In this document: piece after piece, positions 1 through 64,000 of the stretch
How positions within the stretch are numbered: position 1 is the first letter of the stretch
Layout: each line of letters starts with the position of its first letter
NCBI GenBank assembly: GCA_031402225.1
Contig: JANNSD010000034.1
Coordinates: forward strand, 406-64,405
Direction of reading: 5' to 3'
DNA length: 64,000 nt
Source of the DNA: Gemmatimonadota bacterium
GTDB taxonomy: Bacteria > Gemmatimonadota > Gemmatimonadetes > Gemmatimonadales > GWC2-71-9
The notes under the pieces: model-generated
The model's input: only the letters and a program-made list of their open reading frames with translations
Databases searched by the model: none
Told to the model about the DNA's origin: nothing
Position numbers and translations under genes: made by a program

Positions 1-1147
1 AGGAGTAGGAACCGAGGCTGTACGGATCCTGGTTCCAGCGGGTGACGAGGTACCCGCTGGGCTCGGGGATGTCCTTCCCGTACATCTTGCGCAGGCAGGC
101 CATGAGATCGGCCACGAGTTCGGTATCGCTGCGGAGCTCGTTCTTTTCACCCGCCGTGCCGGCACTGAACGCAAGCAGCACCGGCAGGTTGGCAATCTTG
201 TGGAAGTTGACGATCTCCGGCCAGTCGCAATCGGTGCTGCCCATGTAGCCGATCAATTCGTAGTCGCGATCCCAGAAGACCGAATCGAACTTGAGGAAGA
301 TCTTGTTGAAGACGCCCATGTGCGTGTGGCGAATGGCATCCCGCTTGGCGCGCGGCAGGCTGGGGTTGAAGGCAATCTTCCCGGCGCGCAGGACGCCGAG
401 CGGCACCGTCACGAGCACATGGTGGGCGTGGAAGCTGCCCTGGTTGGTGAGGACGTCAACCACGTCACCCGAATAGTCGACCTGCCGGACCTCGTGGCCG
501 AGCCGGACGGCCGTGTCACGCGCGAGGGCGTCGATGACCTGGGCGTAGCCGTCGGGGAAGACGCGGTCATGCCCGGCGAAGTGCCGGGCCTTGTCGTATT
601 CGAGCAGAGACACATCGGCCCGCGCGCCGGCCCATTCATGCTCGAGATAGGTCCGGGCGATGAAATTCAGCCGCCGCCGCTGCTCGGCGTCGAATCCCTC
701 GCTGTCGGCAAAGGCCTCCTCCACGGCGAGGAGGGACATCTCGTTCCCCTCCTTCTGCTTGAGGGCGATGAAGTCGAGGTAGTCGGCCATCATCTCGGAA
801 ATGGCGACTGTCTCCGGGCCGCTCAGGCGACGGCCGTCCTGGTCGTACAGGGCGACCGAGCGATAGCGGGCCGGGGTGACACTGGAGATGTCGGTGCGGA
901 GAATGTCGATGCTGTGGTGCCGGGCCAGCCGGGCGATCGGGTTGTTCTCGAATCCGTGGATCCAGGATGCGCCCAGGTCGGCGGGCACACCGAGATCATG
1001 TGAGGTCCAGATCCTTCCGCCGATGCGGTCGCGCGCCTCGAGCACGATGACCTCGTATCCGTCGACGCCCAGGTCGCGGGCGGCGGTGAGCCCGGCGATC
1101 CCGGCCCCGATGACGATGACTTCACATGACGTGTCGCTGACGGGCAT
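1..1147 (-). CDS. Flavin-containing amine oxidase (polyamine/monoamine oxidase-like); C-terminus lies beyond the window edge
   Basis: Absent from the ORF track because it is open at position 1. Own translation from ATG 1147..1145: MPVSDTSCEVIVIGAGIAGLTAARDLGVDGYEVIVLEARDRIGGRIWT...GASWIHG...LVTRWNQDPYSLGSYS. It has a GxGxxG FAD fold plus amine-oxidase body motifs. Confidence 0.85.
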   Translation of the reverse strand, partial: MPVSDTSCEVIVIGAGIAGLTAARDLGVDGYEVIVLEARDRIGGRIWTSHDLGVPADLGASWIHGFENNPIARLARHHSIDILRTDISSVTPARYRSVALYDQDGRRLSGPETVAISEMMADYLDFIALKQKEGNEMSLLAVEEAFADSEGFDAEQRRRLNFIARTYLEHEWAGARADVSLLEYDKARHFAGHDRVFPDGYAQVIDALARDTAVRLGHEVRQVDYSGDVVDVLTNQGSFHAHHVLVTVPLGVLRAGKIAFNPSLPRAKRDAIRHTHMGVFNKIFLKFDSVFWDRDYELIGYMGSTDCDWPEIVNFHKIANLPVLLAFSAGTAGEKNELRSDTELVADLMACLRKMYGKDIPEPSGYLVTRWNQDPYSLGSYS

Positions 1148-1167
1148 CGAGCGAAATCCTTCCAGTC

Positions 1168-1962
1168 TCAGGGAAGTGTGAGCAGGGATGCGCGGCGCCG
1201 GAAGAGGCCGATGAGGAACACGAGCATGCCCGCCGCCGCGACGAGGTGCTTCAGGGCATGGCCGCTCACGAGGCCGGTGGTGGAGAGGACCTGCCCGTCC
1301 AGCAGCTCGAACAGTTTCGCGATGGCGTACGCCGCCACGAGCGCCCACACATACCCTGTGGGCCGGAGCGCCGGGGGATACGCGAGGACGATAACCGGGA
1401 TCAGCAGCATCGGGAGGTATTGCACGAGCACGTAGAGGCGGAGATCACCACCGGTACCGTTGTCCGAGAGCCACCAGGCCAGGACCGACGCGACGCCCAC
1501 GCCGAGCAGCGGCAGGAGGAGGCGCGCCCCAAGGCGGGGGCTGATGTGCTCGCCGAGAATGATCGCGAAGAAGGCCATGAAGGCGATGGTCATGGGCATC
1601 CGGTCCCACACCAGCGTCTGGTTTGACGGCGCGAGGTGATACCAGGCGGAGCCGGGAAAGAGCAGGGTCGCACCGAGGAAGAAGGTCAGGTAGGCGGCGC
1701 GAAGCGCCGGAAGGCCGCCGGCGGGCACGCCGCGCCGCAGGGCGACGAGGCCGGCCACGCCCACCAGGAAGAACGGCAGGTTCGACAGGGTGTTGGAGAA
1801 ATTCGGGATGCCGAAGAGTGATCGCTGGTCCGCGAAGGCGTGGTAGCTGGCGGACTGGGGAATGGGGCCGAGCCAGAGCAGGGCGATCACGGCAGCTGCG
1901 GCAATGGTGATCAGCAGGGCGGGGCGGGCATCGGGGACAGCGTTGTTTGTCAGGGTCGGCAC
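1168..1962 (-). CDS. Multi-pass membrane protein, ceramidase-like (alkaline phytoceramidase-type family), tentative
   Basis: 264-aa ORF with several hydrophobic helices. Motifs YHAFADQR, GIPNFSNTLSNLPF, SAWYHLAPSN and VWDRMPM are recalled from bacterial ceramidase-domain proteins. It lies 20 nt downstream of the amine oxidase gene. Confidence 0.5.
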   Translation of the reverse strand: MPTLTNNAVPDARPALLITIAAAAVIALLWLGPIPQSASYHAFADQRSLFGIPNFSNTLSNLPFFLVGVAGLVALRRGVPAGGLPALRAAYLTFFLGATLLFPGSAWYHLAPSNQTLVWDRMPMTIAFMAFFAIILGEHISPRLGARLLLPLLGVGVASVLAWWLSDNGTGGDLRLYVLVQYLPMLLIPVIVLAYPPALRPTGYVWALVAAYAIAKLFELLDGQVLSTTGLVSGHALKHLVAAAGMLVFLIGLFRRRASLLTLP

Positions 1963-2098
1963 GACGTCTCATTGGGGTTTGCGGTCGCTGCAAGGTACGG
2001 ATGAAGGGGAGGGTGGGGAAGGCTGCGGGCGAGTCACCGTTCGCGACAGCGCGTGAAGGTTCTTGGTGGCGGTCCGACCCGGCGCTAGCTTTGAGGCC

Positions 2099-2344
2099 AT
2101 GTCGCCGCTGAACCCGATCGCCCTCGAAGACTACTGCGACCCGGAGTGGGCCGAATGGTACCGAATGTCCCCGGCGGAGCGGTGGGCCGAGAGCGGCCGC
2201 TTGTGGGCGGCCTACCTTGCGCTGGGAGGGTCGCTTGATCCCGAGCCCGATACCCAGAGTCCTTTCTTCGATCCGTCGGCACCGGGTCGGGGCCCTGCTG
2301 ATGGGAGGCCAGGCGTGCGTGTTGTACGGCGCGGCGGAGTTTAG
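2099..2344 (+). CDS. Small hypothetical protein (MSPLNPIALEDYCDPEWAEWYRMSPAERW...)
   Basis: ATG at 2099 inside track ORF 2063..2344. The N-terminal 55 aa look protein-like, but the last 128 nt overlap the next ORF in another frame, so the true end is uncertain. Confidence 0.3.
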   Translation: MSPLNPIALEDYCDPEWAEWYRMSPAERWAESGRLWAAYLALGGSLDPEPDTQSPFFDPSAPGRGPADGRPGVRVVRRGGV

Positions 2345-2984
2345 CCGCGACATCGACCTCGCCCTGCTGGCCGACCCTGACAATCTCGCGCGGTTGCGGG
2401 CGGCGATGATCGAACTCGACGCTTCGCCCATTGCCGTTCCGCCGCTCAGCCTCGAATACCTCGTGCGGGGGCACGCGGCCCACTTTCGCTGTGCCGCGCC
2501 ATGGGCAGCCGGCATTCGCGTCGACCTCATGTCGGTGCTGCGTGGCGTCGGGCCGTTCAAGGAATTGTGGGAGCGACGGACGACCCTCGCGATCGGCGCC
2601 GACGAGGTCGACCTGCTCAGCCTCCCGGACCTTGTCCGCGCGAAGAAGACCCAGCGCGACAAGGACTGGCCGATGATTCGGCGGCTGGTCGAGGCGGACT
2701 ACTTCGCCCACCGTGACGACATGACGTCCGCGCGCGTCAGCTTCTGGCTGGCGGAGCTTCGGAGTCCGTCGCTGCTGGTGGAACTGGTCGCGTTGCATCC
2801 CAGCGAAGCCGCCCTCGCGTCCCGGCCGGCGGTGATCGCGGCGTCGCGGTCCGATGTCGCGGCAGTCGAGCGCGAGCTCGCGCTCGAGCAGGCCGCTGAG
2901 GTCGCCGCGGATCGCGAATACTGGGCGCCGCTCAAGCGGGAACTCGAATTGCTCCGCCGATCGAGACCACGCGACGTCCGGTGA
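2217..2984 (+). CDS. Nucleotidyltransferase-fold protein (minimal NTase / AbiEii-like), uncharacterised
   Basis: The segment RHRVGALLMGGQACVLYGAAEFSRDIDLAL resembles the GG-x-A-x4-G...DxD signature of minimal nucleotidyltransferases. Start is uncertain (TTG 2217 or ATG 2301). Confidence 0.5.
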   Translation: MRWEGRLIPSPIPRVLSSIRRHRVGALLMGGQACVLYGAAEFSRDIDLALLADPDNLARLRAAMIELDASPIAVPPLSLEYLVRGHAAHFRCAAPWAAGIRVDLMSVLRGVGPFKELWERRTTLAIGADEVDLLSLPDLVRAKKTQRDKDWPMIRRLVEADYFAHRDDMTSARVSFWLAELRSPSLLVELVALHPSEAALASRPAVIAASRSDVAAVERELALEQAAEVAADREYWAPLKRELELLRRSRPRDVR

Positions 2985-3033
2985 CGGCTATCCTCCCGCA
3001 GCACCTCAGCGGCGCCCCGTGCACGGTCGAGGC

Positions 3034-3393
3034 CTATCCGGTCCGCAACCGATAATTGATCAGTACGATGAGCACGGACAGCGTCAACAACGCCAGAGAA
3101 GGCAGCATCTTGGCGACCGGGTTCCTGACCCTCAGGTGTGTCATGAACGCGACGACCATGAGCAGGCTGAGGCCGATCCCGCCCGCGATCGCGAACTGCC
3201 TGCGGTCAATGCCAATCAGCAGCATCAATGAGAGGGTCAGCTTGACTATGCCCACTGAATCCCGTAGCCAGTCAGGAAGCTTCCACTGCTTGAATTCCAG
3301 GACGATGTTTGGATAACGGACTACCCATACGAAGAAGACCGCTGCGGCAACCAGGGCCTGCAGCGCAATCACAAGATCCTGTAAACCGATCAC
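3034..3393 (-). CDS. DoxX-like small membrane protein, paralog copy 1
   Basis: 119 aa from GTG 3393, preceded by GGAGGCAGG; four hydrophobic helices; about 90% identical to 9764..10123. Track ORF 3034..3594 over-extends the N-terminus. Confidence 0.6.
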   Translation of the reverse strand: MIGLQDLVIALQALVAAAVFFVWVVRYPNIVLEFKQWKLPDWLRDSVGIVKLTLSLMLLIGIDRRQFAIAGGIGLSLLMVVAFMTHLRVRNPVAKMLPSLALLTLSVLIVLINYRLRTG

Positions 3394-3420
3394 ACCTGCC
3401 TCCGCCGATGATTGCAGTGA
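3036..3420 (-). repeat. 385-bp direct repeat, copy 1 (DoxX-like gene plus RBS/leader)
   Basis: By-eye alignment with 9766..10150 at a constant offset of 6730 nt gives roughly 90% identity, and the flanks diverge immediately outside. Confidence 0.85.
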
Positions 3421-3474
3421 AGAAAGTGAAACGCTGATGTGGCGTGCACGCTCCAGCAAAACTAGCACAAGCCG

Positions 3475-4560
3475 ATGACGCCCGCGCAACTGCAGCTCGG
3501 CCGCCGCCGATTGTGGCTCGGTATCACGAATGTCGGCTTCTGGGTGCTGGCCGCCTGCGCCGGGCTTTCCTGGCTCGTGATCGGCCGCGACCACGCGCCC
3601 GGCGGGCGGCTGCTACTTGCACTCGGCGCCGGCGCGGTTGCGGTGCAAGGAATCTTCGATGTGATCGGTGGGCTGATGTTGATGCCCGCGCCGCGCCCGT
3701 CCCTCATGGCGTTCCTGCTCCGCTGGTCGCGCGGAATGCTCGGCCATACGCTCGTGCTGGCCGGCGTGGGAATCGTGAGTACGATCAGTCTGCGGCTCAC
3801 GGGCGGTTTCGGCGCAGGCATCGCGTTCGCGATGTCGGCGCTGGCGCTCAGCCGGCGGCCTCTCTTGCGCGTCATCGGCGGCGCCGCGAGCACGGAGCTC
3901 ACGCACGATGGGGCCAGGATGTTCACCGTCGCGGTCGACGACCCGGCCTTCACCGGCGGGATCGTCGGGCTCGGTGGTGGTGCAAGAAGCCTGCTGCCGG
4001 CGAGCTGGCTGGCCACGTTGCCAAAGGAGGAACTCGATGCCGAATTGAGCCGGCGTCGATGGCAGATCACGAACGCGCTGCCGGCCCGCGCCTTCGCGCT
4101 GATCCTGCTCTGGAGTTTGCTGGGCACGTTCACCGGCACGCATATCTTCCACCTCGCCGAGCGCACGCCAGCCATGGCACTCTTTGCCCACGCGTGCTGG
4201 ATGACCCTCTGGGCCTTCGCCAGCCTGCTGGTGCTGCCCAGTGTGAGTCGCAAAGCGGTGTTCGCCGCCGATCGCGCCGCCGCCGAGTCCGGACACGATC
4301 CTCGCGCCTGGATCACGCGCTTTCCCGACCTCGTTGGTGAAGACGGTAGTTCCAATGACGCGGTGCAGGCCATCTTCTACCCGGTCCCGTCCGCCGAGCG
4401 GCGCCTGGGTCGGTTGGGGCGTCCAACCACCGGCCTGATCCCGGGCAATCTCGCGCGCAACAATCTCTACTACTCGTGGGCCACCTTCACCTTGCTCGGC
4501 CGCGCCGTTCATTGCAATGCCGGCCGGCCCGCGCTCTGGGTCTTTCCTCCATCGGCGTGA
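3475..4560 (+). CDS. Hypothetical polytopic membrane protein
   Basis: 361-aa ORF with high GC3 and several long hydrophobic segments. I recognised no catalytic motif. It is divergent from DoxX-like copy 1. Confidence 0.5.
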   Translation: MTPAQLQLGRRRLWLGITNVGFWVLAACAGLSWLVIGRDHAPGGRLLLALGAGAVAVQGIFDVIGGLMLMPAPRPSLMAFLLRWSRGMLGHTLVLAGVGIVSTISLRLTGGFGAGIAFAMSALALSRRPLLRVIGGAASTELTHDGARMFTVAVDDPAFTGGIVGLGGGARSLLPASWLATLPKEELDAELSRRRWQITNALPARAFALILLWSLLGTFTGTHIFHLAERTPAMALFAHACWMTLWAFASLLVLPSVSRKAVFAADRAAAESGHDPRAWITRFPDLVGEDGSSNDAVQAIFYPVPSAERRLGRLGRPTTGLIPGNLARNNLYYSWATFTLLGRAVHCNAGRPALWVFPPSA

Positions 4561-4576
4561 CGCGATGACGGGTTTG

Positions 4577-5629
4577 TTACGGGTGCGGAATCGCATCGCC
4601 CTTCGTCCGGACCGCCTGGGCCGCCGCCCACCCCGAGAGCGCCGCGCCTTCGACGCGCGGGCCTGCGAAGGCGTCTCCCGCGAGCACGAGCGGCGGTGAC
4701 TGGCACACGAGGACGCAAGGCGCTGCATCAACCCGCATCGGCTTGCTGTAGCGCCAGGCGTGCACCTGGAACGTGGTGATCGCTGCGCCGAGCCATGGCG
4801 TTGCTGCGTCCAGCAGCGCGCGCCCGCTTTCCTGCCGGTCGCGATCCCAATGCTGCAGGCTGAAACCATGCGTAGCGTGAATCGTCACGGCTGCCTTGGC
4901 GGAGATTCCCTTCATCTGATTGTCCGACATCCACGCGATCGGTCCGTCGGCCGGCGCAATGCCGCCCGGAGGCGGGATACGCGACGGAGCGTCGAGCACT
5001 GCCATGACGGCGAGGCAGCGCTCGTACTCGATCGCGGCGAGACGCACCTGCATGGCCGGCGAGAGAACGATGCCGCCAGCGTCCAGCATCGCGAGCGCCT
5101 GTGGCACGGGCGGCGTCAGCACAACGGCTCCCGCGGTGAACGTGCGGCCCGTGACGGTTGCCGCGTGCCAACGATCCCCGATGTGGCGCAAGGCAACCAC
5201 CGTCATCTCGAGGTGCAGATCGAGTCCGAGCGCGAGATGCCTGGCCAGGGCCGACATCGCAGGTTGTCCGCGCCAGCGTGCGTGACCGTCTGCGCCGCCC
5301 GCGAAACCACGGCACCATTCCTCCGCCACTCCGCAATGCCGTGCTTGCTCCAGCAAGGCGGCGAAGCGCGGGTCGCGCGTGGTGATAAACTGCGCTCCGT
5401 AGTCGAACGTCGCACCATCAATCCGCCGGCTCGCGAGGCGCCCGCCTACGCCGCGGCCCTTGTCGAGCACGAGGACGCGGCGACCCGCGCGCTGCAGTTC
5501 CACCGCCGCGACCAGCCCCGCCATCCCGGCGCCGATGACCAGCACGTCCGCACTCTGCCCAGGCTGCATGCATGCTCCGGAAGGAACTCGTGACATCGCC
5601 GCGGCCGACGTGCTCAGGGGTGTCACCAA
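4577..5629 (-). CDS. NAD(P)/FAD-dependent oxidoreductase (renalase-like, COG3380-type)
   Basis: DVLVIGAGMAGLVAAVELQRAGRRVLVLDKGRGVGGRLASRR dinucleotide fold. The more likely start is ATG 5569 (MQPGQSADVLVIGAG). Confidence 0.8.
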   Translation of the reverse strand: MVTPLSTSAAAMSRVPSGACMQPGQSADVLVIGAGMAGLVAAVELQRAGRRVLVLDKGRGVGGRLASRRIDGATFDYGAQFITTRDPRFAALLEQARHCGVAEEWCRGFAGGADGHARWRGQPAMSALARHLALGLDLHLEMTVVALRHIGDRWHAATVTGRTFTAGAVVLTPPVPQALAMLDAGGIVLSPAMQVRLAAIEYERCLAVMAVLDAPSRIPPPGGIAPADGPIAWMSDNQMKGISAKAAVTIHATHGFSLQHWDRDRQESGRALLDAATPWLGAAITTFQVHAWRYSKPMRVDAAPCVLVCQSPPLVLAGDAFAGPRVEGAALSGWAAAQAVRTKGDAIPHP

Positions 5630-5950
5630 GGTGCCGCCGCCGTGGCTAGCCCGTGATACATGGGGAGTCGGGTTTCAACTGGGAACTCGAGATGACACCG
5701 GCCCAGGGAATTGTACAATGGCGCTTGACAATCGCCCCGACGTCGGCACTTTCACGTCGTCGGATCGGCTCAATCCCGGCTTGCCCGATGCCACGAGACG
5801 GCCGCCCGCGCCCGCCCGCCGGTCCTTGCAAGGCCGGAAATCGCGCCGTATCTTCCCGCCCGATTGAGGTTTCTTCCCCCCTGAAGATCCTGCCCAGCTG
5901 AGTAGCCCAAATTCTCTACGCTTTGAACTTCAATTGGGAATATCCTAACA

Positions 5951-6136
5951 ATGTTCAAGAGATTCTCGCTCACTGACAAATTACTGTTCGTTGCCGCGTT
6001 CCTTTCACTCATCTTTTCGGAGATTGTCTTTTTCAGTGGGCAGAAACTGGACGCGATCTTCGTCGGAATTTGGGTTCCCTCCATTCTCGGCTTCGGCATC
6101 TATTTGAAGCTGATCGGCAGCACGAAAAATGAGTGA
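5951..6136 (+). CDS. Small membrane protein (61 aa, two hydrophobic helices) in a low-GC islet
   Basis: MFKRFSLTDKLLFVAAFLSLIFSEIVFFSGQKLDAIFVGIWVPSILGFGIYLKLIGSTKNE. Local GC is clearly below the window average. Confidence 0.4.
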   Translation: MFKRFSLTDKLLFVAAFLSLIFSEIVFFSGQKLDAIFVGIWVPSILGFGIYLKLIGSTKNE

Positions 6137-6257
6137 CTTGATTCCCTATTTCGCAGGGCTCATCATGGTCCTGTTCGGAATCGCTTTTGGCGCGGCATTG
6201 CAGGCTCTTAGAAAGTTGGACAAAGAATCTCCGGCGCCTCCGGTCACGGCCAAGTGA
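6129..6257 (+). CDS. Small membrane protein (42 aa, one helix), overlapping the previous ORF by 8 nt
   Basis: Own translation (below the track cutoff): MSDLIPYFAGLIMVLFGIAFGAALQALRKLDKESPAPPVTAK. The ATG lies within the AATGAGTGA end of the upstream ORF. Confidence 0.3.
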   Translation: MSDLIPYFAGLIMVLFGIAFGAALQALRKLDKESPAPPVTAK

Positions 6258-6301
6258 TCGAAACCAGATCTTCAGGGTGACATGGATCGTGCGCGGCCCG
6301 G

Positions 6302-6340
6302 TTGAACGCACCAGGCTGAACGCACCATGTTGAACGCACT
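6302..6340 (+). promoter_or_regulatory. Three direct repeats (T/C)TGAACGCAC at 14-nt spacing just upstream of dps
   Basis: Copies at 6302, 6316 and 6330, followed by GATATT and GGAGG (6352-6356) and the dps ATG at 6362. Candidate operator/promoter; function not established. Confidence 0.3.
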
Positions 6341-6361
6341 ACATTGATATTGGAGGCCGAT

Positions 6362-6832
6362 ATGAAGCAACAGCCCGTGACCCGCCCCTCGACGAATGCT
6401 CGGCTGACCGAGAGCCTGAACCAGGTCCTCGCCGATTCCTACGCCCTGCTGTCGCTCACCCATCTTGCCCACTGGAACGTTGAGGGGCCGGGCTTCTTCG
6501 CGCTGCACACCGCCTTCCAGACGCAGTACGAAGAGCTGTTCATGGCGATCGACGAGGTTGCCGAGCGCATCCGCGCGCTTGACGCCTACGCGATCGGGGG
6601 CCTCGGGACGCTGGCCCAGACCGCGCAGATGAAGGAGTTCGTGTCGCCGCTGGCGCAGGAGGAGTACGTCCGTGCGCTCATTGCCGCGAACGAGAAGCTC
6701 CTGTCGGACGCCGCGCGCGCGCGCGAGGTCGCGGGCGAGGCCGGTGACGCGGAGAGCCAGGACCTGATGATCGGCCGGATCACCCTTCACCAGAAGACGG
6801 TCTGGATGCTGAAGAGCTACCTGAAAGCCTGA
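6362..6832 (+). CDS. dps: Dps (DNA starvation/stationary-phase protection protein, ferritin-like)
   Basis: LNQVLADSYALLSLTHLAHWNVEGPGFFALHTAFQTQYEEL...DEVAERIRALD is the canonical Dps ferroxidase-site region. Start chosen at MKQQ (6362) with a GGAGG RBS. Confidence 0.9.
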   Translation: MKQQPVTRPSTNARLTESLNQVLADSYALLSLTHLAHWNVEGPGFFALHTAFQTQYEELFMAIDEVAERIRALDAYAIGGLGTLAQTAQMKEFVSPLAQEEYVRALIAANEKLLSDAARAREVAGEAGDAESQDLMIGRITLHQKTVWMLKSYLKA

Positions 6833-6860
6833 CGCACGGCACCGTTGCGGTCGCCCGCTA

Positions 6861-7313
6861 ATGGAATCCTCTGATCACGAACGCTTCATGCGTCGGGCCA
6901 TAGCGCTGACGGCCAACTGTCCCCGACTGCCCTTCAGCGCGCTGATCGTGTCCGACGAGACGGGTGAGGTAGTGGCCGAGGGGTGGAACAAGTCGGCGCT
7001 CAATCCGACGTGGCACGGGGAGATCGACGCCATGAACCGTCTCGCCGAATCGGGTCGCGGCGACCGCGGGTCCGGCCTCGTCCTCTATACCACCGCGGAG
7101 CCGTGCCCCATGTGCCAGGCGGCCATCCTGTGGAGCGGCATCGGTACGGTGGTGTTCGGTTCCTCGATCCGCTTCCTGCAGCAGCAGGGCTGGCGGCAAA
7201 TCGACATCCTCGCCGACGAAGTGGTGCGCCGGAGCCCGGGATGGGCATGTGCGATCATCGGCGGCGTGCTCGAACAGGAGTGCAACGCCCTGTTCGCGTC
7301 TCCGCCCAGCTGA
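6861..7313 (+). CDS. Nucleoside/nucleotide deaminase (CMP/dCMP-type zinc deaminase, TadA/guanine deaminase-like)
   Basis: HGEIDAM (HxE) and TAEPCPMCQAAI (PCxxC) zinc-binding motifs. Confidence 0.85.
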   Translation: MESSDHERFMRRAIALTANCPRLPFSALIVSDETGEVVAEGWNKSALNPTWHGEIDAMNRLAESGRGDRGSGLVLYTTAEPCPMCQAAILWSGIGTVVFGSSIRFLQQQGWRQIDILADEVVRRSPGWACAIIGGVLEQECNALFASPPS

Positions 7314-7369
7314 TCGGCCGCCGGCAGCGAGGGGAGAGAGACCCCCGAACCCGGAACGACTACCTGTAC

Positions 7370-7726
7370 TCAAGCTGGGGTCGCTCGCCCCAGCGCATAC
7401 CAGGCGATGAACAGGTTGACGCACATCAGCACCAGGGCTGGCAGCGTCTGCGCGAGCGAGTCGAGCACGCGGATGCGGGTAGCAACGCCCAGGAGCATCA
7501 TCAGGGCGAGGCCGCCGGCGCTGAGCGGCACGAGGGGTGGCCAGATCTGGCCGACGATCAGACCAACGGCGCCGAGCACCTCAAGGGTGCCCGTGAGGAT
7601 CCGGAGGCGACTGATGCCGAATCGCTCAAAATCACGCTTCATGCCGTTCATGGACAGGCACGCAATGCCATAGAACAGGAACAGCGTGGACGACACGAAG
7701 ATCGACACATGATAGAACAACGTCAC
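7370..7726 (-). CDS. DoxX-like family membrane protein (DoxX_2-type)
   Basis: 118 aa with four helices. The segment FERFGISRLRILTGTLEVLGAVGLIVG is typical of small DoxX-like proteins. Confidence 0.6.
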   Translation of the reverse strand: MTLFYHVSIFVSSTLFLFYGIACLSMNGMKRDFERFGISRLRILTGTLEVLGAVGLIVGQIWPPLVPLSAGGLALMMLLGVATRIRVLDSLAQTLPALVLMCVNLFIAWYALGRATPA

Positions 7727-7994
7727 AGAGCGTCAGCCTCCAGACAACGACGTGGGTACACAGTGGACCGTCGCGCCTGCCGCCCATCGAGTATCCCGGG
7801 CACTACCTGGTAGAGCTCGAGGGCTACGACGCGGGGTTGGATGAGGTCGATGATGGCGTCTGGTCGAAGGTGCTCAGTGGTCAGCCGGAGCTTTCTTCAT
7901 GACACGTCGCGGAACACGTCCTCGTCGGTCCTGGCCCCCGCTTGTGCTCGATTTGTCCATGCTCCCTCCGTGGCAACCTCGGCTCCGGCCCGCA

Positions 7995-9578
7995 TCAGTC
8001 TCGTGGCGTTGCGGTGTCCATTTCGCCGACTTCACCACGTCGGATCGCCGCCGCGCGTTCGCTCACCGCCTGCCTCTGCGCGTCGGTCAGGCGGACCACG
8101 TTTTTCACCTGCAGCGCCATGCGCGGGTTCCGGGCCAGTGCCGTCTCATGCCGCATCAGGAAGTCCCAGTACAAGGTGGTGAACGGGCAGGCCTTGTCGC
8201 CGCTGCGCTGCGCGGGGTCGTAGCGGCAGCCCTTGCAGTGCGGGCTCATGCGCTGGATGTACTTGCCGGTGGCGATGTAGGGCTTGCTGCCCATCACGCC
8301 GCCGTCGGCGTACTGACTCATGCCCAGGGTGTTGGGCAGCTCGACCCACTCCACCGCATCGACGTAGACCGCCAGGTACCAGGCATGCACCTGCTTCGGG
8401 CTCACGCCCAGCATCAGCGCAAAGAGGCCGGTGACCATCAGCCGCTGGATGTGGTTGGCGTAGCCGTGTGTCAGCGTTTGCGCCAGCGCGTCACGCAGGC
8501 AGGCCATGTCGGTAGCACCGGTCCAGTACCACGCGGGCAGGTCCTCCCGGGCATCGAGCGCGTTGCGCTCCAGGTACCCCGGCATCTGGGTCCAATAGAT
8601 GCCGCGCACGTATTCGCGCCAGCCGAGGATCTGGCGGATGAAGCCCTCGGCGCTGGACAGTGGTACGTGTCCGTCACGGCAGGCCGCCTCGGCGGCCGCC
8701 ACGACCTCGCGCGGGTTCAGCAGCTTCAAGTTGAGCGCCGCAGAGAGGTGCGAGTGGTACAACCACGCATCGCCCGGCCACATTGCATCCTGATAGCGGC
8801 CAAAGAGGGGCAGGCGGTCCTGGATGAAGGCATGCAGGGACTGCAGCGCCTGCGCGCGGGTCACCGGCCAGGCGAAGCTGTCCAGGCGGCCGGGATGCGC
8901 GGCAAAGCGGCTGTTGACGAGCGCGATCACCTCCCGCGTGACGGCGTCGGGCTCGAAGGACGCGCGCGGCGGCACCGCACCCGGGCCGGCTGCGTCGAAG
9001 GCCTCGCGGTTGTCGGCGTCGAAGTTCCACTGATTGCCGATGGGCTCGTCGCCGTCCATCAGCACGCCATGGCGTCGGCGCTGCTCGCGGTAGAAATACT
9101 CCATGCGCAGGGATTTGCGGCCCTTGGCATGCGCCGCGAACTCACGGATGCTGCCGAAGAAGTGCCGGTCTTCGCGGATGTCCAATGGCAGGCCGTTGAC
9201 CTCGGCCACGGCCGTGATCGCCTGCAGCACGCGCCAGTCGCCCGGTGCGGTCATCACCAGCCGGGCAGGCCGCAGGCGCAGGATGTCGGCCTGCAACTGC
9301 GCCTCCAGGCTACCGGCGTTGCCGGCCGCATCGAGGTGGGTGTAGTGCAGCGGCCGGCCGGCGGCGTGCAGTGCCAGCGCGAAGTGCCGCATCGATGCCA
9401 GGAACAGGGCCGTGCGCGGTTTGCTCGACCACACGTGGGTCGACTCCTCGGCTACCTCGGCCATCCAGACGGCGTCGACGCCCGCATCGAAGCCATCGAA
9501 TGCCGCGGCTTCGAGGTCGAGCTGGTCACCCAGCACGAGGATCAAGGCGTGCAGCTCAGCCACGCTTTGCCTTGGCAC
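7995..9578 (-). CDS. Cryptochrome/photolyase-family protein of the FeS-BCP class (PhrB/CryB-like (6-4) photolyase)
   Basis: LVLGDQL N-terminus, WREYVRGIYW, HIQRLMV, and four Cys (MACL, CKGC, ACPF) matching the 4Fe-4S ligands. Alternative start is GTG 9563. Confidence 0.9.
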   Translation of the reverse strand: MPRQSVAELHALILVLGDQLDLEAAAFDGFDAGVDAVWMAEVAEESTHVWSSKPRTALFLASMRHFALALHAAGRPLHYTHLDAAGNAGSLEAQLQADILRLRPARLVMTAPGDWRVLQAITAVAEVNGLPLDIREDRHFFGSIREFAAHAKGRKSLRMEYFYREQRRRHGVLMDGDEPIGNQWNFDADNREAFDAAGPGAVPPRASFEPDAVTREVIALVNSRFAAHPGRLDSFAWPVTRAQALQSLHAFIQDRLPLFGRYQDAMWPGDAWLYHSHLSAALNLKLLNPREVVAAAEAACRDGHVPLSSAEGFIRQILGWREYVRGIYWTQMPGYLERNALDAREDLPAWYWTGATDMACLRDALAQTLTHGYANHIQRLMVTGLFALMLGVSPKQVHAWYLAVYVDAVEWVELPNTLGMSQYADGGVMGSKPYIATGKYIQRMSPHCKGCRYDPAQRSGDKACPFTTLYWDFLMRHETALARNPRMALQVKNVVRLTDAQRQAVSERAAAIRRGEVGEMDTATPRD

Positions 9579-9723
9579 TCCGACAGGCCTCGGAGCAGTA
9601 CTTCACCTCGGCCCAGTTCTTCGCCCAGCGGCGGCGCCAGCTCATGGGCCGGCCACAGGCCACACAAGGCTTGCTCGGCAGTGAAGCCTTGTTGCCGCGA
9701 AACGTGGTGCGGCGCAGTGTCAT
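9556..9723 (-). CDS. DUF2256 zinc-ribbon protein
   Basis: Own translation (55 aa, below the track cutoff): MTLRRTTFRGNKASLPSKPCVACGRPMSWRRRWAKNWAEVKYCSEACRSAKAKRG. This is the CxxCGRP...WRxxW...YCSxxCR signature, and the ORF overlaps the photolyase start. Confidence 0.8.
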   Translation of the reverse strand: MTLRRTTFRGNKASLPSKPCVACGRPMSWRRRWAKNWAEVKYCSEACRSAKAKRG

Positions 9724-9763
9724 CACGCGCTCCGGCAGGTGGGGGGGAGGCGCCAGCCGGCAC

Positions 9764-10123
9764 TCATCCGGTCCGCAACCGATAGTTGATAAGTACGATG
9801 AGCATTGAGAGCGCCAACAACGTCAGCGAAGGCAGCATTTTGCCGACCGGGTTCTTGACCCTCAGGTGGGTGATGAACGCGACGACCATGAGCAGGCTGA
9901 GTCCGATCCCGCCCGCGATCGCGAACTGCCCACGGTCAATGCCAACCAGAAGCATCAATGAGAGGGTCAGCTTGACGATGCCCACTGAATCCCGTATCCA
10001 GTTGGGAAGCTTCCACTGCTGGAATTCGAGGACGATGTTTGGATAGCGGACTACCCATACGAAGAAGACCGCTGTGGCAACCAGGGCCTGCAGCGTAATC
10101 GCCAGATCCTGTAAATTAATCAC
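9764..10123 (-). CDS. DoxX-like small membrane protein, paralog copy 2 (first gene of the DUF2256-photolyase operon)
   Basis: 119 aa from GTG 10123 after GGAGGCAGGG. It ends 40 nt upstream of the DUF2256 start. Confidence 0.65.
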   Translation of the reverse strand: MINLQDLAITLQALVATAVFFVWVVRYPNIVLEFQQWKLPNWIRDSVGIVKLTLSLMLLVGIDRGQFAIAGGIGLSLLMVVAFITHLRVKNPVGKMLPSLTLLALSMLIVLINYRLRTG

Positions 10124-10150
10124 CCCTGCCTCCGCTAGTGATTACAGTGA
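9766..10150 (-). repeat. 385-bp direct repeat, copy 2
   Basis: See copy 1 (3036..3420). Confidence 0.85.
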
Positions 10151-10219
10151 ACCCATCATGGCGCCGCGGGGGACTTCATCGCATACTGACACGACCCCAA
10201 AGAATATGGTGTTACGCCT

Positions 10220-11758
10220 GTGAGTGAAAGCGTTCTTGTTATTGGTGCCGGAATCAATGGCCTGATCGCAGCCCACTACCTGCGGCGGGCCGGCTTTGCC
10301 GTGACAATGATCGAGCGCGCGGAGCGGGTGGGCGGGGCGTGCATTTCAGAAGTCGCGACGGTGGAAGGGCATGCCCAACACTACGCCCTCGGCGCCTCGG
10401 TGCTGGGCCTGATGCAGGATTTCATTTTCCGGGAAACGGGCCTGGCGGATCGACTGCAGACCTATGTCCCGGAGCAGGCAAAGCGGGTGCACTTTCCCGA
10501 CCCGAGGACCAGCGCCTGGATTTACCGTGATCCCGGTCAGTTGCAGCGGGAGCTGGCGGATAAATGGGGCGAACGGGGGGACGCAGAGGGCTTTCGCGCC
10601 GATGAGGCGAAGGTGGTCGCGTACCTGCAGGACGGTTACCGCGCCGCGGTTCCGCCAAGCCTTGACGAAGCCAAACAGCGCCTGGGCGACACCTTGACCA
10701 GGCTGTGGATCACCGGTAGCGCCGCCGACCTGCTCGACCACTACTTCACCGCCGAGCGCAGCAAAGTCTACCTGGCCATGACGGTGACCGAGAGCGGCCC
10801 GGTTTCCCTGCAGGAACCGTATTCCGCGTTCACCCTGCCGCTGATGGATTCGGGTTCCATTTTCGGCGGCTACTATGGATTCGTCAGGGAAGGCATCTGG
10901 AGGGTCACGGAAGAACTGGGACAGATCAACCGCGAGCAGGGTGTCGACATTCGCCTGGGCTGCCTCGTCGAGGGCGTGGAGCCCCGGCGCGGGACATTGC
11001 ACTATCAACAGGCGGGGCAGGGCCATGCGATTGCCTTCGACCACCTGGTGTTTGCCACGGATCCGTTGTCGGCGGCAAGGCTTGTCGGCGAAAGCGGGAT
11101 CGTGCGCCATGTTGAAGAGAAGCGCATGCTGGGCACCAGTGGCAAGCTGAACCTCTTTTTCCGGCAGCCGGTGCGGTGGAAAGAAGCATCGGCCCATCCT
11201 GCCGGCGACACGGTATTCCGTTTCATTTTCATGGTGGAATCCATCGCCGATTTCGAACGATCGACCCTGCGCGTCACATCCGGGGAAACCGATTATTCGC
11301 CGGGCTTCATGCAGATCTATTGTGAAGGCGCGTCGATGCGCCAGATGGGGCTGGTGGAGCCCTTTGACCGGCTGACGGTGTTCTTCAAGAACATGGCGCT
11401 GAACCAGCGCGGCGAAGCGCTGCCCGACGTCGAGGCCGCCGTGAAGGCCACGGTGTTGTCGTTCATTGCCAATCCGCAGGACTGCGCCTGGACCCGCTTG
11501 CTGGCGCCGAGGGACTTGCAGCAGCTGTTTCTCTTTCCTGGCGGCAACATCGACCACACCGTGCTGGCCGGGGGGCAGACCTTCTTTGAGCGCCAGTTCT
11601 CGGCGGACCCGGCGCAGCAGTTTTACCAGTTTGGTTCCTGGTCGAATGTTTCGTACTGCGGAGCCGCAGCGTATCCCTGTGGATCGATCGCGGGGACCCC
11701 GGGGTACATGTGCGCCCAGCAACTGATTCACAGATCGGTGGCTAGCCTCCGTGGCTAG
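10220..11758 (+). CDS. Phytoene desaturase-family NAD(P)/FAD-dependent oxidoreductase (CrtI-like, COG1233)
   Basis: [38 protein letters not shown]-terminus; about 510 aa; C-terminal [15 protein letters not shown]. Confidence 0.8.
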
Positions 11759-12765
11759 CCGGCGCGGGCGCGCTGGAACACGAGATTCGCGGCCACCATG
11801 TCCTCCATCGCGTTGCCCATCGCCTTGTAGACGGTGATTTCGGTGGGGCTCAGGCGACCCGGCTTCCGGCCCAGTGCCACGGCACCGAGTGTCGTGCCGG
11901 TACCGGGGTCGAGGCCGGCCAGCTCGCCGCACCCCACCGGGCTCGGCTGAAAGGCATCGAGCGTCTCGACGAAGAGCCGGTGCTTCTCCGCCAGTTCTCG
12001 CGGGAGTTCACCACCCAGATCGCGGTGGCCCACCGAGGTGACGTGCGCGCCGGGCTTGATCCACTCGGCCTGAATGACCGGCGACGGCGATGCGGTGGTG
12101 AGACAGACGATGTCCGACTCGCGCACCGCCGCTTCCACATCGGTGGTGGCGTGGGCCGTGTCGCTTCCGTCCGCCAGGCGCCGGGCCTGTTCCGGGTTCC
12201 GGGAGCAGACATTGACGCGGGCGATGTTCCGGACGAGTGGCAGCAGGCGGAGATGGTTTTGTCCCTGTACCCCGGCACCGATCACCGTGGCAATCTGGCC
12301 TTCGGGCCGGCTCAGCATCCGGACCGAGAGCATCGCGGCGGCGGCGGTCCGGAGGCCGGTGATGCTGGCGCCGTCCATCACGCAGGTGGGCGCCCCGGTG
12401 TCGGGATCGAAGAGACTGATCAGCGCCTGGTGACTGGGCAACCCCAGCGCGTGATTACCCTCGAACACATTGACGATCTTGACGGTCAGCTGCATCCCCG
12501 GTCGCCAGGCCGACATCGCGAGGGAGAATCCCCGGTCTGCCACGGGGAGCTTGGGCCGCGGGGGTGTCTGCACCTCGCCCAGCTCCAGCCACCCGAAGCC
12601 CGCTTCCAACCCGTCGAGCAACGCCCGCGGATCGAGATAGCGCTCGACGTCGGCCCCGGTGAGCATCAGCACCGGCGCGCCGCCCGCGGTGAATGCAAAG
12701 CCTGCATGGTGCGACGAGAGTTCACTCGGGCTCATGCGCAGCCTTTCGCCATATTGCGCAGGCAC
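11755..12765 (-). CDS. Ornithine cyclodeaminase / mu-crystallin family protein
   Basis: [29 protein letters not shown] Rossmann motif, and the size and layout of the OCD family. Confidence 0.85.
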
Positions 12766-12825
12766 AGCAGGCGCAGTACCATGTGCCGGCCGACGTCAGC
12801 CACGCAGCGATTCAACGGAGCATGC

Positions 12826-13929
12826 ATGCGGATCACCGGAATCAAGGCCTATCGTGTGGGACTGCCCTTGCATGAGGGTAGCTACAAATGGTCGGGTGGC
12901 AACTCCGTCGACGTCTTCGATTCCACCATCGTGGCCATCGCGACGGACGCCGGCATCACCGGATACGGAGAGGTGTGCCCGCTCGGACCGGCGTATCTCC
13001 CGGCCTACGCCGCCGGCGCGCGCACCGGCATCGCGGAACTGGCGCCGAACCTGCTGGGCCAGGATCCCACGGCGCTGGCCAGCATCAACCGGCGGATGGA
13101 CCAGCTCCTGCGGGGCCACCCCTATGTGAAATCGGCCATCGACATGGCCTGCTGGGATATCCTGGGACAGGCTACCGGCCTGCCGGTGGTCACGCTGCTC
13201 GGTGGCCGCGTGGGCGAGGATGTGGCGCTCTACCGGGCGATCTCGCAGGACACGCCGGAAAAGATGGCGGCCATGGTCGGCACCTATCGGGCCGAAGGCT
13301 ACACCAAGTTCCAGCTCAAGGTCGGCGGCGATCCCGATACCGACATCGAACGCATCCGGGCCGCGGCTGCCAGGTTGCGTTCCGGCGACGTGCTCATCGC
13401 CGATGCCAACACCGGCTGGACCCAGCACCAGGCGATGCGCGTGGCGGATGCCGTCCGCAGCGTCGACGTGTATATCGAGCAGCCCTGCATGCGGTACGAG
13501 GAATGCCTTGCCGTACGTCGGCACACCGACCGCCCGTTCGTGCTCGATGAAGTGATCGACGACATCATGATGGTGCTGCGCGGCCACCAGGACCAGGCGA
13601 TGGACGTCATCAACCTGAAGATCTCGAAGGTGGGCGGCCTGACCCGGGCGCGCCAGATCCGGGATCTCTGCCTTTCCCTCGGCATCGCCATGACGATCGA
13701 GGATTCCTGGGGCGGAGATATCATCACCGCCGCCATTGCCCACCTGGCGCACAGCACCCCGCCCGAACTGCTGTTCTCCACCACCGACTTCAACAGCTAC
13801 GTCACCGTCAGTACGGCAGCCGGCGCACCCCAACGAGTGAATGGTCGCATGGCAGCGTCCGCGGCACCGGGCCTCGGCGTGCAGCCCCGGATGGACGTGC
13901 TGGGCGATCCGGTCTTCACGGTCAGCTGA
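12826..13929 (+). CDS. Enolase-superfamily enzyme (mandelate racemase/muconate lactonizing family, MLE-like subgroup)
   Basis: Real start is ATG 12826 inside track ORF 11980..13929. Motifs: FQLKVGG (KxK), [27 protein letters not shown]. Confidence 0.85.
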
Positions 13930-13944
13930 GCGAGAAAGGAAACG

Positions 13945-14850
13945 GTGTTCCCGTTCCTTGCTGCCAGGAGCGCCATCTTCGTTGCGCTCGCCGGGTTCGT
14001 CGCCACGTACCTGGGTATCCTCGCTTCTTCACTGCGGGGTTCCCGCGGCCCAGGTGAGCCGCGACGGTCCCCCTCGGCGAGCCACGTGGCAACCGGCTTC
14101 GTCACAAATTTCCTCGACACGCTGGGCATAGGCTCGTTCGCCACGTCGACGGCGATATTCAAGTTCTGGAAGATGGTCCCCGATGAGCTCTATCCCGGTA
14201 CGCTGAACGTCGGTCACACGCTGCCGACCGTCTTTCAGGCGTTCATCTACATCGCGGTGATCGCGGTCGATCCGACGACACTGGTTCTGCTCATTGGAAG
14301 TGCGGTAGTGGGCGCCTGGTTCGGCGCCGGCCTGGTCACCAACTTCTCCCGCCGTGCGGTGCAACTCGGCATGGGCGCGGCGCTGCTCACGGCGGCGGCG
14401 GCCATGCTCATGAGTCAGTTGAAGTGGTTTCCGGTGGGGGGCACCGCGCTCGAACTCCACGGGTGGCGCCTGGCGCTCGGCATTGCCGGCAACCTGGTGC
14501 TCGGGGCGATCATGACCCTCGGGATCGGGCTCTATGCCCCGTGCATCACGCTCATCAGTCTGCTGGGCATGGACCCGGCGGCGGCCTTCCCGATCATGAT
14601 GGGGTCCTGTGCGTTCCTCATGCCCGTCGCCAGCGCCCGATTCATCAGGCGCCGGGCGTACTCGGCCCCGGTGGCACTGGGGCTGGCGGTTGGTGGGTTG
14701 CTCGGGGTGCCGCTCGCGGCGTTCGTCGTGAAGTCCCTGCCGCTCACGGCGCTTCGCTGGCTGGTGATCGTGGTGGTGGTGTATGCCGCCGTGCTGATGC
14801 TCCGATCGGCGCGGCAGGAGACCCTGGTTCGATCGGCCGCCGCGGCGTAG
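13945..14850 (+). CDS. TauE/SafE-family anion exporter-like membrane protein
   Basis: 301 aa, multi-pass, with internally duplicated Gly-rich helices typical of TauE/SafE. It lies 15 nt downstream of the enolase-family gene. Confidence 0.7.
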   Translation: MFPFLAARSAIFVALAGFVATYLGILASSLRGSRGPGEPRRSPSASHVATGFVTNFLDTLGIGSFATSTAIFKFWKMVPDELYPGTLNVGHTLPTVFQAFIYIAVIAVDPTTLVLLIGSAVVGAWFGAGLVTNFSRRAVQLGMGAALLTAAAAMLMSQLKWFPVGGTALELHGWRLALGIAGNLVLGAIMTLGIGLYAPCITLISLLGMDPAAAFPIMMGSCAFLMPVASARFIRRRAYSAPVALGLAVGGLLGVPLAAFVVKSLPLTALRWLVIVVVVYAAVLMLRSARQETLVRSAAAA

Positions 14851-14894
14851 GAGGCACCGCTCGCCCGGCCCATTGAGTGTTCAGAGGGGCCTGG

Positions 14895-15323
14895 TCATCC
14901 CTGTGGGGGCGGTTCGTCCCGCACAGGGAACTTGAATCCGCCGTACACGAAATAGCCGATGGTGTATGCGACGACGGTGAGATCCATCGCAAAGGGAATC
15001 CAGAAACCGGCGACGAAGGGTTGCCTGACGTTGGACAGCACGAGCCAGACCATGCCCGCCTTTTCGACGGCGCTGTAGAGGGCGATGGGGAAGCGCCACG
15101 CGGGGAAAATCGCCGCGCCCATCATGAACAGGCCCATCAGCCCGACCATGACTCCCCAGTGCTGGATGATGATCGTGTATTCAACCAGATAGGGCAGCCT
15201 CAGGATGGTGGGCATGGCCCAGGCGGGGAAGACCGCAAAGATCCCTATAAGCGCTGTGCCCGCACCGGTCAGCAGGTAAAAGGGCCGGAAGGTCCGGGAA
15301 AAGAAACGCTCGAGATTCGTCAT
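14895..15323 (-). CDS. Hypothetical four-helix membrane protein
   Basis: Start chosen at MTNLERFF (ATG 15323). No recognisable family. Confidence 0.45.
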   Translation of the reverse strand: MTNLERFFSRTFRPFYLLTGAGTALIGIFAVFPAWAMPTILRLPYLVEYTIIIQHWGVMVGLMGLFMMGAAIFPAWRFPIALYSAVEKAGMVWLVLSNVRQPFVAGFWIPFAMDLTVVAYTIGYFVYGGFKFPVRDEPPPQG

Positions 15324-15409
15324 GCCGCGGGTTCTCCTGTGGCTGCGGACCGTGTAGTATAGCATGAAGCGTGTGGCGCGAAGCGACAACCCCAATACCG
15401 GATAATGTC

Positions 15410-16540
15410 ATGCAAGACCCGATGAGCCTCAGGCCCGGATCGAGTGAAGCCGTGAGCCTGGCCCCGTTGAATCCAGATCCCTCGTCCAGGGACATGGATC
15501 AGGCCATCCGCGAGGCGGTGCTTGCCGTCGACAATCTCGACTGGCTCAAGCCCGGTGACAGCGTACTCATCAAGCCCGTGATCAACTCAGGCAAACCCTA
15601 CCCATCGACTACGAGCCCCCTTGCTGTAGCAAGCATGATCCGCTTGCTCAAGGAACGAGGAGCGGGGCGCGTCGTGGTGGGAGACATGAGCGGGGTTTTT
15701 CATCTCGATCAGCGACCCGATGGTTGCACGGGTAGCACCCGTGCGCTGGCGGAGAGTGCGGGGCTGCTGCCTGTCGTTCCAGCCGCGGGGGGCGAGTGGG
15801 CTTTCTTCGAAGAATCGGGCTGGGAGAGCTTCTATGAAGAGCAGCCTGCCCCCGGCTCCCATTGGCGGCAGGGCCTCATGCTGCCGGACGTGCTCAAGAC
15901 GGTGGACCATATCGTGTCGATGCCCCGTTGCAGCCGCCACTCCCTGCTGGGGAACACCCTCGGACTCAAGTCTGTGGTTGGCTACATGCGCTACGACACC
16001 CGTCTGGAGTACCACCACGCGGCCAAGAGCATCCAGGAAAAGACCGCCGAGGCCAACACTGTTCCCAGCCTCTTGCAGAAGCAGCGCCTGGTCGTCACGG
16101 CAGCAGACAAGGTGCTGGCCACGTTCGGCCCGGACATGGGTCATGTGATCACGCCGCCACAGGGGCTGGTCATCGCGTCCCGCTCGGTGATTGCGCATGA
16201 CATGGTTTCGCTGGCCTGGCTGGTGGTGCATTGGCGACAGGCACCGTGGCTCACGAAGCGGTCTCTCGTCGACCCGAGCAGCACCAAGTTCACGACCAAT
16301 CTGGGCAACCGTCTGGTTGTCGGCGTGCTGGGTGGCTGGAAGTTGGGCATGAGCGCCGAGACGATGGAGCATTCCCAGCAACCGGATATCTGGCGAGATC
16401 GTACTCTGCGGCGGGCATTTGAACTCATGGGGGGTGTACCGGACATCCGGCTGCAGCCTACGCAGTCCACTATCTCGCCGCAGCTGCTGGCTGAGTTTTC
16501 CTCGATGGTGGCGCTGCCCGCGGCGATGCGGGCGGCCTAG
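15410..16540 (+). CDS. DUF362-like protein (tentative)
   Basis: LKPGDSVLIKPVINSG resembles the V-x-IKPN motif of DUF362, and the size fits. Start chosen at ATG 15410. Confidence 0.45.
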   Translation: MQDPMSLRPGSSEAVSLAPLNPDPSSRDMDQAIREAVLAVDNLDWLKPGDSVLIKPVINSGKPYPSTTSPLAVASMIRLLKERGAGRVVVGDMSGVFHLDQRPDGCTGSTRALAESAGLLPVVPAAGGEWAFFEESGWESFYEEQPAPGSHWRQGLMLPDVLKTVDHIVSMPRCSRHSLLGNTLGLKSVVGYMRYDTRLEYHHAAKSIQEKTAEANTVPSLLQKQRLVVTAADKVLATFGPDMGHVITPPQGLVIASRSVIAHDMVSLAWLVVHWRQAPWLTKRSLVDPSSTKFTTNLGNRLVVGVLGGWKLGMSAETMEHSQQPDIWRDRTLRRAFELMGGVPDIRLQPTQSTISPQLLAEFSSMVALPAAMRAA

Positions 16541-16693
16541 GGCGATCGACGTGGGCCGTGTGCGCCCAGGCGGCGAAGAAGCACGGAGGAATCACTTCAC
16601 CGCCGAGCGAGCGTACAACCGCATCGCCGGAGCGTTCTTCCCGTTGTGGGCGAAAGCCCGGTAACGGGTCGGACCTGCTGGGTCTCACGCCAT

Positions 16694-17191
16694 TCATTCC
16701 GGCGTTGGGGCAGGCGCGTCGGTGTTCCACATGTTTGCCTTGATCTTCCAGCTTCCGTTCGCCTGCGTCCATACGTTCAGGTACTTGCCGCGCTCGGTCA
16801 CATGAGCGGGGCCATAGGTCACCGCGTAGGTGCCTGCATCAACCACATACTCCGCGTTCCCGTAGAAGTCGGTGGTCTCCTCGCGAAACTCCGTGACACC
16901 GGCCTTGAGGTACTCCACGGTAAAGTCGTGCAGTGCCGGAAGGCCGGTCACTGCGGCGGCGCTGGGCGGGAAGGACTTGGCATCCGCGGCAAACATCGAG
17001 TCGATCGTGGCGATGTCGCCCGTGACATGCGCACTGGTGAAGCGCTCGTTCTGCTGTCCGATGAGGCGACGCGTGGCGTCCAGATCGAAGGGCAGCTGCT
17101 CGGCGCGCGTGGACGCGGGCGCTGGACCACCGCAGGCGCCCGCGAGGAGGGCTGCCAGCACGGACCAACGGGGGAGAGTGAATCGACTCAT
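16694..17191 (-). CDS. SnoaL-like/DUF4440 (NTF2-fold) lipoprotein
   Basis: MSRFTLPRWSVLAALLAGACGG lipobox; C-terminal GKYLNVWTQANGSWKIKANMWN is typical of DUF4440. Paralog at 32738..33229. Confidence 0.65.
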   Translation of the reverse strand: MSRFTLPRWSVLAALLAGACGGPAPASTRAEQLPFDLDATRRLIGQQNERFTSAHVTGDIATIDSMFAADAKSFPPSAAAVTGLPALHDFTVEYLKAGVTEFREETTDFYGNAEYVVDAGTYAVTYGPAHVTERGKYLNVWTQANGSWKIKANMWNTDAPAPTPE

Positions 17192-17369
17192 AAGGACCAT
17201 CCACGTGTCGTCAGGTTGTGCACGCGCGTCACCAACGTTGCATCGGCGGTCCAACGACTGAGACTTGAGCCGCGAAGCCGCGGAGCGGTCTCTGGCTTTT
17301 TCAGCTGCAGCCGCTGCATGGCACGGAACGCCGTGTTGAAGCCCTCGCCGACGGACCGCTGGTCGTGAT

Positions 17370-18311
17370 CTAGCGGATTTGTGGCGGCTTGAATGCGCTG
17401 GTCAGCGCAGCAATATGATCAGGCCCGATCCCGCAGCAACCGCCGAAAATGGAAGCGCCCAGATGCTGCCAGTCATGCGCCTTCCTGACAAGTTCATCCG
17501 GCGGGATCACGTCGACGAATTCCCAGTCCGGTGACCTGAAGTAACCGCACTCAGGATAGGTGGCGACCGGGCCGGTCCAGTGCTTTCGCAGGATCGCCAG
17601 CGCTTCATCCGTGTTGTTAGGTGAGGTGTGCATCACCATCATCACCGCGGGCTTGAGCGCCGCCAGCGTGCGCGCGATATCGTCGAAGGAGCAATCGTCA
17701 CGGCCCCAGCCCTGCAATGTGCCGTCCTTGCCGCGCTCGACCGACAGGCCAATCCACACCGGCAATCCTGTGGCGAGCGCCGCTTCGCTGGCCCACACCG
17801 CGTAGTCGGTGTCCCTCATCACCTCCATCATGATGAGGTCGCAGCCGCAGGCCTCGAGTCCGTTCGCCTTCGCCTGGAACAGCGCGCGCGCGTCGCGCTC
17901 GCTGAGCACGAAGTTCAGGTTGTTGCGGTCGGTTCCAGTCGCCATCGGGCGCATCGTCGAAATGGAGCCCGCCACGCACACCTCGGTTCCGGCCGTCGCT
18001 TCCCGGGCCAGATTGACGGCAATGGCGTCAATGCGCGCGACATCACTGAACCTCCCGATGTGGCTGAACAGGATCGGGCTGGTCGCAAAGGTGTTGGCCG
18101 TGACGATGTCGGCGCCCGCATGGATGTAACCACGATGCACCGTGCGCACGATGTCCGGATGAGTGAGGTTGGCATCCGCGCACCAGGTGTCGCCGCTCAT
18201 CGGCGCACCGCGCCGCTGGATGTCGGTGCCCGTGCCGCCATCAAGGATGATGGTTTCGTGGCATCGCAGCTTGTCGGAAATTCTGGTGTAACTCACACGG
18301 ACCCTGCGCAT
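17370..18311 (-). CDS. Homocysteine S-methyltransferase family protein
   Basis: ILDGGTGT, GADIVTANTF and the GGCCGIGPDHI zinc-site motif. Confidence 0.85.
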   Translation of the reverse strand: MRRVRVSYTRISDKLRCHETIILDGGTGTDIQRRGAPMSGDTWCADANLTHPDIVRTVHRGYIHAGADIVTANTFATSPILFSHIGRFSDVARIDAIAVNLAREATAGTEVCVAGSISTMRPMATGTDRNNLNFVLSERDARALFQAKANGLEACGCDLIMMEVMRDTDYAVWASEAALATGLPVWIGLSVERGKDGTLQGWGRDDCSFDDIARTLAALKPAVMMVMHTSPNNTDEALAILRKHWTGPVATYPECGYFRSPDWEFVDVIPPDELVRKAHDWQHLGASIFGGCCGIGPDHIAALTSAFKPPQIR

Positions 18312-18353
18312 GGGATGTTCAAGCGGAGATATCAGGTCCAGTACTGAAGTAAC

Positions 18354-19292
18354 TCATGCCAGCGACGCCGGGTCAAGATTGGCGCCGCAGACGATGACGG
18401 CCACGCGCTCGTGTGCCACGGGCTGCACGAGCCCGGTCCACAGCGCCGCCAGCGGCAGCGCAGCCGCCGGCTCCACCGCCAGGCGCAGTTCGCGCCACAT
18501 GCGGCGCTGCGCGTCGCCGATCGCGGCGTCGTGCAGCAGGTGCGAAGCGGCGATGAACCCCTGGCGCTGCACCGCCCACGCGATGTCGCCGATGCGCCGC
18601 GCGCCCAGCGAATCGGCAGCGACGCCGGCTACCGCCACGTTCACCGGCATGCCGGCGGCGCGTGCGGCGTGCAGCGTCGGCGCCAGCGCCGGCTCCAGTG
18701 CCTCGACGCGGCAGCGGCCGCCGAACCAAGCCGCGACACCGGCGACGAGGCCGCCGCCGCCGACGCTGACGAGCACACGATCGGGCAGGCCGGCCTCGGC
18801 CTCGATCTCGCCGCCCAGCGTGCCCGCGCCGGCCACGACCTCGGCCTGGTCGTAGGCGTGCATCAGCAGTGCGCCGCTCTCGCACTGGCGCGCCAGGCAG
18901 GCTTCCAGCGCGTCGGGATAAGCGGCGCCGCGGACCACCACGCGCGCGCCGAGCGCCGCCAGCGCCGTGCGCTTGGCCGGGCTGGACACCTCGGGCAGGA
19001 AGACCTCGCAGGCCACCCCCAGCGCCTGCGCCGCGGTGGCCACGGCGATGCCGGCGTTGCCGCCCGAGGCCACCACCACGCCGGCCGCCGGCACGGGCAG
19101 CGAGCGCATGCGGTTGAACATGCCGCGCGCCTTGAAGCTGCCGCCGACCTGCAACTGCTCCAGCTTCAGCCAGACCTCGCCGCAGCGCAGGCCGAGTGCG
19201 GCGCCCGGCAGCCGCCACAGCGGCGTGCGGCGCACGTCGCCGGCGATGCGCGACGCAGCGGCGCGGATGATTTCCGGGGTGGGTGTCGTCAT
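18354..19292 (-). CDS. PLP-dependent threonine/serine dehydratase
   Basis: LKLEQLQVGGSFKARG (PLP-lysine motif), SGGNAGIAVA, VGGGGL. Confidence 0.85.
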   Translation of the reverse strand: MTTPTPEIIRAAASRIAGDVRRTPLWRLPGAALGLRCGEVWLKLEQLQVGGSFKARGMFNRMRSLPVPAAGVVVASGGNAGIAVATAAQALGVACEVFLPEVSSPAKRTALAALGARVVVRGAAYPDALEACLARQCESGALLMHAYDQAEVVAGAGTLGGEIEAEAGLPDRVLVSVGGGGLVAGVAAWFGGRCRVEALEPALAPTLHAARAAGMPVNVAVAGVAADSLGARRIGDIAWAVQRQGFIAASHLLHDAAIGDAQRRMWRELRLAVEPAAALPLAALWTGLVQPVAHERVAVIVCGANLDPASLA

Positions 19293-19559
19293 GCGCGCAT
19301 CCTAGCTACGGTTGATCCATGACTCAACCCACCACCAGCGGCCCTGCACGGGTGCAGCGCGGCGTGCGCATGAACACCGTCAGTCACGAAGCGAACCTGC
19401 CGCTCGCGCAATCGGATGGTCGCACAATCGGATAGTAACCAACAGCAGGCGAGGGCGCGTCGTCGATCGGGAACGACGCGCCGCATCACGGGGGGTACTC
19501 CTCGCGGTCTCGATATACCTGCTCCCGCAGCCTGGGAGATATCGCGCGGACCGGCGATT

Positions 19560-20282
19560 CTACCGTCGCTTGAGGCGTATCGGCATCGTGGCGGCGGCGT
19601 CGCCCGCGCTGCTCAGGGAGCCATCGGAGTTGGCTGCCAGCGGGAGTTGCTCGCCCTCGAACGACACCGTGACGCCGGTCGCCGCCGGCGTGTAGCTGCA
19701 CGGACCCGTCACGGGGCCGACGGAGATGAAGCACTTGCCGGCCGACTGGAACTCGAGCTTCACGCTGCCGTCGGCATTCTCCCAGTTGCCCAGCAGCTTC
19801 GGTAGCGGCGCGTCGCCCAACGCCGCCGAAGACGTGGAAGCAGGGCTCGACGACCTTGTTGCGGCCCCGGACGTCTGCAGGTCCGCGCACTCCACCCAGC
19901 CGACCGTGGTGGCGTTCGCGGTCTTCACCTGGCACCACTTGCCGTTCACCTTCGCCACGCTGCCCTTCTCCCGGATGTTGCCATCGACCCAGCTCACCGA
20001 CTGGCCGACGGGCATCGCCGCGTCCGGCGTGCCCGCGCGCTGCACCAGGCGCAGCTTTTGGGTGTTGACCGGGATCTCCTTGCCGGTGGGCACCCGGATG
20101 ACCACGTATCCCGACGGGTCCGGGCCGGTCACGACCTCGGCCAGCGTGGGCCCGAGGCCGGTCACGATCTCGACCAGGTCGCCCACGCGGGCCTGGTTCT
20201 GCGCCTCCGCGCCGGGGGCGAGGACGGCGCGCGTCACGCCCACCACCAGCACGGAGAAGAGCGTCCTGTGAGCCGCGGCCAT
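19560..20282 (-). CDS. Secreted hypothetical protein with two SH3/Tudor-like beta modules
   Basis: Signal peptide (MAAAHRTLFSVLVVGV...APGAEAQ). Two modules: VGDLVEIV...VVIRVPTGKEIPV and VGQSVSWVDGN...VNGKWCQVK. Confidence 0.5.
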   Translation of the reverse strand: MAAAHRTLFSVLVVGVTRAVLAPGAEAQNQARVGDLVEIVTGLGPTLAEVVTGPDPSGYVVIRVPTGKEIPVNTQKLRLVQRAGTPDAAMPVGQSVSWVDGNIREKGSVAKVNGKWCQVKTANATTVGWVECADLQTSGAATRSSSPASTSSAALGDAPLPKLLGNWENADGSVKLEFQSAGKCFISVGPVTGPCSYTPAATGVTVSFEGEQLPLAANSDGSLSSAGDAAATMPIRLKRR

Positions 20283-20710
20283 TGCATGCCTCCCGGTGAA
20301 TGTCCCAAGCCTCCAGCGCCACGTGCAGCCGCACCGTCAGCCGTCCTCGGGCACCACGGCCTCGCAGGCCGGCCAGACGGTACCTCCCACGCCAGCATTG
20401 CGCAGGATGCGGCCGGGAGCTCGCACGACAGGTGCGGGGCGGAGCGGGAGTCGCGACGCGAGAGTGTCCGACGGCCCCTGGGAACCTGGAGCGGCTGACG
20501 TGCGACCGGGCCGCCAGGGCCGTGACCTACCGCTCCGACAAGGCCGAGGGAATCGCCTTCCCAGAATATGAACCACTTGTCCTCCATCTCCCTGGGTACG
20601 AGACCCCGGCGGAGGAGGTCGGCCTCGTCGGCCGTAAAAGTGGCAGAGTAGGCGAGCGGAGCCGTCGAGCCGAGCGGTAGGGCTTTCCAGGAGTCGCGGG
20701 TTGCGGTCAT
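20234..20710 (-). pseudogene. Probable truncated or frameshifted small gene (MTATRDSWKALPLGS...MEDKWFIFWEGDSL)
   Basis: Good GAGGA RBS plus ATG at 20710, and a protein-like first 55 aa. After that the frame becomes Arg/Pro-rich junk and runs into the next gene. Track ORF 20234..20932 over-extends upstream. Confidence 0.3.
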
Positions 20711-20768
20711 TGAGTCCTCGAGCTCGCCCCTCCCGGGTGTCTGGCCGAAGGATGCAGCCAAACGCTGG

Positions 20769-21233
20769 TTAGACAGCGCGTTTGCGAGATGTGGCCTTCG
20801 GAGTGGTCGTGGTTGGTGCCTTTGCACTATTGGTCGCACTGCTCTTCGCGATGAGGCGAGAGAGGACCGCGGTGTCAACATCAGCCAGGCGACGAATGTA
20901 GAGGCAGCCTCCCCCGACCTTGTGGGCCCCAAGCTGCTTGAGGAGAGCGGCGTGGGCCTTGAGGCCGCCCATGAGATACAGGGTAAGAGCGGCCTCGCGC
21001 GGGGAGAAGGCGACTGGGGGCCAGACGCCGCTCCGACCGCTGCGGCCCTGGTAGATCATCTCGCCATACCCCACGATAGCTGACCCCCACATCGCTGGGG
21101 CTCTCCTGGTGGCCTTGCGGAAGAGGGCAGCGAGGGCTCGGGCGTCCTTGCGGCGGTCGGGATCGTCGAGTGAGGAGAGAAAGGCGCTCACACTGGCCTT
21201 GGTCCGCTGGGTCTTGAGTTCGGCCATGGTCAT
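20769..21233 (-). CDS. DUF1801 (YdhG-like) domain protein
   Basis: MTMAELKTQRTKASVSAFLSSLDDPDRRKDARAL...MWGSAIVGYG...FSPREAALTLYL is the characteristic DUF1801 layout. Confidence 0.7.
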   Translation of the reverse strand: MTMAELKTQRTKASVSAFLSSLDDPDRRKDARALAALFRKATRRAPAMWGSAIVGYGEMIYQGRSGRSGVWPPVAFSPREAALTLYLMGGLKAHAALLKQLGAHKVGGGCLYIRRLADVDTAVLSRLIAKSSATNSAKAPTTTTPKATSRKRAV

Positions 21234-21478
21234 TCGGGGTTGGCGAAAGGTGGAAATGGTCGGGGCGTGAGTCTCGCACGCCGAGCGCTGTCCAACGGCC
21301 GCAAGTCTGCTCCAGCGCACATCATAGAATGCGGCGGGCGGGCGCAGACCGCCAGCCGCCACTGACAGAATGCTTCACACGACACTCGCGCTGTCGGCGC
21401 TCGCGCCGTATACTCGACGGGTCCTCGACCAACCCCGATCGAGATCCCCGTCCACCAGGACTCCCAGCGAAAGGCTCC

Positions 21479-22234
21479 ATGAAGAAGCGCGACCGGTTGG
21501 CTCTGATACGCCGGTTCTACCCGAAGGCTGTCACGACCAACGAGAGTGTCGAAGCGCTCTTCGACCTGTTGGAGTCACGATTCGATCTTGAGCCGCACCA
21601 GATCATGCTCGCCGACAGCATCTGCAGCGACGACGTCAACACCATCGAGTATCCGGCGCGTGCCTACGAGATGCTCGGCCCCTTCAAGATGGGTGGGCTG
21701 GATGGCTTTCCCTTCACCGGCCTGACCGGGATGGCCGCGTTCGCCGGACATGTCCCTGACGATGGTGCGGTGTTCGTCTTCTACGCCCCGCACATCGGGA
21801 TCTCCAAGGCCGGGGTGGTCGGCGAATTGATGCGCATCGGGCAGTCACGCCCGACAGGATGCTGTGGCGCCGCCAAGGGTGCGCTGGCCAGGCTCGTCGC
21901 CGGCCGGATCGTCGCGGGGCACGTCACCGAACTCGATCATCAGATCAACATCATCGAGCAACTCCTCCTCACCCAGCAGCGGCGCGTTCTCTCGGCGCCC
22001 GACCCGCTGCGCGAAGCAACCGAGGTCATATACGAGGCGATACACGAGCGCATCCATACCCTTGTGGATGCGACGACGTACCCATGCCGCTATGTGGTCA
22101 CGGTCGGAGCGATCCTGATCAATGGGGACCACGACGTCGGCTCGTTCGCCGAACCGCGCCATGTGTATGCACGCGACAGCAAGACCGGTGAAACGCTCGA
22201 CCTGTTCGAGGACTACATGCAACGGATGCGCTGA
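21479..22234 (+). CDS. LCIB/LCIC-like protein (limiting-CO2-inducible, beta-carbonic-anhydrase-fold family)
   Basis: Start at MKKRDRL (ATG 21479). ADSICSDDVN, FKMGGLDGFPFTGLTGM, FVFYAPHIGIS and RPTGCCGAAKGAL align by eye with the recalled Chlamydomonas LCIB blocks NLCRDEV, FNTNGLGGVLTCGVTGM, FFAFPHIAIN and SCACGALLA, i.e. the Cys/His/Cys zinc ligands. Confidence 0.65.
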   Translation: MKKRDRLALIRRFYPKAVTTNESVEALFDLLESRFDLEPHQIMLADSICSDDVNTIEYPARAYEMLGPFKMGGLDGFPFTGLTGMAAFAGHVPDDGAVFVFYAPHIGISKAGVVGELMRIGQSRPTGCCGAAKGALARLVAGRIVAGHVTELDHQINIIEQLLLTQQRRVLSAPDPLREATEVIYEAIHERIHTLVDATTYPCRYVVTVGAILINGDHDVGSFAEPRHVYARDSKTGETLDLFEDYMQRMR

Positions 22235-22237
22235 GAG

Positions 22238-23260
22238 ATGCAAACGGGCCACCACTACCCCGCGTTGCAGCTCCTCTTCTGGACACGTCGCGACATTCTG
22301 CAGCATCTCGCCGTCGCCACAGCGATCACCGCGGCGTACGCGGTGTTCGGCTGGCGCTGGCTGGCGATCCCCTGGCTGCCGGTGGCATTGCTCGGCACTG
22401 CCGTCGCGTTCCTCACCGGCTTCAAGAACAACGCGTCGTACGATCGCACGTGGGAAGCGCGCCGGATCTGGGGCGCCATCGTCAACGCCAGCCGCAGGTG
22501 GGGGGTGATGGCGCGCGACTACGTCACGGATCGCGAAGTCAGCGGCGGCACGACACCAGGCGAGGTTGAGGCTGCGCGCCGGGAGCTGTACGACCGCCAC
22601 TTCGCCTGGCTCACCGCGCTGCGCTACGCATTGCGGGAATCGCGGGCATGGGAAGCGATAAATCTGCCGCACAATGCCGAGTACCGGAGGCGCTGGTTCC
22701 AGATCGATGAACAGGAGGGGGAGCTGGGGAGTGCGCTGCTGCCGTATCTGGATCCGACCGAGCACGCGGCAGTGATGACGAGGTCGAACAAGGCCGCACA
22801 GATCCTGGCGCTGCAGTCCGCACATCTCGAGCGCTTGCGGCGGCGCGGCCTGATCGAGGATTTCCGCCACATGGAGATGACGCGCGCACTCGCGGAACTG
22901 TTCACACAGCAGGGGGCGTCGGAGCGGATCAAGAATTTCCCGTACCCGCGGCAGTACGCGACAGTGAACCTGTGGTTCGTGAAGATCTTCGTGGTGCTCG
23001 TGCCGCTTGGAATGCTGCAGGAGTTCGGGAAACTCGGCGGTGAGCTGATCTGGCTTACGATCCCGTTCAGCGCCCTCGCCGGCTGGATCTTCACGACCAT
23101 GGAGAAGGTCGGCGAAGGAACGGAGAATCCGTTCGAAGGCAGCGCGAACGACGTCCCGATCACGCAGATGAGCCGTATGATCGAGATCGACCTCCGGCAA
23201 ATGCTGGGTGACACGGATGTGCCGCCGCCGATCACCGCGGTAAACGGCTTCCTGACCTGA
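22238..23260 (+). CDS. Bestrophin-family (UPF0187/YneE) anion channel
   Basis: GFKNNASYDRTWEARRIWGAIVNASRRW signature; four N-terminal helices. Starts 4 nt after the LCIB-like stop. Confidence 0.85.
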   Translation: MQTGHHYPALQLLFWTRRDILQHLAVATAITAAYAVFGWRWLAIPWLPVALLGTAVAFLTGFKNNASYDRTWEARRIWGAIVNASRRWGVMARDYVTDREVSGGTTPGEVEAARRELYDRHFAWLTALRYALRESRAWEAINLPHNAEYRRRWFQIDEQEGELGSALLPYLDPTEHAAVMTRSNKAAQILALQSAHLERLRRRGLIEDFRHMEMTRALAELFTQQGASERIKNFPYPRQYATVNLWFVKIFVVLVPLGMLQEFGKLGGELIWLTIPFSALAGWIFTTMEKVGEGTENPFEGSANDVPITQMSRMIEIDLRQMLGDTDVPPPITAVNGFLT

Positions 23261-23290
23261 GGAGACCGGAACGGCGGAGATGGAGCGGGG

Positions 23291-23530
23291 TCAGTGCATC
23301 ACCTGCATCTCCATGCCGTCCGTGCTCGCCAGCGTGAAAGCCGTTCCCCGGATCGTCCGCTCCGCGTGCTCCGCGAACTACCCAGTTGCCGGGGGCCGAA
23401 GATGGAGCAGCTTGAAGCGCACGACCAGGAGGCCCGTGGGCACCGTCGAGCCTCTCACGAAGCTGACCGGGTGCCGACGGCGGTTGCTGGCCGCCTTGGC
23501 CGGGTCCCAGGTCAAGTGCAGGTCACCCAT
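23291..23530 (-). pseudogene. BrnT-like (DUF497) toxin remnant, frameshifted and shortened
   Basis: Own translation: MGDLHLTWDPAKAASNRRRHPVSF... matches the BrnT N-terminal F-x-WD-x-x-KA-x-x-N-x-x-KHGVSF. It stops after about 50 codons, the tail continues in another frame, and there is no partner antitoxin. Confidence 0.4.
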
Positions 23531-23654
23531 CGATCAAGTGTATGTACGCTGTATGCACAGCGCGGATTCAGCCGGGTGCAGTTTAACGCCTACCGTTCAG
23601 CTGCAGCCGCATCAAATAAGAGCGCGCGGAGCGAACCCGCAATAGCGCGGCTGT

Positions 23655-23931
23655 CAGATGTCCCGCGGGTGCAGTTCGCCCTGGACGTGCAGAATGGGGC
23701 CGCGCCCATCACCGAGCTGTGCACCGCGTACGGGATTTTGAGGAGTACGGTCTGCCCACGCGCCTCCGCTCGTCCAACGGAGTGCCCTTCGCCTCGCAGG
23801 CGCTCGGGCGGCTCTCCGCCCTCTCTTCAACGCGCCGAACGCTGCGGTCGAGCCCGGCACGCACCCCGGCGAAGGGTGCCAGGTTCAAGGCCGAACTGGC
23901 CGCCCTCGATTCGGCGGCCGCCCGGCGCTGA
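23655..23931 (+). pseudogene. IS481-like (rve integrase-core) transposase remnant with a large internal deletion and frameshifts
   Basis: An HTH-like piece (FALDVQNGAAPITELCTAYGI) is joined directly to FEEYGLPTRLRSSNGVPFASQALGRLSALS (the rve core block F-EYG-P-x-IR-DNG-PF). Downstream pieces are in other frames. Confidence 0.5.
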
Positions 23932-23955
23932 CGGATGCAGCGCGGGTCATGCGCA

Positions 23956-24900
23956 TCACGCGCGCCGACTCCCCTTGGCGATGGCGACGAACGGGTAGAC
24001 GAGCTGCTTGAACGGCACGACGAGGAAACCAAGGGGGCTCGCTCGCTGCTCCATCGGAAACGCGGGGTCCTCGATGCCCGTTCGGGGATATTCCTCCGCG
24101 CTGGCGGACTGCGTCCCGAACAACCGGTCCCAGAACGAGAACATCACGCCGAAGTTGGTGTCCCGGTGCCGCGTCTCGATCGAGTGATGCACCCGGTGCG
24201 ACTGGGGCGTGACGAAGATGAAGCGCAGCGGCCCGAGGTTGGTGCGGATGTTCGCATGATAGAAGCGTGTCTGCCAGGTGGTGAACAGGTTGTAGAGCAG
24301 GAAGGACGGCGCGCTGATCCCGAGCACCAGCAGGGGCAGCATCACGATGGGCCGCGAGATAAGGTACTCGCCGTAGTGGAACCGGAAGTCGGTGAACACG
24401 TTCAGCTGTCGTTGCGAATGGTGCACCGCATGGACCTGCCAGAACCACGGCACCTTGTGCTTTACCCAATGCTGGAACCACCCCAACAGGTCGGACACGA
24501 CCACGCCGAGCGCCAGGCGCGCGCCCTCCGGAAGCTGGGCGATGGACTGCACCCGTAGCCCGCCCAGGTTCGCGTCGTAGGCCTGCTTCAGCATGTGGGC
24601 ATAGGCGACCACCGCGGAGGCCTGAAACGCCAGCCCCAGCACCACCCAGACGCCGTCGTTCAGGAAGCCGACGCTGAAGGTCGGCTGCTCCTCATCCGCC
24701 GGTGCCAGGCGCTCCCACAGCAGGATGCACGCGACGGCCAGCACGAACACGGGACGGAGTACCGTGGCCTGTGCGACGGACACCAGCGTATCGAGCAGCG
24801 CCTCCGGTACACGACCGAGCATCGAGCGGCTCCCTTGTTTCTGGGGCCAGGCGTCCGCCCGAGGCATGGATGGGCGCGGACCGGCTGTCGCAGGTCCCAC
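23956..24900 (-). CDS. Fatty acid hydroxylase / sterol desaturase family membrane enzyme
   Basis: Histidine boxes HWVKH, HAVHHS and HRVHH. Alternative start at M27 (24822). Confidence 0.85.
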   Translation of the reverse strand: MGPATAGPRPSMPRADAWPQKQGSRSMLGRVPEALLDTLVSVAQATVLRPVFVLAVACILLWERLAPADEEQPTFSVGFLNDGVWVVLGLAFQASAVVAYAHMLKQAYDANLGGLRVQSIAQLPEGARLALGVVVSDLLGWFQHWVKHKVPWFWQVHAVHHSQRQLNVFTDFRFHYGEYLISRPIVMLPLLVLGISAPSFLLYNLFTTWQTRFYHANIRTNLGPLRFIFVTPQSHRVHHSIETRHRDTNFGVMFSFWDRLFGTQSASAEEYPRTGIEDPAFPMEQRASPLGFLVVPFKQLVYPFVAIAKGSRRA

Positions 24901-25022
24901 CGCAAGAAATGGCGCACTTGCACGGGCGAGCCGAGGTACCTTCCGGCAGCTGGCGGCGCTGCCTGTTCATTCCGTTTGTTCGGCGGGTCTGGCAGAGACT
25001 GGTCTCCAGGGTGGGGTACGAT

Positions 25023-25046
25023 AGTATGGACCGAAGTATGGACCGA
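25023..25046 (+). repeat. Perfect tandem duplication of AGTATGGACCGA in a divergent intergenic region
   Basis: Two adjacent 12-mers between the desaturase (-) and kinase (+) genes. Confidence 0.8.
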
Positions 25047-25264
25047 GAAGCGACTGGATAGTCAACGGGCGGTGGAGCTCCCCTCCGGCCCCGCGCGTCC
25101 CCGCCCCGCCGGCGGAGGGCACGGCAACGCTCGCGTGGTCGGCGATCGCGCCGTATCTTCGACGCATACTCCACCGACCCCGATCGAAATTCCTGTCCCG
25201 TGACGCGCCTGGGCGTGGATCGCGGGCCGCGCGGTACCTTACCCAGAATACCCCCCGAGCCGGC

Positions 25265-27061
25265 ATGTCCGAACCCCTCGAACGGCTGCGACACGTGCTG
25301 CATGATCGCTACCGCATCGAGCGCGAGCTCGGTGCCGGCGGCATGGCCACGGTCTACCTCGCGCAGGACCTCAAGCACCATCGGCTCGTCGCCTTGAAGG
25401 TGCTCCATCCCGAGCTGAGCGCGTCGCTCGGTGCGGAGCGCTTCCTTCGCGAGATCGCCGTCGCCGCCGGATTGACCCATCCGCACATCCTGCCCGTCCA
25501 CGACTCGGGAGCGGCGGAGGGGATCCTGTTCTACGTGATGCCGTACGTCGATGGGCCCAGCCTGCGTCAGCGCCTCGAGCGTGAAGGCGAGCTGCCCGTG
25601 GCGGACGCTGTGCGCATCCTGCGCGAGGTCGCGGACGCCATGTCGCTCGCCCACCGGCGCGGCATCGTCCACCGCGACCTCAAGCCGGAAAATGTGCTGC
25701 TCTCCGGCGAGCACGCCGTCGTGGCCGACTTCGGGATCGCGAAGGCGCTGCACCTGTCCGGCGAGGGCGACCGCCTCACCGGGACGGGAATGGCCGTTGG
25801 GACGCCGGCCTACATGGCCCCCGAGCAGGCGGCGGCTGATGCCATGACCGACCACCGGGCGGACATCTATGCGCTGGGTGTCCTCGGCTACGAGCTGCTG
25901 ACGGGCGCACCGCCCTTCTTCGGTGGCTCACCCCAGCAAATCGTCGTCGCCCACCTCATGCGCGCGCCCGAGCCCCTCGCGTCGGTGCGTCCGGGAATCC
26001 CGCCGCGGATCGCAGGGGCGGTGATGCGCTGCCTGGAGAAGCGGCCGGCGGACCGCTGGCAGTCGGCGGACGAGTTCCGCCGGGAGCTGGCCGCCGAGTC
26101 GCCGTCGAGCGGGGGCGGCTCGGGCCAGGCGACGGCCACGGTCCCCGGCTACCTGCCGATCACCGAGAACATCTGCCGGAGGTTTGACCGCACGACCTTC
26201 GACCCGCGCATGATCGGCGACCGCCTCCATTACCTGGACAATCAGGTCCGGTCGAACGTGCTGATCCTCCTGATCCAGAACTGGTCGGTCGAGGCCATCG
26301 ATCCGGCTACGACGCTGCCCGGGTCGCCCTACCGGGTGATCGTGCCGACGCTCTACGGATTCGAGCGCGAGCGCCATCCCAGGCTCCCGGTCGGCATTGC
26401 CGACCACATCGTGCTCCTCGAGGCCCTGCTCGACCACCTGACCGCATCGGGAGGCGTGGACGCGGTGATCGCGGTCGGATTCTCGGCGGGCGGTGACCTC
26501 GTGCTGCGGATGGCCGCGGACCAGGGCAGCACCGCTCGGCTCGATGGTTGCCTCGCGCTCGGCCCCAATGTCGGCGTCGAGACGTGCACCGTCTCCGGCG
26601 TGCTCGCCGAGGCGACGAGCAGCGCACCCGAGGTGCTGCTGCCCGCGCTCAACCGCGCGCTCGCCTCGGCGTCGTCCGTCGGGGACTGGCTCGATCTCGC
26701 GGACGACTTCCGCCACATCGTGCACAACTTCGGGGGCGACCTCCGTCCGATCCAGCGCTTCGCGCACGACACCGTCACGCCGTGGCGTGTGGAGGGACCG
26801 GATCTGCTGCTCCGCTGGTATCGGCAAGCCACGGAGGCAGGACGCCTGGTCCGCTGCGTGTTCGAGGACAGCGAGGTGTACCGCAACAGGGCGCGGGAGC
26901 TCCAGTTGCGAAACCTGGACGAAGGCGTGCTCGGCGAGGGCTATCGGCCGGGCTCGATCACGGTGGAACCTGTGGCCCGGCACTTCGAGCTGCTCGACCC
27001 GTCGCTGATCATGCGCCATCTCGACGCCATGGTGGCCGAGCTTCGCGCGGCACCGCAGTGA
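25265..27061 (+). CDS. Ser/Thr protein kinase fused to a C-terminal alpha/beta-hydrolase-like domain; no TM segment
   Basis: GAGGMATVY, VALK, HRDLKPEN, DFG and GTPAYMAPE. The C-terminal half contains VIAVGFSAGGDLVL (a GxSxG nucleophile-elbow-like motif). Confidence 0.9.
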   Translation: MSEPLERLRHVLHDRYRIERELGAGGMATVYLAQDLKHHRLVALKVLHPELSASLGAERFLREIAVAAGLTHPHILPVHDSGAAEGILFYVMPYVDGPSLRQRLEREGELPVADAVRILREVADAMSLAHRRGIVHRDLKPENVLLSGEHAVVADFGIAKALHLSGEGDRLTGTGMAVGTPAYMAPEQAAADAMTDHRADIYALGVLGYELLTGAPPFFGGSPQQIVVAHLMRAPEPLASVRPGIPPRIAGAVMRCLEKRPADRWQSADEFRRELAAESPSSGGGSGQATATVPGYLPITENICRRFDRTTFDPRMIGDRLHYLDNQVRSNVLILLIQNWSVEAIDPATTLPGSPYRVIVPTLYGFERERHPRLPVGIADHIVLLEALLDHLTASGGVDAVIAVGFSAGGDLVLRMAADQGSTARLDGCLALGPNVGVETCTVSGVLAEATSSAPEVLLPALNRALASASSVGDWLDLADDFRHIVHNFGGDLRPIQRFAHDTVTPWRVEGPDLLLRWYRQATEAGRLVRCVFEDSEVYRNRARELQLRNLDEGVLGEGYRPGSITVEPVARHFELLDPSLIMRHLDAMVAELRAAPQ

Positions 27062-27229
27062 GGCGGGGTGACGGTCTTGCGAGGAGCCGGCGATCGTTGG
27101 TGTCGAGGGTTTGACTTCCCTGGTCCCGTCGCGTCGTCCTGCGCCACGCCGGCATCGATGCGCGGCTGAAGCCAGACGAACGCCCGCCGTGATTGGCGGG
27201 CGGCTTGTCCGCGACCTTCTGCTAGAACA

Positions 27230-27367
27230 TCAAGTTGCGATCCACTGTGACGAGGTGAGTGAATCCAGCACTAGCCACTCCAGTAATGTTTGCACCGGGA
27301 CCCGAGTCCCGACGAAAACCAAGGCCCCGCCCATGATCTCGGGGTCTCGGTGAAACGGAAGTGTTGA
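27230..27367 (-). pseudogene. DUF433-like antitoxin-type remnant (last cassette of the array)
   Basis: HRDPEIMGGALVFVGTRVPVQTLLEWL matches the DUF433 core (DP-x-I-x-GG-x-P-x-I-x-GTR-x-PV). No usable start codon and the C-terminal half is missing. An overlapping frame ends ...GFTHLVTVDRNLMF, reminiscent of a PIN/DUF5615 C-terminus. Confidence 0.35.
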
Positions 27368-27444
27368 TCCGGCTGCGGGCCGCGGGGTCTCGGTGGTACC
27401 AATGCCATCGCCCGCGGCCCGGCAGCAGCAAGCGCCTGTTGGCC
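27350..27444 (-). other. attC-like site F (degenerate), downstream of parE
   Basis: On the minus strand: GGCCAAC 10 nt after the parE stop, then a 16-bp stem GCTGCCGGGCCGCGGG / CCCCGCGGCCCGCAGC with one bulged C, then GTTTCAC (27356..27350). Confidence 0.35.
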
Positions 27445-27453
27445 CGCTCAGGG

Positions 27454-27747
27454 CTACGTGCGCGGTTGCCAATAACCAGGGAGCCGGCGATGGTGGGCGA
27501 TAGCGAGGATGAACACGCGATCTGGGTCAACGCGATAGATCACGTGGTAGGGAAACCGCCGGAACGAGAGTCTACGGCTGCCGTGGGGAATCACTCGCCC
27601 GGCTCCCGGGAATTGGAGAAGGAAACCGGGTGTGCGGTCAAACTCAGCAAGGAAGTCGCGGCCCAACCCGCTCGCCTGGGTCTCGTAATACAGGGCAACT
27701 TCGCCCAGCTCCTGATCAGCTCCGGGATGTAGTTCAGCGGGGCTCAT
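27454..27747 (-). CDS. RelE/ParE-family type II toxin
   Basis: FRRFPYHVIYRVDPDRVFILAIAHHRRLPGYW is the canonical ParE/RelE C-terminal block. Overlaps the antitoxin gene by 14 nt. Confidence 0.8.
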   Translation of the reverse strand: MSPAELHPGADQELGEVALYYETQASGLGRDFLAEFDRTPGFLLQFPGAGRVIPHGSRRLSFRRFPYHVIYRVDPDRVFILAIAHHRRLPGYWQPRT

Positions 27748-27970
27748 TCAACTGCGCCCGCGCCTTAGCCAAAGCTTCGGCGGCCGGCACGGCCTTAACC
27801 GAGCCGGCCTTCAAGTCCTGGTAGCGTCGCTCGGTTTCGTTTGCCCAGGCCACGTCGATCTCGGTGTCGGCCGCTTCGAGGCTGTCGAGCAGTGCTTCTG
27901 CCAAACGGGCGCGCACTGCGGCGGGAAGCTGGAGGAGCTCCGCCTCAAGCTGCTCTGGGGTGAGCTTCAT
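27734..27970 (-). CDS. Addiction-module antitoxin (TIGR02574-type 'putative addiction module component')
   Basis: MKLTPEQLEAELLQLPAAVRARLAEALLDSLE...DVAWANETERRYQDLKAG is the characteristic layout. Confidence 0.8.
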   Translation of the reverse strand: MKLTPEQLEAELLQLPAAVRARLAEALLDSLEAADTEIDVAWANETERRYQDLKAGSVKAVPAAEALAKARAQLNEPR

Positions 27971-28048
27971 CGGGGTCTCATGTCGGTTGGGGCTGAATGA
28001 AAGGTAAGTGGCTGCGGAGAGACCGCCAAACGGCGCCAGCGGTGAGCG

Positions 28049-28135
28049 GCCTAACGGTCTGCAAATCAGTTGCGAGGGCGTGTGCGGCGAAGCCGCATCA
28101 TTAGCGCCCTCGCCAACTGCATTTGCTGGTTAGCG
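28049..28135 (-). other. attC-like site A (downstream of mazF)
   Basis: Plus strand: GCCTAAC-ggtctgcaaatcagttgcgagggcg-loop-cgccctcgccaactgcatttgctg-GTTAGCG. Imperfect arms with single-base bulges. Minus-strand R'' CGCTAAC begins 7 nt after the mazF stop. Confidence 0.65.
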
Positions 28136-28141
28136 TGCGGA

Positions 28142-28483
28142 CTAGGGGGCGAACATTTCCTGCAGGACCCCCAACACCCGCTCGAGCGTCGATGGACTGA
28201 ATCGGCCGACCTTCTTGGTGAGTCGGGCCCGATCAACCGTCCGGAGCTGGTCCAGTACCACATGGCCCGCCTTGCCGGCGAAGCGACAGGGGATCCGGAA
28301 CGGGTACGGATGCGACCCCGTCGTGAGCGGCGCGACAATGAAGGTGCGGAGTGCGCCGTTCAACTCGTTCGGCGAGACGACCACGCAGGGGCGCGTCTTC
28401 CGGATCTCGCGGCCGAGCGTCGGGTCGAGGGCCACGAGGAAGACATCGCCCCGGGCCACGAGCTCTGTACTCACCACGTCCAT
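28142..28483 (-). CDS. mazF: MazF/PemK-family type II toxin endoribonuclease
   Basis: RGDVFLVALDPTLGREIRKTRPCVVVSPNELN...FIVAPLTT...VVLDQLRTVDRARL. Confidence 0.9.
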   Translation of the reverse strand: MDVVSTELVARGDVFLVALDPTLGREIRKTRPCVVVSPNELNGALRTFIVAPLTTGSHPYPFRIPCRFAGKAGHVVLDQLRTVDRARLTKKVGRFSPSTLERVLGVLQEMFAP

Positions 28484-28716
28484 TCATCCTGGTCGAAATC
28501 CGTGGCCACCACCGCGTCGAGCAGGCCCGCCTCGGCCGCCGCCAAGGCGGTTGCCGCGTCGGCCCAGCCGGCTCGGGTCGAGGCGAGGGGACGGATGACG
28601 ACGGTGTTACCGTGGACCTCGAGCTGCACGTCCTCCTCGAGCCCGGCCTGCTCAATGAGCAGCTTGGGGAGGCGGATGCCGCGGGAGTTGCCGATCCGGA
28701 CGAGCTTGGCTTTCAT
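28471..28716 (-). CDS. mazE: AbrB/MazE/SpoVT-family antitoxin
   Basis: MKAKLVRIGNSRGIRLPKLLIEQAGL looped-hinge-helix motif. Overlaps mazF by 13 nt. Confidence 0.85.
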   Translation of the reverse strand: MKAKLVRIGNSRGIRLPKLLIEQAGLEEDVQLEVHGNTVVIRPLASTRAGWADAATALAAAEAGLLDAVVATDFDQDEWTW

Positions 28717-28729
28717 GGGGGCTCGGGAA

Positions 28730-28756
28730 ACAGTGTAACTACAATGTAGCTACTGT
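28730..28756 (-). promoter_or_regulatory. Candidate MazE operator (repeated GTARCTAC half-sites) upstream of mazE
   Basis: ACAGTGTAACTACAATGTAGCTACTGT lies 14-40 nt upstream of the mazE ATG. Near-palindromic. Confidence 0.3.
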
Positions 28757-28787
28757 CTGCCTTCGCGCAAGCTGCTCGCGTCGGTCA

Positions 28788-28861
28788 CGCTAACGGCAGG
28801 CGTCAGCCGCCGCGGCGCCCATGATGACACGCGCCGCGGTCGGCTGCGCGCCGTGTTAGGC
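28788..28861 (-). other. attC-like site B (downstream of the PD-(D/E)xK-like cassette ORF)
   Basis: Plus strand: CGCTAAC-ggcaggcgtcagccgccgcggcgc-ccatgatgacac-gcgccgcggtcggctgcgcgccgt-GTTAGGC. Minus-strand R'' GCCTAAC starts 10 nt after the ORF stop. Confidence 0.65.
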
Positions 28862-28871
28862 AGCAGCGTGA

Positions 28872-29443
28872 CTAAGCAGACAACCTCTTACGAATCAGAG
28901 CGACACGAGCGCAGAGCAAGTGTTCCGAGTGGTCGCGGAACCGGCGCCTAGAATCACCTCGGGTCTGGAAGACCTGGTCTGGACTGTCGAAGCCGAAGCC
29001 GAACATCCGGTCTGGCGTACCCGCCACGGTGCGGACCTTCTTGAGGAAGGCGCGCATTTCTTGCTGAGTGAACACGAGGATCAACGGTGACCACCATGTC
29101 CCGAGCTCCCGTTTCTGCGCGGCATCAACCGCTGGGTACTGAGCCACCAAGCAGAACAGGTCGGCTTCGGGCGGGCACTCGAAGCTATTGAACCAGGTGT
29201 CGTAGCGAAACTGGCGTCGCGCCCGCTCGCTTGCTTGCAGCTGGGAGTATGTGCGGGACGACTTGATCTGAATCGACAGACCTTGGTTCGGCCCGCTCGC
29301 CGACGGGACAGAATAAGATCTACACCCTGTTCTTGGCGCGAGATCGGCGCGAACAGCGAGAAGCCCTGTCGCGCCGGGAACAGTCGGGCGAGCTGCTGTG
29401 CAACGCAGTACTCCGGATACGGAAGCGAAAAGATCGGTTCAAT
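28872..29443 (-). pseudogene. PD-(D/E)xK nuclease-like cassette gene, frameshifted and lacking a canonical start
   Basis: Own translation: frame 1 gives ...EYCVAQQLARLFPARQGFSLFAPISRQEQGVDLILSRRRAGRTK, and frame 2 continues GLSIQIKSSRTYS...WWSPLILVFTQQEMRAFLKKV (track ORF 28872..29150). The D...(Q/E)xK pattern is split by a 1-nt frameshift near 29275-29295. Confidence 0.4.
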
Positions 29444-29463
29444 TCTTGACCTCGTGGTCTGCT

Positions 29464-29531
29464 GCCTAACGTGTGCTTCTGCTGCGAACGCTTCCTACCG
29501 CACCTGCGCTCGTCGGCAGCAGGCGTCGCTA
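29464..29531 (-). other. attC-like site C (partly degenerate)
   Basis: Plus-strand GCCTAAC at 29464..29470 (minus-strand R' GTTAGGC). Internal CTGCTGC/GCAGCAG and CGA..GCGC pairings. The upper R'' is degenerate (TAGCGAC) and overlaps the ORF stop. Confidence 0.45.
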
Positions 29532-30362
29532 TATGGCCGTCGCACTGGAAACCGGAACGGCATGCTCACCGAGAGGCATGTGCTTGCCCGCCTTTGGCAT
29601 CTGCAAGGCGAACACACCTGGCTCCTGCTCGAGAATCTTGACGTGCCAATAGAGACTCCCGTCTGCATTTTCGGTGGTACTTAGTTCCGCAAGGCGGGAC
29701 TGAAATAGAGCGTGCGGCGTGGCAAAGCACACCGAAAGATCCATCGCCCCAAGTGCCACGACCGCATCCGAATCATCGGCGAGGAACTCGTCCCAAGCTG
29801 GGTGATACGCGAACCACTAGGGAATCGAGTTGCCCCGTGTGTACCTCTTCGAGAGCGTGCACACCGCGCGGTGGTCCTTGCTGCTGTCCCAATAGGTTGC
29901 CCGCGTCCGCTTGATTAGGGTATAACCGAGCTTTGCGCTTACTGAGGAAATGACTGCCTCCCTCTTGGCGGCGAGAGCGGACGGTGCCGTGAACTGCCAG
30001 GACGACGCTTCGGTGGAATCTCTGGTCTCGTCGGACTCGACGGCGTCGCTTGTCTTGTCCTCGGCATCCTTCGCGGCGAGCCCGCTCCACAGCGCCACGC
30101 GACGGAGCGGGATGTCCTCGGCATGATTGCTGCGCTCAAGGCGCGCCAGTAGCAGTCCGAGGTACAGCCCGGCGATCGCACCCAGTGCACCGTAACCCAG
30201 CGCATGGCTGAGGATCCAGTTGGCGATCGATGGGACGGTAGCGCCGATATCCGGGTTGGTGGCCCAGCGGACAATCGCGACCACCACTCCGAGGGCCGTC
30301 CAGGGAATGGCGAAGAGGGCAGCGAGCTTCAGGAGAGCGCGGAACTGGCGCGAAAAGGACAT
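29529..30362 (-). pseudogene. Membrane-anchored cassette protein interrupted by one in-frame TAG (29817..29819)
   Basis: Track ORFs 29817..30362 and 29529..29759 are in the same frame. Read-through gives ...KRYTRGNSIP*WFAYHPAWDEFLADDSDAVVALGAMDLSV...YWHVKILEQ. N-terminal TM helices; C-terminal domain unknown. Confidence 0.45.
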
Positions 30363-30381
30363 AGCTCAGAGCTCGGTGGCA

Positions 30382-30486
30382 ACCTAACGCGTTGCACATG
30401 CGCTGCGGCCGCGGTGGCGGCGCGAGCGCGACGGCTGAACAAGCTGCAAGCACAGGCCGCGCTCGTGCCGCATCCGGCGGCTAGGA
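30382..30486 (-). other. attC-like site E
   Basis: Plus-strand ACCTAAC at 30382..30388 (minus-strand R' GTTAGGT). Nested stems CGAGCGCG/CGCGCTCG and GCCGCGGTGGCGGC/GCCGCATCCGGCGGC. Upper box TCCTAGC (30486..30480) matches ACCTAAC at 5 of 7 positions. Confidence 0.5.
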
Positions 30487-30502
30487 TCCTTGGATCGGTG
30501 CG

Positions 30503-30676
30503 CTAGGAGGAATAGTGCGTAACGCCGAGCAGGCGCTGGCAGTGCGGGCAGAAGTAGGCGAGGCGCTTGCCGGCCATGAGCTCCCGAACGCGGTGGAAGT
30601 ACAGCTTTTCCAGTGGCTCAGCGCAATGAGGGCATAGCGGCAGCAGGTCATCGCGTTCCTCGAGCCTCAGAGTCAC
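30503..30676 (-). CDS. Small zinc-ribbon protein (57 aa), first cassette
   Basis: Own translation (below the track cutoff): [57 protein letters not shown]. Two CPHC pairs; GAGG lies 11 nt upstream of the GTG. Confidence 0.45.
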
Positions 30677-30708
30677 GACGGGTCTCGCCTCGTGAAATCA
30701 GGTTGGCC

Positions 30709-30715
30709 AGCTAAC
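30709..30715 (-). other. Core-site-like GTTAGCT adjacent to the intI 3' remnant (candidate attI-side junction)
   Basis: Plus-strand AGCTAAC. Same xCTAAC/GTTAGx family as the other junctions at 28051, 28790, 29466 and 30384. Confidence 0.35.
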
Positions 30716-30795
30716 GTGAATTCGACGGCGCCATGCTCATCCCATTGTACGACCCGCAGCCGAATCCGGAAAGGCTGCGGGGCGGGGCGGGGCGC

Positions 30796-31134
30796 CTCCT
30801 GCACCGTCCGGATGTCATACCCCGCCTCCAGCAGGTGCGTCGCGAATGAGTGCCGAAGCGTATGACCACTCGCCTTCTTCGCGACGCCCGATCGCCGGAC
30901 CGCCTGGGCCATGAACCGCTGCACCGCCGACGGGTGGAGCGGTCCTTTTGACCCTTGCCCCGGCGGATGCGAAGCTCCGCTCGCCCCACATCCACATCCT
31001 TGACGCGCAGCCACGAGGCGGACAACCCAGCCCGTGTATGCCTGCTCCATTCGCTGGCTATAGTGGCCCACGCGGAGCTTCGACCGAAAAACGGTCAGCA
31101 GGCGCGGATTCGACTGCGAAGGAGGAGGTGGCAA
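30796..31134 (-). pseudogene. intI: Integron integrase (intI) pseudogene with internal deletions, frameshifts and loss of the C-terminal catalytic Tyr region
   Basis: Frame a: [26 protein letters not shown] (IntI N-terminal HYS-x-RTEQAY-x-x-W block). Frame b: [27 protein letters not shown]. Frame a again: [44 protein letters not shown]. It then breaks into GCCCCGCCCCGCCCCG. About 110 of roughly 320 expected residues remain. Confidence 0.7.
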
Positions 31135-31150
31135 AAGCGCAGGTCGAGCC

Positions 31151-32722
31151 CTACTGTGCGGAAACGGCGGAGCGCCCCCCACGCAGCACATACTTCTGGA
31201 TCTTGCCGGTCGCCGTTTTCGGCAGCTCGGCGACGATGGTCATTCCCTTCGGTACCTTGAAACCGGCGAGCCGTTCGCGCGCGAACCCGCGCAACTCTTC
31301 CTCGGTGAGCGCCATGCCGGGCTTGAGCACGACGAATGCATGCGGCGCCTCGCCCCACTTCTCGTGCGGCAAACCGACGACCGCCACTTCCTGGATGGCG
31401 GGATGCCGCAGCAGCACACCCTCGAGCTCGATGGACGAGATATTCTCGCCGCCGCTGATGATCACGTCCTTCAGGCGGTCGCGGATCTCGATATAGCCGT
31501 CGGGGTGGACCACGGCGGCATCACCGGAGTGGAACCAGCCGCCCTCGAAGGCCCGCGCGGTGGCCTCGGGATCACGGTAGTACCCCTCCATCACGACGTT
31601 GCCGCGCATGAGGACCTCGCCCACTACCGTCCCATCGCGTGGCACGTCCACGCCGCGCTCATCGACCACGCGCAGCTCGCCGGCGGTGACGATCGCCACG
31701 CCCTGGCGCGCCTTGATGCGTGCCCGCTCCGTGACGTCCAGCATGGCGTGTTCCGGGCGCGGTTCGCAGACGCAGATGGCCGGTGACGTCTCGGTGAGGC
31801 CGTAGATCTGCGTGATGGCCCAGCCGAGTCCCTGCTCCACGCGCTCGATGGTGTGGGCCGCCGGGGCGGCGCCGGCGGTGAGGACCCGCACGCCGCGGGG
31901 CGCCCGAGCCCGGAGTTCGTCGGGCGCGCCGGCGATGGTGATGAGCACGGTGGGCGAGGCGCAGAGCATGGTGATGTGCTCCGCGCCGAGCAGCCCGTAC
32001 ACGGTGGGGACGTCGGTGCGCCGGGCACAGACGTGGGTTCCGCCCGCTGCGGCGACGGTCCACACGAAGCCCCAGCCGTTGGCGTGGAACATCGGCAGGG
32101 TCCAGAGATAGCGGTCGGCGCAGGTCATGGGGTGATGCACGAGCAGCCCGACGGCGTTTACCCAGGCGTTGCGGTGGGTAATCATGACGCCCTTGGGCCT
32201 CGAGGTGGTGCCGCTGGTGTAATTGATCGCGAGGACGTCGTTCTCGCCCACCTCGTGCCGCGCCAGCAGTGGGGGTGCCTCGGCGAGGAGGCGCTCGTAA
32301 TCGAGCCATCCGTCACCGCCACCCTCCAGTGCCACGAAGTGCTCGATGCCGGGCATCTCGTGCCGGACCACGTCGACCAGGTCGAGGTAGTCGGCGTGCA
32401 CGCAGAGGATGCGGCTGCCGGAGTGGTTCACCATCCAGGCCCAGTCGGCGGGGAGGAGGCGATAGTTGAGCGGCACGATGACCGCGCCCAGCTGCGGCAC
32501 GGCGGTGAACCCCTCGAGATGCGCGTGGGAGTTGGGGGCGATATAGGCCACGCGATCGCCGGGGGCGACGCCCAGGTGGCGGAGGGCGCCGGCCCAGCGG
32601 TCGCAGCGGTCGAGGAACTGGGTGTAGCTCCAACGCCGGGTGCCGTCGACGACGGCCTCGCGGTCGCCGTAGAGCGATCGCGCGCGTTCGCTGAAGGCGA
32701 GGGGACTGAGCGGGGTCAGCAT
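31151..32722 (-). CDS. AMP-dependent acyl-CoA synthetase/ligase
   Basis: [14 protein letters not shown] (AMP-binding motif I), [18 protein letters not shown] and [10 protein letters not shown]. Confidence 0.9.
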
Positions 32723-32737
32723 CGGCAGGATCCGCGG

Positions 32738-33229
32738 CTACTTCGAATCGGTGTTCCACATGTCGTGGATCGCCTTCCAGCTGCCGTCGGCCTGCTTCAT
32801 CCAGACGCAGAGGTACTTCCCCTTCCCGAACGAGTCTTGGTACGCGCCCGCCGTGTAGCCGAGGTCGCCGATCACTTCGGCGTGATCGGTCTTCCAGGAG
32901 ATGCTGTAGGTCGAGTCGGCGAAGTACGCCGCCCATACCTTCTCCGCCGCGGCTCGGCCGACGGCCACGGGCTCGTTCGGCGGGTAGGCAATCGCATCCT
33001 CGGCATAGAACGCCGCCACGCGCCCGGCGTCCCTGGTGGCCGCCGCCGCGGACCAGTCGTCATCGAGCTTCGCCAGGGCCTTCGCCTCAGCGATCGTGTC
33101 AGCGCCCTTGCCGGCGCCCGGGCTCGCGCCCGCGCAGGACGCGAGCGTCACCAGGGCCAATACGCCGGTTGCGTGGAGAACATGCGCTGCCGCCGAACGA
33201 CGCTTGCTCATCGACACAGTGATCATCAT
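32738..33229 (-). CDS. SnoaL-like/DUF4440 lipoprotein (paralog of 16694..17191)
   Basis: LALVTLASCAG lipobox; GKYLCVWMKQADGSWKAIHDMWNTD. Alternative start MSKRRS at 33211. Confidence 0.65.
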   Translation of the reverse strand: MMITVSMSKRRSAAAHVLHATGVLALVTLASCAGASPGAGKGADTIAEAKALAKLDDDWSAAAATRDAGRVAAFYAEDAIAYPPNEPVAVGRAAAEKVWAAYFADSTYSISWKTDHAEVIGDLGYTAGAYQDSFGKGKYLCVWMKQADGSWKAIHDMWNTDSK

Positions 33230-33283
33230 CTCTCCCTCAGGTTTGGTGTTGGGGGCTAGTCCTGGTTGACGACACTCGATGAC

Positions 33284-33721
33284 TCACCCGGCACGGGTCC
33301 AGGTCTGTGTCTTCCCGCCGACGCCTGCCTTCACCTTCACCTTGAGTGTCCCGTCCTTGTCCAGGCTCAGCTCGGCGTTGTAGCTCGATCCGCGCCTGGG
33401 CGCATAGATGCGGCATCCCGTCGCCTGGGTGGCGTCGCCGGTGCATCCGGTCAGGATATCAATGCCCATGAGGGACCGGGTGCGGAGGGAGGCGTCGCTG
33501 TTCTTGGCGTCGACGGCGGCGGGGTTCTTGAGCCAGGTCACCTTGCCGGTCCAGGCGCTGCCACTCTGGACGATGGTGACCTTGGAGCTGGAATCTTCAG
33601 TAAACCAGACGCCGGCGATGGACTGCGCGGCGCTGCGGGTCGTCGATGCCATCAGGATGCCGACCGAGAGCAGCGCCGCTCGTGACGTGAGGACGTGAAG
33701 ACGTGAGGACGTGATGGTCAT
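33284..33721 (-). CDS. DUF2147 domain protein (secreted)
   Basis: IAGVWFTEDSSSKVTIVQSGSAWTGKVTWLKN...NSDASLRTRSLMGIDIL...CRIYAPRRGSSYNAELSL. The ATG at 33721 overlaps the RND stop (ATGA). Confidence 0.7.
   Translation of the reverse strand: MTITSSRLHVLTSRAALLSVGILMASTTRSAAQSIAGVWFTEDSSSKVTIVQSGSAWTGKVTWLKNPAAVDAKNSDASLRTRSLMGIDILTGCTGDATQATGCRIYAPRRGSSYNAELSLDKDGTLKVKVKAGVGGKTQTWTRAG
33687..33710 (-). repeat. Three tandem 8-nt units GTGARGAC in the first codons of the DUF2147 gene
   Basis: gtgaggac gtgaagac gtgaggac, encoding TSSRLHVLTSR. Same unit as at 63376..63453. Confidence 0.8.
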
Positions 33722-36700
33722 GTTTCCTCCTTCGTTTCCCACTTGATGATTTTGAGGTCGAGGACGGCGATGGAATAGATGACGGGCACAAGAATCAACG
33801 TGACCACGGTGGCGAAGAGGAGGCCGCCGATCTGGGCGTAGCAGAGTGGCTGCCAGAGCGGGCCGCCATGGAGCGCCAGCGGAAACAGCGCCAGCACCGT
33901 GGCCAGCACCGTAATGAGCACCGGGCGCAGGCGCATGATACCAGCGTCGAGCAGTGAGTCCTCGAACGGCTCCCCCTTGGCGTGCATTTCCTCGATGAAA
34001 TCGAAGAGCACGATGACATGGCTCACGATGACGCCGATGAGGCTTACCATGCCCAGCAATGCCATGAACCCGAAGCTCGAGCGCATGACCCAGAGCGAGG
34101 CCAGGGCGGCGACGAGGCCGTAGGGCACGGCGGCGAAGACGATGAGCGGCTTCACCGCATTGCGGAACTGGAGCACGAGTGCCAGGTAGATCATGAACCC
34201 CGATATCGCCATGACGCCGAGGAGCTGGCCGAATCCCTCCGTGGTCTTGGCCTGTTCGCCGGACACGACCAGGGAGTATCCCGGCGGCAGGTTCCGCCCC
34301 AGCTCGGCGATCGGCTTCGCGACCTGGCTGTACACATCGGAGGGGAGCGCGCCGGGGACGGGGAAGGCGAAGACGGTCATCATCCGCACCTGGTCCTGTC
34401 GCCGGATGCGCTGGGTTTCCATGCCGTAGGTGATGTTCGCGACCTGGCCGATGGGAACCTTGTTCTTGTCCTCGGTCGAGAAGATGTAAAGGTTGCGCAG
34501 GTCGCTCAGCTCGGGGCGCTCGCGGGGCTGCAGGCGCGCCATGACCGGGATCTGCTTGTTGGCCTCGCGCAGCACGGCCACCTGGGTGCCGTTCAGCCCG
34601 GCCGCCGAGGAGGCGGCGACATCCTGGTTGGTGAGCCCGGCGAGATTGGCGCGATCAGGGTCCACGTCGATGCGGGTGACGAGGACGTCTTCCCTCCAGT
34701 CGTCGCGGATGCGCGCCGCCTTGGGCGAGGTACGAAGAATGTCCTTCACCTGGGTGGCGATCTGGCGCAGCACCAGGGTATTCGCGGCCTCGTCGCCCGC
34801 GGCCGCCGACGGTGCCACGATGCGCATGGCCACCGGATACTGCACCGGGTTGGTCTGCAGCTGCTGCACATCGATGATGGCACCGGGCACGCGTTCGGTG
34901 AGCGCCAGCTGCATCTGTCCCACGATGCGCGGGGTGATGTCCTTGTCCTTCACCTTGACGATGAGCTGGGCGTAGTTGAGCTGCTGCAGCTCGGGCGACA
35001 CGGAAAACCAGAAGCGTGGCCCGCCGCCACCCACGAAGGCGGTGATCGACTCGAGGACGTCCGTGGGCTTGCCCTTCGTCGGGTGCTCCCGGCCGTACTG
35101 CGTCGCGACGTCGCGGATCACGGTCTCGGCCTCCCGCGCGACGTCGTTGGTGGTTGGAAGTGCCGCCGCGTTCCGGAGCCAGACGTCGACGTAGGAGAGG
35201 TACTGCACATCGTCGGGAAAGAAGGCGCGCGCGAGGTGGCGGTTGAAGAACCCGCCCAGGGCGAGGAACAGGAGCGAGCACGCGAACACCACGCGCCGGT
35301 GCTCGATGGCATACTTGCCCACCCGGTAGTACCAGCCGGTAAAGCCCTCGGTGCGGCGCTGCTCAATGGTGCGCTCCGCCTTCTTTGGCGCGCGCAGGAT
35401 GTAATAGCCCAGCAGCGGAATGAACGTCATCGACACGATGCGCGAGGCGATGAGCGCGGAGGCCATGACGATGGGGAGGCTGTGGAGGAAGTCGCCCTGG
35501 TTGCCGCCGAGCAGCAGGAGCGGCAGGTAGGCCACGACGTTGGTGACGGTGGCAAAGAGGATCGCGGTGGCGAGCTTGGTGGGGCCCCACCACGCGGCCT
35601 GGATGGGCGGGTCGCCCGCCGCGAGGTCGCGCTTGATGGCGTCACCGGCCACCACGGGGTCGTCCACCAGCAGGCCCAGCGCCAGGATGAGCGTGGCCAC
35701 CGAGACCTGCTGGAGGTCGATACCCAGCAGGTAGATCATGCCGAAGGTCATCGACAGCGTGATCGGGATGGCGAGCATCATGAGCAGGGCGGCGCGCCAT
35801 TCCCAGAACCCGATGAGCGCCACGATCACCACCAGCACGATGGCCTCGTACAGCGCGTCCATGAAGAGGTCGAGGTTCTCCTTGACCTGCAGCGGCTGGT
35901 CGGAGGTGCGCTCGATCAGCAGGTCGGCGGGGAGGCGTCCGTGCATCGTGGCGAGGGCGGCGTCGATGTCCCGGCCGAACGCATCGATCTGCTCACCGCT
36001 CCGCATCTGGATGCCGAGCGACACCGCCCGGAAGCGCTGCCAGTGTCCCTGCGCATCCTGGCGGGTGACGAAATTGAGGAAGCGGGGCGGCGTCTGGTAG
36101 CCACGATACATGTCCATGATGTCGCGGAGGTACACCGGCAGCCCCGACGAGGTGCGGGTCATGATGACGCCGCCGATCTCTCTCACATCCGTGAACGAAC
36201 CGGACGGCTGCACCTGCACGTTGATATCGCCGGCCTGGAAGAGGCCGCCCGGGATGGTGGTGTTCCGCGCGGTCAGGATGTCCTTGATGCTGGCGGGCTG
36301 GAGCTTGTACGCGGCGAGCTGCTCCTGCGAATAGCCGAGGAAGACCTGTTCCGGCAGCACGCCGGAGCGGAGGATCTTCGACACCTGCGGCACGCTCAGC
36401 AGCTGGCGCTGCAGGAGGTCGGTGAACTGGTCGAGCTCGCGATAGGTGTACTTGTCGCCGGGTGATGCGGTGAGGCGCGCGAGCGTCTCGGCGGTGTCGC
36501 GGATGACGACCGGCGGCCAGGCATCGGTATAGAAGCCACTGTAGCCCAGGCGGTTCTGCATGAAGTCCTGCAGGTACGCGACCAGCGCGGCATCATCGGC
36601 ACTGGTGGCGAGGTCAATCCCGACGAAGCCGGGGCCGCGCAGGGTCACGATGCTGCTGGCGAATGGCTCGGCGCGAACGGCTTGATCGAAGGTCTCGAGG

Positions 36701-37368
36701 GCCCGGTCCACAATGGCGGGGCTCACCGCCTGGGGCAGGGCAATGACGAGCGCGGCGCGAGGGTGGGCAGTCTCCGCCTTCACGCCCTTCCGCGCGCGCG
36801 CGATGGCGGCGGACAGATCCCGGGCGCGCAGCGACAGTTCGACAGCGCCTTCCTTCGGGCTTGCCACGGTGAGCAGGAGTGCGCTGGTTTCGCCGAAGCC
36901 ACTGTTGAACTGGATCGGTCCCGCGCCCTGTGGCAGGCTGGAATTGATCGCGGCGAGCTTCAGGTTGATGTCGTTGAATTCCTTCTCGGGATCCGTCACG
37001 CTCTCGGAGAGCTGGATCTGGACGATGGAGACGCCGGGAAGGGTGAGCGACTTGATGCCAAAGTCGCCGGCTCCGGAGGGATGAATGACCGAACTCTGTG
37101 CGGCGGTGGCCTCGACCTGGCGGGTGACGAGCTGCTCGATTTCCTCGGCGGAGGTGCCGGGCCAGGGCGTGACCGCTGTGGCCACGCGCACCGGAATGGC
37201 GGGGTCCTTCAGCTTGGGCATCGCCCGGTAGCCGTAGAGGCCCCAGGTGAGGACCGTCGCGAGGAGGACCCACGAGATGTGCCGGTTCTCGACAAAAAAC
37301 CGGGCGGTGTTGTGGGTGTTCTTCTCCTTCTCGAGCAGTTGCCGCTCGCGCTCCTCCGCTGCTCCCAC
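33718..37368 (-). CDS. RND efflux transporter permease (AcrB/AcrD/AcrF family)
   Basis: 1216 aa with twelve-TM, two-large-loop architecture. ARFFVENRHISWVLL N-terminus typical of RND pumps. Confidence 0.95.
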   Translation of the reverse strand: MGAAEERERQLLEKEKNTHNTARFFVENRHISWVLLATVLTWGLYGYRAMPKLKDPAIPVRVATAVTPWPGTSAEEIEQLVTRQVEATAAQSSVIHPSGAGDFGIKSLTLPGVSIVQIQLSESVTDPEKEFNDINLKLAAINSSLPQGAGPIQFNSGFGETSALLLTVASPKEGAVELSLRARDLSAAIARARKGVKAETAHPRAALVIALPQAVSPAIVDRALETFDQAVRAEPFASSIVTLRGPGFVGIDLATSADDAALVAYLQDFMQNRLGYSGFYTDAWPPVVIRDTAETLARLTASPGDKYTYRELDQFTDLLQRQLLSVPQVSKILRSGVLPEQVFLGYSQEQLAAYKLQPASIKDILTARNTTIPGGLFQAGDINVQVQPSGSFTDVREIGGVIMTRTSSGLPVYLRDIMDMYRGYQTPPRFLNFVTRQDAQGHWQRFRAVSLGIQMRSGEQIDAFGRDIDAALATMHGRLPADLLIERTSDQPLQVKENLDLFMDALYEAIVLVVIVALIGFWEWRAALLMMLAIPITLSMTFGMIYLLGIDLQQVSVATLILALGLLVDDPVVAGDAIKRDLAAGDPPIQAAWWGPTKLATAILFATVTNVVAYLPLLLLGGNQGDFLHSLPIVMASALIASRIVSMTFIPLLGYYILRAPKKAERTIEQRRTEGFTGWYYRVGKYAIEHRRVVFACSLLFLALGGFFNRHLARAFFPDDVQYLSYVDVWLRNAAALPTTNDVAREAETVIRDVATQYGREHPTKGKPTDVLESITAFVGGGGPRFWFSVSPELQQLNYAQLIVKVKDKDITPRIVGQMQLALTERVPGAIIDVQQLQTNPVQYPVAMRIVAPSAAAGDEAANTLVLRQIATQVKDILRTSPKAARIRDDWREDVLVTRIDVDPDRANLAGLTNQDVAASSAAGLNGTQVAVLREANKQIPVMARLQPRERPELSDLRNLYIFSTEDKNKVPIGQVANITYGMETQRIRRQDQVRMMTVFAFPVPGALPSDVYSQVAKPIAELGRNLPPGYSLVVSGEQAKTTEGFGQLLGVMAISGFMIYLALVLQFRNAVKPLIVFAAVPYGLVAALASLWVMRSSFGFMALLGMVSLIGVIVSHVIVLFDFIEEMHAKGEPFEDSLLDAGIMRLRPVLITVLATVLALFPLALHGGPLWQPLCYAQIGGLLFATVVTLILVPVIYSIAVLDLKIIKWETKEET

Positions 37369-37374
37369 GACGCG

Positions 37375-38547
37375 CTACTGGATGGGCCGGACGGCGTCAC
37401 CGTCCCGCACGATGGTGGCGCCCGTGGTGATGACGCGCGCGCCGGCCTCGAGGCCGGCGGTGACGATCACGGAGTTGCCGACGACCTGACCCAGCTCCAC
37501 TGGCTTGAGCCGGGCGACGTCCTTCTTGCCGTCGCTGTCCACGATGAAGACGGCGTAGCCGGTATCGCCCGGGGACTTCTGCACCACGGCGGCGAGCGGC
37601 ACCGCCACCGCTTCTGCGTGCGCGGTCGCGGGGCCGGTCCGGCCGGGCACCTCGAGGGATGCCACCATGCCATCGCGGAGCGCGCCGTCGGCGTTCTTCA
37701 CCGAGACCTCGATTTCGCTGACGCGGGTGTTGGCGTCGGCGGAGGGTGCGATCGCGGTGATGGTGCCGGTGAAGATCCTGCCGGGTACCGACGCGGTGGT
37801 GAGGCGCATCTTGCTGCCCATGACGACGCTGCCGAGGGTGACGTCGGGCACGCCGAAGACGACCTTCACATAGGAGACGTCGGCGAGGACGAAGCCGGTG
37901 GTGCCGGGACCGACCAGGTCGCCAACCTCGATCTTGCGTTGCAACAACACGCCGTTCATCGGGGCAATGAGGGTGGCGTACCCGAGATTGGTCTGGGCCT
38001 CGTTGAGCTGGGCGCGCGCGCCGTCGACGGCTGCCTTGTCGGTTTCGTATTCCTGCTTCGCCGAGTCGTAATCGGGACCGGTGATGCTGTTGGTGGCCTG
38101 GAGGTTGGTGGCGCGGCGGAAGTCGTTGGTGGCCTTCTCGAGCGCGGCGTTGGCCTTGTCGAGGTTGGCCTGGGCCTTCGTGACGTTGTCGACGTAGTCG
38201 GTGTCGCGCACCCTGGCGAGCAGGGAGCCACTGGACACGACATCGCCCTGCTGCAGGTCTCGCTGGCGGCCGTCGGCGCCCTTCACCTGACGGATGGCGT
38301 CGACGTAGCCGTTCACCTTGAAGGCGACGTCCACCTGGGCACGGGGGATGACATTGGCGGAGTAGCGGATGCCGTTGGTGCCGGAGGCGGTGGTGGCCTG
38401 CTGTGTACGAACTGGAATTCCAGAGGGAGCGGCTGGGGGCTTTGGGGTGCAGGCAACAAGCAGCAGCAGAACGCTGGTCGTGAGTCGTGAGTCGTGAGTC
38501 GTGAACGCACGAGTCGTGAGTCGTGAGGCGTGAGTCGTGAGGGTCAT
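37375..38547 (-). CDS. RND efflux periplasmic adaptor (MFP/HlyD family) lipoprotein
   Basis: LLLLVAC lipobox, coiled-coil hairpin (ANLDKANAALEKA...AQLNEAQTNLGYATLIAP), and beta-barrel C-terminus. Confidence 0.9.
   Translation of the reverse strand: MTLTTHASRLTTRAFTTHDSRLTTSVLLLLVACTPKPPAAPSGIPVRTQQATTASGTNGIRYSANVIPRAQVDVAFKVNGYVDAIRQVKGADGRQRDLQQGDVVSSGSLLARVRDTDYVDNVTKAQANLDKANAALEKATNDFRRATNLQATNSITGPDYDSAKQEYETDKAAVDGARAQLNEAQTNLGYATLIAPMNGVLLQRKIEVGDLVGPGTTGFVLADVSYVKVVFGVPDVTLGSVVMGSKMRLTTASVPGRIFTGTITAIAPSADANTRVSEIEVSVKNADGALRDGMVASLEVPGRTGPATAHAEAVAVPLAAVVQKSPGDTGYAVFIVDSDGKKDVARLKPVELGQVVGNSVIVTAGLEAGARVITTGATIVRDGDAVRPIQ
38477..38540 (-). repeat. Heptanucleotide microsatellite (GTCGTGA x4, an 8-nt spacer, then x4 with one variant) filling codons 3-23 of the MFP gene
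   Basis: Read directly: 38477-38504 holds four perfect units and 38513-38540 four more (one is GGCGTGA). Encodes THDSRLTT-type repeats. Confidence 0.9.
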
Positions 38548-39920
38548 GTCTGGCCCAGTGCCTTGTCGAGTTGCGCCTGGGCGTTGTACGCCGAGAGGAT
38601 GGCGTCGGCGTGCTGGGTGTTGGCCTCGGCCAACTCCGATTCAGCCTGGAGGACGTCCTTGAGCAGGACGGCCTGCTCCTTGTACTGGTTGGTGAGCACG
38701 CGAAGCTTCTCCGTGGCGGCGGCCTGGCTGATTTCGGTGACCTTCACCATCTCCTGGGCTTCCTCGAGTTCGCGAATGCGGCTGTCCACCTCGATGGTAA
38801 CCTGTGCCTTGGTGTCATCGAGGTCGTTCGCCGCCTGGGTGATGTCGGCCTTCTTCTTCGTGAGGTCGTTGCTCTTCCGGCCCCAGTCCCAGATGTCCCA
38901 GCGCAGCTGCAGCCCGACGATCCAGTTGGTGGGCGGGACGAAGTCGACGTTGAAGAGCTGCGTCAGCTGCATGACCAGGTTGAGCGTCGGGAGGTAGTCG
39001 GCGCGGGTGATGCGCGCGCCGGTCTGCGCCTGCTGCAGCTTGTAGAGCTTTTCCTGCACTTCAGGTCGCTGCACCACCGCGATCGACTCGGCGTCGGCCA
39101 TCGAGGGGTAGCCGGAGCGGGCGGCGGGGGGCTCCTCGCTGACGCGGAACGGTGTCTTGGTGTCGCGTCCCAGGAGGTTGTTCAGCCGTTGCTTCTGGGT
39201 GATGAGGGCGTTCTTCTGGGTGCGCGCGCTATGCTCGGCCCGGGCCAGCCGTGCCTGGGTATCGAGTAGTTCGTACTCCTGCGCCACATCCTGCTTTACG
39301 TAGTTGTCCACCAGCTTCACCAGCTCGCGATAGAATGCGATGCTCGCGAGGGTGGCTTGCAGGGTGTTCTCGGTCTTGAGGATCTCGTAATACTGTGACT
39401 TGACCGACTTGACGACATCCTGCTGCCGGGCGCGGAGGCCCTGGACCGAGATGGAGTCTTCCACCTCGGCCTGATCGATGAGGAGGCCGGTGCGATGGAG
39501 CTGCAGCAGCGGCTGGGAGACGCCGATGGATGCGGTGGCGAAGAATCCGTCGATGGAGCCGATGGTGGTGTCCTGCCCCGGGATCGGGCCGATGACCGGA
39601 TAGTCACCGAAGGCACCACCGGGCACCGTAAAGGGCTGCTCCAGGATGCTGTAGTTCGCATTGCCGTCGAGGTTGAGGATGGGGAGCCGGTGGGTCTTGA
39701 TGGCGCTGACGGTTGCCGCGGACTTGGTGACGCCGAGTGTGGCATTGACGACGCCGTAGTTGCCCTTGAGGGCCAGGGAGATGGCCTCGTCGAGGGTGAG
39801 GATGGGGGCCGCAAGGGAATACTCCTGCTGCGCCCCGGCAGGGCGCGCGAAGGCGGCGAGGAGCAGTGCAGCACAGGTGGCACGCCAGATGTGGCGAATG
39901 CTCAAGGGATTTCGTGGCAT
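38544..39920 (-). CDS. TolC-family outer membrane efflux protein
   Basis: Start at MPRNPLSIRH (ATG 39920) with signal peptide ...ARPAGAQ. Two repeated alpha/beta OEP halves. Stop overlaps the MFP start. Confidence 0.9.
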   Translation of the reverse strand: MPRNPLSIRHIWRATCAALLLAAFARPAGAQQEYSLAAPILTLDEAISLALKGNYGVVNATLGVTKSAATVSAIKTHRLPILNLDGNANYSILEQPFTVPGGAFGDYPVIGPIPGQDTTIGSIDGFFATASIGVSQPLLQLHRTGLLIDQAEVEDSISVQGLRARQQDVVKSVKSQYYEILKTENTLQATLASIAFYRELVKLVDNYVKQDVAQEYELLDTQARLARAEHSARTQKNALITQKQRLNNLLGRDTKTPFRVSEEPPAARSGYPSMADAESIAVVQRPEVQEKLYKLQQAQTGARITRADYLPTLNLVMQLTQLFNVDFVPPTNWIVGLQLRWDIWDWGRKSNDLTKKKADITQAANDLDDTKAQVTIEVDSRIRELEEAQEMVKVTEISQAAATEKLRVLTNQYKEQAVLLKDVLQAESELAEANTQHADAILSAYNAQAQLDKALGQT

Positions 39921-40020
39921 GAGGGAGAACAGAGTGTTCCAGCGAATGTACGGCGAGACTTGGAGGGGGGGAAGGCACGTCCCCGGGCGAGCTGAACATG
40001 TCACTGGCGCTGAGCGCATC

Positions 40021-40054
40021 TTCGGAGCCACACCCGTTCGACGCGCTCATTTGC
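40021..40054 (+). repeat. 34-nt REP-like element type 2, copy 1 (TTCGGAGCCACACCCGTTCGACGCGCT...)
   Basis: Near-identical to 40064..40097 and 42391..42425. Confidence 0.8.
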
Positions 40055-40063
40055 ATCGGTGCC

Positions 40064-40097
40064 GGCGGAGCCACACCCGTTCGACACGCTTCCCTCA
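40064..40097 (+). repeat. REP-like element type 2, copy 2
   Basis: GGCGGAGCCACACCCGTTCGACACGCTTCCCTCA. Confidence 0.8.
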
Positions 40098-40103
40098 TGA
40101 CGG

Positions 40104-42272
40104 TTGGAGGTTCGGGACTGCGCAATGAGTGGTATGGCCCATTTCAGAATGCTGCCCGTCCTTATTGTCCTCCTGGGCGCGCGACCGCTGCGCGGGCAGG
40201 ACGTTGCGTACCTGGCGGAAGTGCCGACGGCGCAACAGGTAGCGCAGGGACTGGCGGTGGCATCGCCGCGGGAGACGGCGGCGCGGCGGTATGCGGCGCT
40301 GTTTGCGCTGGGCAACCTGGTGGGGTCGGGCGCGGGCGCGGCACCGTCGTCCCAGGCACTGGAGCGGATCGCGTCGTTCACCAGCATGAAGAACCAGGTG
40401 TATGAGGCGGAGAAGCAGCGGGACCCAACGCCCTACCTGCTGGAGCGGTGCAGCCAGGCGTACTCAGAGAGCCCGGAGTTCCAGCGGGAGCTGCTGGACC
40501 TCTACTTCACGCCGGGTTGGCAGGCGACGTACGGGCCGCGGCTGGACCCACGGCGGTGGAAGGCGCCGCTGGCGATGGCGCCAGGCGTCAAGGTGACGGC
40601 GGCGTCGATGTCACCCCCGATGGTGGAGGAGTGCGGGAGCGCACCGGCGGCGGCCGCACCGCGAGCCGCGGTCGCCGCCGCGCCGAGCAATGATCCGGTG
40701 GAAAAGCAGCGGGCTGAGGCGAGGGCGATTCTGAAGGCGGGTGACACCGTCCGCGCACTCGATGCCTACAAGCGGATGGTGTCGGCGTATCCATCGCGGC
40801 CTGAGGGCTACGTGGGACTGGGGTACATCCACGTCTCACAGCACCAGTACGCGCTCGCGCTCCCGGCATGGCAGAGGGCGGCGGACCTCGACCCGGCTGA
40901 TGCCTTCAGCCTCTACATGGTGGGCGCGTCGTACGTGAACCTCAGGCGGTATGAGGAGGCGGTGGCTGTGTTGCGTACCGTGACGCGCATGAAGGCCACG
41001 CCAGATGTCCTCACGTGGGCGCACTACTCGCTCGGCTTCGCGTACGTGAAGCTGGGACAGCGTGAAAGCGCGATGGAGTCGTACCGCGCCCTCGCGGTGC
41101 TGGATACGGTCTGGGCGAGCAAGCTCGCGGTGGAACTCAATGCGCCCCCGAGGGCCGCGAACGGCGCAGCGGCGGCGGCAGCGTTGCCGTCGGAGCGACC
41201 GGCCGGGCCGCTGGCGGCCTCCGGTATGTCCTATCTCAGCACGGGCGATACCGCTCGTGCGCTCGAAGCGTTCAAGGCGTCGGTTGCCGCGCAGCCGCCA
41301 GACCTGATTGGCTATATCGGTCTGGGCAGGATCTACGCGGCCCGGAAACAAGATTCGCTGTCGGTACAGGCATGGCAGCGGGCCGCTGCGCTGGCGCCGA
41401 CTGACTGGAGTGTGCTCTTCGCCCTGGGAGTGGCCTCGAAGCGGGTGAATTCGTATGCGGAGGCTCGCGACGCATACCTGAAGTCCATTCGCCTGAAGCC
41501 GCCACCGGAGATCGTCGGCCATGTCTACAAGGGGCTGGGATTCACCTACCTCGAACTCGGCCAGCGCGACAGTGCGATCGCGGTATACCGCACGCTTGTA
41601 CCGATTGACTCCTTGCGCGCCAACGAGCTCGCCGCGCGCATCAATGCAGCGGGACCGGCGGCGACTGCTGCCGCCGCCAAGCCAGCACCGCCGAGCGCGG
41701 AAGTGGAGGCGCTGAGGGCGGAGGGCAAGAAGTACTACGAGGCCGAGGACTACGTGAAGGCCCGCGCGTCATACGAGAAGCTGCTGCGCCAGAGCCCCAA
41801 TGACGGCTGGGCACTGTATGACCTCGGCTTGAGCCTCCTGATGGTGGAGGGATACAGCGAGACTGACTCCGACTCCATGCTGGCGGTGTGGAGGCGCGCG
41901 GTCGCGCTGGATCCCACTGACACCGAGTTGCTCCTGTTGCTGGGCGATGCGATGTACACCTTTGACCCGGATGTTGCGATTGAGGCACTCGAGCGGGTGC
42001 TCGCGCTCAGCCCCGATGCGTCAACTCAGGCGCGCGCGCACGCCACGCTGGGATGGAACTACTACTTCTACATGATGACCAAGAGCGCCGAGGTGGAGTT
42101 CAAGGCGGCGATACGCCTCGATCCGGCAAACGATCGGTACCTTCATGCTCTTGGAATCAACTATGCCAAGTCGGGCCAGAAGGACGCTGCAATGGCGGTG
42201 TTCCGGCAGCTGACGACGAGGAACCAGAAGATGGCGCAGGCGCTCTTTGCCGAGATCAATAAGAAGGATTAG
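40104..42272 (+). CDS. Secreted TPR-repeat protein
   Basis: Signal-like MSGMAHFRMLPVLIVLLGARPLRGQ (alternative start 40125), followed by many 34-aa TPR units (e.g. YVGLGYIHVSQHQYALALPAWQRAADLDPADA). Confidence 0.8.
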   Translation: MEVRDCAMSGMAHFRMLPVLIVLLGARPLRGQDVAYLAEVPTAQQVAQGLAVASPRETAARRYAALFALGNLVGSGAGAAPSSQALERIASFTSMKNQVYEAEKQRDPTPYLLERCSQAYSESPEFQRELLDLYFTPGWQATYGPRLDPRRWKAPLAMAPGVKVTAASMSPPMVEECGSAPAAAAPRAAVAAAPSNDPVEKQRAEARAILKAGDTVRALDAYKRMVSAYPSRPEGYVGLGYIHVSQHQYALALPAWQRAADLDPADAFSLYMVGASYVNLRRYEEAVAVLRTVTRMKATPDVLTWAHYSLGFAYVKLGQRESAMESYRALAVLDTVWASKLAVELNAPPRAANGAAAAAALPSERPAGPLAASGMSYLSTGDTARALEAFKASVAAQPPDLIGYIGLGRIYAARKQDSLSVQAWQRAAALAPTDWSVLFALGVASKRVNSYAEARDAYLKSIRLKPPPEIVGHVYKGLGFTYLELGQRDSAIAVYRTLVPIDSLRANELAARINAAGPAATAAAAKPAPPSAEVEALRAEGKKYYEAEDYVKARASYEKLLRQSPNDGWALYDLGLSLLMVEGYSETDSDSMLAVWRRAVALDPTDTELLLLLGDAMYTFDPDVAIEALERVLALSPDASTQARAHATLGWNYYFYMMTKSAEVEFKAAIRLDPANDRYLHALGINYAKSGQKDAAMAVFRQLTTRNQKMAQALFAEINKKD

Positions 42273-42390
42273 GACGGGTCGGCGGGTTCGGGCGGGTCGG
42301 TGCTTGGCGCGTCGACCGGGGTGGCTCCTCAGGCACTCGTGCTGGCTGAAATGGAGGCTCCTGGCAGACGCGACCGCCAGCAATAGTGCC

Positions 42391-42425
42391 TTCGGAGCCA
42401 CACCCGCTCGACGCGCTTCCATTGC
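42391..42425 (+). repeat. REP-like element type 2, copy 3
   Basis: TTCGGAGCCACACCCGCTCGACGCGCTTCCATTGC, between the TPR gene stop and the DinB gene stop. Confidence 0.8.
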
Positions 42426-42959
42426 TCATCGCTCGCGGTCCTTCAGGACTGGCAGGAATTCCCTCCACGGCCCGACATCCTCCGCATAGTGCTTCGCCAT
42501 GACGCGGGCGACCTGGGCGATGTGGCCGAGGTCGTGGGCGACCCAGGTGGCGAGGAGCTGGCGCAGGGTGACGGCGCCGAGTGTGGGGTGTTCGCCGCGG
42601 AGATCGAGCTCGGCGGCGGAGAGGCTCCAGGAGTGAAGCAGCGCGAGGTTCGTGGCCCGGAGGCGGGCAAACTCGTCGAGCAGGGTATCGAGCGCACGAC
42701 CGGCGTTGCGCTCGCGGTGGCGGAACCGGTCGTACGGGGCAAACGCAGCGTCGTCGAGGTTGAGGATGATGAGGGCGCGGGGGATCCAGTCAGTTTCCTC
42801 GCCATCGATGAGGTGGCCGACGACATCGAAGGGGCTGAAGGAATCGCCGCCCTCGGTGGCGTGGGCCAGGGCCGGGTCGATGCCCTGCAGGAGTGCCTGC
42901 AGCACATGCGGGGTGCGGCGCAGCACGTCGGATGCCGTGTGCGGCAGGCGTGAACTCAA
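42426..42959 (-). CDS. DinB-family (DinB_2) protein
   Basis: C-terminal 177 aa of track ORF 42426..43817. Motifs: FDVVGHLIDGEE, LLATWVAHDLGHIAQV. The TTG start at 42959 overlaps the upstream stop (TTGA). Confidence 0.75.
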   Translation of the reverse strand: MSSRLPHTASDVLRRTPHVLQALLQGIDPALAHATEGGDSFSPFDVVGHLIDGEETDWIPRALIILNLDDAAFAPYDRFRHRERNAGRALDTLLDEFARLRATNLALLHSWSLSAAELDLRGEHPTLGAVTLRQLLATWVAHDLGHIAQVARVMAKHYAEDVGPWREFLPVLKDRER

Positions 42960-43771
42960 GGGCGGACCGTCACCCGCATGAAGGTGGCCGATATCGAGAT
43001 CCCGCCATCGGTCACCTTGTTCTGCGACTTGGCCAGGTCCACCAACTGGCGGTGGAGTTCGTCTTCCTTCCCGTTGTTCCGGGCCGCCTCGTAGGCGTTC
43101 ATCGTCGGGCCATAGAACCGCCGGAACAAGTCGATGAACTCCGCCGGGCTCGTGCTGGGCAGCGTGAAGCGGAAGGTGTCCCTGACCATCGACACCCGGT
43201 CGGCCGGCACGCCGGCCTGGCCGAAGCGCTCGAGAATGTTCGCCTCCACGCCCCAGGTAATCGGGCTGATGAAGCCTTCGGGCGGTGGCGGCGTGTACGC
43301 CGCACTGATCTTGAGCAACTGGGACACGAACGACGTGGGATCGTTCGGGATCCAGTTGCCCATGACGATGCGTCCGCCCGGCTTGGTGACCCGGACGATC
43401 TCCCGGGCGACGTCGAAGGGTTTCGGGGCGAACATGCCGCCGAACACGGAAAGGGTCAGGTCGAAGGAGCGGTCGCCGACGCCCTGGAGGTCGCACGCGT
43501 CGCCCACCTGGAACGTGAGCCGGGTGAGGCCGGCTTCGCGGGCTCGCTTGTTCCCGGCTTCGACCAGGTTGCCGGCGATATCGATGCCGACCACTTCCGC
43601 GCCCAGGCGGGCGAGCGGCAGGGCGGTGGTGCCGTCGCCACAGCCGAGATCCAGCACCCGCAGCGGCGGCGTGATGGCGAGTGATGCCACGAGTGCCTCG
43701 CCCGACTGCCGCATCATGGCGGCAATCATGGTGAAGTCGCCCTTCTCCCACAGTGCCTTGTTCGGGTTCAT
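42956..43771 (-). CDS. Class I SAM-dependent methyltransferase
   Basis: RVLDLGCGDGTTALPLARLGAEVVGIDI (motif I), and VTKPGGRIVMGNW. Confidence 0.85.
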   Translation of the reverse strand: MNPNKALWEKGDFTMIAAMMRQSGEALVASLAITPPLRVLDLGCGDGTTALPLARLGAEVVGIDIAGNLVEAGNKRAREAGLTRLTFQVGDACDLQGVGDRSFDLTLSVFGGMFAPKPFDVAREIVRVTKPGGRIVMGNWIPNDPTSFVSQLLKISAAYTPPPPEGFISPITWGVEANILERFGQAGVPADRVSMVRDTFRFTLPSTSPAEFIDLFRRFYGPTMNAYEAARNNGKEDELHRQLVDLAKSQNKVTDGGISISATFMRVTVRP

Positions 43772-46700
43772 GGTGTTCCTCCGTTTCGGCAGGTGCCAGC
43801 TTGTGCCCAGGCCTCACCGAGCACCCGGTCCAGTGTCTCCAGCAGGTGGTCCACGTCGTCCGGCTCGATGGTGAGCGGGGGCCGGATCTTGAGGACGTTG
43901 TCCGCCGGCCCCTCGGTGCCGATGAGGATCCGTTCCTCGCGGAGCCGGTTCTTCACCTGGTCGGCGGCGCGGGTGGCCGGGGTGCGCGTGGCGCGATCGG
44001 TGACCAGGTCGACGCCGATGAAGAGCCCGATGCCGCGCACGTCGCCGACGAGTTCATGGCGCGACTGCAGGTGGCGCAGGCCCGCAAGCAGCCGGTCGCC
44101 GGTGACGCGCGCGTTCTGCTGCAGCCCCTCGTCATCTACAATACGGAGTACTTCGGTACCCACCCGGCAGGATAGGGTGCTTCCGCCGAAGGTGGAGAAG
44201 AACTCGATGCCGTTGTCGAACGCGTGCGCCACCTCAGCGGTCGTGACCACGGCGCCGAGCGGATGGCCGTTGCCGAGTGGCTTGCCGAGCACGACGATGT
44301 CGGGCCGGGCCGCTTGCTGCTCGAAGCCCCAGTAGAACTCGCCGAGTCGGCCGAGCCCGGTCTGCACCTCGTCGGCGATGCAGACACCGCCCGCTGCGCG
44401 GATGCGCGCGTACACCGCGTTGAGATATCCGGCGGGCGGGATGACCTGCCCGGCGACGCTGGGAAAGGTCTCGGCGATGAATCCGGCGAGCCGGCCGCCG
44501 CGCGCCCCGATCCGCTGCAGTGCCGTGTCCACCGCGCTCGCGTACCGCTCGGCGGCATCGGTGCCCCGGTACGCGCCGCGATAGGTGTCGGCCACCGGCA
44601 CGATCTGCACCCAGTCCGGGGCCCCGCCGCCGCCTGGGCGGTTGAACTTGTAGGCCGAGAGATCGATCGCGCCAGTGGTATTGCCGTGGTAGCCGTGGTC
44701 GGCCACGATCATGTCCTTGCCGCCGGTGCGCGTGCGGGCCAGGCGCAGCGCCAGCTCGTTGGCCTCGCTCCCCGAGTTCACGAAGAACACGTGCGTCAGG
44801 TGCGGCGGCAGCTTCGCCAGGAGCGCCGCGGCGAACTCCACCTGAGCGGGGTGGAGGTAGCGCGTGTTCGAGTTGAGCCGGAGGAGCTGGTCGGCTGCCA
44901 CGGCCTGCAGGCGCGGATGGGCGTGCCCCACATGCGGCACGTTGTTGTAGGCGTCGAGGTAGGGGTGCCCCCATTCGTCGAACAGGTGGGTTCGCCAGCC
45001 GCGCATGAAGAGGCAGGGCTCGGCGTAGCTGAGCCGCAGGTTGGTCGCGAAGTGGGCGCGCCGCATTGCACTGATCGCCCCGGTGTCGAGCGGGCGATAC
45101 GCGACGCGCGCATCGGGGAGGTTGAGCAGGGCGGCCGGGTTCGGGCAGATCGCCCGCCAGAGATCGGCATCATCGGGATCGGCCACGCCGGGCCAGTCGT
45201 GACCCAGGCCGTCGGTGATGAGTGCGAGCTGGAGATGCAGGTGCGGCGCCCAGCCGCCGTTCTCCTCCGGCGCGCCCAGCGCGGCGAAGGCATCACCGCG
45301 CGCGACCCGCTGGCCGGGTGCCAGTCGGGCGACCGACCCGCGCGAGAGGTGACCAAACAGCGTGCAGAACCGGTCTCCCGCGGGGGTGGTGTGCGCGAGG
45401 ATCACCATCCCGCCGTAGTCGAGCTGGCGATCGCGGTACTCCACGACTTCCACTACGCCATCGAGCGGGGCGCACACGGCCGTGCCGGCGGGCATGAAGA
45501 CGTCGATGCCGAGATGCACGGTGCGGCGATCGGAGCCGCGGTGCGGGCCCAGCCGAAATGCGGCGTCGGTGTAGATCAGGCGCGGTTCGCCGTAGAGGCC
45601 GAGCCAGGCGGTACCGGGCGCGAAGGCTGCGCCGACGTCCTGGGCCTCCGCGGCGGTCATCCGGAACGGATCGCGCGGGGTGGTAGAGGCGACGACCGAC
45701 AGCGCGCCGGTTGGTGCACCGTCGAGCGACGTGCCCAGCACCGGGGCGAAGCTGCCCCGAGACTGGTCGAGCCAGTGGCCTACCCGGGTCGCGGCCTCGC
45801 TGGCGGGCAGGCCACATGCCAAGCGCAGGCGCGCGGCCATGAGCGCGTCGGGGAACGCGTGCGCGCGCTCGAGGAACCGCCAGGCGGGCGCCTGGGAGAC
45901 CACCACGTAGGGGTCGTCGGGCCGCGCCTTCTGCATCATCGCCGAGTTGGTGACGCTCACGGCGAGACGGAGGAGAAGCAGCGGCCAGATCAGGTCAGCC
46001 TGCGCTTCGTTCAGCGGGGAGACGGCGTGGTAGCCGGCGACCAGTGCGGCGAGGGCGCGCTCGGGGGCGGGGTGGTCGAGGACGAGATAGGCACCGGTGA
46101 TTGCCAGCTCGGCGACCACCGGGCCGGCGATCACGTCGCCGAAATCGATGAGCCCGCTGATGCGTCGGGCGCCGTCTTCGTCGGTCGCGACCAGGATGTT
46201 GTGATCGTTGAGGTCGTTGTGGATCGGCGCCATCGGCTGGCGCATCAATGCGGGCCGCAGTTCGGTACCGCGGGCGAGGATCCGTTCGACGATGGCGCGC
46301 CGGGCGGGGTCGGCGATGTCGCCGCATTGCGAGCCGACCCAGTCGACGTTGCGCAGGTCCCACTTCAACTCGCGGGCGAGGCCGGGGTGCGCGAAACCGG
46401 CGAGGGCCTGATCCAGGCGAGCGATGTGGCCGCCGAGTTCGGTGATGAGGGCGAGCGACCGGGGCTGGACCGCTGCCCAGGTGGTGCCGTCGAGGCCGGC
46501 CAGCACCCAGGCGAGTCGTGACTCGCCATCGGCGTCGGGGCAGGCACGCCACGGCTCGCCGGCGCGCGTTGGCAGGACGCGCGGCGCGGGCACGGTCGGG
46601 TCGTGCCGGCCGATGTGCCGGTGGGCGGCCGTGAGCAGGTCGACGAATTCCGTGCTGCACCCCGCGCGCATCACCTTGAGCACGGCGCGCCGGCCATCGC

Positions 46701-46836
46701 GCGCCGTCGCGAGAAAGTTGAGGTCGAACTCGCCTGGGAGCGGGGAGAGTTCGGCCTCGATGCCCCAGGTGTCGGCGAGCGTGCGCGCCCAGTGCTGCAT
46801 GCTGCTGGTCATGGCGGTGGAATATGCCTGTTTCAC
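43768..46836 (-). CDS. Three-domain fusion: APH-like kinase, M23-like domain, and class-III PLP aminotransferase/phospho-lyase-like domain
   Basis: N-terminal: IHNDLNDHNILV and LIDFGD (APH catalytic loop). Middle: HLGIDVF...GGMVILAH...APHLHLQL (M23 HxxxD/HxH). C-terminal: NSGSEANELALRLAR, ADEVQTGLGRLG, VLGKPLGNGHPLGAV. Confidence 0.85.
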   Translation of the reverse strand: MKQAYSTAMTSSMQHWARTLADTWGIEAELSPLPGEFDLNFLATARDGRRAVLKVMRAGCSTEFVDLLTAAHRHIGRHDPTVPAPRVLPTRAGEPWRACPDADGESRLAWVLAGLDGTTWAAVQPRSLALITELGGHIARLDQALAGFAHPGLARELKWDLRNVDWVGSQCGDIADPARRAIVERILARGTELRPALMRQPMAPIHNDLNDHNILVATDEDGARRISGLIDFGDVIAGPVVAELAITGAYLVLDHPAPERALAALVAGYHAVSPLNEAQADLIWPLLLLRLAVSVTNSAMMQKARPDDPYVVVSQAPAWRFLERAHAFPDALMAARLRLACGLPASEAATRVGHWLDQSRGSFAPVLGTSLDGAPTGALSVVASTTPRDPFRMTAAEAQDVGAAFAPGTAWLGLYGEPRLIYTDAAFRLGPHRGSDRRTVHLGIDVFMPAGTAVCAPLDGVVEVVEYRDRQLDYGGMVILAHTTPAGDRFCTLFGHLSRGSVARLAPGQRVARGDAFAALGAPEENGGWAPHLHLQLALITDGLGHDWPGVADPDDADLWRAICPNPAALLNLPDARVAYRPLDTGAISAMRRAHFATNLRLSYAEPCLFMRGWRTHLFDEWGHPYLDAYNNVPHVGHAHPRLQAVAADQLLRLNSNTRYLHPAQVEFAAALLAKLPPHLTHVFFVNSGSEANELALRLARTRTGGKDMIVADHGYHGNTTGAIDLSAYKFNRPGGGGAPDWVQIVPVADTYRGAYRGTDAAERYASAVDTALQRIGARGGRLAGFIAETFPSVAGQVIPPAGYLNAVYARIRAAGGVCIADEVQTGLGRLGEFYWGFEQQAARPDIVVLGKPLGNGHPLGAVVTTAEVAHAFDNGIEFFSTFGGSTLSCRVGTEVLRIVDDEGLQQNARVTGDRLLAGLRHLQSRHELVGDVRGIGLFIGVDLVTDRATRTPATRAADQVKNRLREERILIGTEGPADNVLKIRPPLTIEPDDVDHLLETLDRVLGEAWAQAGTCRNGGTP

Positions 46837-46857
46837 TGCGGGAATGTCGTGAATCGG

Positions 46858-47499
46858 TCAGGACTTCCGCGCCACCACATGAAACATCTGCCAGTGCTTG
46901 GGCTTCCGCACCTCCGGCGTGCTATCCCGTTCTTCCTCGAGCATCATCTCGATTTCGAAGCCATGCACCAGTTCCAGCACCTCGTCGCGCGAATGGTGGG
47001 TGCGGCCCGGTAGCGAGGCCCAGGTATCGCGCTTCCCGAAGAACTGCCCGGCGAACCGGCCGCCCGGGCGGATCGCGGCGACGATGCGGCTCCAGAGCTG
47101 CGGAAAATGCCGCGGCGCGCAGAAGGGCAGTGAGAAGCTCGCGTTCACCAGGTCGCAGGGGGGGACCTCCGTTTCCGCGAAGTCCACCACCACGGTCGTC
47201 AATCGCGAGCGCAATGTTTCGGGCACGCGGGGCCACAGGTGGGCAAAGGCATCGGGGTGGCCATCGGTCGCCACCACCCGCCAGCCCTGCCGGAGCAGTT
47301 CCAGCGTATCGCGCCCCTCGCCGGCGGCGACATCGACCGCGAGCCCCCCGGTGAATCCCTCGCGGGCAAACGAATCGAGGGCGGCGACCAGCGTCTCGCG
47401 CGCGCCCTTCCCCAGCACGGCCCCGAAATACCCCGGCCAGTCCAGGACCTCGGCATAGTCCTGCGCCCTCAGCGGCGGCAGGTCGGGTCCGTCATTCAT
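46858..47499 (-). CDS. Class I SAM-dependent methyltransferase (TPMT/TehB-like)
   Basis: LAVDVAAGEGRDTLELLRQGWRVVATD, AIRPGGRFAG. Confidence 0.8.
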   Translation of the reverse strand: MNDGPDLPPLRAQDYAEVLDWPGYFGAVLGKGARETLVAALDSFAREGFTGGLAVDVAAGEGRDTLELLRQGWRVVATDGHPDAFAHLWPRVPETLRSRLTTVVVDFAETEVPPCDLVNASFSLPFCAPRHFPQLWSRIVAAIRPGGRFAGQFFGKRDTWASLPGRTHHSRDEVLELVHGFEIEMMLEEERDSTPEVRKPKHWQMFHVVARKS

Positions 47500-48308
47500 G
47501 CGTCGGCCCGGAGGTTGATCACCTCATCGCCCACCCGCAACACCTTGCCGTATTCGGCCGATGCCACCCGGGTGTTGATACCGAGATGGTAGAAGTGCCT
47601 GATCCGCCCGGGCACGCGTGCCCAGGAGGGATAGTGGGCCTGGCGCAGCTCACTGAAGCGTTTCTGGAACCCGGTCATCTCGACGCCACTCTGGGAGTGG
47701 CGCGCGGGAACGGCGCACCGGGGACAGGGATTGGTGCCCGCCATGTGCACGTCGCCGATGGTGAACGGCACGGCATCGGTTTCCTGTTCGCGGAAGAGTC
47801 GATCTTCCCAGAAGGCGCCGGTACCGCCGATTTCGAGGGAGGAACGAAAGCGCCGCCGCGATTCCTCCAGGTCGATTTCGGGAAACCAGTCAGCGACGGC
47901 CTGCAGCGTCGCCGTGGACACCACCAGCGGGCCATTGCGAATCGTGTCGTCCGGGTAGCCCTCGGCCGCGTGGCGCACGATCACCTGCTGTCCCAGGTAT
48001 TCGCTGAACCACTCCGCGGCCGCCGCAAAGTCGGAGGGGAACGCGAAGGTCTGTGCCGGGACGTGCCCGTGATCGCTGGCTGTGGACAGCGTAACCGCGC
48101 CGAGGTCGGGCGCGAACGCGGCCCGCACCAGGTGCATGGCGGCGGTGTTCTTGCCGTAGATGCCCTCGCCATCCGGCGAATGAAGCGCCCAGGCACGATC
48201 GAGCTCCAGGCCGCCACCGGGTCCGATGCGACACTCGGGCACCTGCACCCCGTCGAGCGACTTGATGGGGTGCAGGCGGATTCCGGCGAGATGGGGAGTG
48301 TCCTTCAC
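47496..48308 (-). CDS. MOSC domain protein (with N-terminal MOSC beta-barrel)
   Basis: IRLHPIKSLDGVQV N-terminal barrel; C-terminal TNPCPRC conserved-Cys region. Confidence 0.85.
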   Translation of the reverse strand: MKDTPHLAGIRLHPIKSLDGVQVPECRIGPGGGLELDRAWALHSPDGEGIYGKNTAAMHLVRAAFAPDLGAVTLSTASDHGHVPAQTFAFPSDFAAAAEWFSEYLGQQVIVRHAAEGYPDDTIRNGPLVVSTATLQAVADWFPEIDLEESRRRFRSSLEIGGTGAFWEDRLFREQETDAVPFTIGDVHMAGTNPCPRCAVPARHSQSGVEMTGFQKRFSELRQAHYPSWARVPGRIRHFYHLGINTRVASAEYGKVLRVGDEVINLRADA

Positions 48309-48321
48309 GTCTTCTCCGCGC

Positions 48322-49728
48322 TCAATACCCTGTCTTGTTCATGATGTCACGGCGGGTCGCCAGGGTCCTGCCCTGTAGCAGGCGCACGATCGCATCGGCC
48401 GTGGCCTCACCTGTCCGCACGGCACCGTCGAAGAACCCGGGCCAGCGATCGGCGATCTCCGAGCCAGCCCAGTGGATGCGCCCGACGGGGGCCGTGAGGG
48501 CCTCGCCGAAGCTCGTCCACACCCCGGGCGGCATGAAGGCGGCATAGCCGCCGCCGACCCAGGGTTCGGAGGGCCAGTCAACCTCATCGTAGGTGACTGG
48601 TGACAGCGCTTCCTTGCCAAAGTACAGCGCCAGGTCGGCGAGCACCGCATGGCGGCGGTCGGCGTTACCCATCGGCCTCCACTGCCGGTAGCGATCGCCT
48701 GCCACGAACGTCGCCATCACCCCGGCACCGGTCTCCGGGTCGGAGCTGTCGGCACAGAGCTCGATCCATCGGCCGTTCCCCAGTCCGATCCCGGCCAAGC
48801 CCTGCTCCCGCCAGAACGGCCGGTCGTAGGAGACCAGGACCTTGGCGCAGCAGCCCATCGGCATCCGCTGGGTCAGTTGTGCCCGCAGCGAGGGCATCGG
48901 CGGATGGTAGGTGATCCGGCCTGCAAGCGCGGGCGGCATGGCCAGCACGACAAACGTCGCGGCGTACGCGTCCCGGGTTGTTTCCACGTTGACGCCGGCG
49001 TGGTCCTGGGAAATCCGGGTGACCGGTTCACCGAGGCGCACCTGTCCGCCCAGCTCGGCCGCGATCATGCCGGGAAGCTGTCCCGCGCCTCCATGGATGA
49101 GCTCGGCTTCGGGATGTTCCGATTGCGCGGCGCAGTTCTGTCCCCACAGCACGTGCAGGAGCGAGAGCTGGTTCGGCTCCTCCGGACCGAGAAATCCTGC
49201 CGCCCGGGCCATGTACGAAAAGTACCAGCGTCCGAATGCGGTCCGGGTGTTGTCGCCGATCCACTGGGCGAAGGTCTGACTGTCCAGCAGCTGGTTGTGG
49301 TCGTTGCGCCTGGGGTGACCGGGCGGCAAGGCTTTGGAGAGCGCGTCGAAACGCGCCCAGGCACTTCTCGCGTCGTCCCATTCTTCCTGGCTGACGCCGG
49401 GAGGTTCCCCTTCGGCGAAGCCCTGAAAGAAGCCGTCGAACTCATGACGTTTTCCGTCGAACAGCAGCACCTTCTTCCCTTCACTCGGGGAAGGAAAGCG
49501 ACGAAGGCCGTACTCCTCGAGCAGGGCGAGGACGCGATCCTGGGTCGGGCCAACCCACTGTCCGCCCCGGTCAATCCATTGCCCTGATGGCAGGTGTTCG
49601 CCGTGCATGCGACCGCCGAGCCGTTCGTGGGCTTCCAGCACGAGCACGGTATATCCCGCCCTCTGGAGGTTGCGAGCGGTGACGAGTCCGGCCAATCCGG
49701 CGCCGACCACGATGCAGTCGGACGTCAC
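48322..49728 (-). CDS. Flavin monoamine oxidase family protein
   Basis: CIVVGAGLAGLVTARNLQRAGYTVLVLEAHERLGGRM, and C-terminal IHWAGSEIADRWPGFFDGAVRTG. Confidence 0.9.
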   Translation of the reverse strand: MTSDCIVVGAGLAGLVTARNLQRAGYTVLVLEAHERLGGRMHGEHLPSGQWIDRGGQWVGPTQDRVLALLEEYGLRRFPSPSEGKKVLLFDGKRHEFDGFFQGFAEGEPPGVSQEEWDDARSAWARFDALSKALPPGHPRRNDHNQLLDSQTFAQWIGDNTRTAFGRWYFSYMARAAGFLGPEEPNQLSLLHVLWGQNCAAQSEHPEAELIHGGAGQLPGMIAAELGGQVRLGEPVTRISQDHAGVNVETTRDAYAATFVVLAMPPALAGRITYHPPMPSLRAQLTQRMPMGCCAKVLVSYDRPFWREQGLAGIGLGNGRWIELCADSSDPETGAGVMATFVAGDRYRQWRPMGNADRRHAVLADLALYFGKEALSPVTYDEVDWPSEPWVGGGYAAFMPPGVWTSFGEALTAPVGRIHWAGSEIADRWPGFFDGAVRTGEATADAIVRLLQGRTLATRRDIMNKTGY

Positions 49729-50648
49729 GGTGGCAGGGAGGCGACGTAGGCGGCGACGGCGATCATGTCGTTGAGGTCGAGCTGCTCCGCGACTAGCCGC
49801 ATGGGCGCGCTTTCGGTTCCGGCCCGCGCGCCGTGCTTGAAGTCATAGAGCTGGCGCACGATATAGGTGGGTGAACGGCCGGCGATGCCCGGCGCGGGAT
49901 CGAGCCCTTGCAAGGCAGGGCCGTGGCAGGTGGCGCATGGCGCGACCCTGCCGCCGTTCCCGGTCGCGGCGATCGCGCTGCCCTTGGCGATGCTGCCGAC
50001 TGGTGCGTAGGCTAGGAACAGCGCCCGCGCGTCGCGACGCTCGAACTGCTCCAGGTCTTCCGGCACCTCCACGATGCGCTGCCCCGTCGGCTCCCACGCG
50101 CCGGTGGAGGTGGCCAGGAGCCACCCGGCGACATGGGTGCGGGGGACGCTGTCGCTCTCGATCACCGTGATCCGGGACGCGAGGTGCTGCGCGGCGAAGT
50201 AGCGCACCGCGATGGTGATCTCGGAATCGGTGGCGGCGCGCGCGATCGTCACCATCAGCGCGGTGGGCCGCCGGCGTGGCTCGGCGCCGGTGCGCGCGCC
50301 ACTCCGGAAGTCGGCGACCTGGCGGGTCATGTAGTCGGCGGTGAGTCCGGCGAGGCTCGCGTTCTCGGGACCACCGGCGCCATCAGCGCGGTGGCAGAGG
50401 CCGCAGGCGAAGACCTCGGGCTTCCGGCCCAGGGCCACGATCGCGGGCATGGGGGAATGCTCGGCGGGGTGCCAGTCGGGGGCGGCGAAGAAGTTGATCG
50501 GCTTCGGCGTCGCGTCGGCTGGCCGGACCGGGTAGGCCCAGTCGGGGGGGCCATCGCTCGGCGCGGGGGCCTGAGCCGCCAGTTCGGGCGACAGCGCCAG
50601 GGCCAGCAGCGTGAGGGCGGGTGTGAGGCGAGCCGGTGCGCTATTCAA
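49725..50648 (-). CDS. Di-heme c-type cytochrome (secreted)
   Basis: Two CxxCH motifs (CGLCH, CATCH). Signal peptide MNSAPARLTPALTLLALALSPELAAQA. TTG start at 50648. Confidence 0.85.
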   Translation of the reverse strand: MNSAPARLTPALTLLALALSPELAAQAPAPSDGPPDWAYPVRPADATPKPINFFAAPDWHPAEHSPMPAIVALGRKPEVFACGLCHRADGAGGPENASLAGLTADYMTRQVADFRSGARTGAEPRRRPTALMVTIARAATDSEITIAVRYFAAQHLASRITVIESDSVPRTHVAGWLLATSTGAWEPTGQRIVEVPEDLEQFERRDARALFLAYAPVGSIAKGSAIAATGNGGRVAPCATCHGPALQGLDPAPGIAGRSPTYIVRQLYDFKHGARAGTESAPMRLVAEQLDLNDMIAVAAYVASLPP

Positions 50649-50651
50649 GGC

Positions 50652-50676
50652 GATCCTTCGCTTCGCTCAGGATGAC
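50652..50676 (-). repeat. REP-like hairpin element type 1, copy a (GATCCTTCGCTTCGCTCAGGATGAC)
   Basis: Ends 4 nt upstream of the cytochrome c TTG start. ATCCT/AGGAT stem. On the mRNA strand its GAAGGA acts as the apparent SD. Confidence 0.85.
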
Positions 50677-50731
50677 AGGGTCGCTCAGGATGACAGGGTC
50701 GCTCAGGATGACAGGGTCGCTCAGGATGACA
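50664..50731 (-). repeat. 3.8 tandem copies of the 18-nt unit CGCTCAGGATGACAGGGT
   Basis: Fills the kinase-cytochrome c intergenic gap. The kinase stop codon (50721..50723) lies in the last copy. Confidence 0.9.
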
Positions 50732-53720
50732 ATGGGAGCGCGGCGCGCTCGGCTCGGGCCGAGTCGAGCATGGGCTTGAAGACGGGGTCGCTGTCGCGCC
50801 ACAGGTCGAGGAATGCATCATAACGCTGGGCCGATTCCTTCGGGCGGCCGAGCGCCTTCTGAATGCGGGCCTGCGCCAGCAGTGCCGGTCCGAGGAAGAC
50901 GAGTTCCTTCTCCGAGTTCTCACCGAGACTCTGGTACCAGGCCAGGGCGTCCTCCCCGCGGCCACGCTGGCGAAGAAGTTCCGCCCGGGTGAACCGCTCC
51001 AGCGCCCCACTGTAGAATGGCGAGACGAGGGTCAACTCATACCAGCTCTCGATGTGCAATGCCTCGAGTCCGGCGAGCGCGCTGTCGGGCCCGGCGGCAG
51101 CCAGGTCGACCTGGGCCCGCAGCCCCTGAGCCAATTCCAGCGCGAGCGGGGGTGCCTCCGGTCCGGTCCCGACTGCCTCGAGTTCCGCCGCGCGCTCCAT
51201 CGCCTCGGCCCGATCACCGCGACGGGCGTCGAGCAGGCCGAGGAGGTAGGTCTTCAGGATGGGATGCACGTCGCTGTGCGCGCTGTAGAACGCGCTTGGG
51301 TGCGTGCTGTGCGACGCAGTGTCCTCCGCGTTCCACCGGGCGAGCCGGGCCCGGGCGACATCCAGGTCCGCCTTCGACTGTGGGACAAACGGGAGCGCGC
51401 TGAACCAGGCATCGACGAGCGGGGCCTCGGCACCGCTCAGCCTGGCGGCAGCGCCGAGTTCACTCCTCGCAGCAGTCAGCCGTCCCCGGGCAAGCGCGAG
51501 GTGCGCCAGCAGGATGTGCCCCTGCGCCCGCACTTCCCGTGGCCGCGCCGGCTCGGTCATGACGCGGGCGATACGCTCGGCGCCGGGAATGTCCTGCGCG
51601 AAGACCGCGACCGACCAGAGGGCGATCGGGACCGTCGCGTCCGGCGCGCGGCCGAATGCGGTCACAGCCGAGTCCATCCCGGCGGAGTCGCGTCTGGTGA
51701 TGGCCTGCAGTGCGCGGAGTTCGAGGGTTCGGTCGCCGCTCGGGCTCAGTCGATAGAACCGGGCCGCGAGCGAGTCGAGTTCCTTCTGGTTTCCCTCGCG
51801 GGCCGCGATCCGGACCAGGTGATAGAGCGCACCGAGATCACCCGGGTCCAGGAAAAGCGCCCGCGAGAAGGGTTCCCTGGCACCGGTCATCGAGCCGCCG
51901 CGCAGCGGGCTACCATGGAAGAGGAGTTCGCCCAGCTGGTACCACGCCTCCGCGTCGTCGGGCCAGGTCTCGACGATCGCGCGGATCTGCTGCTCGGCAT
52001 CGCTCGACCGCCCCCGCCGCATGGCCAATACCGCTTCAAGGAGCCGACGGTCATGCACCGACAGCCGGCTGCTGTGGCGAAAGGCAAGCTCGGCCGAACG
52101 ACGCGAGTGGTCGACCCAGGCGAGCCGCTCCTGGGCCATGCTGAGGCGGTAATAGGCGAGAGCGAAGGCGGTGTCGGCGGCGACGGCTTCCTGAAACGCG
52201 GTCACGGCAGCGGCGTACTGACCGGCCCGGTACGACTGCTCTCCCGCCAGGTAGGCCTTGAGCGCCGGGAGCGACGCGGTCGTCACTGCGGCCGCCCGCA
52301 TCAGCCGCGCTCCGCCTTGTGCGGACCGGTCAGCGGCCAGGCGCGTGGCGAGGAGATCGACGAGCGACAACACTTCGCCGGGCTCACCGTCCACCGTGGC
52401 CTCGGCGAGGGGCTTCGCGGGGTTCGTCCGATCGAAGAGCGAGGCACTGAGCCGCAACTTGCCGCCCACCTCGAGCACGTCTCCCATCACGAACAACCCG
52501 GCATTGAAGTGGTCGGCCACCGTGCGAGCGCGCTCGACGGTCATCGCCGCGGCATCCTGACCGGCGAATCCGAGGAGGGCGTGGGCGTTGACGCTGCGGA
52601 GACCGGCGGCGCCGTCGAGGCTGGCGCTCAGGAGGTCGACGATGCCCTCACCGAGATAGGCGAACTGCGGTCCGCCGCGCACGGTGAACGGGAGCACGGC
52701 GATGACATTGGCTGACGCCGCGTCCGGTGGGGGCTTCGCTGTGCGCCGGAGTGCGAATACGGCCGCGAGGGCAAGGAGAATCGCAGCGGCGGCAATCGCG
52801 ACGCGCCGAGCGCTCGCGGGCGCGCCTCGGCGAGGCGAGGCCGTTTCCAGCGTGCGCAGTTGCGCCACGATGTCATCGGCGGACTGCACGCGCTCGTCGG
52901 GATTCTTGGCGAGGCAGCGCATGACGAGCGCAGCGAGGGCGGGCGGGCAGTCGGGGCGCTTCAGTTCGATCGGCGCGGGCGGCTGGGCGATATGCGCCGC
53001 CATCTGCTGTGCCGGTGTGGTGGCGGCGTAGGGCGACCCACCGGCCAGCATCTCGTACGCCACAAGTCCCAGGGCGTAGAGGTCGGCGCGATGATCGATG
53101 TTCGGATCGGCGGCGACCTGCTCCGGCGCCATGTAGGCGGGGGTGCCGAGGGAGACGCCGAGGGTGGTGAGTGCGTCAGGGCGCTGGCCTGCGGCCAGCG
53201 CCTTGGCGACGCCGAAGTCGAGCACGAGCGCGTGACCGTCGGCGAGGAAGATATTTTCCGGCTTGATGTCGCGGTGGACGACGCCGGCCTTGTGGGCCTT
53301 GGCGAGGGCATCGGCGATTTCACTGGTGTAGCGGGTCACTTCGTCGAGTGGCAACGGCCCGGTGCGCGCGAGGCGGGCGCGGAGGGTTTCGCCGTCGACG
53401 TAGGGCATGACGTAGAAGAGGAGCGATCCTTCCCCTTCGCGGCGCTCAGGGTCAGGATGACCAACGGTGATGGCGCCGCTGTCGAAGAGCGGAAGAATGT
53501 GGGGATGGCGGAGGTTGGCGGTCGTCTCGATTTCGCGGAGGAAGCGATCGGCGCCGAGTGCGGCGGCGAGTTCGGGGCGGAGGACCTTGATGGCGACCTG
53601 CCGATTGTGCTTGAGGTCGTGGGCGAGGTAGACGGTGGCCATGCCGCCGTGGCCGATCTCGCGCTCGATCCGGTAGCGGTCACTGAGCGCGCTGGTGAGG
53701 CGGTCCTGGGCGGGATTCAC
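50721..53720 (-). CDS. Ser/Thr protein kinase with one TM segment and a long periplasmic TPR-like domain
   Basis: [29 protein letters not shown]; TM VAIAAAAILLALAAVFAL; C-terminal helical repeats. Confidence 0.9.
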   Translation of the reverse strand: MNPAQDRLTSALSDRYRIEREIGHGGMATVYLAHDLKHNRQVAIKVLRPELAAALGADRFLREIETTANLRHPHILPLFDSGAITVGHPDPERREGEGSLLFYVMPYVDGETLRARLARTGPLPLDEVTRYTSEIADALAKAHKAGVVHRDIKPENIFLADGHALVLDFGVAKALAAGQRPDALTTLGVSLGTPAYMAPEQVAADPNIDHRADLYALGLVAYEMLAGGSPYAATTPAQQMAAHIAQPPAPIELKRPDCPPALAALVMRCLAKNPDERVQSADDIVAQLRTLETASPRRGAPASARRVAIAAAAILLALAAVFALRRTAKPPPDAASANVIAVLPFTVRGGPQFAYLGEGIVDLLSASLDGAAGLRSVNAHALLGFAGQDAAAMTVERARTVADHFNAGLFVMGDVLEVGGKLRLSASLFDRTNPAKPLAEATVDGEPGEVLSLVDLLATRLAADRSAQGGARLMRAAAVTTASLPALKAYLAGEQSYRAGQYAAAVTAFQEAVAADTAFALAYYRLSMAQERLAWVDHSRRSAELAFRHSSRLSVHDRRLLEAVLAMRRGRSSDAEQQIRAIVETWPDDAEAWYQLGELLFHGSPLRGGSMTGAREPFSRALFLDPGDLGALYHLVRIAAREGNQKELDSLAARFYRLSPSGDRTLELRALQAITRRDSAGMDSAVTAFGRAPDATVPIALWSVAVFAQDIPGAERIARVMTEPARPREVRAQGHILLAHLALARGRLTAARSELGAAARLSGAEAPLVDAWFSALPFVPQSKADLDVARARLARWNAEDTASHSTHPSAFYSAHSDVHPILKTYLLGLLDARRGDRAEAMERAAELEAVGTGPEAPPLALELAQGLRAQVDLAAAGPDSALAGLEALHIESWYELTLVSPFYSGALERFTRAELLRQRGRGEDALAWYQSLGENSEKELVFLGPALLAQARIQKALGRPKESAQRYDAFLDLWRDSDPVFKPMLDSARAERAALPLSS
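53425..53461 (-). repeat. REP-like element type 1, extended copy b, in frame inside the kinase catalytic domain
   Basis: GATCCTTCCCCTTCGCGGCGCTCAGGGTCAGGATGAC encodes GHPDPERREGEGS between DSGA and LLFYVMPY. Confidence 0.8.
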
Positions 53721-53950
53721 GCGGCGAAACTTGCACGCGGGGGCTGCGGGCGGCTAGGGCACGGCGGTGACAGCAGGTTTCCTGTGCTTCGTCCATGACG
53801 GGCACGAAGAACACGAAGAAACGGATCAGGTCGATGCGGAGCGGCGTCACTTCGTGCGCCCTCAATGGCGCGGCGCGTCGGGGAGTCAGTCTCCCCGACG
53901 CGCACGCGTCCAGTACTGCGGTTTCAGCCGAACTGTCAGGGTGGCCGGCC

Positions 53951-56821
53951 CTAGAACAAGCACAGGCTCCCATTAAAGAACTGTCCGGCGGGGCAGGGAT
54001 TGCTGAGCACCACCAGCGTCAGCGCCGTCTGGATAGTCTGGGTGGCATTCACCGCCCGGACGGTCACCGGGTAGTTACCCGCTGTGGTCGGCTGTCCCGA
54101 GACGGCGCCGGAGCTCGTGTCGAGGGTCAGTCCGGGAGGCAGTACGCCACTCACGATAGACCAGGTGTACGGGCCAGCCGAGGGAGTCACCTCGAACCTG
54201 AGGACGTTGTTCTGGTTGGTGTAGATCCGGTCGCCGCCTACGTCGGTGTTGATCCCGATGATGGCACCCACGACAAGGGTCATGGCACGTTCGGCAGACA
54301 GCGCGAGGCTCGTCACCCGCACCGTGAAGTTGAACGTCCCTTCCGTTGTCGGGGTGCCAGTGATCGCGCCGGAGGACTGGAGCGCAAGGCCCGGCGGAAG
54401 GGACCCAGTGACCAGGCTCCAGGACTTGCTGGCGGTGCCGCCAGTGGCCTGCAGCGTGCCGGTGTATGGCGCGCCGAGCGCCCCGCGGGGAAGGGTCGGA
54501 CCGATGGCGAGTGGAATTGCGAATGTGGCTGCGACGGTGGTGGTCGCGTTGAGCACCACGGGACATGATGCATTGCCGGTGCAGCCGCCGCCGCTCCATT
54601 CGGCGAGGACGCCTCCCGCCTGCGCGTTGCCCACCCCGGTCAGGGTCACGGTCGAGCCTGAAATGAAGTCTGCCGCGCAGGTTCCGATCACGAGCCCCTG
54701 GAACAGCTCGCAACTGATCCCAGCCGGATTCGACGTCACTGTGCCGCCGGAACCGACGCCCGACACGGTGACGGTGAGGCGCACGTTGCCCCCGGGCGAA
54801 CCCGCCACCGCGATCCCGAGCGCGCGTTCACCCGACTGCGTGCCGCTCGTGGCCCGCACCGTGAACGAGGTGGAGCCTGCCACGGTCGGCGAGCCTGAAA
54901 TCACCCCGGAGTTCGGGTTGAGCGTGAGCCCGGCCGGCAGCGCACCGGCGATGATGCTCCACACGTAGCTGCCCGTGCCACCGGTTGCCTGCAGCGTCGC
55001 ATTGTACGTTGTGCCGACCGTGGCCCCGGGGAGCGACAGCGTGGACACCGTCACCGGCGCCGGTGCCGTGAAGGTTGCGGTCACGTTCCTGGCCTGGTCG
55101 AGCGTCACCTGGCAGGTAGCCGCGCTGCCAGTGCACGACCCGCCCCACCCGCCGAACGCGCTCCCGTTCGTGGGCGTTGCCGCCAGCGACACCTGCGACC
55201 CCACCCCGAACGAACCGGTGCAGGTGCCGGTCTGGCCGGTGCTGAGGAGCTGGCACGAGATGGGCCCCGGCGTCGAGACGACGTTGCCGGTGCCGGCGCC
55301 CTGTACCGTCACGCCGAGTTGCACGTTGCCGAGCGCGCTCACGGTGAGGGTGTACTGACGCGACGCTGCGAGGCCCCCGCTCTGGGCGACGAAGGTCAGC
55401 GGGAAGGACCCGGCAAAGTTCGGGGTGCCGGAGATGATGCCGCTGCTCCCGTTGAGCGAAAGTCCGCCTGGCAGTGCGCCGCTTGAAATTGACCACGCAT
55501 AGGTCCCGGTTCCGCCGGTGGCGGCCAGTTGTGCGAAGTACGCCTGGGTCACCGTTCCCCCGGGCAATGACGCCGTCGTGATCGTCACCGCCTGACCCGC
55601 GGGTTGGCGGGTGATCGTGGCAACGCCGGAGACGGTGGCACCTTGGGTGGCACAATCACTGCCGCTGAAGTTCGTGGTCATCTCAAGGCCCGTCACACTC
55701 ACGGTCGACTGTCCCGACCACGTCCCTGGACAGTTCGGGGCATTCGTCATCGTCCAGGTAAATACGGTGCGGCCGACGAGAGAGCCGGTCAGCGTCCCCG
55801 TCCGGCTGAGCTGCGCAGTGCCCGGAAGCACATAGGTCCCTGTGATCGACCCACCCGCGGCTTCCACCAGGGCGAAGCTGACCGCCAGGTCAGTTGACGA
55901 TCCGGCTGCCCGGAACGTGCCCAACCACGCGCCGGACAGCGATTGCAGCGGATCCACCGCGCCGAACGGGCTGAACTTCCTCACCCGCCCGCCAATGCCG
56001 GGGCGGCGCAGCTGCAGTGATGCGCCGGCCTTGACGCTGCTGGTGACGTCATCACAGTCGAGGAACGGGGCGCTCGCCACCTCCAGCAATTCGATGGTGG
56101 ATCGGTCATCCGGGTCGGGGTGAGCCAGTTGCAGGATGTCGAAGAGGAAGTCCGGCGGATAGTAAGCGCTGTTCACGTCCGCCAGCTGGCAGATGCCGAT
56201 GATACCGTCGGCGCCGAGCGTGATGTCGGGCGCGAACCTGAACTCGAAGAAGAGGGGATACTGATCGAGGTCGGTGGGCAGGGGGCCCCTTCTCGGGGCA
56301 AACGCCGAGGTGTCGGGGAGCCGCCGGATGGACAGCAGCGTCGTCCGGGGTGGCGCCCCGGCGGGAATGTCGAGGCCCGCGTGATCCGATGGGGTGACGA
56401 ACAAGCCACCGGTACTGCGGACCACGGCGACCAACCCGTCGTCGCCGAAGGTTGCGGCCTCCAGGCCCGGATCACCCACGCCGGCAATCACGAAGGCGTC
56501 GGTGAGGAACTCGTCCAGTGGCCCCGGCTGCGTGGCCAGCGACGCGGGCAGGCGCCCGCCGTAGTACTCGGCGAGTGTGAGGTCCGCGAGGTCGAAGGCC
56601 GCGGCTTCCGCCGCCGTCGAGTTCCCCTGTCCCGCCGCCGAGACCACCTCCTCCGCCAGGGTCCGGGCCTCGTCCCGCGCATCGCCAGCGGGGAAGAGGG
56701 CGTCCGCCTGCGCTTCCAGGTCGCTGGGTTGTGGCGTCGGGTCGTCAGAGTCTCCGCCGCAGGCTGCAACTGCCGTGAGCAAGACAATCGACAGCCAGGC
56801 GCGAACGCGACGGAAAGGCAT
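53951..56821 (-). CDS. Large lipoprotein with repeated 'putative Ig' (dystroglycan/cadherin-like) domains
   Basis: Lipobox [10 protein letters not shown]. Several repeats of the type [49 protein letters not shown]. Confidence 0.8.
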
Positions 56822-56880
56822 GGCATGCTCCTGAGCTGGGCACCGTGACCGGTACCCGTGGGGATGGATGTATTCCCTGC

Positions 56881-57045
56881 TTAACGCTGGGGCCGACCGC
56901 GTTGTCTCACTCGCCGGAGGCGGTCACGGCTAGCACTGCCCCGGGTCCAGGCCCTGGAGGACAAGCGTTCCTGCACATGGCCGAGTTCGCGCTCGATGCG
57001 GTAGCGGTCGGCGAGGGCGCCGATGAGGCGTTCGAGGCTATTCAA
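56881..57045 (-). pseudogene. Ser/Thr kinase 5' stub (22 N-terminal codons then unrelated sequence)
   Basis: Own translation from TTG 57045: LNSLERLIGALADRYRIERELG followed by HVQERLSSRAW... . Preceded by REP-like copy c. Confidence 0.4.
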
Positions 57046-57048
57046 GGT

Positions 57049-57074
57049 GGTCCTTCGCTTCGCTCAGGACTCAC
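57049..57074 (-). repeat. REP-like element type 1, copy c (GGTCCTTCGCTTCGCTCAGGACTCAC)
   Basis: The stem is GTCCT/AGGAC instead of ATCCT/AGGAT, a compensatory pair change. Confidence 0.8.
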
Positions 57075-57111
57075 GCGAGTGGGCAATCGGTCTGGGGGAG
57101 GTCGTCGAGAT

Positions 57112-57264
57112 TCACACGCCGTCCGGACCGTAGCCGAGGGCTGCCTCTTCCTCCGCCTTTGTCAGGCGACGCCCCAACTGCTCGGCGGGGATCGTTGGCC
57201 AGATCTCGCGTTCCGGAACCCGGCGGAGGCGATCGGCGGGATCGTTCCTGATGTTGACTGCCAT
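57112..57264 (-). pseudogene. VapB-type (Rv0623/PSK-like) antitoxin, shortened; no partner toxin
   Basis: MAVNIRNDPADRL...EIWPTIP...LTKAEEEAALGYGPDGV keeps both ends of the family (MALNIKD... / EIWP...LGY) but is only 50 aa. Confidence 0.4.
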
Positions 57265-57387
57265 GGCCCGTCCACGTGGAGTAATTGCAGAAAATTCACC
57301 ATCGTAGAACGATGAGCGGCCCCGGCAGGCCCTCCTCAATGAGGTGGCCAACGAAGCACAGCGGCTGAAGCTCGGCTACTAGCAGGC

Positions 57388-57715
57388 ATGGCTTTCGTCG
57401 TCGTTTACGATGCCTGCGTGCTGTATCCGGCGTCAGTGCGAGACCTGCTCCTCCGAATCGCTTCCAAGGGGCTGGTACGGGCAAGATGGTCGGAGCAGAT
57501 CCTGGATGAGTGCTTTCGCAGCATTCTCGAGCCCTATGGCATCGAGGCGAAGCATCCGGATGACTTCGTGATCGACGCTGAGATCGCAGAATTTGGGGCA
57601 ATCAGTGGCGATGCTGCGCGACATGATGGGTGCGACCGCCCGAGACCTCTAGCAGCAAATCGAGCCTGCCGCCAGGCGAGCGGAGGCGACGATTCCTGCC
57701 TTTGCCTCGGTGGTG
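57388..57715 (+). pseudogene. PIN-domain toxin remnant with internal deletion, a frameshift and an in-frame stop
   Basis: MAFVVVYDACVLYPASVRDLLLRIASKGLVRARWSEQILDE is joined directly to LEPYGIEAKHPDDFV. The tail SVAMLRDMMGATARDL*QQIEPAARR is in another frame. Upstream there is only a 24-codon antitoxin tail (...ALLNEVANEAQRLKLGY). Confidence 0.45.
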
Positions 57716-57722
57716 AACAGCG

Positions 57723-58227
57723 TCAGACGTCGGGCGCGGGTGGCCCTCCTGCGTCGGACAGTCCCACCCGCTGCACCATCGGCCAGTAGCGTGGGTCCCT
57801 CGGATCGGATCGAGCCGGGGATGGACCCGCAGCAGGATCAGCCCCGACGCCTTCTCCGTGACCGCAATCTCGAGCCACCTGAACGCCTCGCCTACGTCGC
57901 CCAGGCTGGCATGCAGCGCGCCGAGGCGACCCGATCCTTCCCCTTCGCTGCGCTCGGGGTCAGGATGACGCGGGTGGGTGGCACCCGAGTCGAACAGCGG
58001 GACGTGTGCGGATGCTGCAGGTTCGCGGTGGTCTTGATCTCGCTGAGGAACCGCTCGGCGCCGATGACGGCGGCGAGTTCGGGGCGGAGGACCTTGATGG
58101 CGACCTGGCGGTCGTGCTTGAGGTCATGCGCGAGGTAGACGGTGGCCATGCCGCCCTGGCCGAGCTCGCGCTCAAGGCGGTAGCGGTCAGCGAGGGCCGC
58201 GGCGAGCCGCGCGCCGGCGCCGCTCAC
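57723..58227 (-). pseudogene. Chimeric Ser/Thr kinase remnant: N-terminal 70 aa, REP-like element, then the C-terminal TPR tail, with at least two frameshifts
   Basis: From GTG 58227 (overlapping the upstream kinase stop as GTGA): ...[39 protein letters not shown]...LQHPH. After a frameshift: [22 protein letters not shown]. Then [47 protein letters not shown]. Confidence 0.55.
57933..57969 (-). repeat. REP-like element type 1, extended copy d
   Basis: GATCCTTCCCCTTCGCTGCGCTCGGGGTCAGGATGAC, at the same kinase position (after DSGA) as copy b. Confidence 0.8.
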
Positions 58228-60914
58228 GGCTTCACCTTCGCCTTCAGTTCCTCGAACCAGTTCTCCACCAGCAAGAAGGTGCGCTCGGCGGCCTCCGCGC
58301 GGCGCACCACGCGCGCCATGAGGAAGCGCTGGTCGTCCAGCGAGAGGTCGAACGGGGTGTAGCGCTCGTTGCGGGTGAGGTAGAGATCCTCGCCGAGCGT
58401 GAAGAGGATGCGGCGCGCGCCGAACTGGGGCGTGGCGCCGCCCTGCATGGGGGCGACCACCATGTTGCGCTCGGCGTCCACGAAGAAGAGCTCCCGGCCG
58501 CTGTGGGCCCAGAGCGGGGCCTGGCCGCCGTTGGTGGAGACCTGCCACTTGCCGCTGTCGGTGGCCGGGAAGGGGCGCACGTAGATCTCGGAGCTGCCGG
58601 TCTCGTTGGACTCGTAGGCGAGCCACTTCCCGTCCGGCGACAGCGCGGGCGCCGCTTCGTCCACGTCGGGCGTCGCCACGAGCGGCACGGGCGCGCTGTC
58701 CACGCCCGGCCGGATCCCGAAGATGTTCCGCCCGGCGGTCGCGCCGACCTCCCCGCCCCGGCGGAACACCAGCCAGCGGCCGTCCGGCGAGGCGAGGACT
58801 TCGTCGATCGTGCCGGGATCGGTGAACCTGAGGAAGATCTCGGTGCTTCCCGTCCCGTCGGCGCGCTGCCGGCCCAGCTCGGTATTGCGACGGGAGTACA
58901 TCACGGACCGTCCGTCCGGCGTCCACCGGGGACGCGAGTCGTCGGTGCTGTCCCGCGTCAGGCGCGAGAGCGGGCCGGCCGGCAGCTCCTTGATCCAGAC
59001 GTCGTCGCCCGACTCGGTGTTGAGTCCGATGGCGAGCCGCTTCCCGTCGGGCGAGAGGGCCCAGCCGACGTTGCCGGCCATCTGGGTGAGGCGGAAGGTC
59101 CACGCCGAGTCGACCGGGCGCTGTATGCCCGTTCGGTCCACCCATACCAGCGTGTGCCGCTCCCCGGACCCGCCGGCGGTCGCGTTGCTGCCGACCTCCA
59201 TCACCACCGTGCCGGTGGACGACACCGTGGCCCCCTTCACGCCGCCGCCGAAGACCGGCACGGGCGTGCTGCGGAACTCCAGCGCCTTCAGGTCGAAGGG
59301 CGCCGCGAAGACCTGCCCATCCCTGGCGACGTACGCCACGTGCCCCGAGTGCACGTACCCGCCCTGGCGCTCGCCCGGGAGCAGCACCCTGGCGTCGCCG
59401 GATGCGAGGTCGAGCACCCAGAGATCGGACGTCGCGCAGTTGAAGCTGCACGAGGTGAAGAGCACGCCGCGGCCGCGCGGAAGTGCGGCAGGAAACACCA
59501 AGAGCCGCCCCTGGGCTTCCGGCGCCCGGAGCAGGGTGGACGGGCCGCCTGCCTCGGAGACGCGCATGAGGTTGAAGGTGCCGCGCTGGACGTAGACGAT
59601 CGTGCCGTCATCCAGCCATGCGACGCCGAAGGGCACCGCGGAGTCCGCGAGCGTGGTGATCGCACCCCCGGTGATGGGCATCTTCTTCAACTGGAGGTTC
59701 TGCCCGAAGGCGATCCACTCGCCGTCGGGCGAAATGAACGGACTGCTGGCGTTCGTCGTCCCGAGGAGTGGGGTGGCCGGGTACTCGTCGCGACGCTTCA
59801 CCCAGAGCTGTCGCTGCTGGCTGCTGTCGCCCGGGCCCTGGTACACCAGCCGCGATCCGTCGGGCGTGATCGCGACGCCTCCGAGCGGGGCCTGCCCGTC
59901 CGCGAATGCCAGGCCGTAGCGGGCCACCGGCCGCGGGGGCTCGGGCCGGAGCCAGCCCCACGCGGCGAGCGCGGCGGTGCCGAGCAGCGCGGCCGCGAGA
60001 CCCCAGACGATCGCGCGCGAGGCGCGCGTCACGGGGTGGGCCGCGGTCATCGCGACCGTCGCCGGATAGGTCACGCCCTTGCCGCTGCCCTCGAGCGCGT
60101 CGATGAACTCCTTGGCGCTCCCGAAGCGGTCGGCGGGGAGCTTCTGCAGCGCGGTGAGTACCGCCCCCTCGACTGCGGGCGGCACCGTGGGCCGCTTCGG
60201 GCGGAGCGGCGGCGGGTTCTCCGTCAGCACCTTGGCCACGATGGCCTGCGAGCTGGGGCCGATGAAGGGCGGCTCGCCGGCGAGCATTTCGTAGGTCATG
60301 GCACCCAGGGCATAGACGTCGCTGCGCGGGCCGATGTCGCGGTCGCCCATGGCCTGCTCGGGGCTCATGTAGGCGGGCGTGCCGAGGCTCATGCCGGTCT
60401 GGGTCATGCGGCTGCCGCCGGCCTGCTGCACGGCGAGGGCGATGCCGAAGTCGGCCACGAGCGCCTGGCCGTCCTGCAGCAGGATGTTCTCCGGCTTGAT
60501 GTCGCGGTGCACCACGCCACGCTTGTGGGCGAACTCGAGCGCGCTCGCCACTTCCTTGGCGATCCGCACGGCCGCGTCGACAGGGAGCTGCCGCTCGCGC
60601 ACGAGCCAGCCGCGCAGCGTCTCGCCCTCGATGAAGGGCATGACGTAGTAGAGCAGGCCATCAGCCGCGCCCGAGTCGATCAGCCCCAGGATGTGCGGAT
60701 GCTGCAGGCTCGCCGTGGTCTTGATCTCGGTGAGGAAGCGCTCGCCCCCGATGACGGCACTGAGCTCGGGGTGCAGCACCTTGATCGCCACCTTGCGCTC
60801 GTGCTTCAGGTCCTCGGCGAGGTAGACGGTGGCCATGCCGCCCTGGCCGAGTTCACGGTCGAGGCGATAGCGGTCACTGAGTGCGGCGGTGAGGCGATCG
60901 AGGGTGGGATTCAC
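58224..60914 (-). CDS. Ser/Thr protein kinase with TM segment and TolB-like (PD40/WD40-like) beta-propeller
   Basis: [29 protein letters not shown]; [20 protein letters not shown]. The C-terminal half has repeated SPDG...LAF/Y propeller blades. Confidence 0.9.
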
Positions 60915-61009
60915 GGGGCGAAACTTGCACGGTGGGGCAGCGTGCGGCTAGGGGATCGCACCGGCAGCGGGTGCCTACGTTGCGTCCATGACCTGCGCGA
61001 AGAAGCGGT

Positions 61010-61477
61010 TCAGGTCGATCCGGAGCGGTGGCACGTCCGGCCCGGCCACGTGATGTCGTGGTCGAGCACTTCGGGCCTGGCATCGCCGGGACGCCAGCAC
61101 TCCACCAGCCGGGCGTCGAGGTCCACGATCCAGTATCCGGGTACGCCGGCGCGCTGGTAGAACCGGCGCTTGGTGCCGCGGTCGTATCGCGCGGTGGATG
61201 GTGAGGCGACTTCGATGACGAGGATGGGCGTGGGGGCGTCTTCCCAGCGGTCGAACCGGGGGCCGGGCGGCACCACGAACAGGTCGGGCTGGGTGAGCTG
61301 ATCGGGGAGCACCTCGAGATCGGCCGGGAGGTTAAAGCAACGGCCGATGGGGTGCTCCCGCAGGTAGGCCGCAAGCACGTCATACAACACCATGACGCCG
61401 TCCTGATGCCGCACCCCGTCGTCGGGAAGCGCCAGTACTTCAGCGCGGGTCCAGCGGGCCACGTCAGGCATAGCCAT
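61010..61477 (-). CDS. Uma2-family (DUF820) endonuclease-like protein, possibly internally shortened
   Basis: WTRAEVLALPDDGVR..., QPDLFVV, PILVIEVASPSTARYDRGTKRRFYQRAGVPGYWIVD. The usual YELIDG segment after PDDG appears to be missing. Confidence 0.55.
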   Translation of the reverse strand: MAMPDVARWTRAEVLALPDDGVRHQDGVMVLYDVLAAYLREHPIGRCFNLPADLEVLPDQLTQPDLFVVPPGPRFDRWEDAPTPILVIEVASPSTARYDRGTKRRFYQRAGVPGYWIVDLDARLVECWRPGDARPEVLDHDITWPGRTCHRSGST

Positions 61478-61509
61478 AGCGTACGCTCGGCGGTGCCGGG
61501 GGGCAACCC

Positions 61510-61572
61510 GATCCTTCGCTGCGCTCAGGATGACAGCGGGCCTCGCAATGACAGCGGGCCTCGCAATGACAC
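61510..61572 (-). repeat. REP-like element type 1 copy e (61510..61534) followed by 2.4 tandem copies of the 18-nt unit ATGACAGCGGGCCTCGCA
   Basis: Located between the kinase stop (61580) and the Uma2 start (61477). Confidence 0.85.
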
Positions 61573-61579
61573 CGAGATC

Positions 61580-64000
61580 TCAGGGCGTGTGTTGCGCGGA
61601 GAGCTCGGCGGGAAAGTTCTCGACCACGACGAGTTCCCGCTGGCCACCCTTCCCGGCGCCCTGACGAATCATGACAAAGCGCTTGCCGTCGCGGGTGATG
61701 TCCCAGGAGCCGTATGTGGCGACGTAGGGCGCGCCCTGGATGGGGAGGGTACGGCGCTGGCCGGCGATGAACGTCGGCCCCGGCAGGACGGCCACCGCGT
61801 TGAGCTGGCCCGTCGTATTCTCGCCGCCGCTCCAGTAGAACAGCTCGCGACTGTCGGGAGACCACAAGGGCTCGAAGCCACTGCCGGTCGACACCTGCCA
61901 CCGCGCTGACCCGGCGTCGGGAAAGGGACGCACGTAAATCTCGAAGGCGCCTGACTCATTGGAGGCGTATGCCAGCCAGCGCCCATCGGGGGAGAGTGCC
62001 GGCGTGACCTCCTCAAAGTTCGTGTGCACGAGGGGAACCAGGGAGGTATCCCCGCTGGTGCGGCGGGCCAAGAGGTCGGCCGGGTTGGTAAGGAACATGA
62101 GCCACTTCCCATCGCGGCTCCAGCTCGCCGCATTCACGACCCGGCCCGGTATGGTCAGCACCGGTTCCGTCGCACCGATTCCGTCGGCGCGCTTGCGATA
62201 GAACTGGGGACCGGAGCCATGGTTGGCGATGAAACCCACGTATTGCCCGTCGGGCGACCAGGTGGGACGGATACTCCGGTTTCCCTCGAAGGTGAGCTTG
62301 CTGAGCGGCCCGTCGGGCAACTGCTTGATCCAGACCTGTTGTTCAGTCCCCTCGATCTTGCTGATGGCGAGCCGGCGCCCATCCGGGGAGAGTGCCAGGG
62401 TCGCGAAGTCACCCACAAAGCTCGAATCGATCGGGGTGACCGAACCGTCGCGATTCACGTACACAGGCTGACTGGGGTCCATCGCGGCCCCGCCGGCCCG
62501 GTACACCAGCGTCCCCGACATGGAGATGGCGAGGTCCACAGCGCCGAAGGACCGTCTCCCAATGTCACTGCCGATGGCGAACGGCTCCCCGCTTATCGCG
62601 AGCCGGTCGAGGTCGAAATGGACCGCCAGCAGTTCGCCTGCCGCCGTGACGTACAGGAGGTAGCCGCCTGGTGCATAGCGACCAGTGATCGCCTGGACCA
62701 GGGTGTGCACCTTCATCGTTTTCGTGTCGAGGACGGCCAGTTGGCTCCGGTCCTCAGTGTTCCCGCGCTGCTGAATGGTGAAGAGGACGCCGCGCCCCTT
62801 CGGCAGGGCATTGGGCCAGAAATGGTCCTGCTCTCCGCGCGCGGTGTCGACGGTGGTGACCTGTTGCATGACCTTCGCACCGTTCGGCGCGACACGCATG
62901 AGCCCGGTGGTGCCACCGCCGGTGAGCCCGTCAAAGTAGATGAACCCGTCCTCGCTCCAGGTTGCGCCATCGGCCCCGATCCCCGAGTCCGCGACGGTAA
63001 TGGGCGGTGCACCGGTGAGGCTCACGACCTTGATCTCGGTGTTGCCCTCGAGAGTGTACCCGACGCGCTGGCCGTCGGGCGAGAAGAACGGCACCGTTGG
63101 GTGACTGGCGCCGGGAATCGGCGTGGCGCGGAGCTGGTTCCGGTTCCGGAGCCAGAGTTGGGACCCATCGGGCCCGCTACCGGAGTAGGCCAGGCGGGAT
63201 CCGTCGGGCGAAATGGCGATGCGGTGTCCGCGCGTGTCGGCGAGGGCCTGGTCGGCGGGGAGGAGGGTGGTATAGCGAAGGACGGGACGGGGGGGCTCCG
63301 AGCGGAGCGCCCTTCCTGCCAGGGCCGCGAGGATCGCGGTAAGCGCCAAGGCAGCAAGGACGGGAAGACGCTGACGTGAGGACGTGAGGACGTGAGGACG
63401 CGAAGATCCTTCGCTTCGCTCAGGATGACGTGAGGACGTGAGGACGTGAGGACTTGAAAGTGCCTCGGCGAATTCCTTCGCGGTGCCGAAGCGATCGGCG
63501 GGGAGCTTTTGGAGGGCGGTTAGTACGGCGTGTTCTACTGCCGACGGGACGCTAGGGCGCACAGGGCGCATAGGGCGCGGAGACTCGGTCAGTACCTTCG
63601 CGACGATCGCCTGGGAGTTGAGGCCGGTGAACGGCGGCTCACCCGTGAGCATCTCGTAGGTCATCGCACCCAACGCATAGACATCACTGCGGGCGCCGAG
63701 GTCGCGCTCACCCATGGCCTGTTCGGGCGACATGTAGGCAGGGGTGCCGAGCGACATGCCCGTCTGGGTCATGCGGCTGCCGCCGGCCTGCTGGACCGCG
63801 AGCGCGATACCGAAGTCGGCGACGAGCGCCGAGCCATCCTGCAGCAGGATGTTTTCCGGCTTGATGTCGCGGTGGACGACGCCCTGGCGGTGGGCGTAGT
63901 CGAGGGCGGATGCGACTTCCTTCGCGAGGCGGAGCGCGTCTTCGATGGGGAGCTGCTTGTCGCGGGTCAGCCGATTGCGGAGCGACTCGCCCGAGACGTA
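61580..64000 (-). CDS. Ser/Thr protein kinase with TolB-like beta-propeller; N-terminus beyond the window edge
   Basis: The frame is open to 64000 upstream of the track start (63772): ...[29 protein letters not shown]...[10 protein letters not shown]-terminal PD40-type blades. Confidence 0.9.
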   Translation of the reverse strand, partial: YVSGESLRNRLTRDKQLPIEDALRLAKEVASALDYAHRQGVVHRDIKPENILLQDGSALVADFGIALAVQQAGGSRMTQTGMSLGTPAYMSPEQAMGERDLGARSDVYALGAMTYEMLTGEPPFTGLNSQAIVAKVLTESPRPMRPVRPSVPSAVEHAVLTALQKLPADRFGTAKEFAEALSSPHVLTSSRHPERSEGSSRPHVLTSSRQRLPVLAALALTAILAALAGRALRSEPPRPVLRYTTLLPADQALADTRGHRIAISPDGSRLAYSGSGPDGSQLWLRNRNQLRATPIPGASHPTVPFFSPDGQRVGYTLEGNTEIKVVSLTGAPPITVADSGIGADGATWSEDGFIYFDGLTGGGTTGLMRVAPNGAKVMQQVTTVDTARGEQDHFWPNALPKGRGVLFTIQQRGNTEDRSQLAVLDTKTMKVHTLVQAITGRYAPGGYLLYVTAAGELLAVHFDLDRLAISGEPFAIGSDIGRRSFGAVDLAISMSGTLVYRAGGAAMDPSQPVYVNRDGSVTPIDSSFVGDFATLALSPDGRRLAISKIEGTEQQVWIKQLPDGPLSKLTFEGNRSIRPTWSPDGQYVGFIANHGSGPQFYRKRADGIGATEPVLTIPGRVVNAASWSRDGKWLMFLTNPADLLARRTSGDTSLVPLVHTNFEEVTPALSPDGRWLAYASNESGAFEIYVRPFPDAGSARWQVSTGSGFEPLWSPDSRELFYWSGGENTTGQLNAVAVLPGPTFIAGQRRTLPIQGAPYVATYGSWDITRDGKRFVMIRQGAGKGGQRELVVVENFPAELSAQHTP
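63376..63453 (-). repeat. Composite in-frame insert in the kinase linker: GTGAGGAC x3, REP-like copy f (63405..63429), GTGAGGAC x3
   Basis: Encodes SSPHVLTSSRHPERSEGSSRPHVLTSSR between the kinase domain and the TM segment. Confidence 0.85.

Follow-up and report, generated by a model that had tools for sequence, protein, structure and literature searches.

The window, by which the whole stretch of 64 kb of DNA that was analysed is meant, comes from a soil-type, Gemmatimonadaceae-like bacterium and carries a two-gene unit on the + strand, to which all coordinates below refer. The first gene (21479–22234, ATG start, TGA stop) encodes a soluble protein of 251 aa that is homologous to the LCIB family of theta/beta-type carbonic anhydrases (CAs; Pfam PF18599). 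The second gene (22238–23260) encodes a bestrophin-family channel subunit of 340 aa with four hydrophobic segments (Pfam PF25539). The stop codon of the LCIB-type gene lies at 22232–22234 and the ATG of the bestrophin gene starts at the fourth base past it, which agrees with the 4 nt given by an earlier, sequence-only reading of this DNA and leaves a spacer of 3 nt (22235–22237), read directly from the sequence. An identical 3-nt gap is present in the Gemmatimonadota relatives of the pair. The start codons of both genes match homologues of 251 and 340 aa; an upstream ATG at 21329 was considered as a longer start for the LCIB-type gene and was rejected, as the homologue lengths give it no support.

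The region upstream of the pair (21363–21478) is shared with a divergent DUF1801 gene and presumably holds the promoter and the ribosome-binding site. A Shine-Dalgarno-like GAAAGG can be read 6–11 nt before the ATG of the LCIB-type gene, and a sigma-70 consensus scan of this region gave no match. Neither a promoter-like nor a terminator-like site was found on the + strand between the two genes or just after them. An Rfam search around the pair returned no family match, its sole hit being sub-threshold and attributable to chance, and no tRNA was found there either. The two genes thus have what is expected of an operon, namely a common strand, a minimal spacer and no internal promoter or terminator signal. 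Since the DNA similarity to relatives is restricted to 21458–23280, with no relationship between the flanks even among close relatives, the pair appears to be kept as a unit. The arrangement is best explained as a self-contained operon, and co-transcription of the two genes is predicted from these signals. The annotated neighbours of the pair in the window are unrelated to it, and no second CA, bestrophin or K+-channel-like gene occurs within the 64 kb. With regard to a possible recent horizontal transfer, the GC content of the pair (0.63–0.64) is a little lower than the mean of the window (0.67) but still inside the range of the neighbouring genes, and no LCIB homologue was found on plasmids.

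The membership of the 251-aa protein in the LCIB/theta-type family, on which the sequence-only reading had staked its proposal beforehand, is confirmed by the profile, the register of the zinc ligands and the fold. The Pfam profile LCIB_C_CA matches with an E-value of 4.4e-65 (219.5 bits against a cut-off of 25) over profile positions 2–222 of 223. The four blocks from which the family had been recognized by eye are all present, with ICSDDV at residue 48, GGLDGFPFTGLTGM at 72, FYAPHIGIS at 101 and GCCGAAKGAL at 127. Sequence matches in the PDB are 6kfs, which we take to be probably a diatom structure of the PtLCIB3/PtLCIB4 type, PtLCIB4 (5b5y), CrLCIC (5b5x) and CrLCIB (5k5w). The likeness to Chlamydomonas LCIB that had been suggested therefore stands at the level of the family, but the closest relatives are different ones: the diatom proteins PtLCIB3 and PtLCIB4 are the best matches in both sequence and fold (E 1e-24 to 1e-25, about 30% identity, TM 0.75–0.80), whereas CrLCIB and LCIC match at E 1e-7 to 1e-9 and the identity to CrLCIB is only about 19–21%. 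PDB entries 9vzj, 9w00 and 9w05 were considered as close bacterial relatives and set aside, as their distance is similar to that of the diatom proteins and their motifs are diatom-like.

The Cys/His/Cys zinc ligands that had been proposed were located by alignment to PtLCIB4, the residue numbering of which was fixed by the mutant PDB entries S47R (5b60) and H88A. The Cys49-Ser50-Asp51 codons (21623–21631) specify the first zinc ligand, Cys49, which corresponds to C46 in the PtLCIB4 motif LCSDEV, followed by Ser50 (S47) and the conserved Asp51 (D48). His105 (codon 21791–21793), the second ligand, corresponds to H102, and one of the two residues Cys128 and Cys129 (codons 21860–21865), which align with C125/C126, is the third. 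In an alignment of 18 bacterial homologues, C49, D51, H91, H105, C128 and C129 are invariant and S50 is nearly so. The Cys-Ser-Asp, His and Cys-Cys motifs are thus common to the window protein and PtLCIB3/4. Structure prediction had been put forward as a check of the zinc site. The AlphaFold2 (AF2) model (pLDDT 81.6, pTM 0.84) recovered the LCIB fold, with PtLCIB4, 6kfs, CrLCIB and CrLCIC as the best Foldseek matches (E 1e-13 to 1e-5; TM 0.75–0.80 to PtLCIB4 and 6kfs) and only weak matches to canonical beta-CAs, but confidence was poor at the active-site loops (residues 50–55 and 71–83).

It has been reported that PtLCIB3 and PtLCIB4 are constitutively active (PMC9614477). Recombinant LCIB and LCIC of Chlamydomonas, on the other hand, have a CA fold and a zinc site, yet show no CA activity in vitro (PMC8825250), so that activity evidently varies within the family. 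At position 50, the window protein has Ser, as does the active PtLCIB4. Taken together with the conserved ligands, this suggests that the protein is a zinc CA, with both zinc binding and catalysis predicted. It is probably cytoplasmic, since neither a hydrophobic segment nor a signal peptide was found in its 251 residues. The bacterial clade as a whole is compact (246–255 aa) and has no targeting peptide, which sets it apart from the eukaryotic PtLCIB3/4, which are organelle-targeted and not encoded in an operon.

The identification of the second gene as a bestrophin also holds. The Pfam profile Bestrophin_2 matches the 340-aa protein with an E-value of 5.2e-47 (161.2 bits, cut-off 27), and the signature FKNNASYDRTWEARRIWGAIVN is found at residue 62. 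The hydrophobic segments span residues 20–38, 41–62, 239–264 and 270–288. Chains of KpBest, the bestrophin of Klebsiella pneumoniae (PDB 4wd7/4wd8), are matched at E 1e-20 with 23–24% identity, and an AF2 monomer model (pLDDT 79) has the same fold, with target-normalised Foldseek TM values of 0.77–0.83 to these chains (about 0.8). In comparison with KpBest, the window protein has about 45 additional residues in one segment (roughly within 89–171, partly unaligned). As in KpBest, the acidic Ca2+-clasp run of the eukaryotic proteins (ENPFEGSANDVP) is missing, and phmmer found no match between the 340-aa protein and eukaryotic bestrophin chains at E <= 0.01. Human bestrophins 1–4, with which sequence identity is very low, are Ca2+-activated and possess long regulatory C-termini that the window protein does not have; they do, however, share an F-F neck with the window clade, and their measured HCO3- permeability is high, with PHCO3/PCl values of 0.44–0.69 (PMC8496536). 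By homology, the 340-aa protein is predicted to form a pentameric channel of the inner membrane that may conduct bicarbonate.

At the pore neck, an ungapped alignment in TM2 places the triad T54/F58/F62 (Thr54–Phe62 codons, 22397–22423) opposite I62/I66/F70 of KpBest, the neck residues of which are listed in PMC9253114; the first position is Thr, not Ile. KpBest, the only bacterial bestrophin characterised so far, is a cation channel; it is selective for Na+ with Ile at the middle of the neck, and the exchange I66F turns it to Cl- selectivity (PMC8496536). In place of its I-I-F neck, the window clade has T-F-F: F58 and F62 are invariant in 139/139 clade members, and T54 is found in 132/139. 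Because the middle position is Phe throughout, as in the Cl--selective I66F variant, anion selectivity is favoured, and the clade is predicted to be of the anion type at the neck. Phe209 (codon 22862–22864) aligns with I180, the residue of the cytosolic aperture of KpBest; most clade members have F or Y at this position, followed by R210-H211 in the sub-clade of the window protein.

A survey of gene neighbourhoods, proposed by the sequence-only reading as a check, showed that the pairing is not peculiar to this genome, so that this check did not refute the reading either. In 59/80 species genomes that have an LCIB homologue, its immediate neighbour on the same strand is a bestrophin gene, where chance would give about 0.1–0.2%; many of the surveyed loci come from related Bacteroidota, so these counts are not independent. 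The pairs occur in Gemmatimonadota, Myxococcota and Bacteroidota, in both gene orders, and in most of them the gap is <=20 nt. The pairwise distances within the one protein family correlate with those within the other (Mantel r 0.34, with 0/2000 permutations as high), and LCIB is the more conserved of the two (mean distance 0.25 vs 0.38). A K+-channel-like gene (Ion_trans_2, with a TSIGFGD filter) is located upstream in 23/80 LCIB loci; apart from this gene, no other family is common to more than 8/80. In the 21/80 LCIB loci without a neighbouring bestrophin, no consistent substitute transporter was found, and the neighbours are unrelated (PMSR, ThuA, Metallophos_2, DoxX_3, DinB_2, Pro_dh and others).

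The survey was also made from the side of the channel. Of the 80 loci of sister bestrophins taken from metagenomes, 33 have a canonical beta-CA gene (Pro_CA) immediately downstream and 3 have an LCIB-type gene, and the beta-CA is the sole widely conserved neighbour. These Pro_CA partners carry the CSDSR and HxxC motifs, and their catalytic motifs are complete. No CA neighbour is present in about half of the sister bestrophins with enough flanking DNA. On the bestrophin tree, members with the one partner type are interspersed with members that have the other, which shows that the CA partner is interchangeable, a case of non-orthologous displacement between two CA types that are unrelated in sequence. 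Together with the anion-type neck, the presence of a beta-CA in the same slot lends support to the coupled CA and anion-channel module that the sequence-only reading had suggested.

The two protein families are the same as those of stromal LCIB/LCIC and thylakoid BST1-3 in Chlamydomonas. In the accepted algal model, the stromal protein with the CA fold converts CO2 to HCO3- on the N side, and the bestrophin moves HCO3- to the lumen on the P side (PMC6708349, PMC8825250); the bacterial KpBest served as the best template for models of BST1-3 (same sources). The topology would be comparable, with the cytoplasm in the place of the stroma and the periplasm in that of the lumen, and outward flux would match the direction from stroma to lumen. 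However, the algal genes are dispersed in the nuclear genome and tied only by regulation and physiology, whereas the bacterial genes are adjacent. The bacterial pair is also unlike the algal system in that its conserved neighbours include no Rubisco, pyrenoid or lumenal CA. Within the surveyed loci, no conserved Rubisco or carboxylase gene was found beside the pair, and at these loci, where alone it was judged, the association with Rubisco, carboxysome or pyrenoid that marks the algal and carboxysomal CO2-concentrating mechanisms is missing. The groups that carry the bacterial pair are known as heterotrophs.

The explanation that we consider the likeliest, and to which we give somewhat better than even credence, is that the operon combines a CA with a bicarbonate channel for HCO3- removal, proton retention and pH homeostasis. 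The cytoplasmic LCIB-type enzyme would convert CO2 to HCO3- and H+, and the bestrophin would pass HCO3-, and probably also chloride, down the electrochemical gradient. With an inside-negative membrane potential, the flux of HCO3- would probably be outward, as follows for a passive anion from the Nernst relation if the potential is taken as -120 to -150 mV. The net effect would be that bicarbonate leaves the cell and the proton stays. This could be of use for homeostasis of the cytoplasmic pH, for instance when conditions are alkaline or consume protons, and for the disposal of respiratory CO2; both the direction of the flux and the role in pH homeostasis are proposed on purely thermodynamic grounds. 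Where the K+-channel gene is present, K+ may accompany HCO3- and render the flux electroneutral. Gating has to be assumed, since an ungated HCO3- leak combined with re-entry of CO2 would uncouple the membrane. Counted against this explanation were the inactivity of recombinant LCIB/LCIC, the cation conduction of KpBest, the fact that the pairing is not obligatory, and the low-confidence active-site loops.

Several other explanations were weighed against that of bicarbonate removal. The operon could serve the supply of bicarbonate, in which case the channel would admit external HCO3- and the CA would equilibrate it with CO2, feeding biotin carboxylases or other enzymes that require HCO3- or CO2 in a heterotroph living at the CO2 level of air. 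Pairing with two types of CA fits any role in the handling of inorganic carbon, and non-autotrophs need either a CA or the uptake of inorganic carbon at atmospheric CO2, with MpsAB/DabAB and CA, for example, complementing each other (PMC6689103). We nevertheless regard supply as unlikely, as the inside-negative potential should oppose the passive entry of an anion by about 100-fold or more (from the Nernst relation), a CA alone is enough when CO2 diffuses in, and the pair has no conserved carboxylase or Rubisco gene as a neighbour. The interchange of partners bears on a further proposal, in which the LCIB-like protein, or the beta-CA of the sister loci, would act as a regulatory subunit that binds CO2/HCO3- and gates the bestrophin, and not as a supplier of substrate. 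The lack of measurable activity in LCIB/LCIC of Chlamydomonas in spite of their CA fold and zinc site (PMC8825250), the stronger conservation of LCIB relative to the channel (0.25 vs 0.38) and the correlated distances (Mantel r 0.34) would all suit a sensor. But LCIB can be exchanged for a canonical beta-CA whose catalytic motifs are complete, the window protein has the Ser50 of PtLCIB4, which like PtLCIB3 is active, and no LCIB-bestrophin fusion was found among 10 long LCIB-containing representatives; a sensor thus seems improbable as well.

That the bestrophin conducts Na+ or another cation, with the CA serving proton or charge balance instead of providing the permeant ion, would be in line with the Na+ channel KpBest (PMC8496536) and with the missing Ca2+-clasp run that the two proteins have in common. 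Given that every clade member has Phe at the neck position that switches selectivity, which is the Cl--selective state of KpBest, and that many loci have a separate, dedicated K+-channel-like gene, cation conduction is judged to be very unlikely. Least credible, and disfavoured, is an adjacency that arose from descent or hitch-hiking without any joint function. The relatedness of many of the Bacteroidota loci, which makes the counts dependent, and the 21/80 unpaired LCIB genes speak for it. Against it stand the recurrence of the pairing in three phyla and in either gene order, the involvement of two different CA families, flanks that are unrelated even where the relatives are close, and gaps so short that translation of the two genes could be coupled.

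The coupling of a CA to a membrane pathway for anions, genetically or physically, is also found in other systems: SulP anion transporters are fused or adjacent to beta-CAs, and a bicarbonate transport metabolon is known in animals. The bacterial pair follows the same logic in that a CA is tied to a route for anions or bicarbonate across the membrane. The components differ, since those systems use secondary carriers of the SLC26/SulP fold with canonical beta- or alpha-CAs, whereas in the bacterial pair a bestrophin is the membrane protein, with a CA that may belong to the LCIB type. DabAB/MpsAB also resemble the CA-bestrophin pair, as they consist of two components, a CA-like subunit and a membrane protein, and occur in non-autotrophs too; the cyanobacterial CupA/B-NDH-1 systems for vectorial CO2 hydration are grouped with them on the same grounds. 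MpsAB can replace CA in S. aureus and E. coli (PMC6689103). In DabAB/MpsAB and CupA/B-NDH-1, however, hydration is coupled to a cation-translocating Mrp/complex-I-like subunit and HCO3- accumulates inside, which is not expected for the CA-bestrophin pair because its channel is passive.

An earlier published report of a CA-bestrophin pairing was not found: a search of the full-text literature, outside which most subscription journals lay, returned no report of an LCIB-bestrophin or bestrophin-CA pair in bacteria. The occurrence of the same channel clade beside a CA of either type in many bacteria thus appears to be the first genomic link of bacterial bestrophins to bicarbonate handling. In the field, KpBest has served solely as a structural stand-in for the human disease channel, and we know of no CA partner reported for it; the linkage to CA would give bacterial bestrophins a concrete and testable function, bicarbonate conduction. 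LCIB, in turn, holds a key place in the algal CO2-concentrating mechanism and in attempts to transfer this mechanism to crops. A compact bacterial LCIB beside the membrane protein that is likely to be its partner would be a tractable system for studying LCIB function, the more so as there are culturable carriers, such as Runella limosa DSM 17973, R. defluvii DSM 17976, Pedobacter caeni DSM 16990, Emticicia and Flectobacillus rivi. The interchange of LCIB and canonical beta-CA in one genomic slot provides independent evidence that proteins of the LCIB type act as CAs in vivo. The frequent third gene suggests that an epithelium-like arrangement, an anion channel with a counter-ion channel, may exist in bacteria.

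A broader proposal, which we hold to be doubtful, is that the pair represents a widespread, hitherto unrecognised bacterial device for inorganic carbon and pH, a bicarbonate valve driven by the membrane potential that would turn CO2 into retained protons and exported (K)HCO3, and that it was the prokaryotic prototype from which the algal LCIB/BST route was recruited. If this were true, the elusive activity of LCIB in vitro could reflect the need for a channel partner. The 10 long LCIB-containing representatives mentioned above proved to contain tandem LCIB domains, and in a few of these proteins a DUF1275, Na_Ca_ex/Calx-beta or cNMP-binding domain is attached. A cluster look-up of distant LCIB representatives gave names for only two, a protein of Pedobacter and one of a diplonemid.

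The LCIB-type gene lies at 21479–22234 on the forward strand, encodes a 251-aa protein and ends with a TGA stop at 22232–22234, and the bestrophin gene follows on the same strand at 22238–23260, with an ATG start at 22238 and a 340-aa product. The hexamer GAAAGG stands 5' of the first ORF. The sequence-only reading had proposed an operon of an LCIB-like carbonic anhydrase (CA) and a bestrophin; the four LCIB blocks that it quoted were all found in the 251-aa protein (residues 48, 72, 101 and 127), and the quoted bestrophin signature was found at residue 62 of the 340-aa protein. Profile searches bore out both assignments, with Pfam LCIB_C_CA matching almost end to end (E 4.4e-65) and Bestrophin_2 matching the second protein (E 5.2e-47), while NCBIfam held no model for either. 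The presence of this gene pair is confirmed, far beyond chance. The spacer that separates the genes contains no promoter-like or terminator-like site, and no Rfam element was found near the pair. The upstream neighbour is a divergent DUF1801 gene, and a fatty-acid hydroxylase gene lies downstream on the opposite strand, beyond gene debris. This debris occupies the 700-nt gap 3' of the bestrophin gene in two pieces: a stretch of 50 codons that resembles a BrnT toxin at its N-terminus (23378–23530, reverse strand; Pfam E 0.0017, below the cut-off) and a reading frame (23719–23931, forward strand) without a Pfam match that carries 'YGLPTRLRSSNGVPFAS', a motif of integrase/transposase type.

When the PDB was searched with the 251-aa protein, LCIB-family structures were the sole matches: 6kfs (E 1.6e-25), diatom PtLCIB4 (5b5y, E 3e-24, with its S47R and H88A mutants), 9vzj, 9w00 and 9w05, Chlamydomonas LCIC (5b5x, E 4e-9) and Chlamydomonas LCIB (5k5w, E 1.5e-7). 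The likeness to Chlamydomonas LCIB that had been proposed from the sequence stands at the level of the family, but the diatom enzymes are closer than Chlamydomonas LCIB or LCIC. With the numbering anchored on the S47R and H88A entries, C46-S47-D48, H88, H102 and C125-C126 of PtLCIB4 align with C49-S50-D51, H91, H105 and C128-C129 of the window protein. The catalytic residues are conserved: 18 bacterial homologues with identities down to 60% all keep C49, D51, H91, H105, C128 and C129, and nearly all keep S50. The AlphaFold2 model (pLDDT 81.6, pTM 0.84) retrieved PtLCIB4 and 6kfs at TM 0.75–0.80, followed by Chlamydomonas LCIB and LCIC, and canonical beta-CAs matched only faintly. The predicted structure thus has the LCIB fold, but confidence is low in both active-site loops, which is not surprising for a model without zinc or a dimer partner. 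Since the structural matches, the aligned conserved residues and the predicted fold agree, the protein genuinely belongs to the LCIB (theta/beta) CA family. It should be cytoplasmic, because neither a hydrophobic segment nor a signal peptide was found. Diatom LCIB-type enzymes were reported to be constitutively active (PMC9614477), and Chlamydomonas LCIB/LCIC showed no activity as recombinant or native protein (PMC8825250). The family is small, with 1112 representative clusters among 1.84 billion at E ≤1e-3. Many of its distant representatives contain two or three LCIB domains in tandem, among them P0243 from a diplonemid eukaryote. In a few distant representatives LCIB is fused to a DUF1275 membrane domain (P0259), to Calx-beta and an Na_Ca_ex exchanger (P0304), or to a cyclic-nucleotide-binding domain (P0268).

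Among solved structures, only the Klebsiella pneumoniae bestrophin KpBest matches the window bestrophin (E 1e-20). The predicted model superposes on KpBest chains at a target-normalised TM of about 0.8, and the four hydrophobic segments lie at the expected positions. In KpBest, I62, I66 and F70 form the transmembrane neck, with I76, F80 and F84 as the animal counterparts (PMC9253114). With this I-I-F neck KpBest is a Na+ channel; its I66F mutant becomes Cl−-selective, and the reverse change in human Best1, F80I, reduces Cl− permeability (reviewed in PMC8496536). The same review gives PHCO3/PCl values of 0.44–0.69 for human bestrophins. An ungapped alignment places T54, F58 and F62 of the window protein at the neck, which is thus T-F-F rather than I-I-F. 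All 139 aligned members of its clade have F58 and F62, and 132 of them have T54. The clade thus has the anion-type state at the one position where experiments have shown a switch of charge selectivity. The aperture residue I180 of KpBest aligns with F209, and the window protein lacks the acidic Ca2+-clasp run found in animal bestrophins.

The adjacency, for which a survey across bacterial genomes had been suggested, recurs well beyond this genome. One genome per GTDB species was scanned, which gave 311 stretches encoding LCIB relatives, and the best 80 were fetched; the nearest relatives were in Gemmatimonadaceae MAGs (86–91% protein identity), which points to the probable origin of the window. 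A same-strand bestrophin, detected by tblastn with the window protein, lies directly beside LCIB in 59 of these 80 loci (two of them truncated where a contig ends, and one reduced to a 33-codon remnant), a count that, like those from the metagenome loci described below (best 80 of more than 451), is not phylogenetically independent. Carriers were found in Gemmatimonadota, Myxococcota and Bacteroidota. LCIB precedes bestrophin in the first two phyla, with gaps of 3–9 nt, and in one Chitinophagales/Flavobacterium group, with somewhat larger gaps; most Bacteroidota (Cytophagia, Chitinophagia, Flavobacteriia and Sphingobacteriia) have the reverse order. Gaps are mostly ≤20 nt, and the pairing is operon-like. 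With one to three bestrophin genes per about 4000, chance adjacency would be expected in only about 0.1–0.2% of cases. Pairwise distances of the two proteins are only moderately correlated (Mantel r 0.34; none of 2000 permutations as high), a sign that they were inherited together but with some reshuffling.

The two genes keep together like a cassette. In comparisons with relatives (L001, L003, L004, L005, L006 and L121), Gemmatimonadaceae and Myxococcota loci among them, nucleotide similarity of 70–86% covers 21458–23280, exactly the two genes, from 21 nt 5' of the first start codon to 20 nt 3' of the second stop. None of the six window proteins that flank the pair has a match in the Gemmatimonadaceae and Myxococcota loci, and in one Gemmatimonadales MAG the pair is flanked by an MFS transporter and an unrelated hypothetical gene. 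As the flanking genes are unrelated, the genomic context of the pair differs even among close relatives.

A third gene is a frequent partner. In 23 of the best 80 LCIB loci, a membrane protein of about 225 aa is encoded directly upstream on the same strand (L007:4247–4933, forward strand; also L011, L015, L024, L050, L061 and L076). It matches Pfam Ion_trans_2 (E 1.4e-9) and carries a conserved TLTSIGFGD selectivity-filter motif, as in K+ channels. Twenty of the 23 form a three-gene unit in the order K+-channel-like gene, bestrophin, LCIB; in the others (L012, L033 and L052) the bestrophin is missing or decayed and the K+-channel-like gene stands upstream of LCIB. No such gene lies within the 64-kb window. 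A separate cation channel fits with bestrophin as the anion pathway and K+ as the counter-ion. At L052, from Foetidibacter luteolus, a 33-codon remnant (5835–5933), 76% identical to residues 297–329 of the window bestrophin, is a case of channel-gene decay. Locus L024 (CALRIT020000012.1), binned as the cyanobacterium Vulcanococcus limneticus, has the Bacteroidota-type three-gene arrangement, and its bestrophin clusters with Bacteroidota sequences; either the contig was misbinned or the arrangement was transferred.

The most informative result came from the reverse test, anchored on bestrophin. Outside Gemmatimonadota and Myxococcota, the closest bestrophins are Bacteroidota-type proteins of 340 aa (60–64% identity). 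Of three that were looked up, two stand alone, and the third (P0240) is followed after 16 nt by a canonical beta-CA (Pfam Pro_CA) that carries CSDSR and HxxC motifs. A scan of metagenomes that started from this sub-clade gave 80 loci (L086–L165), the best of more than 451; of these 80, 33 have a beta-CA directly downstream on the same strand and three have LCIB upstream. The beta-CA gene, exemplified by L083:6039–6674 (forward strand), lies 15–60 nt downstream of bestrophins that are 47–64% identical to that of the window. Of the 48 metagenome loci that extend 800 nt or more to both sides, 24 have a CA neighbour, and no other neighbour is widely conserved across the 80. When 140 bestrophins were placed on a neighbour-joining tree, branches linked to LCIB, branches linked to beta-CA and unlinked ones were intermixed, and the window's own branch, with LCIB upstream, adjoins beta-CA-linked ones. 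The CA partner is thus interchangeable: LCIB and beta-CA share a common fold, have no detectable sequence similarity and occupy the same slot beside one channel clade. Such non-orthologous displacement is an argument that CA function is what counts for the channel and, by extension, that the LCIB-type partner is probably a working CA.

In the proposed mechanism, the soluble LCIB-type enzyme would hydrate CO2 in the cytoplasm and the bestrophin pentamer would conduct HCO3−. A passive anion follows the membrane potential, and at −120 to −150 mV its level inside would be lower by about 100-fold or more; CO2 would equilibrate freely across the membrane; the HCO3− made by the CA would consequently leave the cell and its proton would remain behind. 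Such a module might lower the cytoplasmic pH and rid the cell of CO2 and HCO3−, which could be of use at alkaline pH or in proton-consuming metabolism, and K+ efflux would keep the process electroneutral at loci with the third gene. Gating of the bestrophin must be assumed, because an open leak combined with CO2 re-entry would uncouple the membrane.

Four other explanations were rated lower than this export of bicarbonate. Bicarbonate uptake for carboxylases would have to run against the passive distribution of the anion. A CA-fold protein acting as a sensor would accord with the inactive Chlamydomonas proteins, but the exchange with beta-CA and the PtLCIB4-type S50 speak against it. The channel might be cation-selective, as KpBest is, but the invariant phenylalanine at the switch position speaks against this. 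The two genes might also lack functional coupling, as the 21 of 80 LCIB loci without a bestrophin neighbour would allow, but this is disfavoured by the pairing in three phyla, in two gene orders and with two CA families. Bicarbonate export coupled to CA activity remains the favoured reading, which would make the pair a further case of a CA linked to a route for anions.

Taken singly, both proteins are ordinary representatives of families already described, and the novelty lies in the pairing. Three kinds of system come closest in function. In SulP-CA fusions and in the animal bicarbonate transport metabolon the logic is the same, but carriers take the place of channels. The algal model has the same topology as the outward flux proposed here, with LCIB capturing CO2 in the stroma and BST1–3 delivering HCO3− to the lumen, the P side (PMC6708349, PMC8825250). 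The families are also the same, but the algal genes are nuclear and dispersed and their purpose is Rubisco-centred. The sequence-only reading also saw in the operon a possible clue to the origin of the algal pair. In a strict sense the bacterial pair does not qualify as a CO2-concentrating mechanism, as the neighbourhoods contain no conserved Rubisco or microcompartment gene near it and the carriers fall in Gemmatimonadota, Myxococcota and Bacteroidota. DabAB/MpsAB combine a CA-like subunit with an energised membrane subunit and occur also in non-autotrophs (PMC6689103). Full-text searches, which covered few subscription journals, turned up no account of an LCIB-bestrophin or bestrophin-CA gene pair in bacteria. 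For bacterial bestrophins the pairing offers a function that can be tested, and for work on LCIB it offers a bacterial system amenable to experiment.

Elsewhere in the window, the region of a PALP (PLP-dependent) gene at 18300–19500 has a GC content of 0.72–0.77 and a GC3 of 0.92, against a window mean of 0.67, and the homocysteine S-methyltransferase gene beside it has a GC content of 0.63. A Ser/Thr protein kinase of 598 aa is encoded at 25265–27061 on the forward strand; its C-terminal half resembles an alpha/beta-hydrolase only faintly, an unusual architecture.

Follow-up and report, generated by a model that had tools for sequence, protein, structure and literature searches.

An inverted group of integron-integrases is known, and it was reported as paraphyletic by Cury et al., who also described attC clusters with nearby intI pseudogenes (PMC4889954). 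Integrons have been found in Gemmatimonadota, and toxin-antitoxin (TA) cassettes are common (PMC8618304). The locus analyzed here lies in a window of 64 kb, the whole stretch of DNA that was searched, and is an ordinary element of an already-known kind: its Gemmatimonadota host, its inverted intI, its TA cassettes, and the position of its array next to an intI pseudogene all have published precedents. We regard it with high confidence as the relic of a chromosomal integron of the inverted-intI type in a Gemmatimonadota-like genome.

Like the inverted chromosomal integrons of the Treponema type (PMC4889954, PMC3607928), the element is chromosomal, lacks antibiotic-resistance cargo, and has an intI co-directional with the cassettes, with the array on its 3' side. 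It differs from them in its Gemmatimonadota-like host and in that its intI is a pseudogene, and the likeness is one of layout. With the CALIN, the IntegronFinder term for clusters of attC sites devoid of an integron-integrase, that have a nearby intI pseudogene (PMC4889954) it shares the presence of at least two attC sites within 4 kb (653 nt apart, for the two sites that are significant in our own model), an intI that is not intact, a recognisable intI pseudogene adjoining the array, and a small array with heterogeneous attC sites and unknown cargo. The pseudogene is devoid of the region specific to intI_Cterm, so that the published pseudogene screen might miss it.

As in the superintegron of Vibrio cholerae, a sedentary chromosomal integron, the location is fixed and common to a relative, the cassettes vary between relatives, and there are TA cassettes, which are thought to stabilise the array. 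However, the window has 5-6 cassettes and not tens to hundreds, its attC sites are not homogeneous, and its intI is inactivated and co-directional with the array instead of divergent. The original prediction of a sedentary chromosomal integron stands for the conserved location only. Cury et al. take as sedentary the integrons present in all genomes of a species or having more than 19 attC, while we count 2 intact and 3 degenerate sites at a location shared with one relative. Finally, the attC sites of class 1 mobile integrons (e.g., aadA7) have the same RYYYAAC ... GTTRRRY boxes and the same two extrahelical bases 6 bp apart on the R''-L'' arm, but the window has neither a Tn402 or plasmid context nor resistance cargo.

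Organization of the locus

On the minus strand, the locus reads acyl-CoA synthetase, intI pseudogene, attI-type crossover, five cassettes (Zn-ribbon, membrane ORF, frameshifted ORF, mazEF, and parE with its antitoxin), and a truncated DUF433 stub:

31151..32722, minus strand: acyl-CoA synthetase, the flanking core gene, immediately upstream of intI and co-directional with it
31113..30737, minus strand: intI pseudogene made of abutting fragments, delimited by three-frame translation, tblastn with the IntI of an intact relative (L136), and nucleotide alignment to an orthologous locus (L166)
30709..30715, minus strand: attI-type crossover box G|TTAGCT, 22 nt past the intI stop; cassette 1 begins at the T at 30714
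30382..30714, minus strand: cassette 1, Zn-ribbon ORF 30676..30503 (Pfam Zn_ribbon) and a degenerate attC
29464..30387, minus strand: cassette 2, membrane-like ORF 30362..29817, in-frame TAG, ORF 29759..29529, and an attC remnant (sequence reading)
28788..29469, minus strand: cassette 3, frameshifted ORF ~29442..28872 and an intact attC (two-frame reading, weak DUF4365 match)
28049..28793, minus strand: cassette 4, mazE 28716..28471, mazF 28483..28142 (Pfam MazE_antitoxin, PemK_toxin), and an intact attC
27350..28054, minus strand: cassette 5, antitoxin 27970..27734, parE 27747..27454 (Pfam Unstab_antitox, ParE_toxin), and an attC remnant
27230..27349, minus strand: truncated DUF433 fragment (Pfam DUF433, E=2e-8, profile positions 3-28 of 56), start codon absent

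The acyl-CoA synthetase is 83% identical in amino acids to that of an uncultured Gemmatimonas MAG. The lower GC content read from the sequence is real: it is 0.635 in the array and 0.672 in the remainder of the window, which puts the array at the bottom of the distribution for windows of its size (minimum 0.637). The inverted arrangement proposed for intI also holds: every feature lies on the minus strand, and the same layout is found in L166 and is common in soil and sediment relatives. More precisely, among 29 related integron loci from soil and sediment metagenomes, the polarity of the array relative to intI takes strictly one of two states, and it is inverted in 19.

Pfam recovered the anticipated cargo, i.e., MazE and MazF, ParE with an Unstab_antitox antitoxin, the Zn-ribbon protein, and the DUF433 stub. 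The latter follows without a gap on the break in the last attC and forms the distal end of the array. The in-frame TAG announced for the membrane protein is at 29816..29814, in frame with the ORF downstream. The gene of cassette 3 is frameshifted as described, but its identity as a PD-(D/E)xK-like gene has behind it only the DUF4365 match, which is below threshold (E=0.016). The mazEF cassette also contains an operator-like palindrome at 28735-28753. A scan of the region for promoters and terminators found nothing useful; transcription of the cassettes may now depend on read-through from the gene before them or on promoters that they carry themselves.

The intI pseudogene and its orthologue

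The three collinear recombinase blocks first noticed on the minus strand, in two frames, were all recovered at the positions given for them, and a tail in a third frame can be added to them:

31113..31012, minus strand: N block, residues 1-34 of the intact relative's IntI
31010..30939, minus strand: M block, residues 142-167, in a different frame
30942..30796, minus strand: C block, residues 241-288
30796..30737, minus strand: C-terminal tail and stop codon, in a third frame, identical to the C-terminus of P0061, the orthologous IntI product of L166

The gene had been thought to be truncated in 3' at 30796, but the relic continues to its own stop codon at 30739..30737, and the 3' loss is hence a third internal deletion and not a truncation. 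What has been lost is the catalytic Arg I, the IntI-specific insert, and the LLGH...Tyr region (97 nt). The element is thus excluded from the complete integrons: deletions have taken from its catalytic set (R-K-H-R-H-Y) the regions of Arg I, the second His, and the Tyr, and frameshifts separate the blocks. The insert typical of IntI (ALxRKYP...WxWxFP, between the catalytic patches) is not visible in the window because it was deleted there.

The closest intact relative is the IntI of L136, which is 76% identical over the retained blocks, passes TIGR02249 with 418 bits (cutoff 265), and has as best match among solved structures the IntI4 of V. cholerae (PDB 2A3V). The database proteins closest to the fragments in the window are mostly labelled as integron integrases. 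In a rough NJ tree restricted to the 193-aa C-terminal regions of soil and sediment relatives, inverted and canonical layouts are found in different parts, and the nearest relatives, L136 and L160, fall within a clade rich in inverted loci, the arrays of these two being absent from their contigs.

A single orthologous locus was found, L166, on a contig of 3.1 kb. It is ~93% identical to the window, with the same junction between acyl-CoA synthetase and intI and a shared intI tail. Its intI carries deletions different from those of the window and keeps the IntI-specific insert and the catalytic Tyr; the product matches TIGR02249 with 203 bits and XerC with 91 bits. The cassettes of L166 are entirely different from ours, in the same intI–attI–cassette layout. 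The homology is of 25/25 up to the GTTA of attI and then stops; the two loci part exactly at the G|TTA there and, for the first attC, at its R' box. The comparison with a related genome, which the original prediction had asked for, gave the outcome expected of an integron: one chromosomal junction, different cassettes, and homology ending at G|TT crossovers. More distant Gemmatimonadota MAGs showed no synteny with the window at this locus.

These data bear on the origin of the array. Cassettes can be inserted at secondary sites, which is among the origins listed for CALIN by Cury et al., and recognisable intI pseudogenes lie near only 15 of their 279 CALIN (PMC4889954); the recombinase fragment next to our attC cluster could then be unrelated to it. 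We find this very improbable, since the intI relic is contiguous with the array, with an attI-type crossover just past its stop codon (at 22-34 nt in the two orthologous loci compared), and since L166 has this layout at the same chromosomal junction. The two sister lineages have lost the same ancestral intI by complementary deletions and have kept their arrays, which could, though we think it unlikely, reflect repeated selection for loss of the integrase and for retention of the cassettes.

Recombination sites

To search for attC sites we used a home-made covariance model (CM), built on 46 sites beside IntI genes in other metagenome loci. Its seeds were chosen by a CTAAC/GTTRR heuristic, its E-values are rough, and it differs from the model of IntegronFinder. 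The training sites covary strongly, with 90.9% of cells paired, compared with 28-41% when the partners are slid. The array has the following sites:

~30486..30382, minus strand: degenerate attC of cassette 1, keeps the central palindrome, 3' arm, and R' GTTAGGT; 5' arm and R'' unrecognisable; CM 4.6 bits
29531..29464, minus strand: attC remnant of cassette 2, keeps the 3' arm and R' GTTAGGC; R'' and outer 5' arm gone; CM 4.4 bits, not significant
28861..28788, minus strand: intact attC of cassette 3, full length; CM R2 44.8 bits, E=4e-8; plus strand 14.3 bits
28135..28049, minus strand: intact attC of cassette 4, full length; CM R2 40.9 bits, E=3e-7; opposite strand 3.5 bits (28060-28127)
27444..27350, minus strand: attC remnant of cassette 5, keeps R'' GGCCAAC, 5' arm, and an 11-bp inner stem; 3' outer arm and R' gone

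Over the whole 64 kb, R2 gave exactly two significant matches, the only ones with E<0.1, both on the minus strand, as predicted for attC sites of this array. Their scores (41-45 bits) are within the range of the sites beside IntI genes in related loci (29-72 bits), they differ between strands by at least 30 bits, and both sites have the canonical geometry of extrahelical bases. The site of cassette 3 was already the top match in the window with the first-round seed model R1 (25.5 bits). That of cassette 4 has two single-base bulges in its minus-strand 5' arm, at positions 14 and 21, with 6 bp between them. The first extrahelical base in the attC of the window is a G on the top strand; in the attC of aadA7 it is a C. 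One training site (L103, 977-1082) has arms that we take to be close to those of this aadA7 site.

Five palindromes bounded by CTAAC and GTTAG boxes had been proposed. Two of them (28049-28135 and 28788-28861) have both boxes and pass the CM, while the other three are half-sites that fail it. The remnant of cassette 5 has a fold z of -2.55 and only a local CM match (7.1 bits, model positions 19-69), and the 3' arm of that of cassette 2 reads 6+6+3 nt followed by GTTAGGC. For cassette 1, the stretch 30472..30383 shares 93% identity with an attC of L166 (1720-1850) over the inner and 3' part of that site, which scores 31 bits in L166. The spacing of 7-11 nt after a stop codon is found at three sites, but the other two are at 0 and 16 nt.

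The motif CTAAC is rare in the window: there are 11 copies on both strands, 7 of which fall within 28051-30715 (~4% of the window), all intergenic by our own reading of the ORF listing. The GTTAG boxes on the minus strand are at 28055, 28794, 29470, 30388, and 30715. The signature of circularisation was confirmed in both testable cassettes, each of which starts with a box complementary in 7/7 positions to its own R'': GTTAGGC (29470..29464) and GCCTAAC (28861..28855) in cassette 3, GTTAGCG (28794..28788) and CGCTAAC (28135..28129) in cassette 4. In the present array, mismatches affect the outer two R''/R' pairs ('vv' in the CM alignment).

Could the region be instead the remnant of a XerC/D-like or phage integrase beside a TA island, with palindromes that are terminators or REP-like repeats? 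The fragments do match Xer models too, at lower scores, and three palindromes fail the attC model; the lack of Rfam matches is uninformative, as Rfam matched no attC-type family here. But over the 110 retained residues TIGR02249 is the best-scoring model and leads XerC by 33 bits (88.8 vs 56.0), the IntI-specific insert is present in the orthologue, two palindromes fit a covarying attC model over their full length with strand polarity, and boundaries vary exactly at G|TT. Such an origin is extremely unlikely. The integron interpretation is supported, all the refutation tests named with it having come out in its favour.

Decay of the element and its meaning

In the scenario that we favor, intI would ancestrally have stood directly 3' of the acyl-CoA synthetase gene, with attI just past its stop codon, and the cassettes would have entered 3' of intI, in the orientation of that gene. 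In this lineage intI has been inactivated by three internal deletions and by frameshifts, leaving the element by itself unable to capture or excise cassettes. Small deletions have also eroded the array, reducing 3 of 5 attC to half-sites, frameshifting at least one cargo gene, and cutting the distal end inside the DUF433 gene. The complete architecture of the folded bottom strand (R box, unpaired spacer, L box with two extrahelical bases, and variable loop) remains only in the two attC sites bracketing the mazEF cassette. Addiction to the two intact TA cassettes, mazEF and parE with its antitoxin, is probably what keeps the remnant in place.

The intactness of these two attC sites raises the question of whether the array is still a working reservoir, reshuffled in natural populations by an IntI supplied in trans from elsewhere in the genome or community, which would excise or exchange at least mazEF while the own integrase is dead. 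Mobilisation of such arrays in trans was proposed by Cury et al. (PMC4889954). In metagenome run SRR20217196, the start of one contig (L162, 99.9% identical to the window) coincides exactly with the crossover of the attC that precedes mazEF, which would fit alternative cassettes before mazEF in co-existing strains. The first base of L162 is 1 nt ahead of the R' G of attC3, and its overlap with L164 measures exactly 30 nt, which would mean a branch of the assembly graph at 28796 or 28765 if these are k=31 unitigs, as we assumed for Logan assemblies. However, a SNP at 28765 could explain the branch equally well, contigs also end away from cassette boundaries (29280, 28748), the coincidence with the crossover has a chance probability of ~0.01 by a rough post hoc estimate, and tblastn with the IntI of L136 found no second intI in the 64-kb window. 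Overall, we consider continued activity in trans unlikely.

The locus leaves the understanding of integrons unchanged. It provides a well-resolved example of integron decay from an under-sampled phylum, and its sister locus shows independent erosion of intI and complete cassette turnover at a fixed chromosomal site. The practical value lies in correct annotation, as a CALIN with an intI pseudogene, two intact TA modules, and several cargo pseudogenes.

Integrase relic and its orthologue

Downstream of the acyl-CoA synthetase gene, the minus strand carries a chromosomal integron in decay: its intI, co-directional with the array, is a pseudogene, two of its attC sites are intact and three eroded, and two toxin-antitoxin (TA) cassettes are still intact. 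The three recombinase blocks of the original prediction are readily seen in the three-frame translation of the minus strand. A tblastn search of the whole window with the intact IntI of locus L136, one of the two nearest relatives of the window, matched solely residues 1-34, 142-167, and 241-288 of that protein.

31151-32722, minus: acyl-CoA synthetase gene, directly upstream of the integron remnant
31113..31012, 31010..30939, and 30942..30796, minus: abutting blocks of the intI relic (tblastn with the L136 IntI)
30796..30737, minus: original intI C-terminal tail and stop codon, kept past a 97-nt deletion, in another frame
25265-27061, plus: Ser/Thr kinase gene, convergent, on the other side of the array

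Since the blocks abut, about 107 codons were deleted between the first two and about 73 between the last two, with changes of frame. A third internal deletion, of 97 nt, takes out the LLGH...Tyr region relative to L166, a metagenome contig with the orthologous locus. We considered an origin from a Xer recombinase or a phage integrase and rejected it, because the 110 retained residues score 88.8 bits against TIGR02249 (integron integrase) versus 56.0 bits against XerC, and P0061, the integrase encoded by L166, scores 203 versus 91 bits. The best database matches of the relic are mostly labeled as integron integrases and have the IntI-specific insert. The L136 protein, which is 76% identical across the retained blocks, passes TIGR02249 with 418 bits, and its best match among solved structures is IntI4 of V. 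cholerae (PDB 2A3V, 283 bits; best Xer, 107 bits).

P0061, which came from the first homology search, shares its unusual C-terminal tail with the relic. Its contig L166 (3154 bp, ENA ERZ27247974) is about 93% identical to the window over four segments: the 3' end of the synthetase, the C block, the tail, and the first attC. In L166, intI is likewise a broken gene, although the damage is not the same: residues 1-34 and approximately 131-182 are missing and there is a frameshift, whereas residues 35-130 remain, as does the entire C-terminal half with the IntI-specific insert and the Tyr. The common ancestor thus had an intact intI at this site, which was destroyed independently in each lineage. 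Beyond the 3' end of intI, the two sequences match at 25/25 positions up to the GTTA of the attI box (GTTAGCT, 30715..30709, 22 nt after the intI stop), where the homology ends. It returns only in the first attC and ends again inside the R' box of that site. The L166 cassettes contain three ORFs unrelated to those of the window and a second attC (57.8 bits). Hence, the cassette-boundary variation that had been set beforehand as decisive is found between these two loci. The insertion of cassettes at a secondary site was rejected, because the intI relic is contiguous with the array and L166 has the same intI-attI-cassette layout.

A hairpin (CGACCCGCAGCC / GGCTGCGGGGCG, 30750-30784), with 100% conservation in L166, lies in the kept C-terminal tail, immediately ahead of the attI box; it may act as a terminator or have a role in attI recognition. 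Separately, P0019 (185 aa) and P0047 (153 aa, on 5 contigs) are in-frame "mini" integron integrases lacking the middle of the protein, with the N-terminal HYS/HFS..RTE block joined straight to the (H)LHxS...Tyr region. Internal deletion of intI seems to be recurrent across different lineages.

Identification of attC sites

Rfam searches of the window, in gathering and E-value modes, returned nothing relevant. No attC-type family was matched here, so this result says nothing either way, and we therefore built an attC model from independent data. The training loci, from which the window was left out for both models, were 80 loci from a metagenome scan with IntI relatives plus L081, from a 2-Mb contig (81 in total). 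Using a simple heuristic, we took as candidates the palindromes with CTAAC...GTTRR ends beside these intI genes. Such sites have a fixed geometry: a 7-nt R'', a 2-nt spacer, two 6-bp stretches each followed by a bulged base, the inner stem, and then the mirror arm, which is separated from R' by 3 nt. Nine of them with the same geometry were the seed of the first-round covariance model (R1), which recovered 46 sites from 25 loci at E≤0.001. These 46 sites, aligned to R1, made up the second-round, home-made model (R2). Their covariation is strong: 90.9% of the cells are paired, versus 28-41% when the partners are slid, and there are 239 double-change cells versus 92 in shuffles.

When R1 was run with filters off on both strands of the 64 kb, its two best matches were 28859..28790 and 28126..28059. 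R2 matched both sites over their full length.

28861..28788, minus: attC3, upstream of the mazEF cassette; 44.8 bits, E=4e-8; plus-strand score 14.3 bits
28135..28049, minus: attC of the mazEF cassette (cassette 4); 40.9 bits, E=3e-7

Sites next to IntI genes in the related loci score 29-72 bits, a range that includes both values, and the next R2 match in the rest of the window has E=0.17. We took the weak matches at 42815-42867, 39991-40085, and 8399-8465 (E 0.17-3.6) as noise. The matches at 39991-40085 and 40423-40499, which also look like noise, are close to 38477-38541, where the 7-nt unit GTCGTGA is repeated in tandem about 9 times, at the junction of the minus-strand ORFs 37375-38547 and 38544-40031. 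These two ORFs adjoin a 1216-aa ORF (33718-37368), and we take the three to be a putative RND-type efflux operon.

Three other palindromes of the original prediction fail R2 (4-7 bits) and are best read as eroded attC sites. In 29531..29464, the 3' arm is correctly spaced and GTTAGGC is kept, and the outer part has no pairing partner. What remains at 27444..27350 is GGCCAAC with the 5' arm and an inner stem of 11 bp; this site has lost the 3' outer arm and the R' box, and passes directly into a DUF433 fragment without a start codon. The palindrome at 30486..30382 is explained by its match to the first attC of L166 (31 bits in L166): the inner and 3' portions of that L166 site share 93% identity with window positions 30472..30383, and no conserved 5' arm is left in the window. 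Of the 11 CTAAC pentamers in the window, 7 are explained by the five minus-strand GTTAG boxes together with the two CTAAC boxes.

Cassettes and population contigs

Since recombination takes place at G|TTRRRY, a cassette is expected to begin with six bases complementary to R'' in its own attC. Both testable cassettes have this circularization signature, as predicted, at 7/7 positions (GTTAGCG/CGCTAAC for mazEF and GTTAGGC/GCCTAAC for cassette 3). In the present-day attC sites of the window, the outer two R''/R' pairs are mismatched. The TA cargo was correctly anticipated: Pfam shows full-length genes for mazE/mazF and for antitoxin/parE, and in each pair the start and stop codons overlap. The Zn-ribbon ORF of cassette 1 is also intact. 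As for the proposed membrane protein with an in-frame TAG, a 76-codon ORF follows the TAG of a membrane-like ORF in the same frame. Cassette 3 does need a frameshift, but its assignment as a PD-(D/E)xK-like gene relies on a DUF4365 match that is below threshold. The expected drop in GC is modest (0.635 in the array versus 0.672; the window is at about 67%). A search of the 81 IntI-bearing loci found no homologue of any cargo protein of the window, and a scan for sigma-70 promoters and terminators gave nothing usable. An imperfect palindrome (GTAACTACAATGTAGCTAC, 28735-28753), 19-37 nt upstream of the mazE start, looks like a putative operator for TA autoregulation.

The window is matched at 99.9-100% identity by four Logan contigs, which come from two sequencing runs. 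One of them, L164, ends at 28766; another, L162, begins at 28795, a single nucleotide ahead of the attC3 crossover, and the two overlap by exactly 30 nt. If these contigs are k=31 unitigs, as we assumed, the overlap implies a graph branch just upstream of CGTTAGCG (the attC3 crossover) or at 28765. L164 and L165, from the two runs, both start at 30792, 4-5 nt from the junction of the 97-nt intI deletion; the remaining contig ends are at unremarkable positions. This suggests assembly-graph branches at 30792 and 28795, a hint of possible population polymorphism at these positions.

Orientation and genomic setting

In the window attC, the bulged bases occupy the minus-strand 5' arm, the position of R''-L'' in a top strand. 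It follows that the coding strand serves as top strand and the plus strand as the recombinogenic bottom strand, a polarity that, to our knowledge, all known integrons share. The inverted layout that had been proposed is the one observed in the window and in L166. The canonical, divergent orientation was rejected, since the minus strand of the window carries intI together with every cassette ORF and the top strand of each attC. Among the 29 related metagenomic loci with model matches, 19 have their whole set of sites downstream of intI and in its direction, and 10 have it upstream and divergent. No locus combines the two layouts, except that one palindromic site gives a weak echo on the opposite strand. 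A rough NJ tree of the IntI C-terminal domain places the two layouts in different clades, with one exception (L139), and the nearest relatives of the window, L136 and L160, among the inverted loci. An inverted intI group has been described and found to be paraphyletic (Cury et al., PMC4889954). In L081 (9548-10582), intI is called as two ORFs of 138 and 193 aa, 36 nt apart, and may also be interrupted. Downstream of it, up to 20100, there are at least 8 attC matches and co-directional cassettes, including a PemK toxin and SnoaL-like proteins.

The flanking synthetase is 83% identical in amino acids to that of an uncultured Gemmatimonas MAG, and 73-78% to those of other Gemmatimonadota MAGs. 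Using it as a query, with one genome per species, we collected 80 loci. In the closest Gemmatimonadota MAGs (73-83%), neither intI nor cassettes were found beside the synthetase, the only gene in common with the window. Without any shared neighbor, this comparison is uninformative on the integron locus. Likewise, 31151-33229 has no neighbors in common, on either side, with seven loci whose synthetase is 70-83% identical (L001-L006 and L016). Gene order around the synthetase is poorly conserved in the Gemmatimonadota compared. Exact-protein look-ups for the synthetase, ParE, the SnoaL-like neighbor, and the 172-aa ORF of the intI relic gave no match.

In the terms of IntegronFinder, the element is a CALIN (a cluster of attC without integron-integrase) beside an intI pseudogene, with the attC called by a home-made model. 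Every component is of a published kind (PMC4889954, PMC8618304). The integron remnant is of modest interest, as an example of an already known type of element and not a new type.

What the first reader, a model, noticed from the sequence alone, without database searches (positions are those of the whole stretch)
50649..50676. REP-like hairpin element whose 3' stem arm overlaps the Shine-Dalgarno of the downstream gene
The 25-nt sequence GATCCTTCGCTTCGCTCAGGATGAC or variants occurs six times: 50652, 53425, 57049, 57933, 61510 and 63405. All copies have the same orientation and all sit next to or inside minus-strand genes. It can fold as ATCCT-loop-AGGAT. Copy c has GTCCT...AGGAC, a compensatory double change that keeps the stem. 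Copies b and d add a second inner stem, CCCT/AGGG. At 50648 and 57045 the mRNA-sense element reads GUCAUCCUGAGCGAAGCGAAGGAUCGCC-UUG-AAU-AGC. The only SD-like sequence (GAAGGA) is therefore part of the 3' stem arm, and both downstream ORFs begin with the same TTG-AAT-AGC (MNS). Inference: the element may carry a portable, structure-gated ribosome-binding site and start codon, or act as a transcript-stability or termination hairpin between co-directional genes.
Basis: partly seen in the sequence, partly recalled or inferred. Interest (0 to 1): 0.65.

Follow-up and report, generated by a model that had tools for sequence, protein, structure and literature searches.

The report
Ssn-type hairpin repeat at gene start
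The flagged hairpin is one copy of a short DNA repeat found in many bacterial phyla. It goes with a tiny single-strand-DNA nuclease gene (Ssn type), and in this soil bacterium it has also come to supply ribosome-binding sites, start and stop codons and protein loops.

Summary
All six copies lie at the stated coordinates on the minus strand, and no shuffle matches them. The genome has about 57 copies of GTCATCCTGAGCGNAGCGAAGGATC. The 5-bp stem covaries.

It is not a dedicated translational switch. It belongs to the (C/T)GTC-headed hairpin repeats tied to Ssn GIY-YIG single-strand-DNA nucleases (NTS/SRM; Chenal 2025):
- The genome encodes one 97-aa single-domain GIY-YIG protein with related hairpins just downstream.
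- In three other Gemmatimonadota genomes the exact 25-mer brackets such a gene in units of 357-366 bp.
- 25 of 37 genomes with the repeat carry the gene, against 50 of 364 without it.
- No RAYT transposase is present.

In the native unit the left hairpin ends 7-9 nt before the nuclease ATG. Here about 11 copies end 3-7 nt before a start codon. Copy a sits in a 72-nt spacer made entirely of repeat sequence: it holds the kinase stop, AAGGA and the cytochrome c TTG. That gene's first 12 codons derive from a kinase gene, so recombination moved the module. About a quarter of copies lie in frame inside genes.

The parts
50652..50676 (-). Copy a: full 25-nt hairpin GTCATCCTGAGCGAAGCGAAGGATC. Its 3' arm AAGGA lies 5 nt before the cytochrome c TTG.
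50677..50730 (-). Three tandem 18-nt half-copies (GTCATCCTGAGCGACCCT). The most upstream one supplies the last three codons (V-I-L) and the TGA stop (50721-50723) of the 999-aa kinase gene.
50610..50648 (-). TTG start (50646-50648) and first 12 codons of the cytochrome c gene (49725-50648). This stretch is homologous to kinase-gene 5' ends and forms the n-region of the signal peptide.
53425..53461 (-). Copy b: 37-nt nested variant. It is translated in frame (GHPDPERREGEGS) in the loop between DSG and LLFYVMP of the kinase domain of the 999-aa kinase-TPR protein (50721-53720).
57049..57073 (-). Copy c: compensated stem GTCCT/AGGAC, 3 nt before TTG (57043-57045). That TTG opens a kinase N-terminal remnant of about 22 codons (MNSLERLIGALADRYRIERELG...).
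57933..57969 (-). Copy d: nested variant at the same kinase-loop position, inside a frameshifted, truncated kinase remnant.
61510..61534 (-). Copy e: between a kinase-PD40 gene (stop at 61580) and a Uma2-like ORF. A TTG follows at +3, but the real start is probably the ATG at 61476.
61535..61571 (-). Two 18-nt half-copies of a second hairpin family (GTCATTGCGAGGCCCGCT), directly upstream of copy e.
63405..63429 (-). Copy f: translated in frame (HPERSEGS) in the linker between the kinase domain and the membrane helix of a kinase-PD40 protein.
63373..63457 (-). GACGTGAG octamer arrays (63373-63400 and 63427-63457) on both sides of copy f, also translated (SSPHVLTSS...SRPHVLTSS).

Best explanation
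**What it is.** The element is a solo copy of the hairpin repeat that forms the two ends of a miniature unit: hairpin, small GIY-YIG nuclease gene, inverted hairpin. This is the Ssn/SRM kind of system.

**What it probably does as DNA (inferred).** By analogy with Neisseria SsnA, the strand reading GTCATCC...GGATC folds as single-stranded DNA. The nuclease would recognise the GTC head, the stem and the C after the stem, and would cut a few bases upstream. This genome has about 57 copies.

**How the copies spread here (inferred).** Copies sit mostly on the coding strand of their neighbours. Recombination among paralogous Ser/Thr kinase genes probably carried them to three recurrent kinase positions: just before the start codon, in a loop of the kinase domain, and in the linker before the membrane helix.

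**The flagged locus (shown in the sequence).** The whole 72-nt spacer between the kinase gene and the cytochrome c gene is repeat sequence. A half-copy gives the kinase its stop codon. The full copy gives cytochrome c its only SD-like motif (AAGGA). The TTG start and the first 12 codons come from a kinase-gene 5' module.

**Consequence for translation (inferred).** AAGGA probably serves as the Shine-Dalgarno sequence, as the same hairpin appears to do for the nuclease gene in its native unit. The hairpin may lower translation. That would be a by-product of the repeat, not its purpose.
For: **Repeat and structure**
- 57 copies in the genome.
- The stem is 95.8% paired across 55 distinct variants. 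All 5 outer pairs show changes on both sides, and 0 of 500 shuffles reach this.

**Link to the nuclease**
- The genome has one 97-aa single-domain GIY-YIG ORF at C44:27058-27348. Three to four hairpins sharing GTCATCCT(G/A)A...GAAGGATC follow within about 620 nt.
- The exact 25-mer brackets homologous genes, in inverted orientation, in G108, G389 and G151.
- Compensated or longer variants flank homologues in an Acidobacteria and a Terriglobales genome. In a Dehalococcoidales genome a variant of the same family and NTS-like hairpins flank the gene.
- Within the genus, only the two genomes with the most copies (49 and 18) have the gene.
- In the phylum sample, 25 of 37 repeat-positive genomes have the gene, against 50 of 364 repeat-negative ones.
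- SsnA properties come from PMC11893778. The three bases before the palindrome and the C after it are critical, the enzyme acts on one ssDNA strand only, and it cuts upstream. Here the GTC head is nearly invariant in the own-genome copies, and the C after the stem is kept in at least 90% of the variant sequences.

**Ribosome-binding position**
- In the native units the ATG lies 7-9 nt after GGATC.
- About 11 start-adjacent copies in this genome.
- SD-like 4-mers peak at -11/-10 before 1002 long ORFs.

**Origin of the module**
- Chimeric cytochrome c 5' end: 27/36 matches, 0 of 997 controls.
Against: - No enzymology or transcript data. The nuclease-repeat interaction is inferred from gene adjacency, co-occurrence and a published homologous system.
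- I could not align the 97-aa protein with N. meningitidis SsnA or assign it to CDD cd10448. NCBIfam gave no hit. The only solved relative is UPF0213 BH0048, at E = 3e-4.
- The canonical 25-mer does not match the published degenerate SRM search pattern, because of its G.A/A.G internal loop.
- This genome's nuclease gene has hairpins on its 3' side only, and they are longer variants.
- 12 of 37 repeat-positive genomes lack the gene. Among them are G056 (14 copies) and G006 (4 exact copies; 8 at <=1 mismatch).
- Predicted hairpin stability is unremarkable.
Confidence: 0.75

Rival explanations
1. A dedicated RNA device. The hairpin exists to gate the ribosome-binding site and start codon of downstream genes. 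The upstream half-copies would act as extra anti-SD arms.
For: - Recurrent placement 3-7 nt before starts.
- 8 of 9 intact start-adjacent copies carry upstream half-copy arrays.
- Copies are co-oriented with neighbouring genes, 27 to 4.
- The 3' arm holds the only SD-like motif.
Against: - No start adjacency in other phyla: 1 of 142 copies.
- About a quarter of copies lie inside coding frames and about a fifth in inverted doublets.
- Half-copy arrays also occur at copies far from any start.
- Kinase paralogues without the element have conserved leaders with no SD.
- Folding energy is ordinary.
- Most start-adjacent cases are paralogous kinase 5' ends or derived from them.
Confidence: 0.1
2. 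A classical REP/REPIN moved by a RAYT (IS200/IS605-like Y1 HUH) transposase.
For: - Inverted doublets, four at exactly 40 nt spacing and others at 41-56 nt.
- Patchy distribution within the genus and phylum.
- A conserved unpaired head next to a covarying stem.
Against: - No Y1_Tnp (PF01797) match in this 99.9%-complete genome.
- Among 41 relatives, RAYT presence does not follow copy number.
- The head is (T/C)GTC, not GTAG.
- The flanking gene in native units is GIY-YIG, not HUH.
Confidence: 0.04
3. A transcript-level stabiliser, processing site or terminator hairpin between co-directional genes, as shown for some enterobacterial REPs.
For: - Copies a and e lie between co-directional genes.
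- Strong co-orientation with genes.
- This could coexist with the DNA-level role.
Against: - No T-run after the hairpin.
- Many copies lie inside reading frames.
- No Rfam family matches.
- Modest stability.
- No transcript data could be obtained.
Confidence: 0.1

Closest known systems
NTS / SRM repeats with Ssn (SsnA) GIY-YIG single-strand-DNA nucleases (Chenal et al., Nat Commun 2025, PMC11893778)
   Same: - Oriented hairpin of 20-50 nt with an unpaired (C/T)GTC head, a C just after the stem and a GCG-N-AGC-type apex.
- Hundreds to dozens of copies per genome.
- Copies flank a single-domain GIY-YIG gene of about 95 aa on both sides.
- Found in many phyla.
- Gene and repeat co-occur.
   Different: - The stem is interrupted by a tandem G.A/A.G internal loop, so the 25-mer is not caught by the published degenerate SRM pattern.
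- About 25% of copies lie inside genes, against 2% reported for N. meningitidis.
- Upstream-only arrays of half-copies are common.
- The host is not known to be naturally transformable, so the biological role is open.
- Nuclease activity was not tested.
CGTC-tagged REP superfamily (Di Nocera, De Gregorio & Rocco 2013, PMC3733652)
   Same: - Short palindromic repeats with a (C)GTC tag at one end and a short tail at the other.
- No dedicated transposase found.
- Some copies lie inside ORFs or at N-termini, and some give stop codons to neighbouring genes.
   Different: - The head here is mostly TGTC or NGTC, and the tail is C(G/T), not CCA.
- That survey did not report Gemmatimonadota hosts (no mention of them in the text).
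Rickettsia palindromic elements (RPEs; discussed in PMC3733652)
   Same: Palindromic repeats inserted in frame into protein-coding genes, tolerated in surface loops or linkers.
   Different: - RPEs are longer, by my recollection about 100-150 bp (not checked here).
- Here 25-37 nt add 8-13 residues (HPERSEGS or VILSEAKD).
- The copies concentrate in one paralogous kinase family.
REP/BIME and REPIN-RAYT systems of Proteobacteria
   Same: Dispersed hairpins, inverted doublets, lineage-specific bursts, a conserved head next to the stem, and a single-copy partner gene.
   Different: No RAYT is present here. The partner is a GIY-YIG protein. The same 25-mer is identical across many phyla, whereas REP sequences are typically lineage-specific (my understanding of that literature).

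Membership tests
Ssn/SRM system (Chenal 2025) | The genome encodes a small (~94 aa) single-domain GIY-YIG protein | tested here: met
   97-aa ORF at C44:27058-27348. Pfam GIY-YIG covers residues 2-73 at E = 1e-14, with no other domain. More than 1100 homologues, typically about 95-101 aa.
Ssn/SRM system (Chenal 2025) | The hairpin repeats flank the nuclease gene, ideally on both sides | tested here: met
   The exact 25-mer lies on both sides, inverted, in G108:C11, G389:C3 and G151:C4. Variants flank homologues in an Acidobacteria, a Terriglobales and a Dehalococcoidales genome. In this genome they lie on the 3' side only, as longer variants.
Ssn/SRM system (Chenal 2025) | Gene and repeat co-occur across genomes | tested here: met
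   25 of 37 against 50 of 364 in a 401-genome phylum sample. Within the genus, only the two highest-copy genomes have the gene.
Ssn/SRM system (Chenal 2025) | The repeat matches the published SRM search pattern HGTCWYN(0-2)YYVSBRHN(0-5)WNVSBRGN(0-2)RNCYNB | tested here: not met
   The canonical 25-mer and the nested variant fail the pattern, while the Neisseria NTS passes. The head (GTCAT), the apex (GCG-N-AGC) and the tail (ATC) do match.
Ssn/SRM system (Chenal 2025) | The protein belongs to CDD cd10448, or is homologous to N. meningitidis SsnA at E < 1e-10 | not tested
   Neither CDD nor the SsnA sequence was available. NCBIfam gave no hit. The nearest solved structure is the single-domain UPF0213 protein BH0048, at E = 3e-4.
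Ssn/SRM system (Chenal 2025) | Strand-specific binding and cleavage of single-stranded DNA, with no activity on dsDNA or RNA | not testable with these tools
   Needs purified protein and oligonucleotides.
REP/REPIN-RAYT | A RAYT (Y1 HUH, PF01797) gene is present and associated with the repeats | tested here: not met
   No match in this genome. No correlation with copy number in 41 relatives.
Structured regulatory RNA (Rfam family) | Match to a curated covariance model | tested here: not met
   No hit at gathering threshold in the window or in 8 loci with doublets.

The most novel reading that the evidence does not exclude
Ssn cleavage next to these hairpins might actively drive local rewriting of DNA. 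The upstream-only half-copy arrays would be scars of repeated cutting and microhomology repair. The same process would keep replacing the loops, linkers and 5' ends of a large sensor-kinase family, and of proteins such as Tgt, a U32 peptidase and a YgfZ-like protein. In effect it would be a nuclease-driven diversification and gene-start shuffling system.
Probability: 0.12. Interest if true: 0.7.

Novelty: new member of a known kind. Interest (0 to 1): 0.4.

Why it matters
- It places a very common, cross-phylum 25-mer in a defined system: small GIY-YIG single-strand-DNA nucleases and their hairpins. This 25-mer is probably a source of spurious small ORFs such as HPERSEGS, VILSEAKD and SFASLRMT. 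The published search pattern misses this G.A-mismatch subclass, so the family is larger than reported.
- Such repeats can be co-opted. Here they supply a Shine-Dalgarno motif, start and stop codons and in-frame protein loops. A repeat-bearing gene 5' end was also transplanted onto an unrelated gene.
- For annotation: gene starts and ends next to these repeats, and short peptide inserts in kinases, should be read with the repeat in mind.

Tried and rejected
- **Rfam:** no family matched in the window or in 8 doublet loci.
- **Literature:** searches for the sequence itself and for related heads found only chance primer matches.
- **RAYT association:** rejected.
- **Shared neighbouring gene:** all-against-all BLAST of ORFs from 120 cross-phylum loci gave no family in more than 7 loci. 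This approach failed because solo copies are dispersed. The partner gene appeared only after the Ssn lead from earlier notes.
- **Stop codon next to the GGATC end:** the idea that copies sit right after stop codons of convergent genes was not supported.
- **Folding energy:** not informative as evidence of structure.
- **Empty-site comparison for the cytochrome c locus:** failed. The gene has no orthologue in the genus, and public contigs carrying it break inside the repeat.
- **GC3-phase gene calling:** noisy. I used it only for strand orientation.

Full report
**1. Observation**

The 25-mer GATCCTTCGCTTCGCTCAGGATGAC occurs on the + strand at 50652 and 63405 (both exact) and at 61510 (1 mismatch). 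None of 100 dinucleotide-preserving shuffles gave a match.
- Copies at 53425-53461 and 57933-57969 are 37-nt nested variants.
- The copy at 57049-57073 has the compensated stem GTCCT/AGGAC.
- All six read GTCATCC...GGATC on the minus strand, which is the strand of all local genes.
- RNA folding gives the proposed hairpin, including the extra CCCT/AGGG stem in b and d. The energy is ordinary: -8.3 kcal/mol, z = -0.8.

**2. Genome-wide picture**

The window is contig C34 of a 3.6-Mb, 67.6% G+C genome in 201 contigs. Homologues of its proteins are annotated as Gemmatimonadales.

There are 57 copies at <=5 mismatches. The most variable base is the loop N of GCG-N-AGC.

Covariation was tested on 55 distinct variants from this genome and from 120 loci of other phyla. 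The set was anchored only on the unpaired GTC head and the GAGCGNAGCGA core.
- The stem is paired in 95.8% of cells.
- All five outer pairs show changes on both sides, for example ATTCT/AGAAT, GTCCT/AGGAC, ATGCT/AGCAT and ATTCC/GGAAT.
- 0 of 500 shuffles reach the observed values, and slid controls collapse.

So a hairpin is under selection. The fold is a 5-bp stem, a tandem G.A/A.G internal loop, two G-C pairs and a GNA triloop.

**3. Distribution**

The phyla include Acidobacteriota, Chloroflexota, Planctomycetota, Verrucomicrobiota, Bacteroidota (isolates among them), Bacillota, Nitrospirota, Pseudomonadota, Synergistota, Omnitrophota and Patescibacteria. It also occurs in 64 viral or proviral contigs.

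Within the host phylum it is patchy: 37 of 401 genomes and 14 of 147 genera. This genome has the most copies, 41 exact. Within the genus the counts (<=1 mismatch) are 49, 18, 8, 3, 3, 1, 1 and zero in the remaining five.

In other phyla the copies are mostly inverted doublets whose partner arms are compensated variants.

**4. What it belongs to**

No RAYT (PF01797) is present in this genome, and RAYT presence in 41 relatives does not follow copy number. No protein family recurs next to solo copies.

Earlier notes from this scan pointed to Ssn GIY-YIG nucleases, and I tested that lead.

The published system is described in PMC11893778.
- SsnA is a 94-aa single-domain GIY-YIG protein.
- It binds the oriented hairpin NTS (CGTCATTCCCGCGMAVGCGGGAATCYRG) only as single-stranded DNA, and cuts a few bases upstream.
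- The three bases before the palindrome matter most for cutting, and the C after it matters most for binding.
- Its genes are typically flanked by such hairpins (SRMs).

The element here shares the GTCAT head, the GCG-N-AGC apex and the ATC tail.

Evidence for membership:
- This genome encodes exactly one small single-domain GIY-YIG ORF of 97 aa, at C44:27058-27348.
- Its stop is followed within about 620 nt by several hairpins of the form GTCATCCT(G/A)A-[variable inner stem-loop]-GAAGGATC, plus half-copies.
- In three other Gemmatimonadota genomes the exact 25-mer brackets a homologous gene in inverted orientation, giving units of 357-366 bp.
- Homologues in an Acidobacteria and a Terriglobales genome are flanked by compensated or longer variants. 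One in a Dehalococcoidales genome is flanked by a variant of the same family and by NTS-like hairpins.
- Within the genus, only the two highest-copy genomes have the gene.
- In the phylum sample, 25 of 37 repeat-positive genomes have it, against 50 of 364 repeat-negative ones, an odds ratio of about 13.

Caveats:
- The canonical 25-mer does not match the published degenerate SRM pattern, because of the G.A loop.
- Membership of the protein in cd10448 could not be checked.
- 12 repeat-positive genomes lack the gene.
- No enzymology was possible.

**5. The ribosome-binding-site idea**

In the three native units the left hairpin ends 7, 7 and 9 nt before the nuclease ATG. The right hairpin supplies the TGA stop, so the protein ends ...DPSLRSG*. 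The SD-like position of AAGGA is therefore a built-in feature of the unit. That AAGGA acts as the SD there is my inference.

SD-like 4-mers peak at -11/-10 before 1002 long ORFs in this genome. The element's AGGA starts at -9 when the start codon is at +3.

About 11 copies end 3-7 nt before a start codon:
- Cytochrome c: TTG at +3. The signal peptide needs this start.
- An S9-type peptidase with a signal peptide: TTG at +3.
- tgt: GTG at +5. The N-terminus MFEFRLEAERG is largely conserved across the genus.
- An NTF2-like protein: GTG at +4.
- At least five kinases and two kinase remnants.

Under a strict criterion, 6 of 39 copies have a first-in-frame start at +3. Controls gave 2 for the antisense orientation and 1, 0 and 0 at three shifted positions. 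In other phyla the figure is 1 of 142. The arrangement is therefore real but specific to this lineage.

The shared TTG-AAT-AGC of copies a and c reflects common descent.
- Copy c precedes a 22-codon kinase N-terminal remnant.
- The first 36 nt of the cytochrome c gene after the TTG match kinase 5' ends in register at 27/36.
- Among 997 control ORFs the mean best match is 14.7 (SD 2.6) and the maximum is 24; none reaches 27.

So a kinase 5' module (half-copies, hairpin, TTG and about 12 codons) was joined to the cytochrome c gene by recombination. Kinase paralogues without the element have a different conserved leader with no SD.

**6. The flagged locus**

The 999-aa kinase-TPR gene (50721-53720) ends ...PIVIL* with its TGA inside the first half-copy. 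The 72 nt up to the cytochrome c TTG are entirely repeat sequence. An amine oxidase gene follows, overlapping the end of the cytochrome c gene by 4 nt (49725-49728). The layout suggests one operon, which is an inference.

**7. Copies inside genes**

Fourteen of the 57 copies lie in frame; window copies b and d are not among them, because they exceed the mismatch limit.
- Kinase-domain loop between HPHILPLFDSG and LLYYVMP: four copies, plus window copies b and d.
- Kinase juxtamembrane linker: seven copies, including window copy f.
- One each in a protein I read as a U32-type peptidase, a YgfZ-like protein and an unidentified protein. The first two identifications rest on reading the sequences; no family search was run.

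In 120 homologous kinases that loop ranges from 3 to 36 residues among the 60 my motif pattern could parse, and it often carries peptides derived from repeats. HPERSEGS or a close variant appears in three of them.

Orthologue comparisons within the genus show that the U32 linker, the YgfZ loop and the tgt upstream region carry a different repeat in different species. Examples are this hairpin, a second hairpin family GTCATTGCGAGG...CCGAAGCAATC, and octamer or other short arrays. In G006 a degenerate copy (20/25 matches) sits in the YgfZ-like gene with only two extra codons. These sites turn over quickly.

**8. Half-copy arrays**

Of 46 full copies in this genome that are far enough from contig ends, 21 have one to four half-copies (GTCATCCTGAGC plus 5-9 locus-specific bases; period 17-21 nt) upstream, and none has them downstream. 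In other phyla 13 of 165 copies do.

The repeated unit ends at the hairpin apex, and the spacer equals the original upstream flank, with 2-4 nt of microhomology. I suggest slippage or repair at the hairpin, possibly triggered by upstream cutting by the nuclease. This is speculation.

**9. Strand bias**

Flanking genes are co-oriented with the element's sense strand, 27 to 4 upstream and 13 to 5 downstream. The sense strand is the C-rich strand in 32 of 41 cases. This fits a strand-specific process, but it cannot separate replication from transcription.

**10. Verdict**

The hairpin is real and under structural selection. It is a member of a recently described kind, the Ssn-type hairpin repeats, in a subclass not captured by the published search pattern. 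Its overlap with the SD sequence and start codon is a genuine, recurrent co-option in this genome, and it echoes the element's native layout. A dedicated structure-gated translational function is neither shown nor needed to explain the data.

Noticed in passing
window 33684-33714, 38477-38541, 63373-63457; genome C154 (tgt): Short tandem arrays of GACGTGAG octamers, and of GTCGTGA heptamers (x9), are common. They are translated inside proteins: SSPHVLTSS in the kinase linker and ALTSSRPHVLTSQ inside Tgt.
   Followed up: partly
window 57723-58227 and 56940-57045: Two decayed kinase genes. One is a frameshifted N-terminal remnant that ends shortly after copy d; in the unshifted frame a sequence resembling a TPR-tail C-terminus follows the element, which suggests a deletion between repeat copies. 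The other is a 22-codon N-terminal remnant after copy c, out of frame with the 956-aa He_PIG protein gene.
   Followed up: partly
window 60874-61506 (-): An ORF with the look of a Uma2-family (DUF820) endonuclease lies between two kinase genes, downstream of copy e. The resemblance is my reading of the sequence only. Pfam gave no hit at E <= 0.001, and it may be degenerate.
   Followed up: no
window 61535-61571; L201 (G010 U32 peptidase linker): A second hairpin family with the same architecture, GTCATTGCGAGG...CCGAAGCAATC. In the window it appears only as two half-copies fused upstream of copy e. A full copy lies in frame in the U32 peptidase of a sister species.
   Followed up: partly
L188-L195 (tgt upstream region in 8 genomes of the genus): The spacer before tgt differs in nearly every species: octamer arrays, 21-nt arrays, or this hairpin in either orientation. 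In G006 the hairpin is fused to the pre-existing GGATCCT at the end of the upstream gene. It looks as if 19 nt had been added to a resident half-site.
   Followed up: partly
L213 (G006 YgfZ-like gene) compared with genome C119:52060: At the site where this genome has a full copy plus a half-copy (+15 codons), G006 has a 20/25 degenerate copy with only +2 codons. The repeat seems to have overwritten resident sequence there, not simply inserted.
   Followed up: no
genome C74:2632-2804: Five head-to-tail full copies with a 37-nt period and nearly identical 12-nt spacers. This is a different array type from the half-copy arrays.
   Followed up: no
L122, L123 (public contigs carrying the cytochrome c gene): Both assemblies break inside the hairpin, 26-27 nt before the TTG. 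The repeat fragments short-read assemblies, and many homologues of the small nuclease sit on contigs of about 1 kb for the same likely reason.
   Followed up: no
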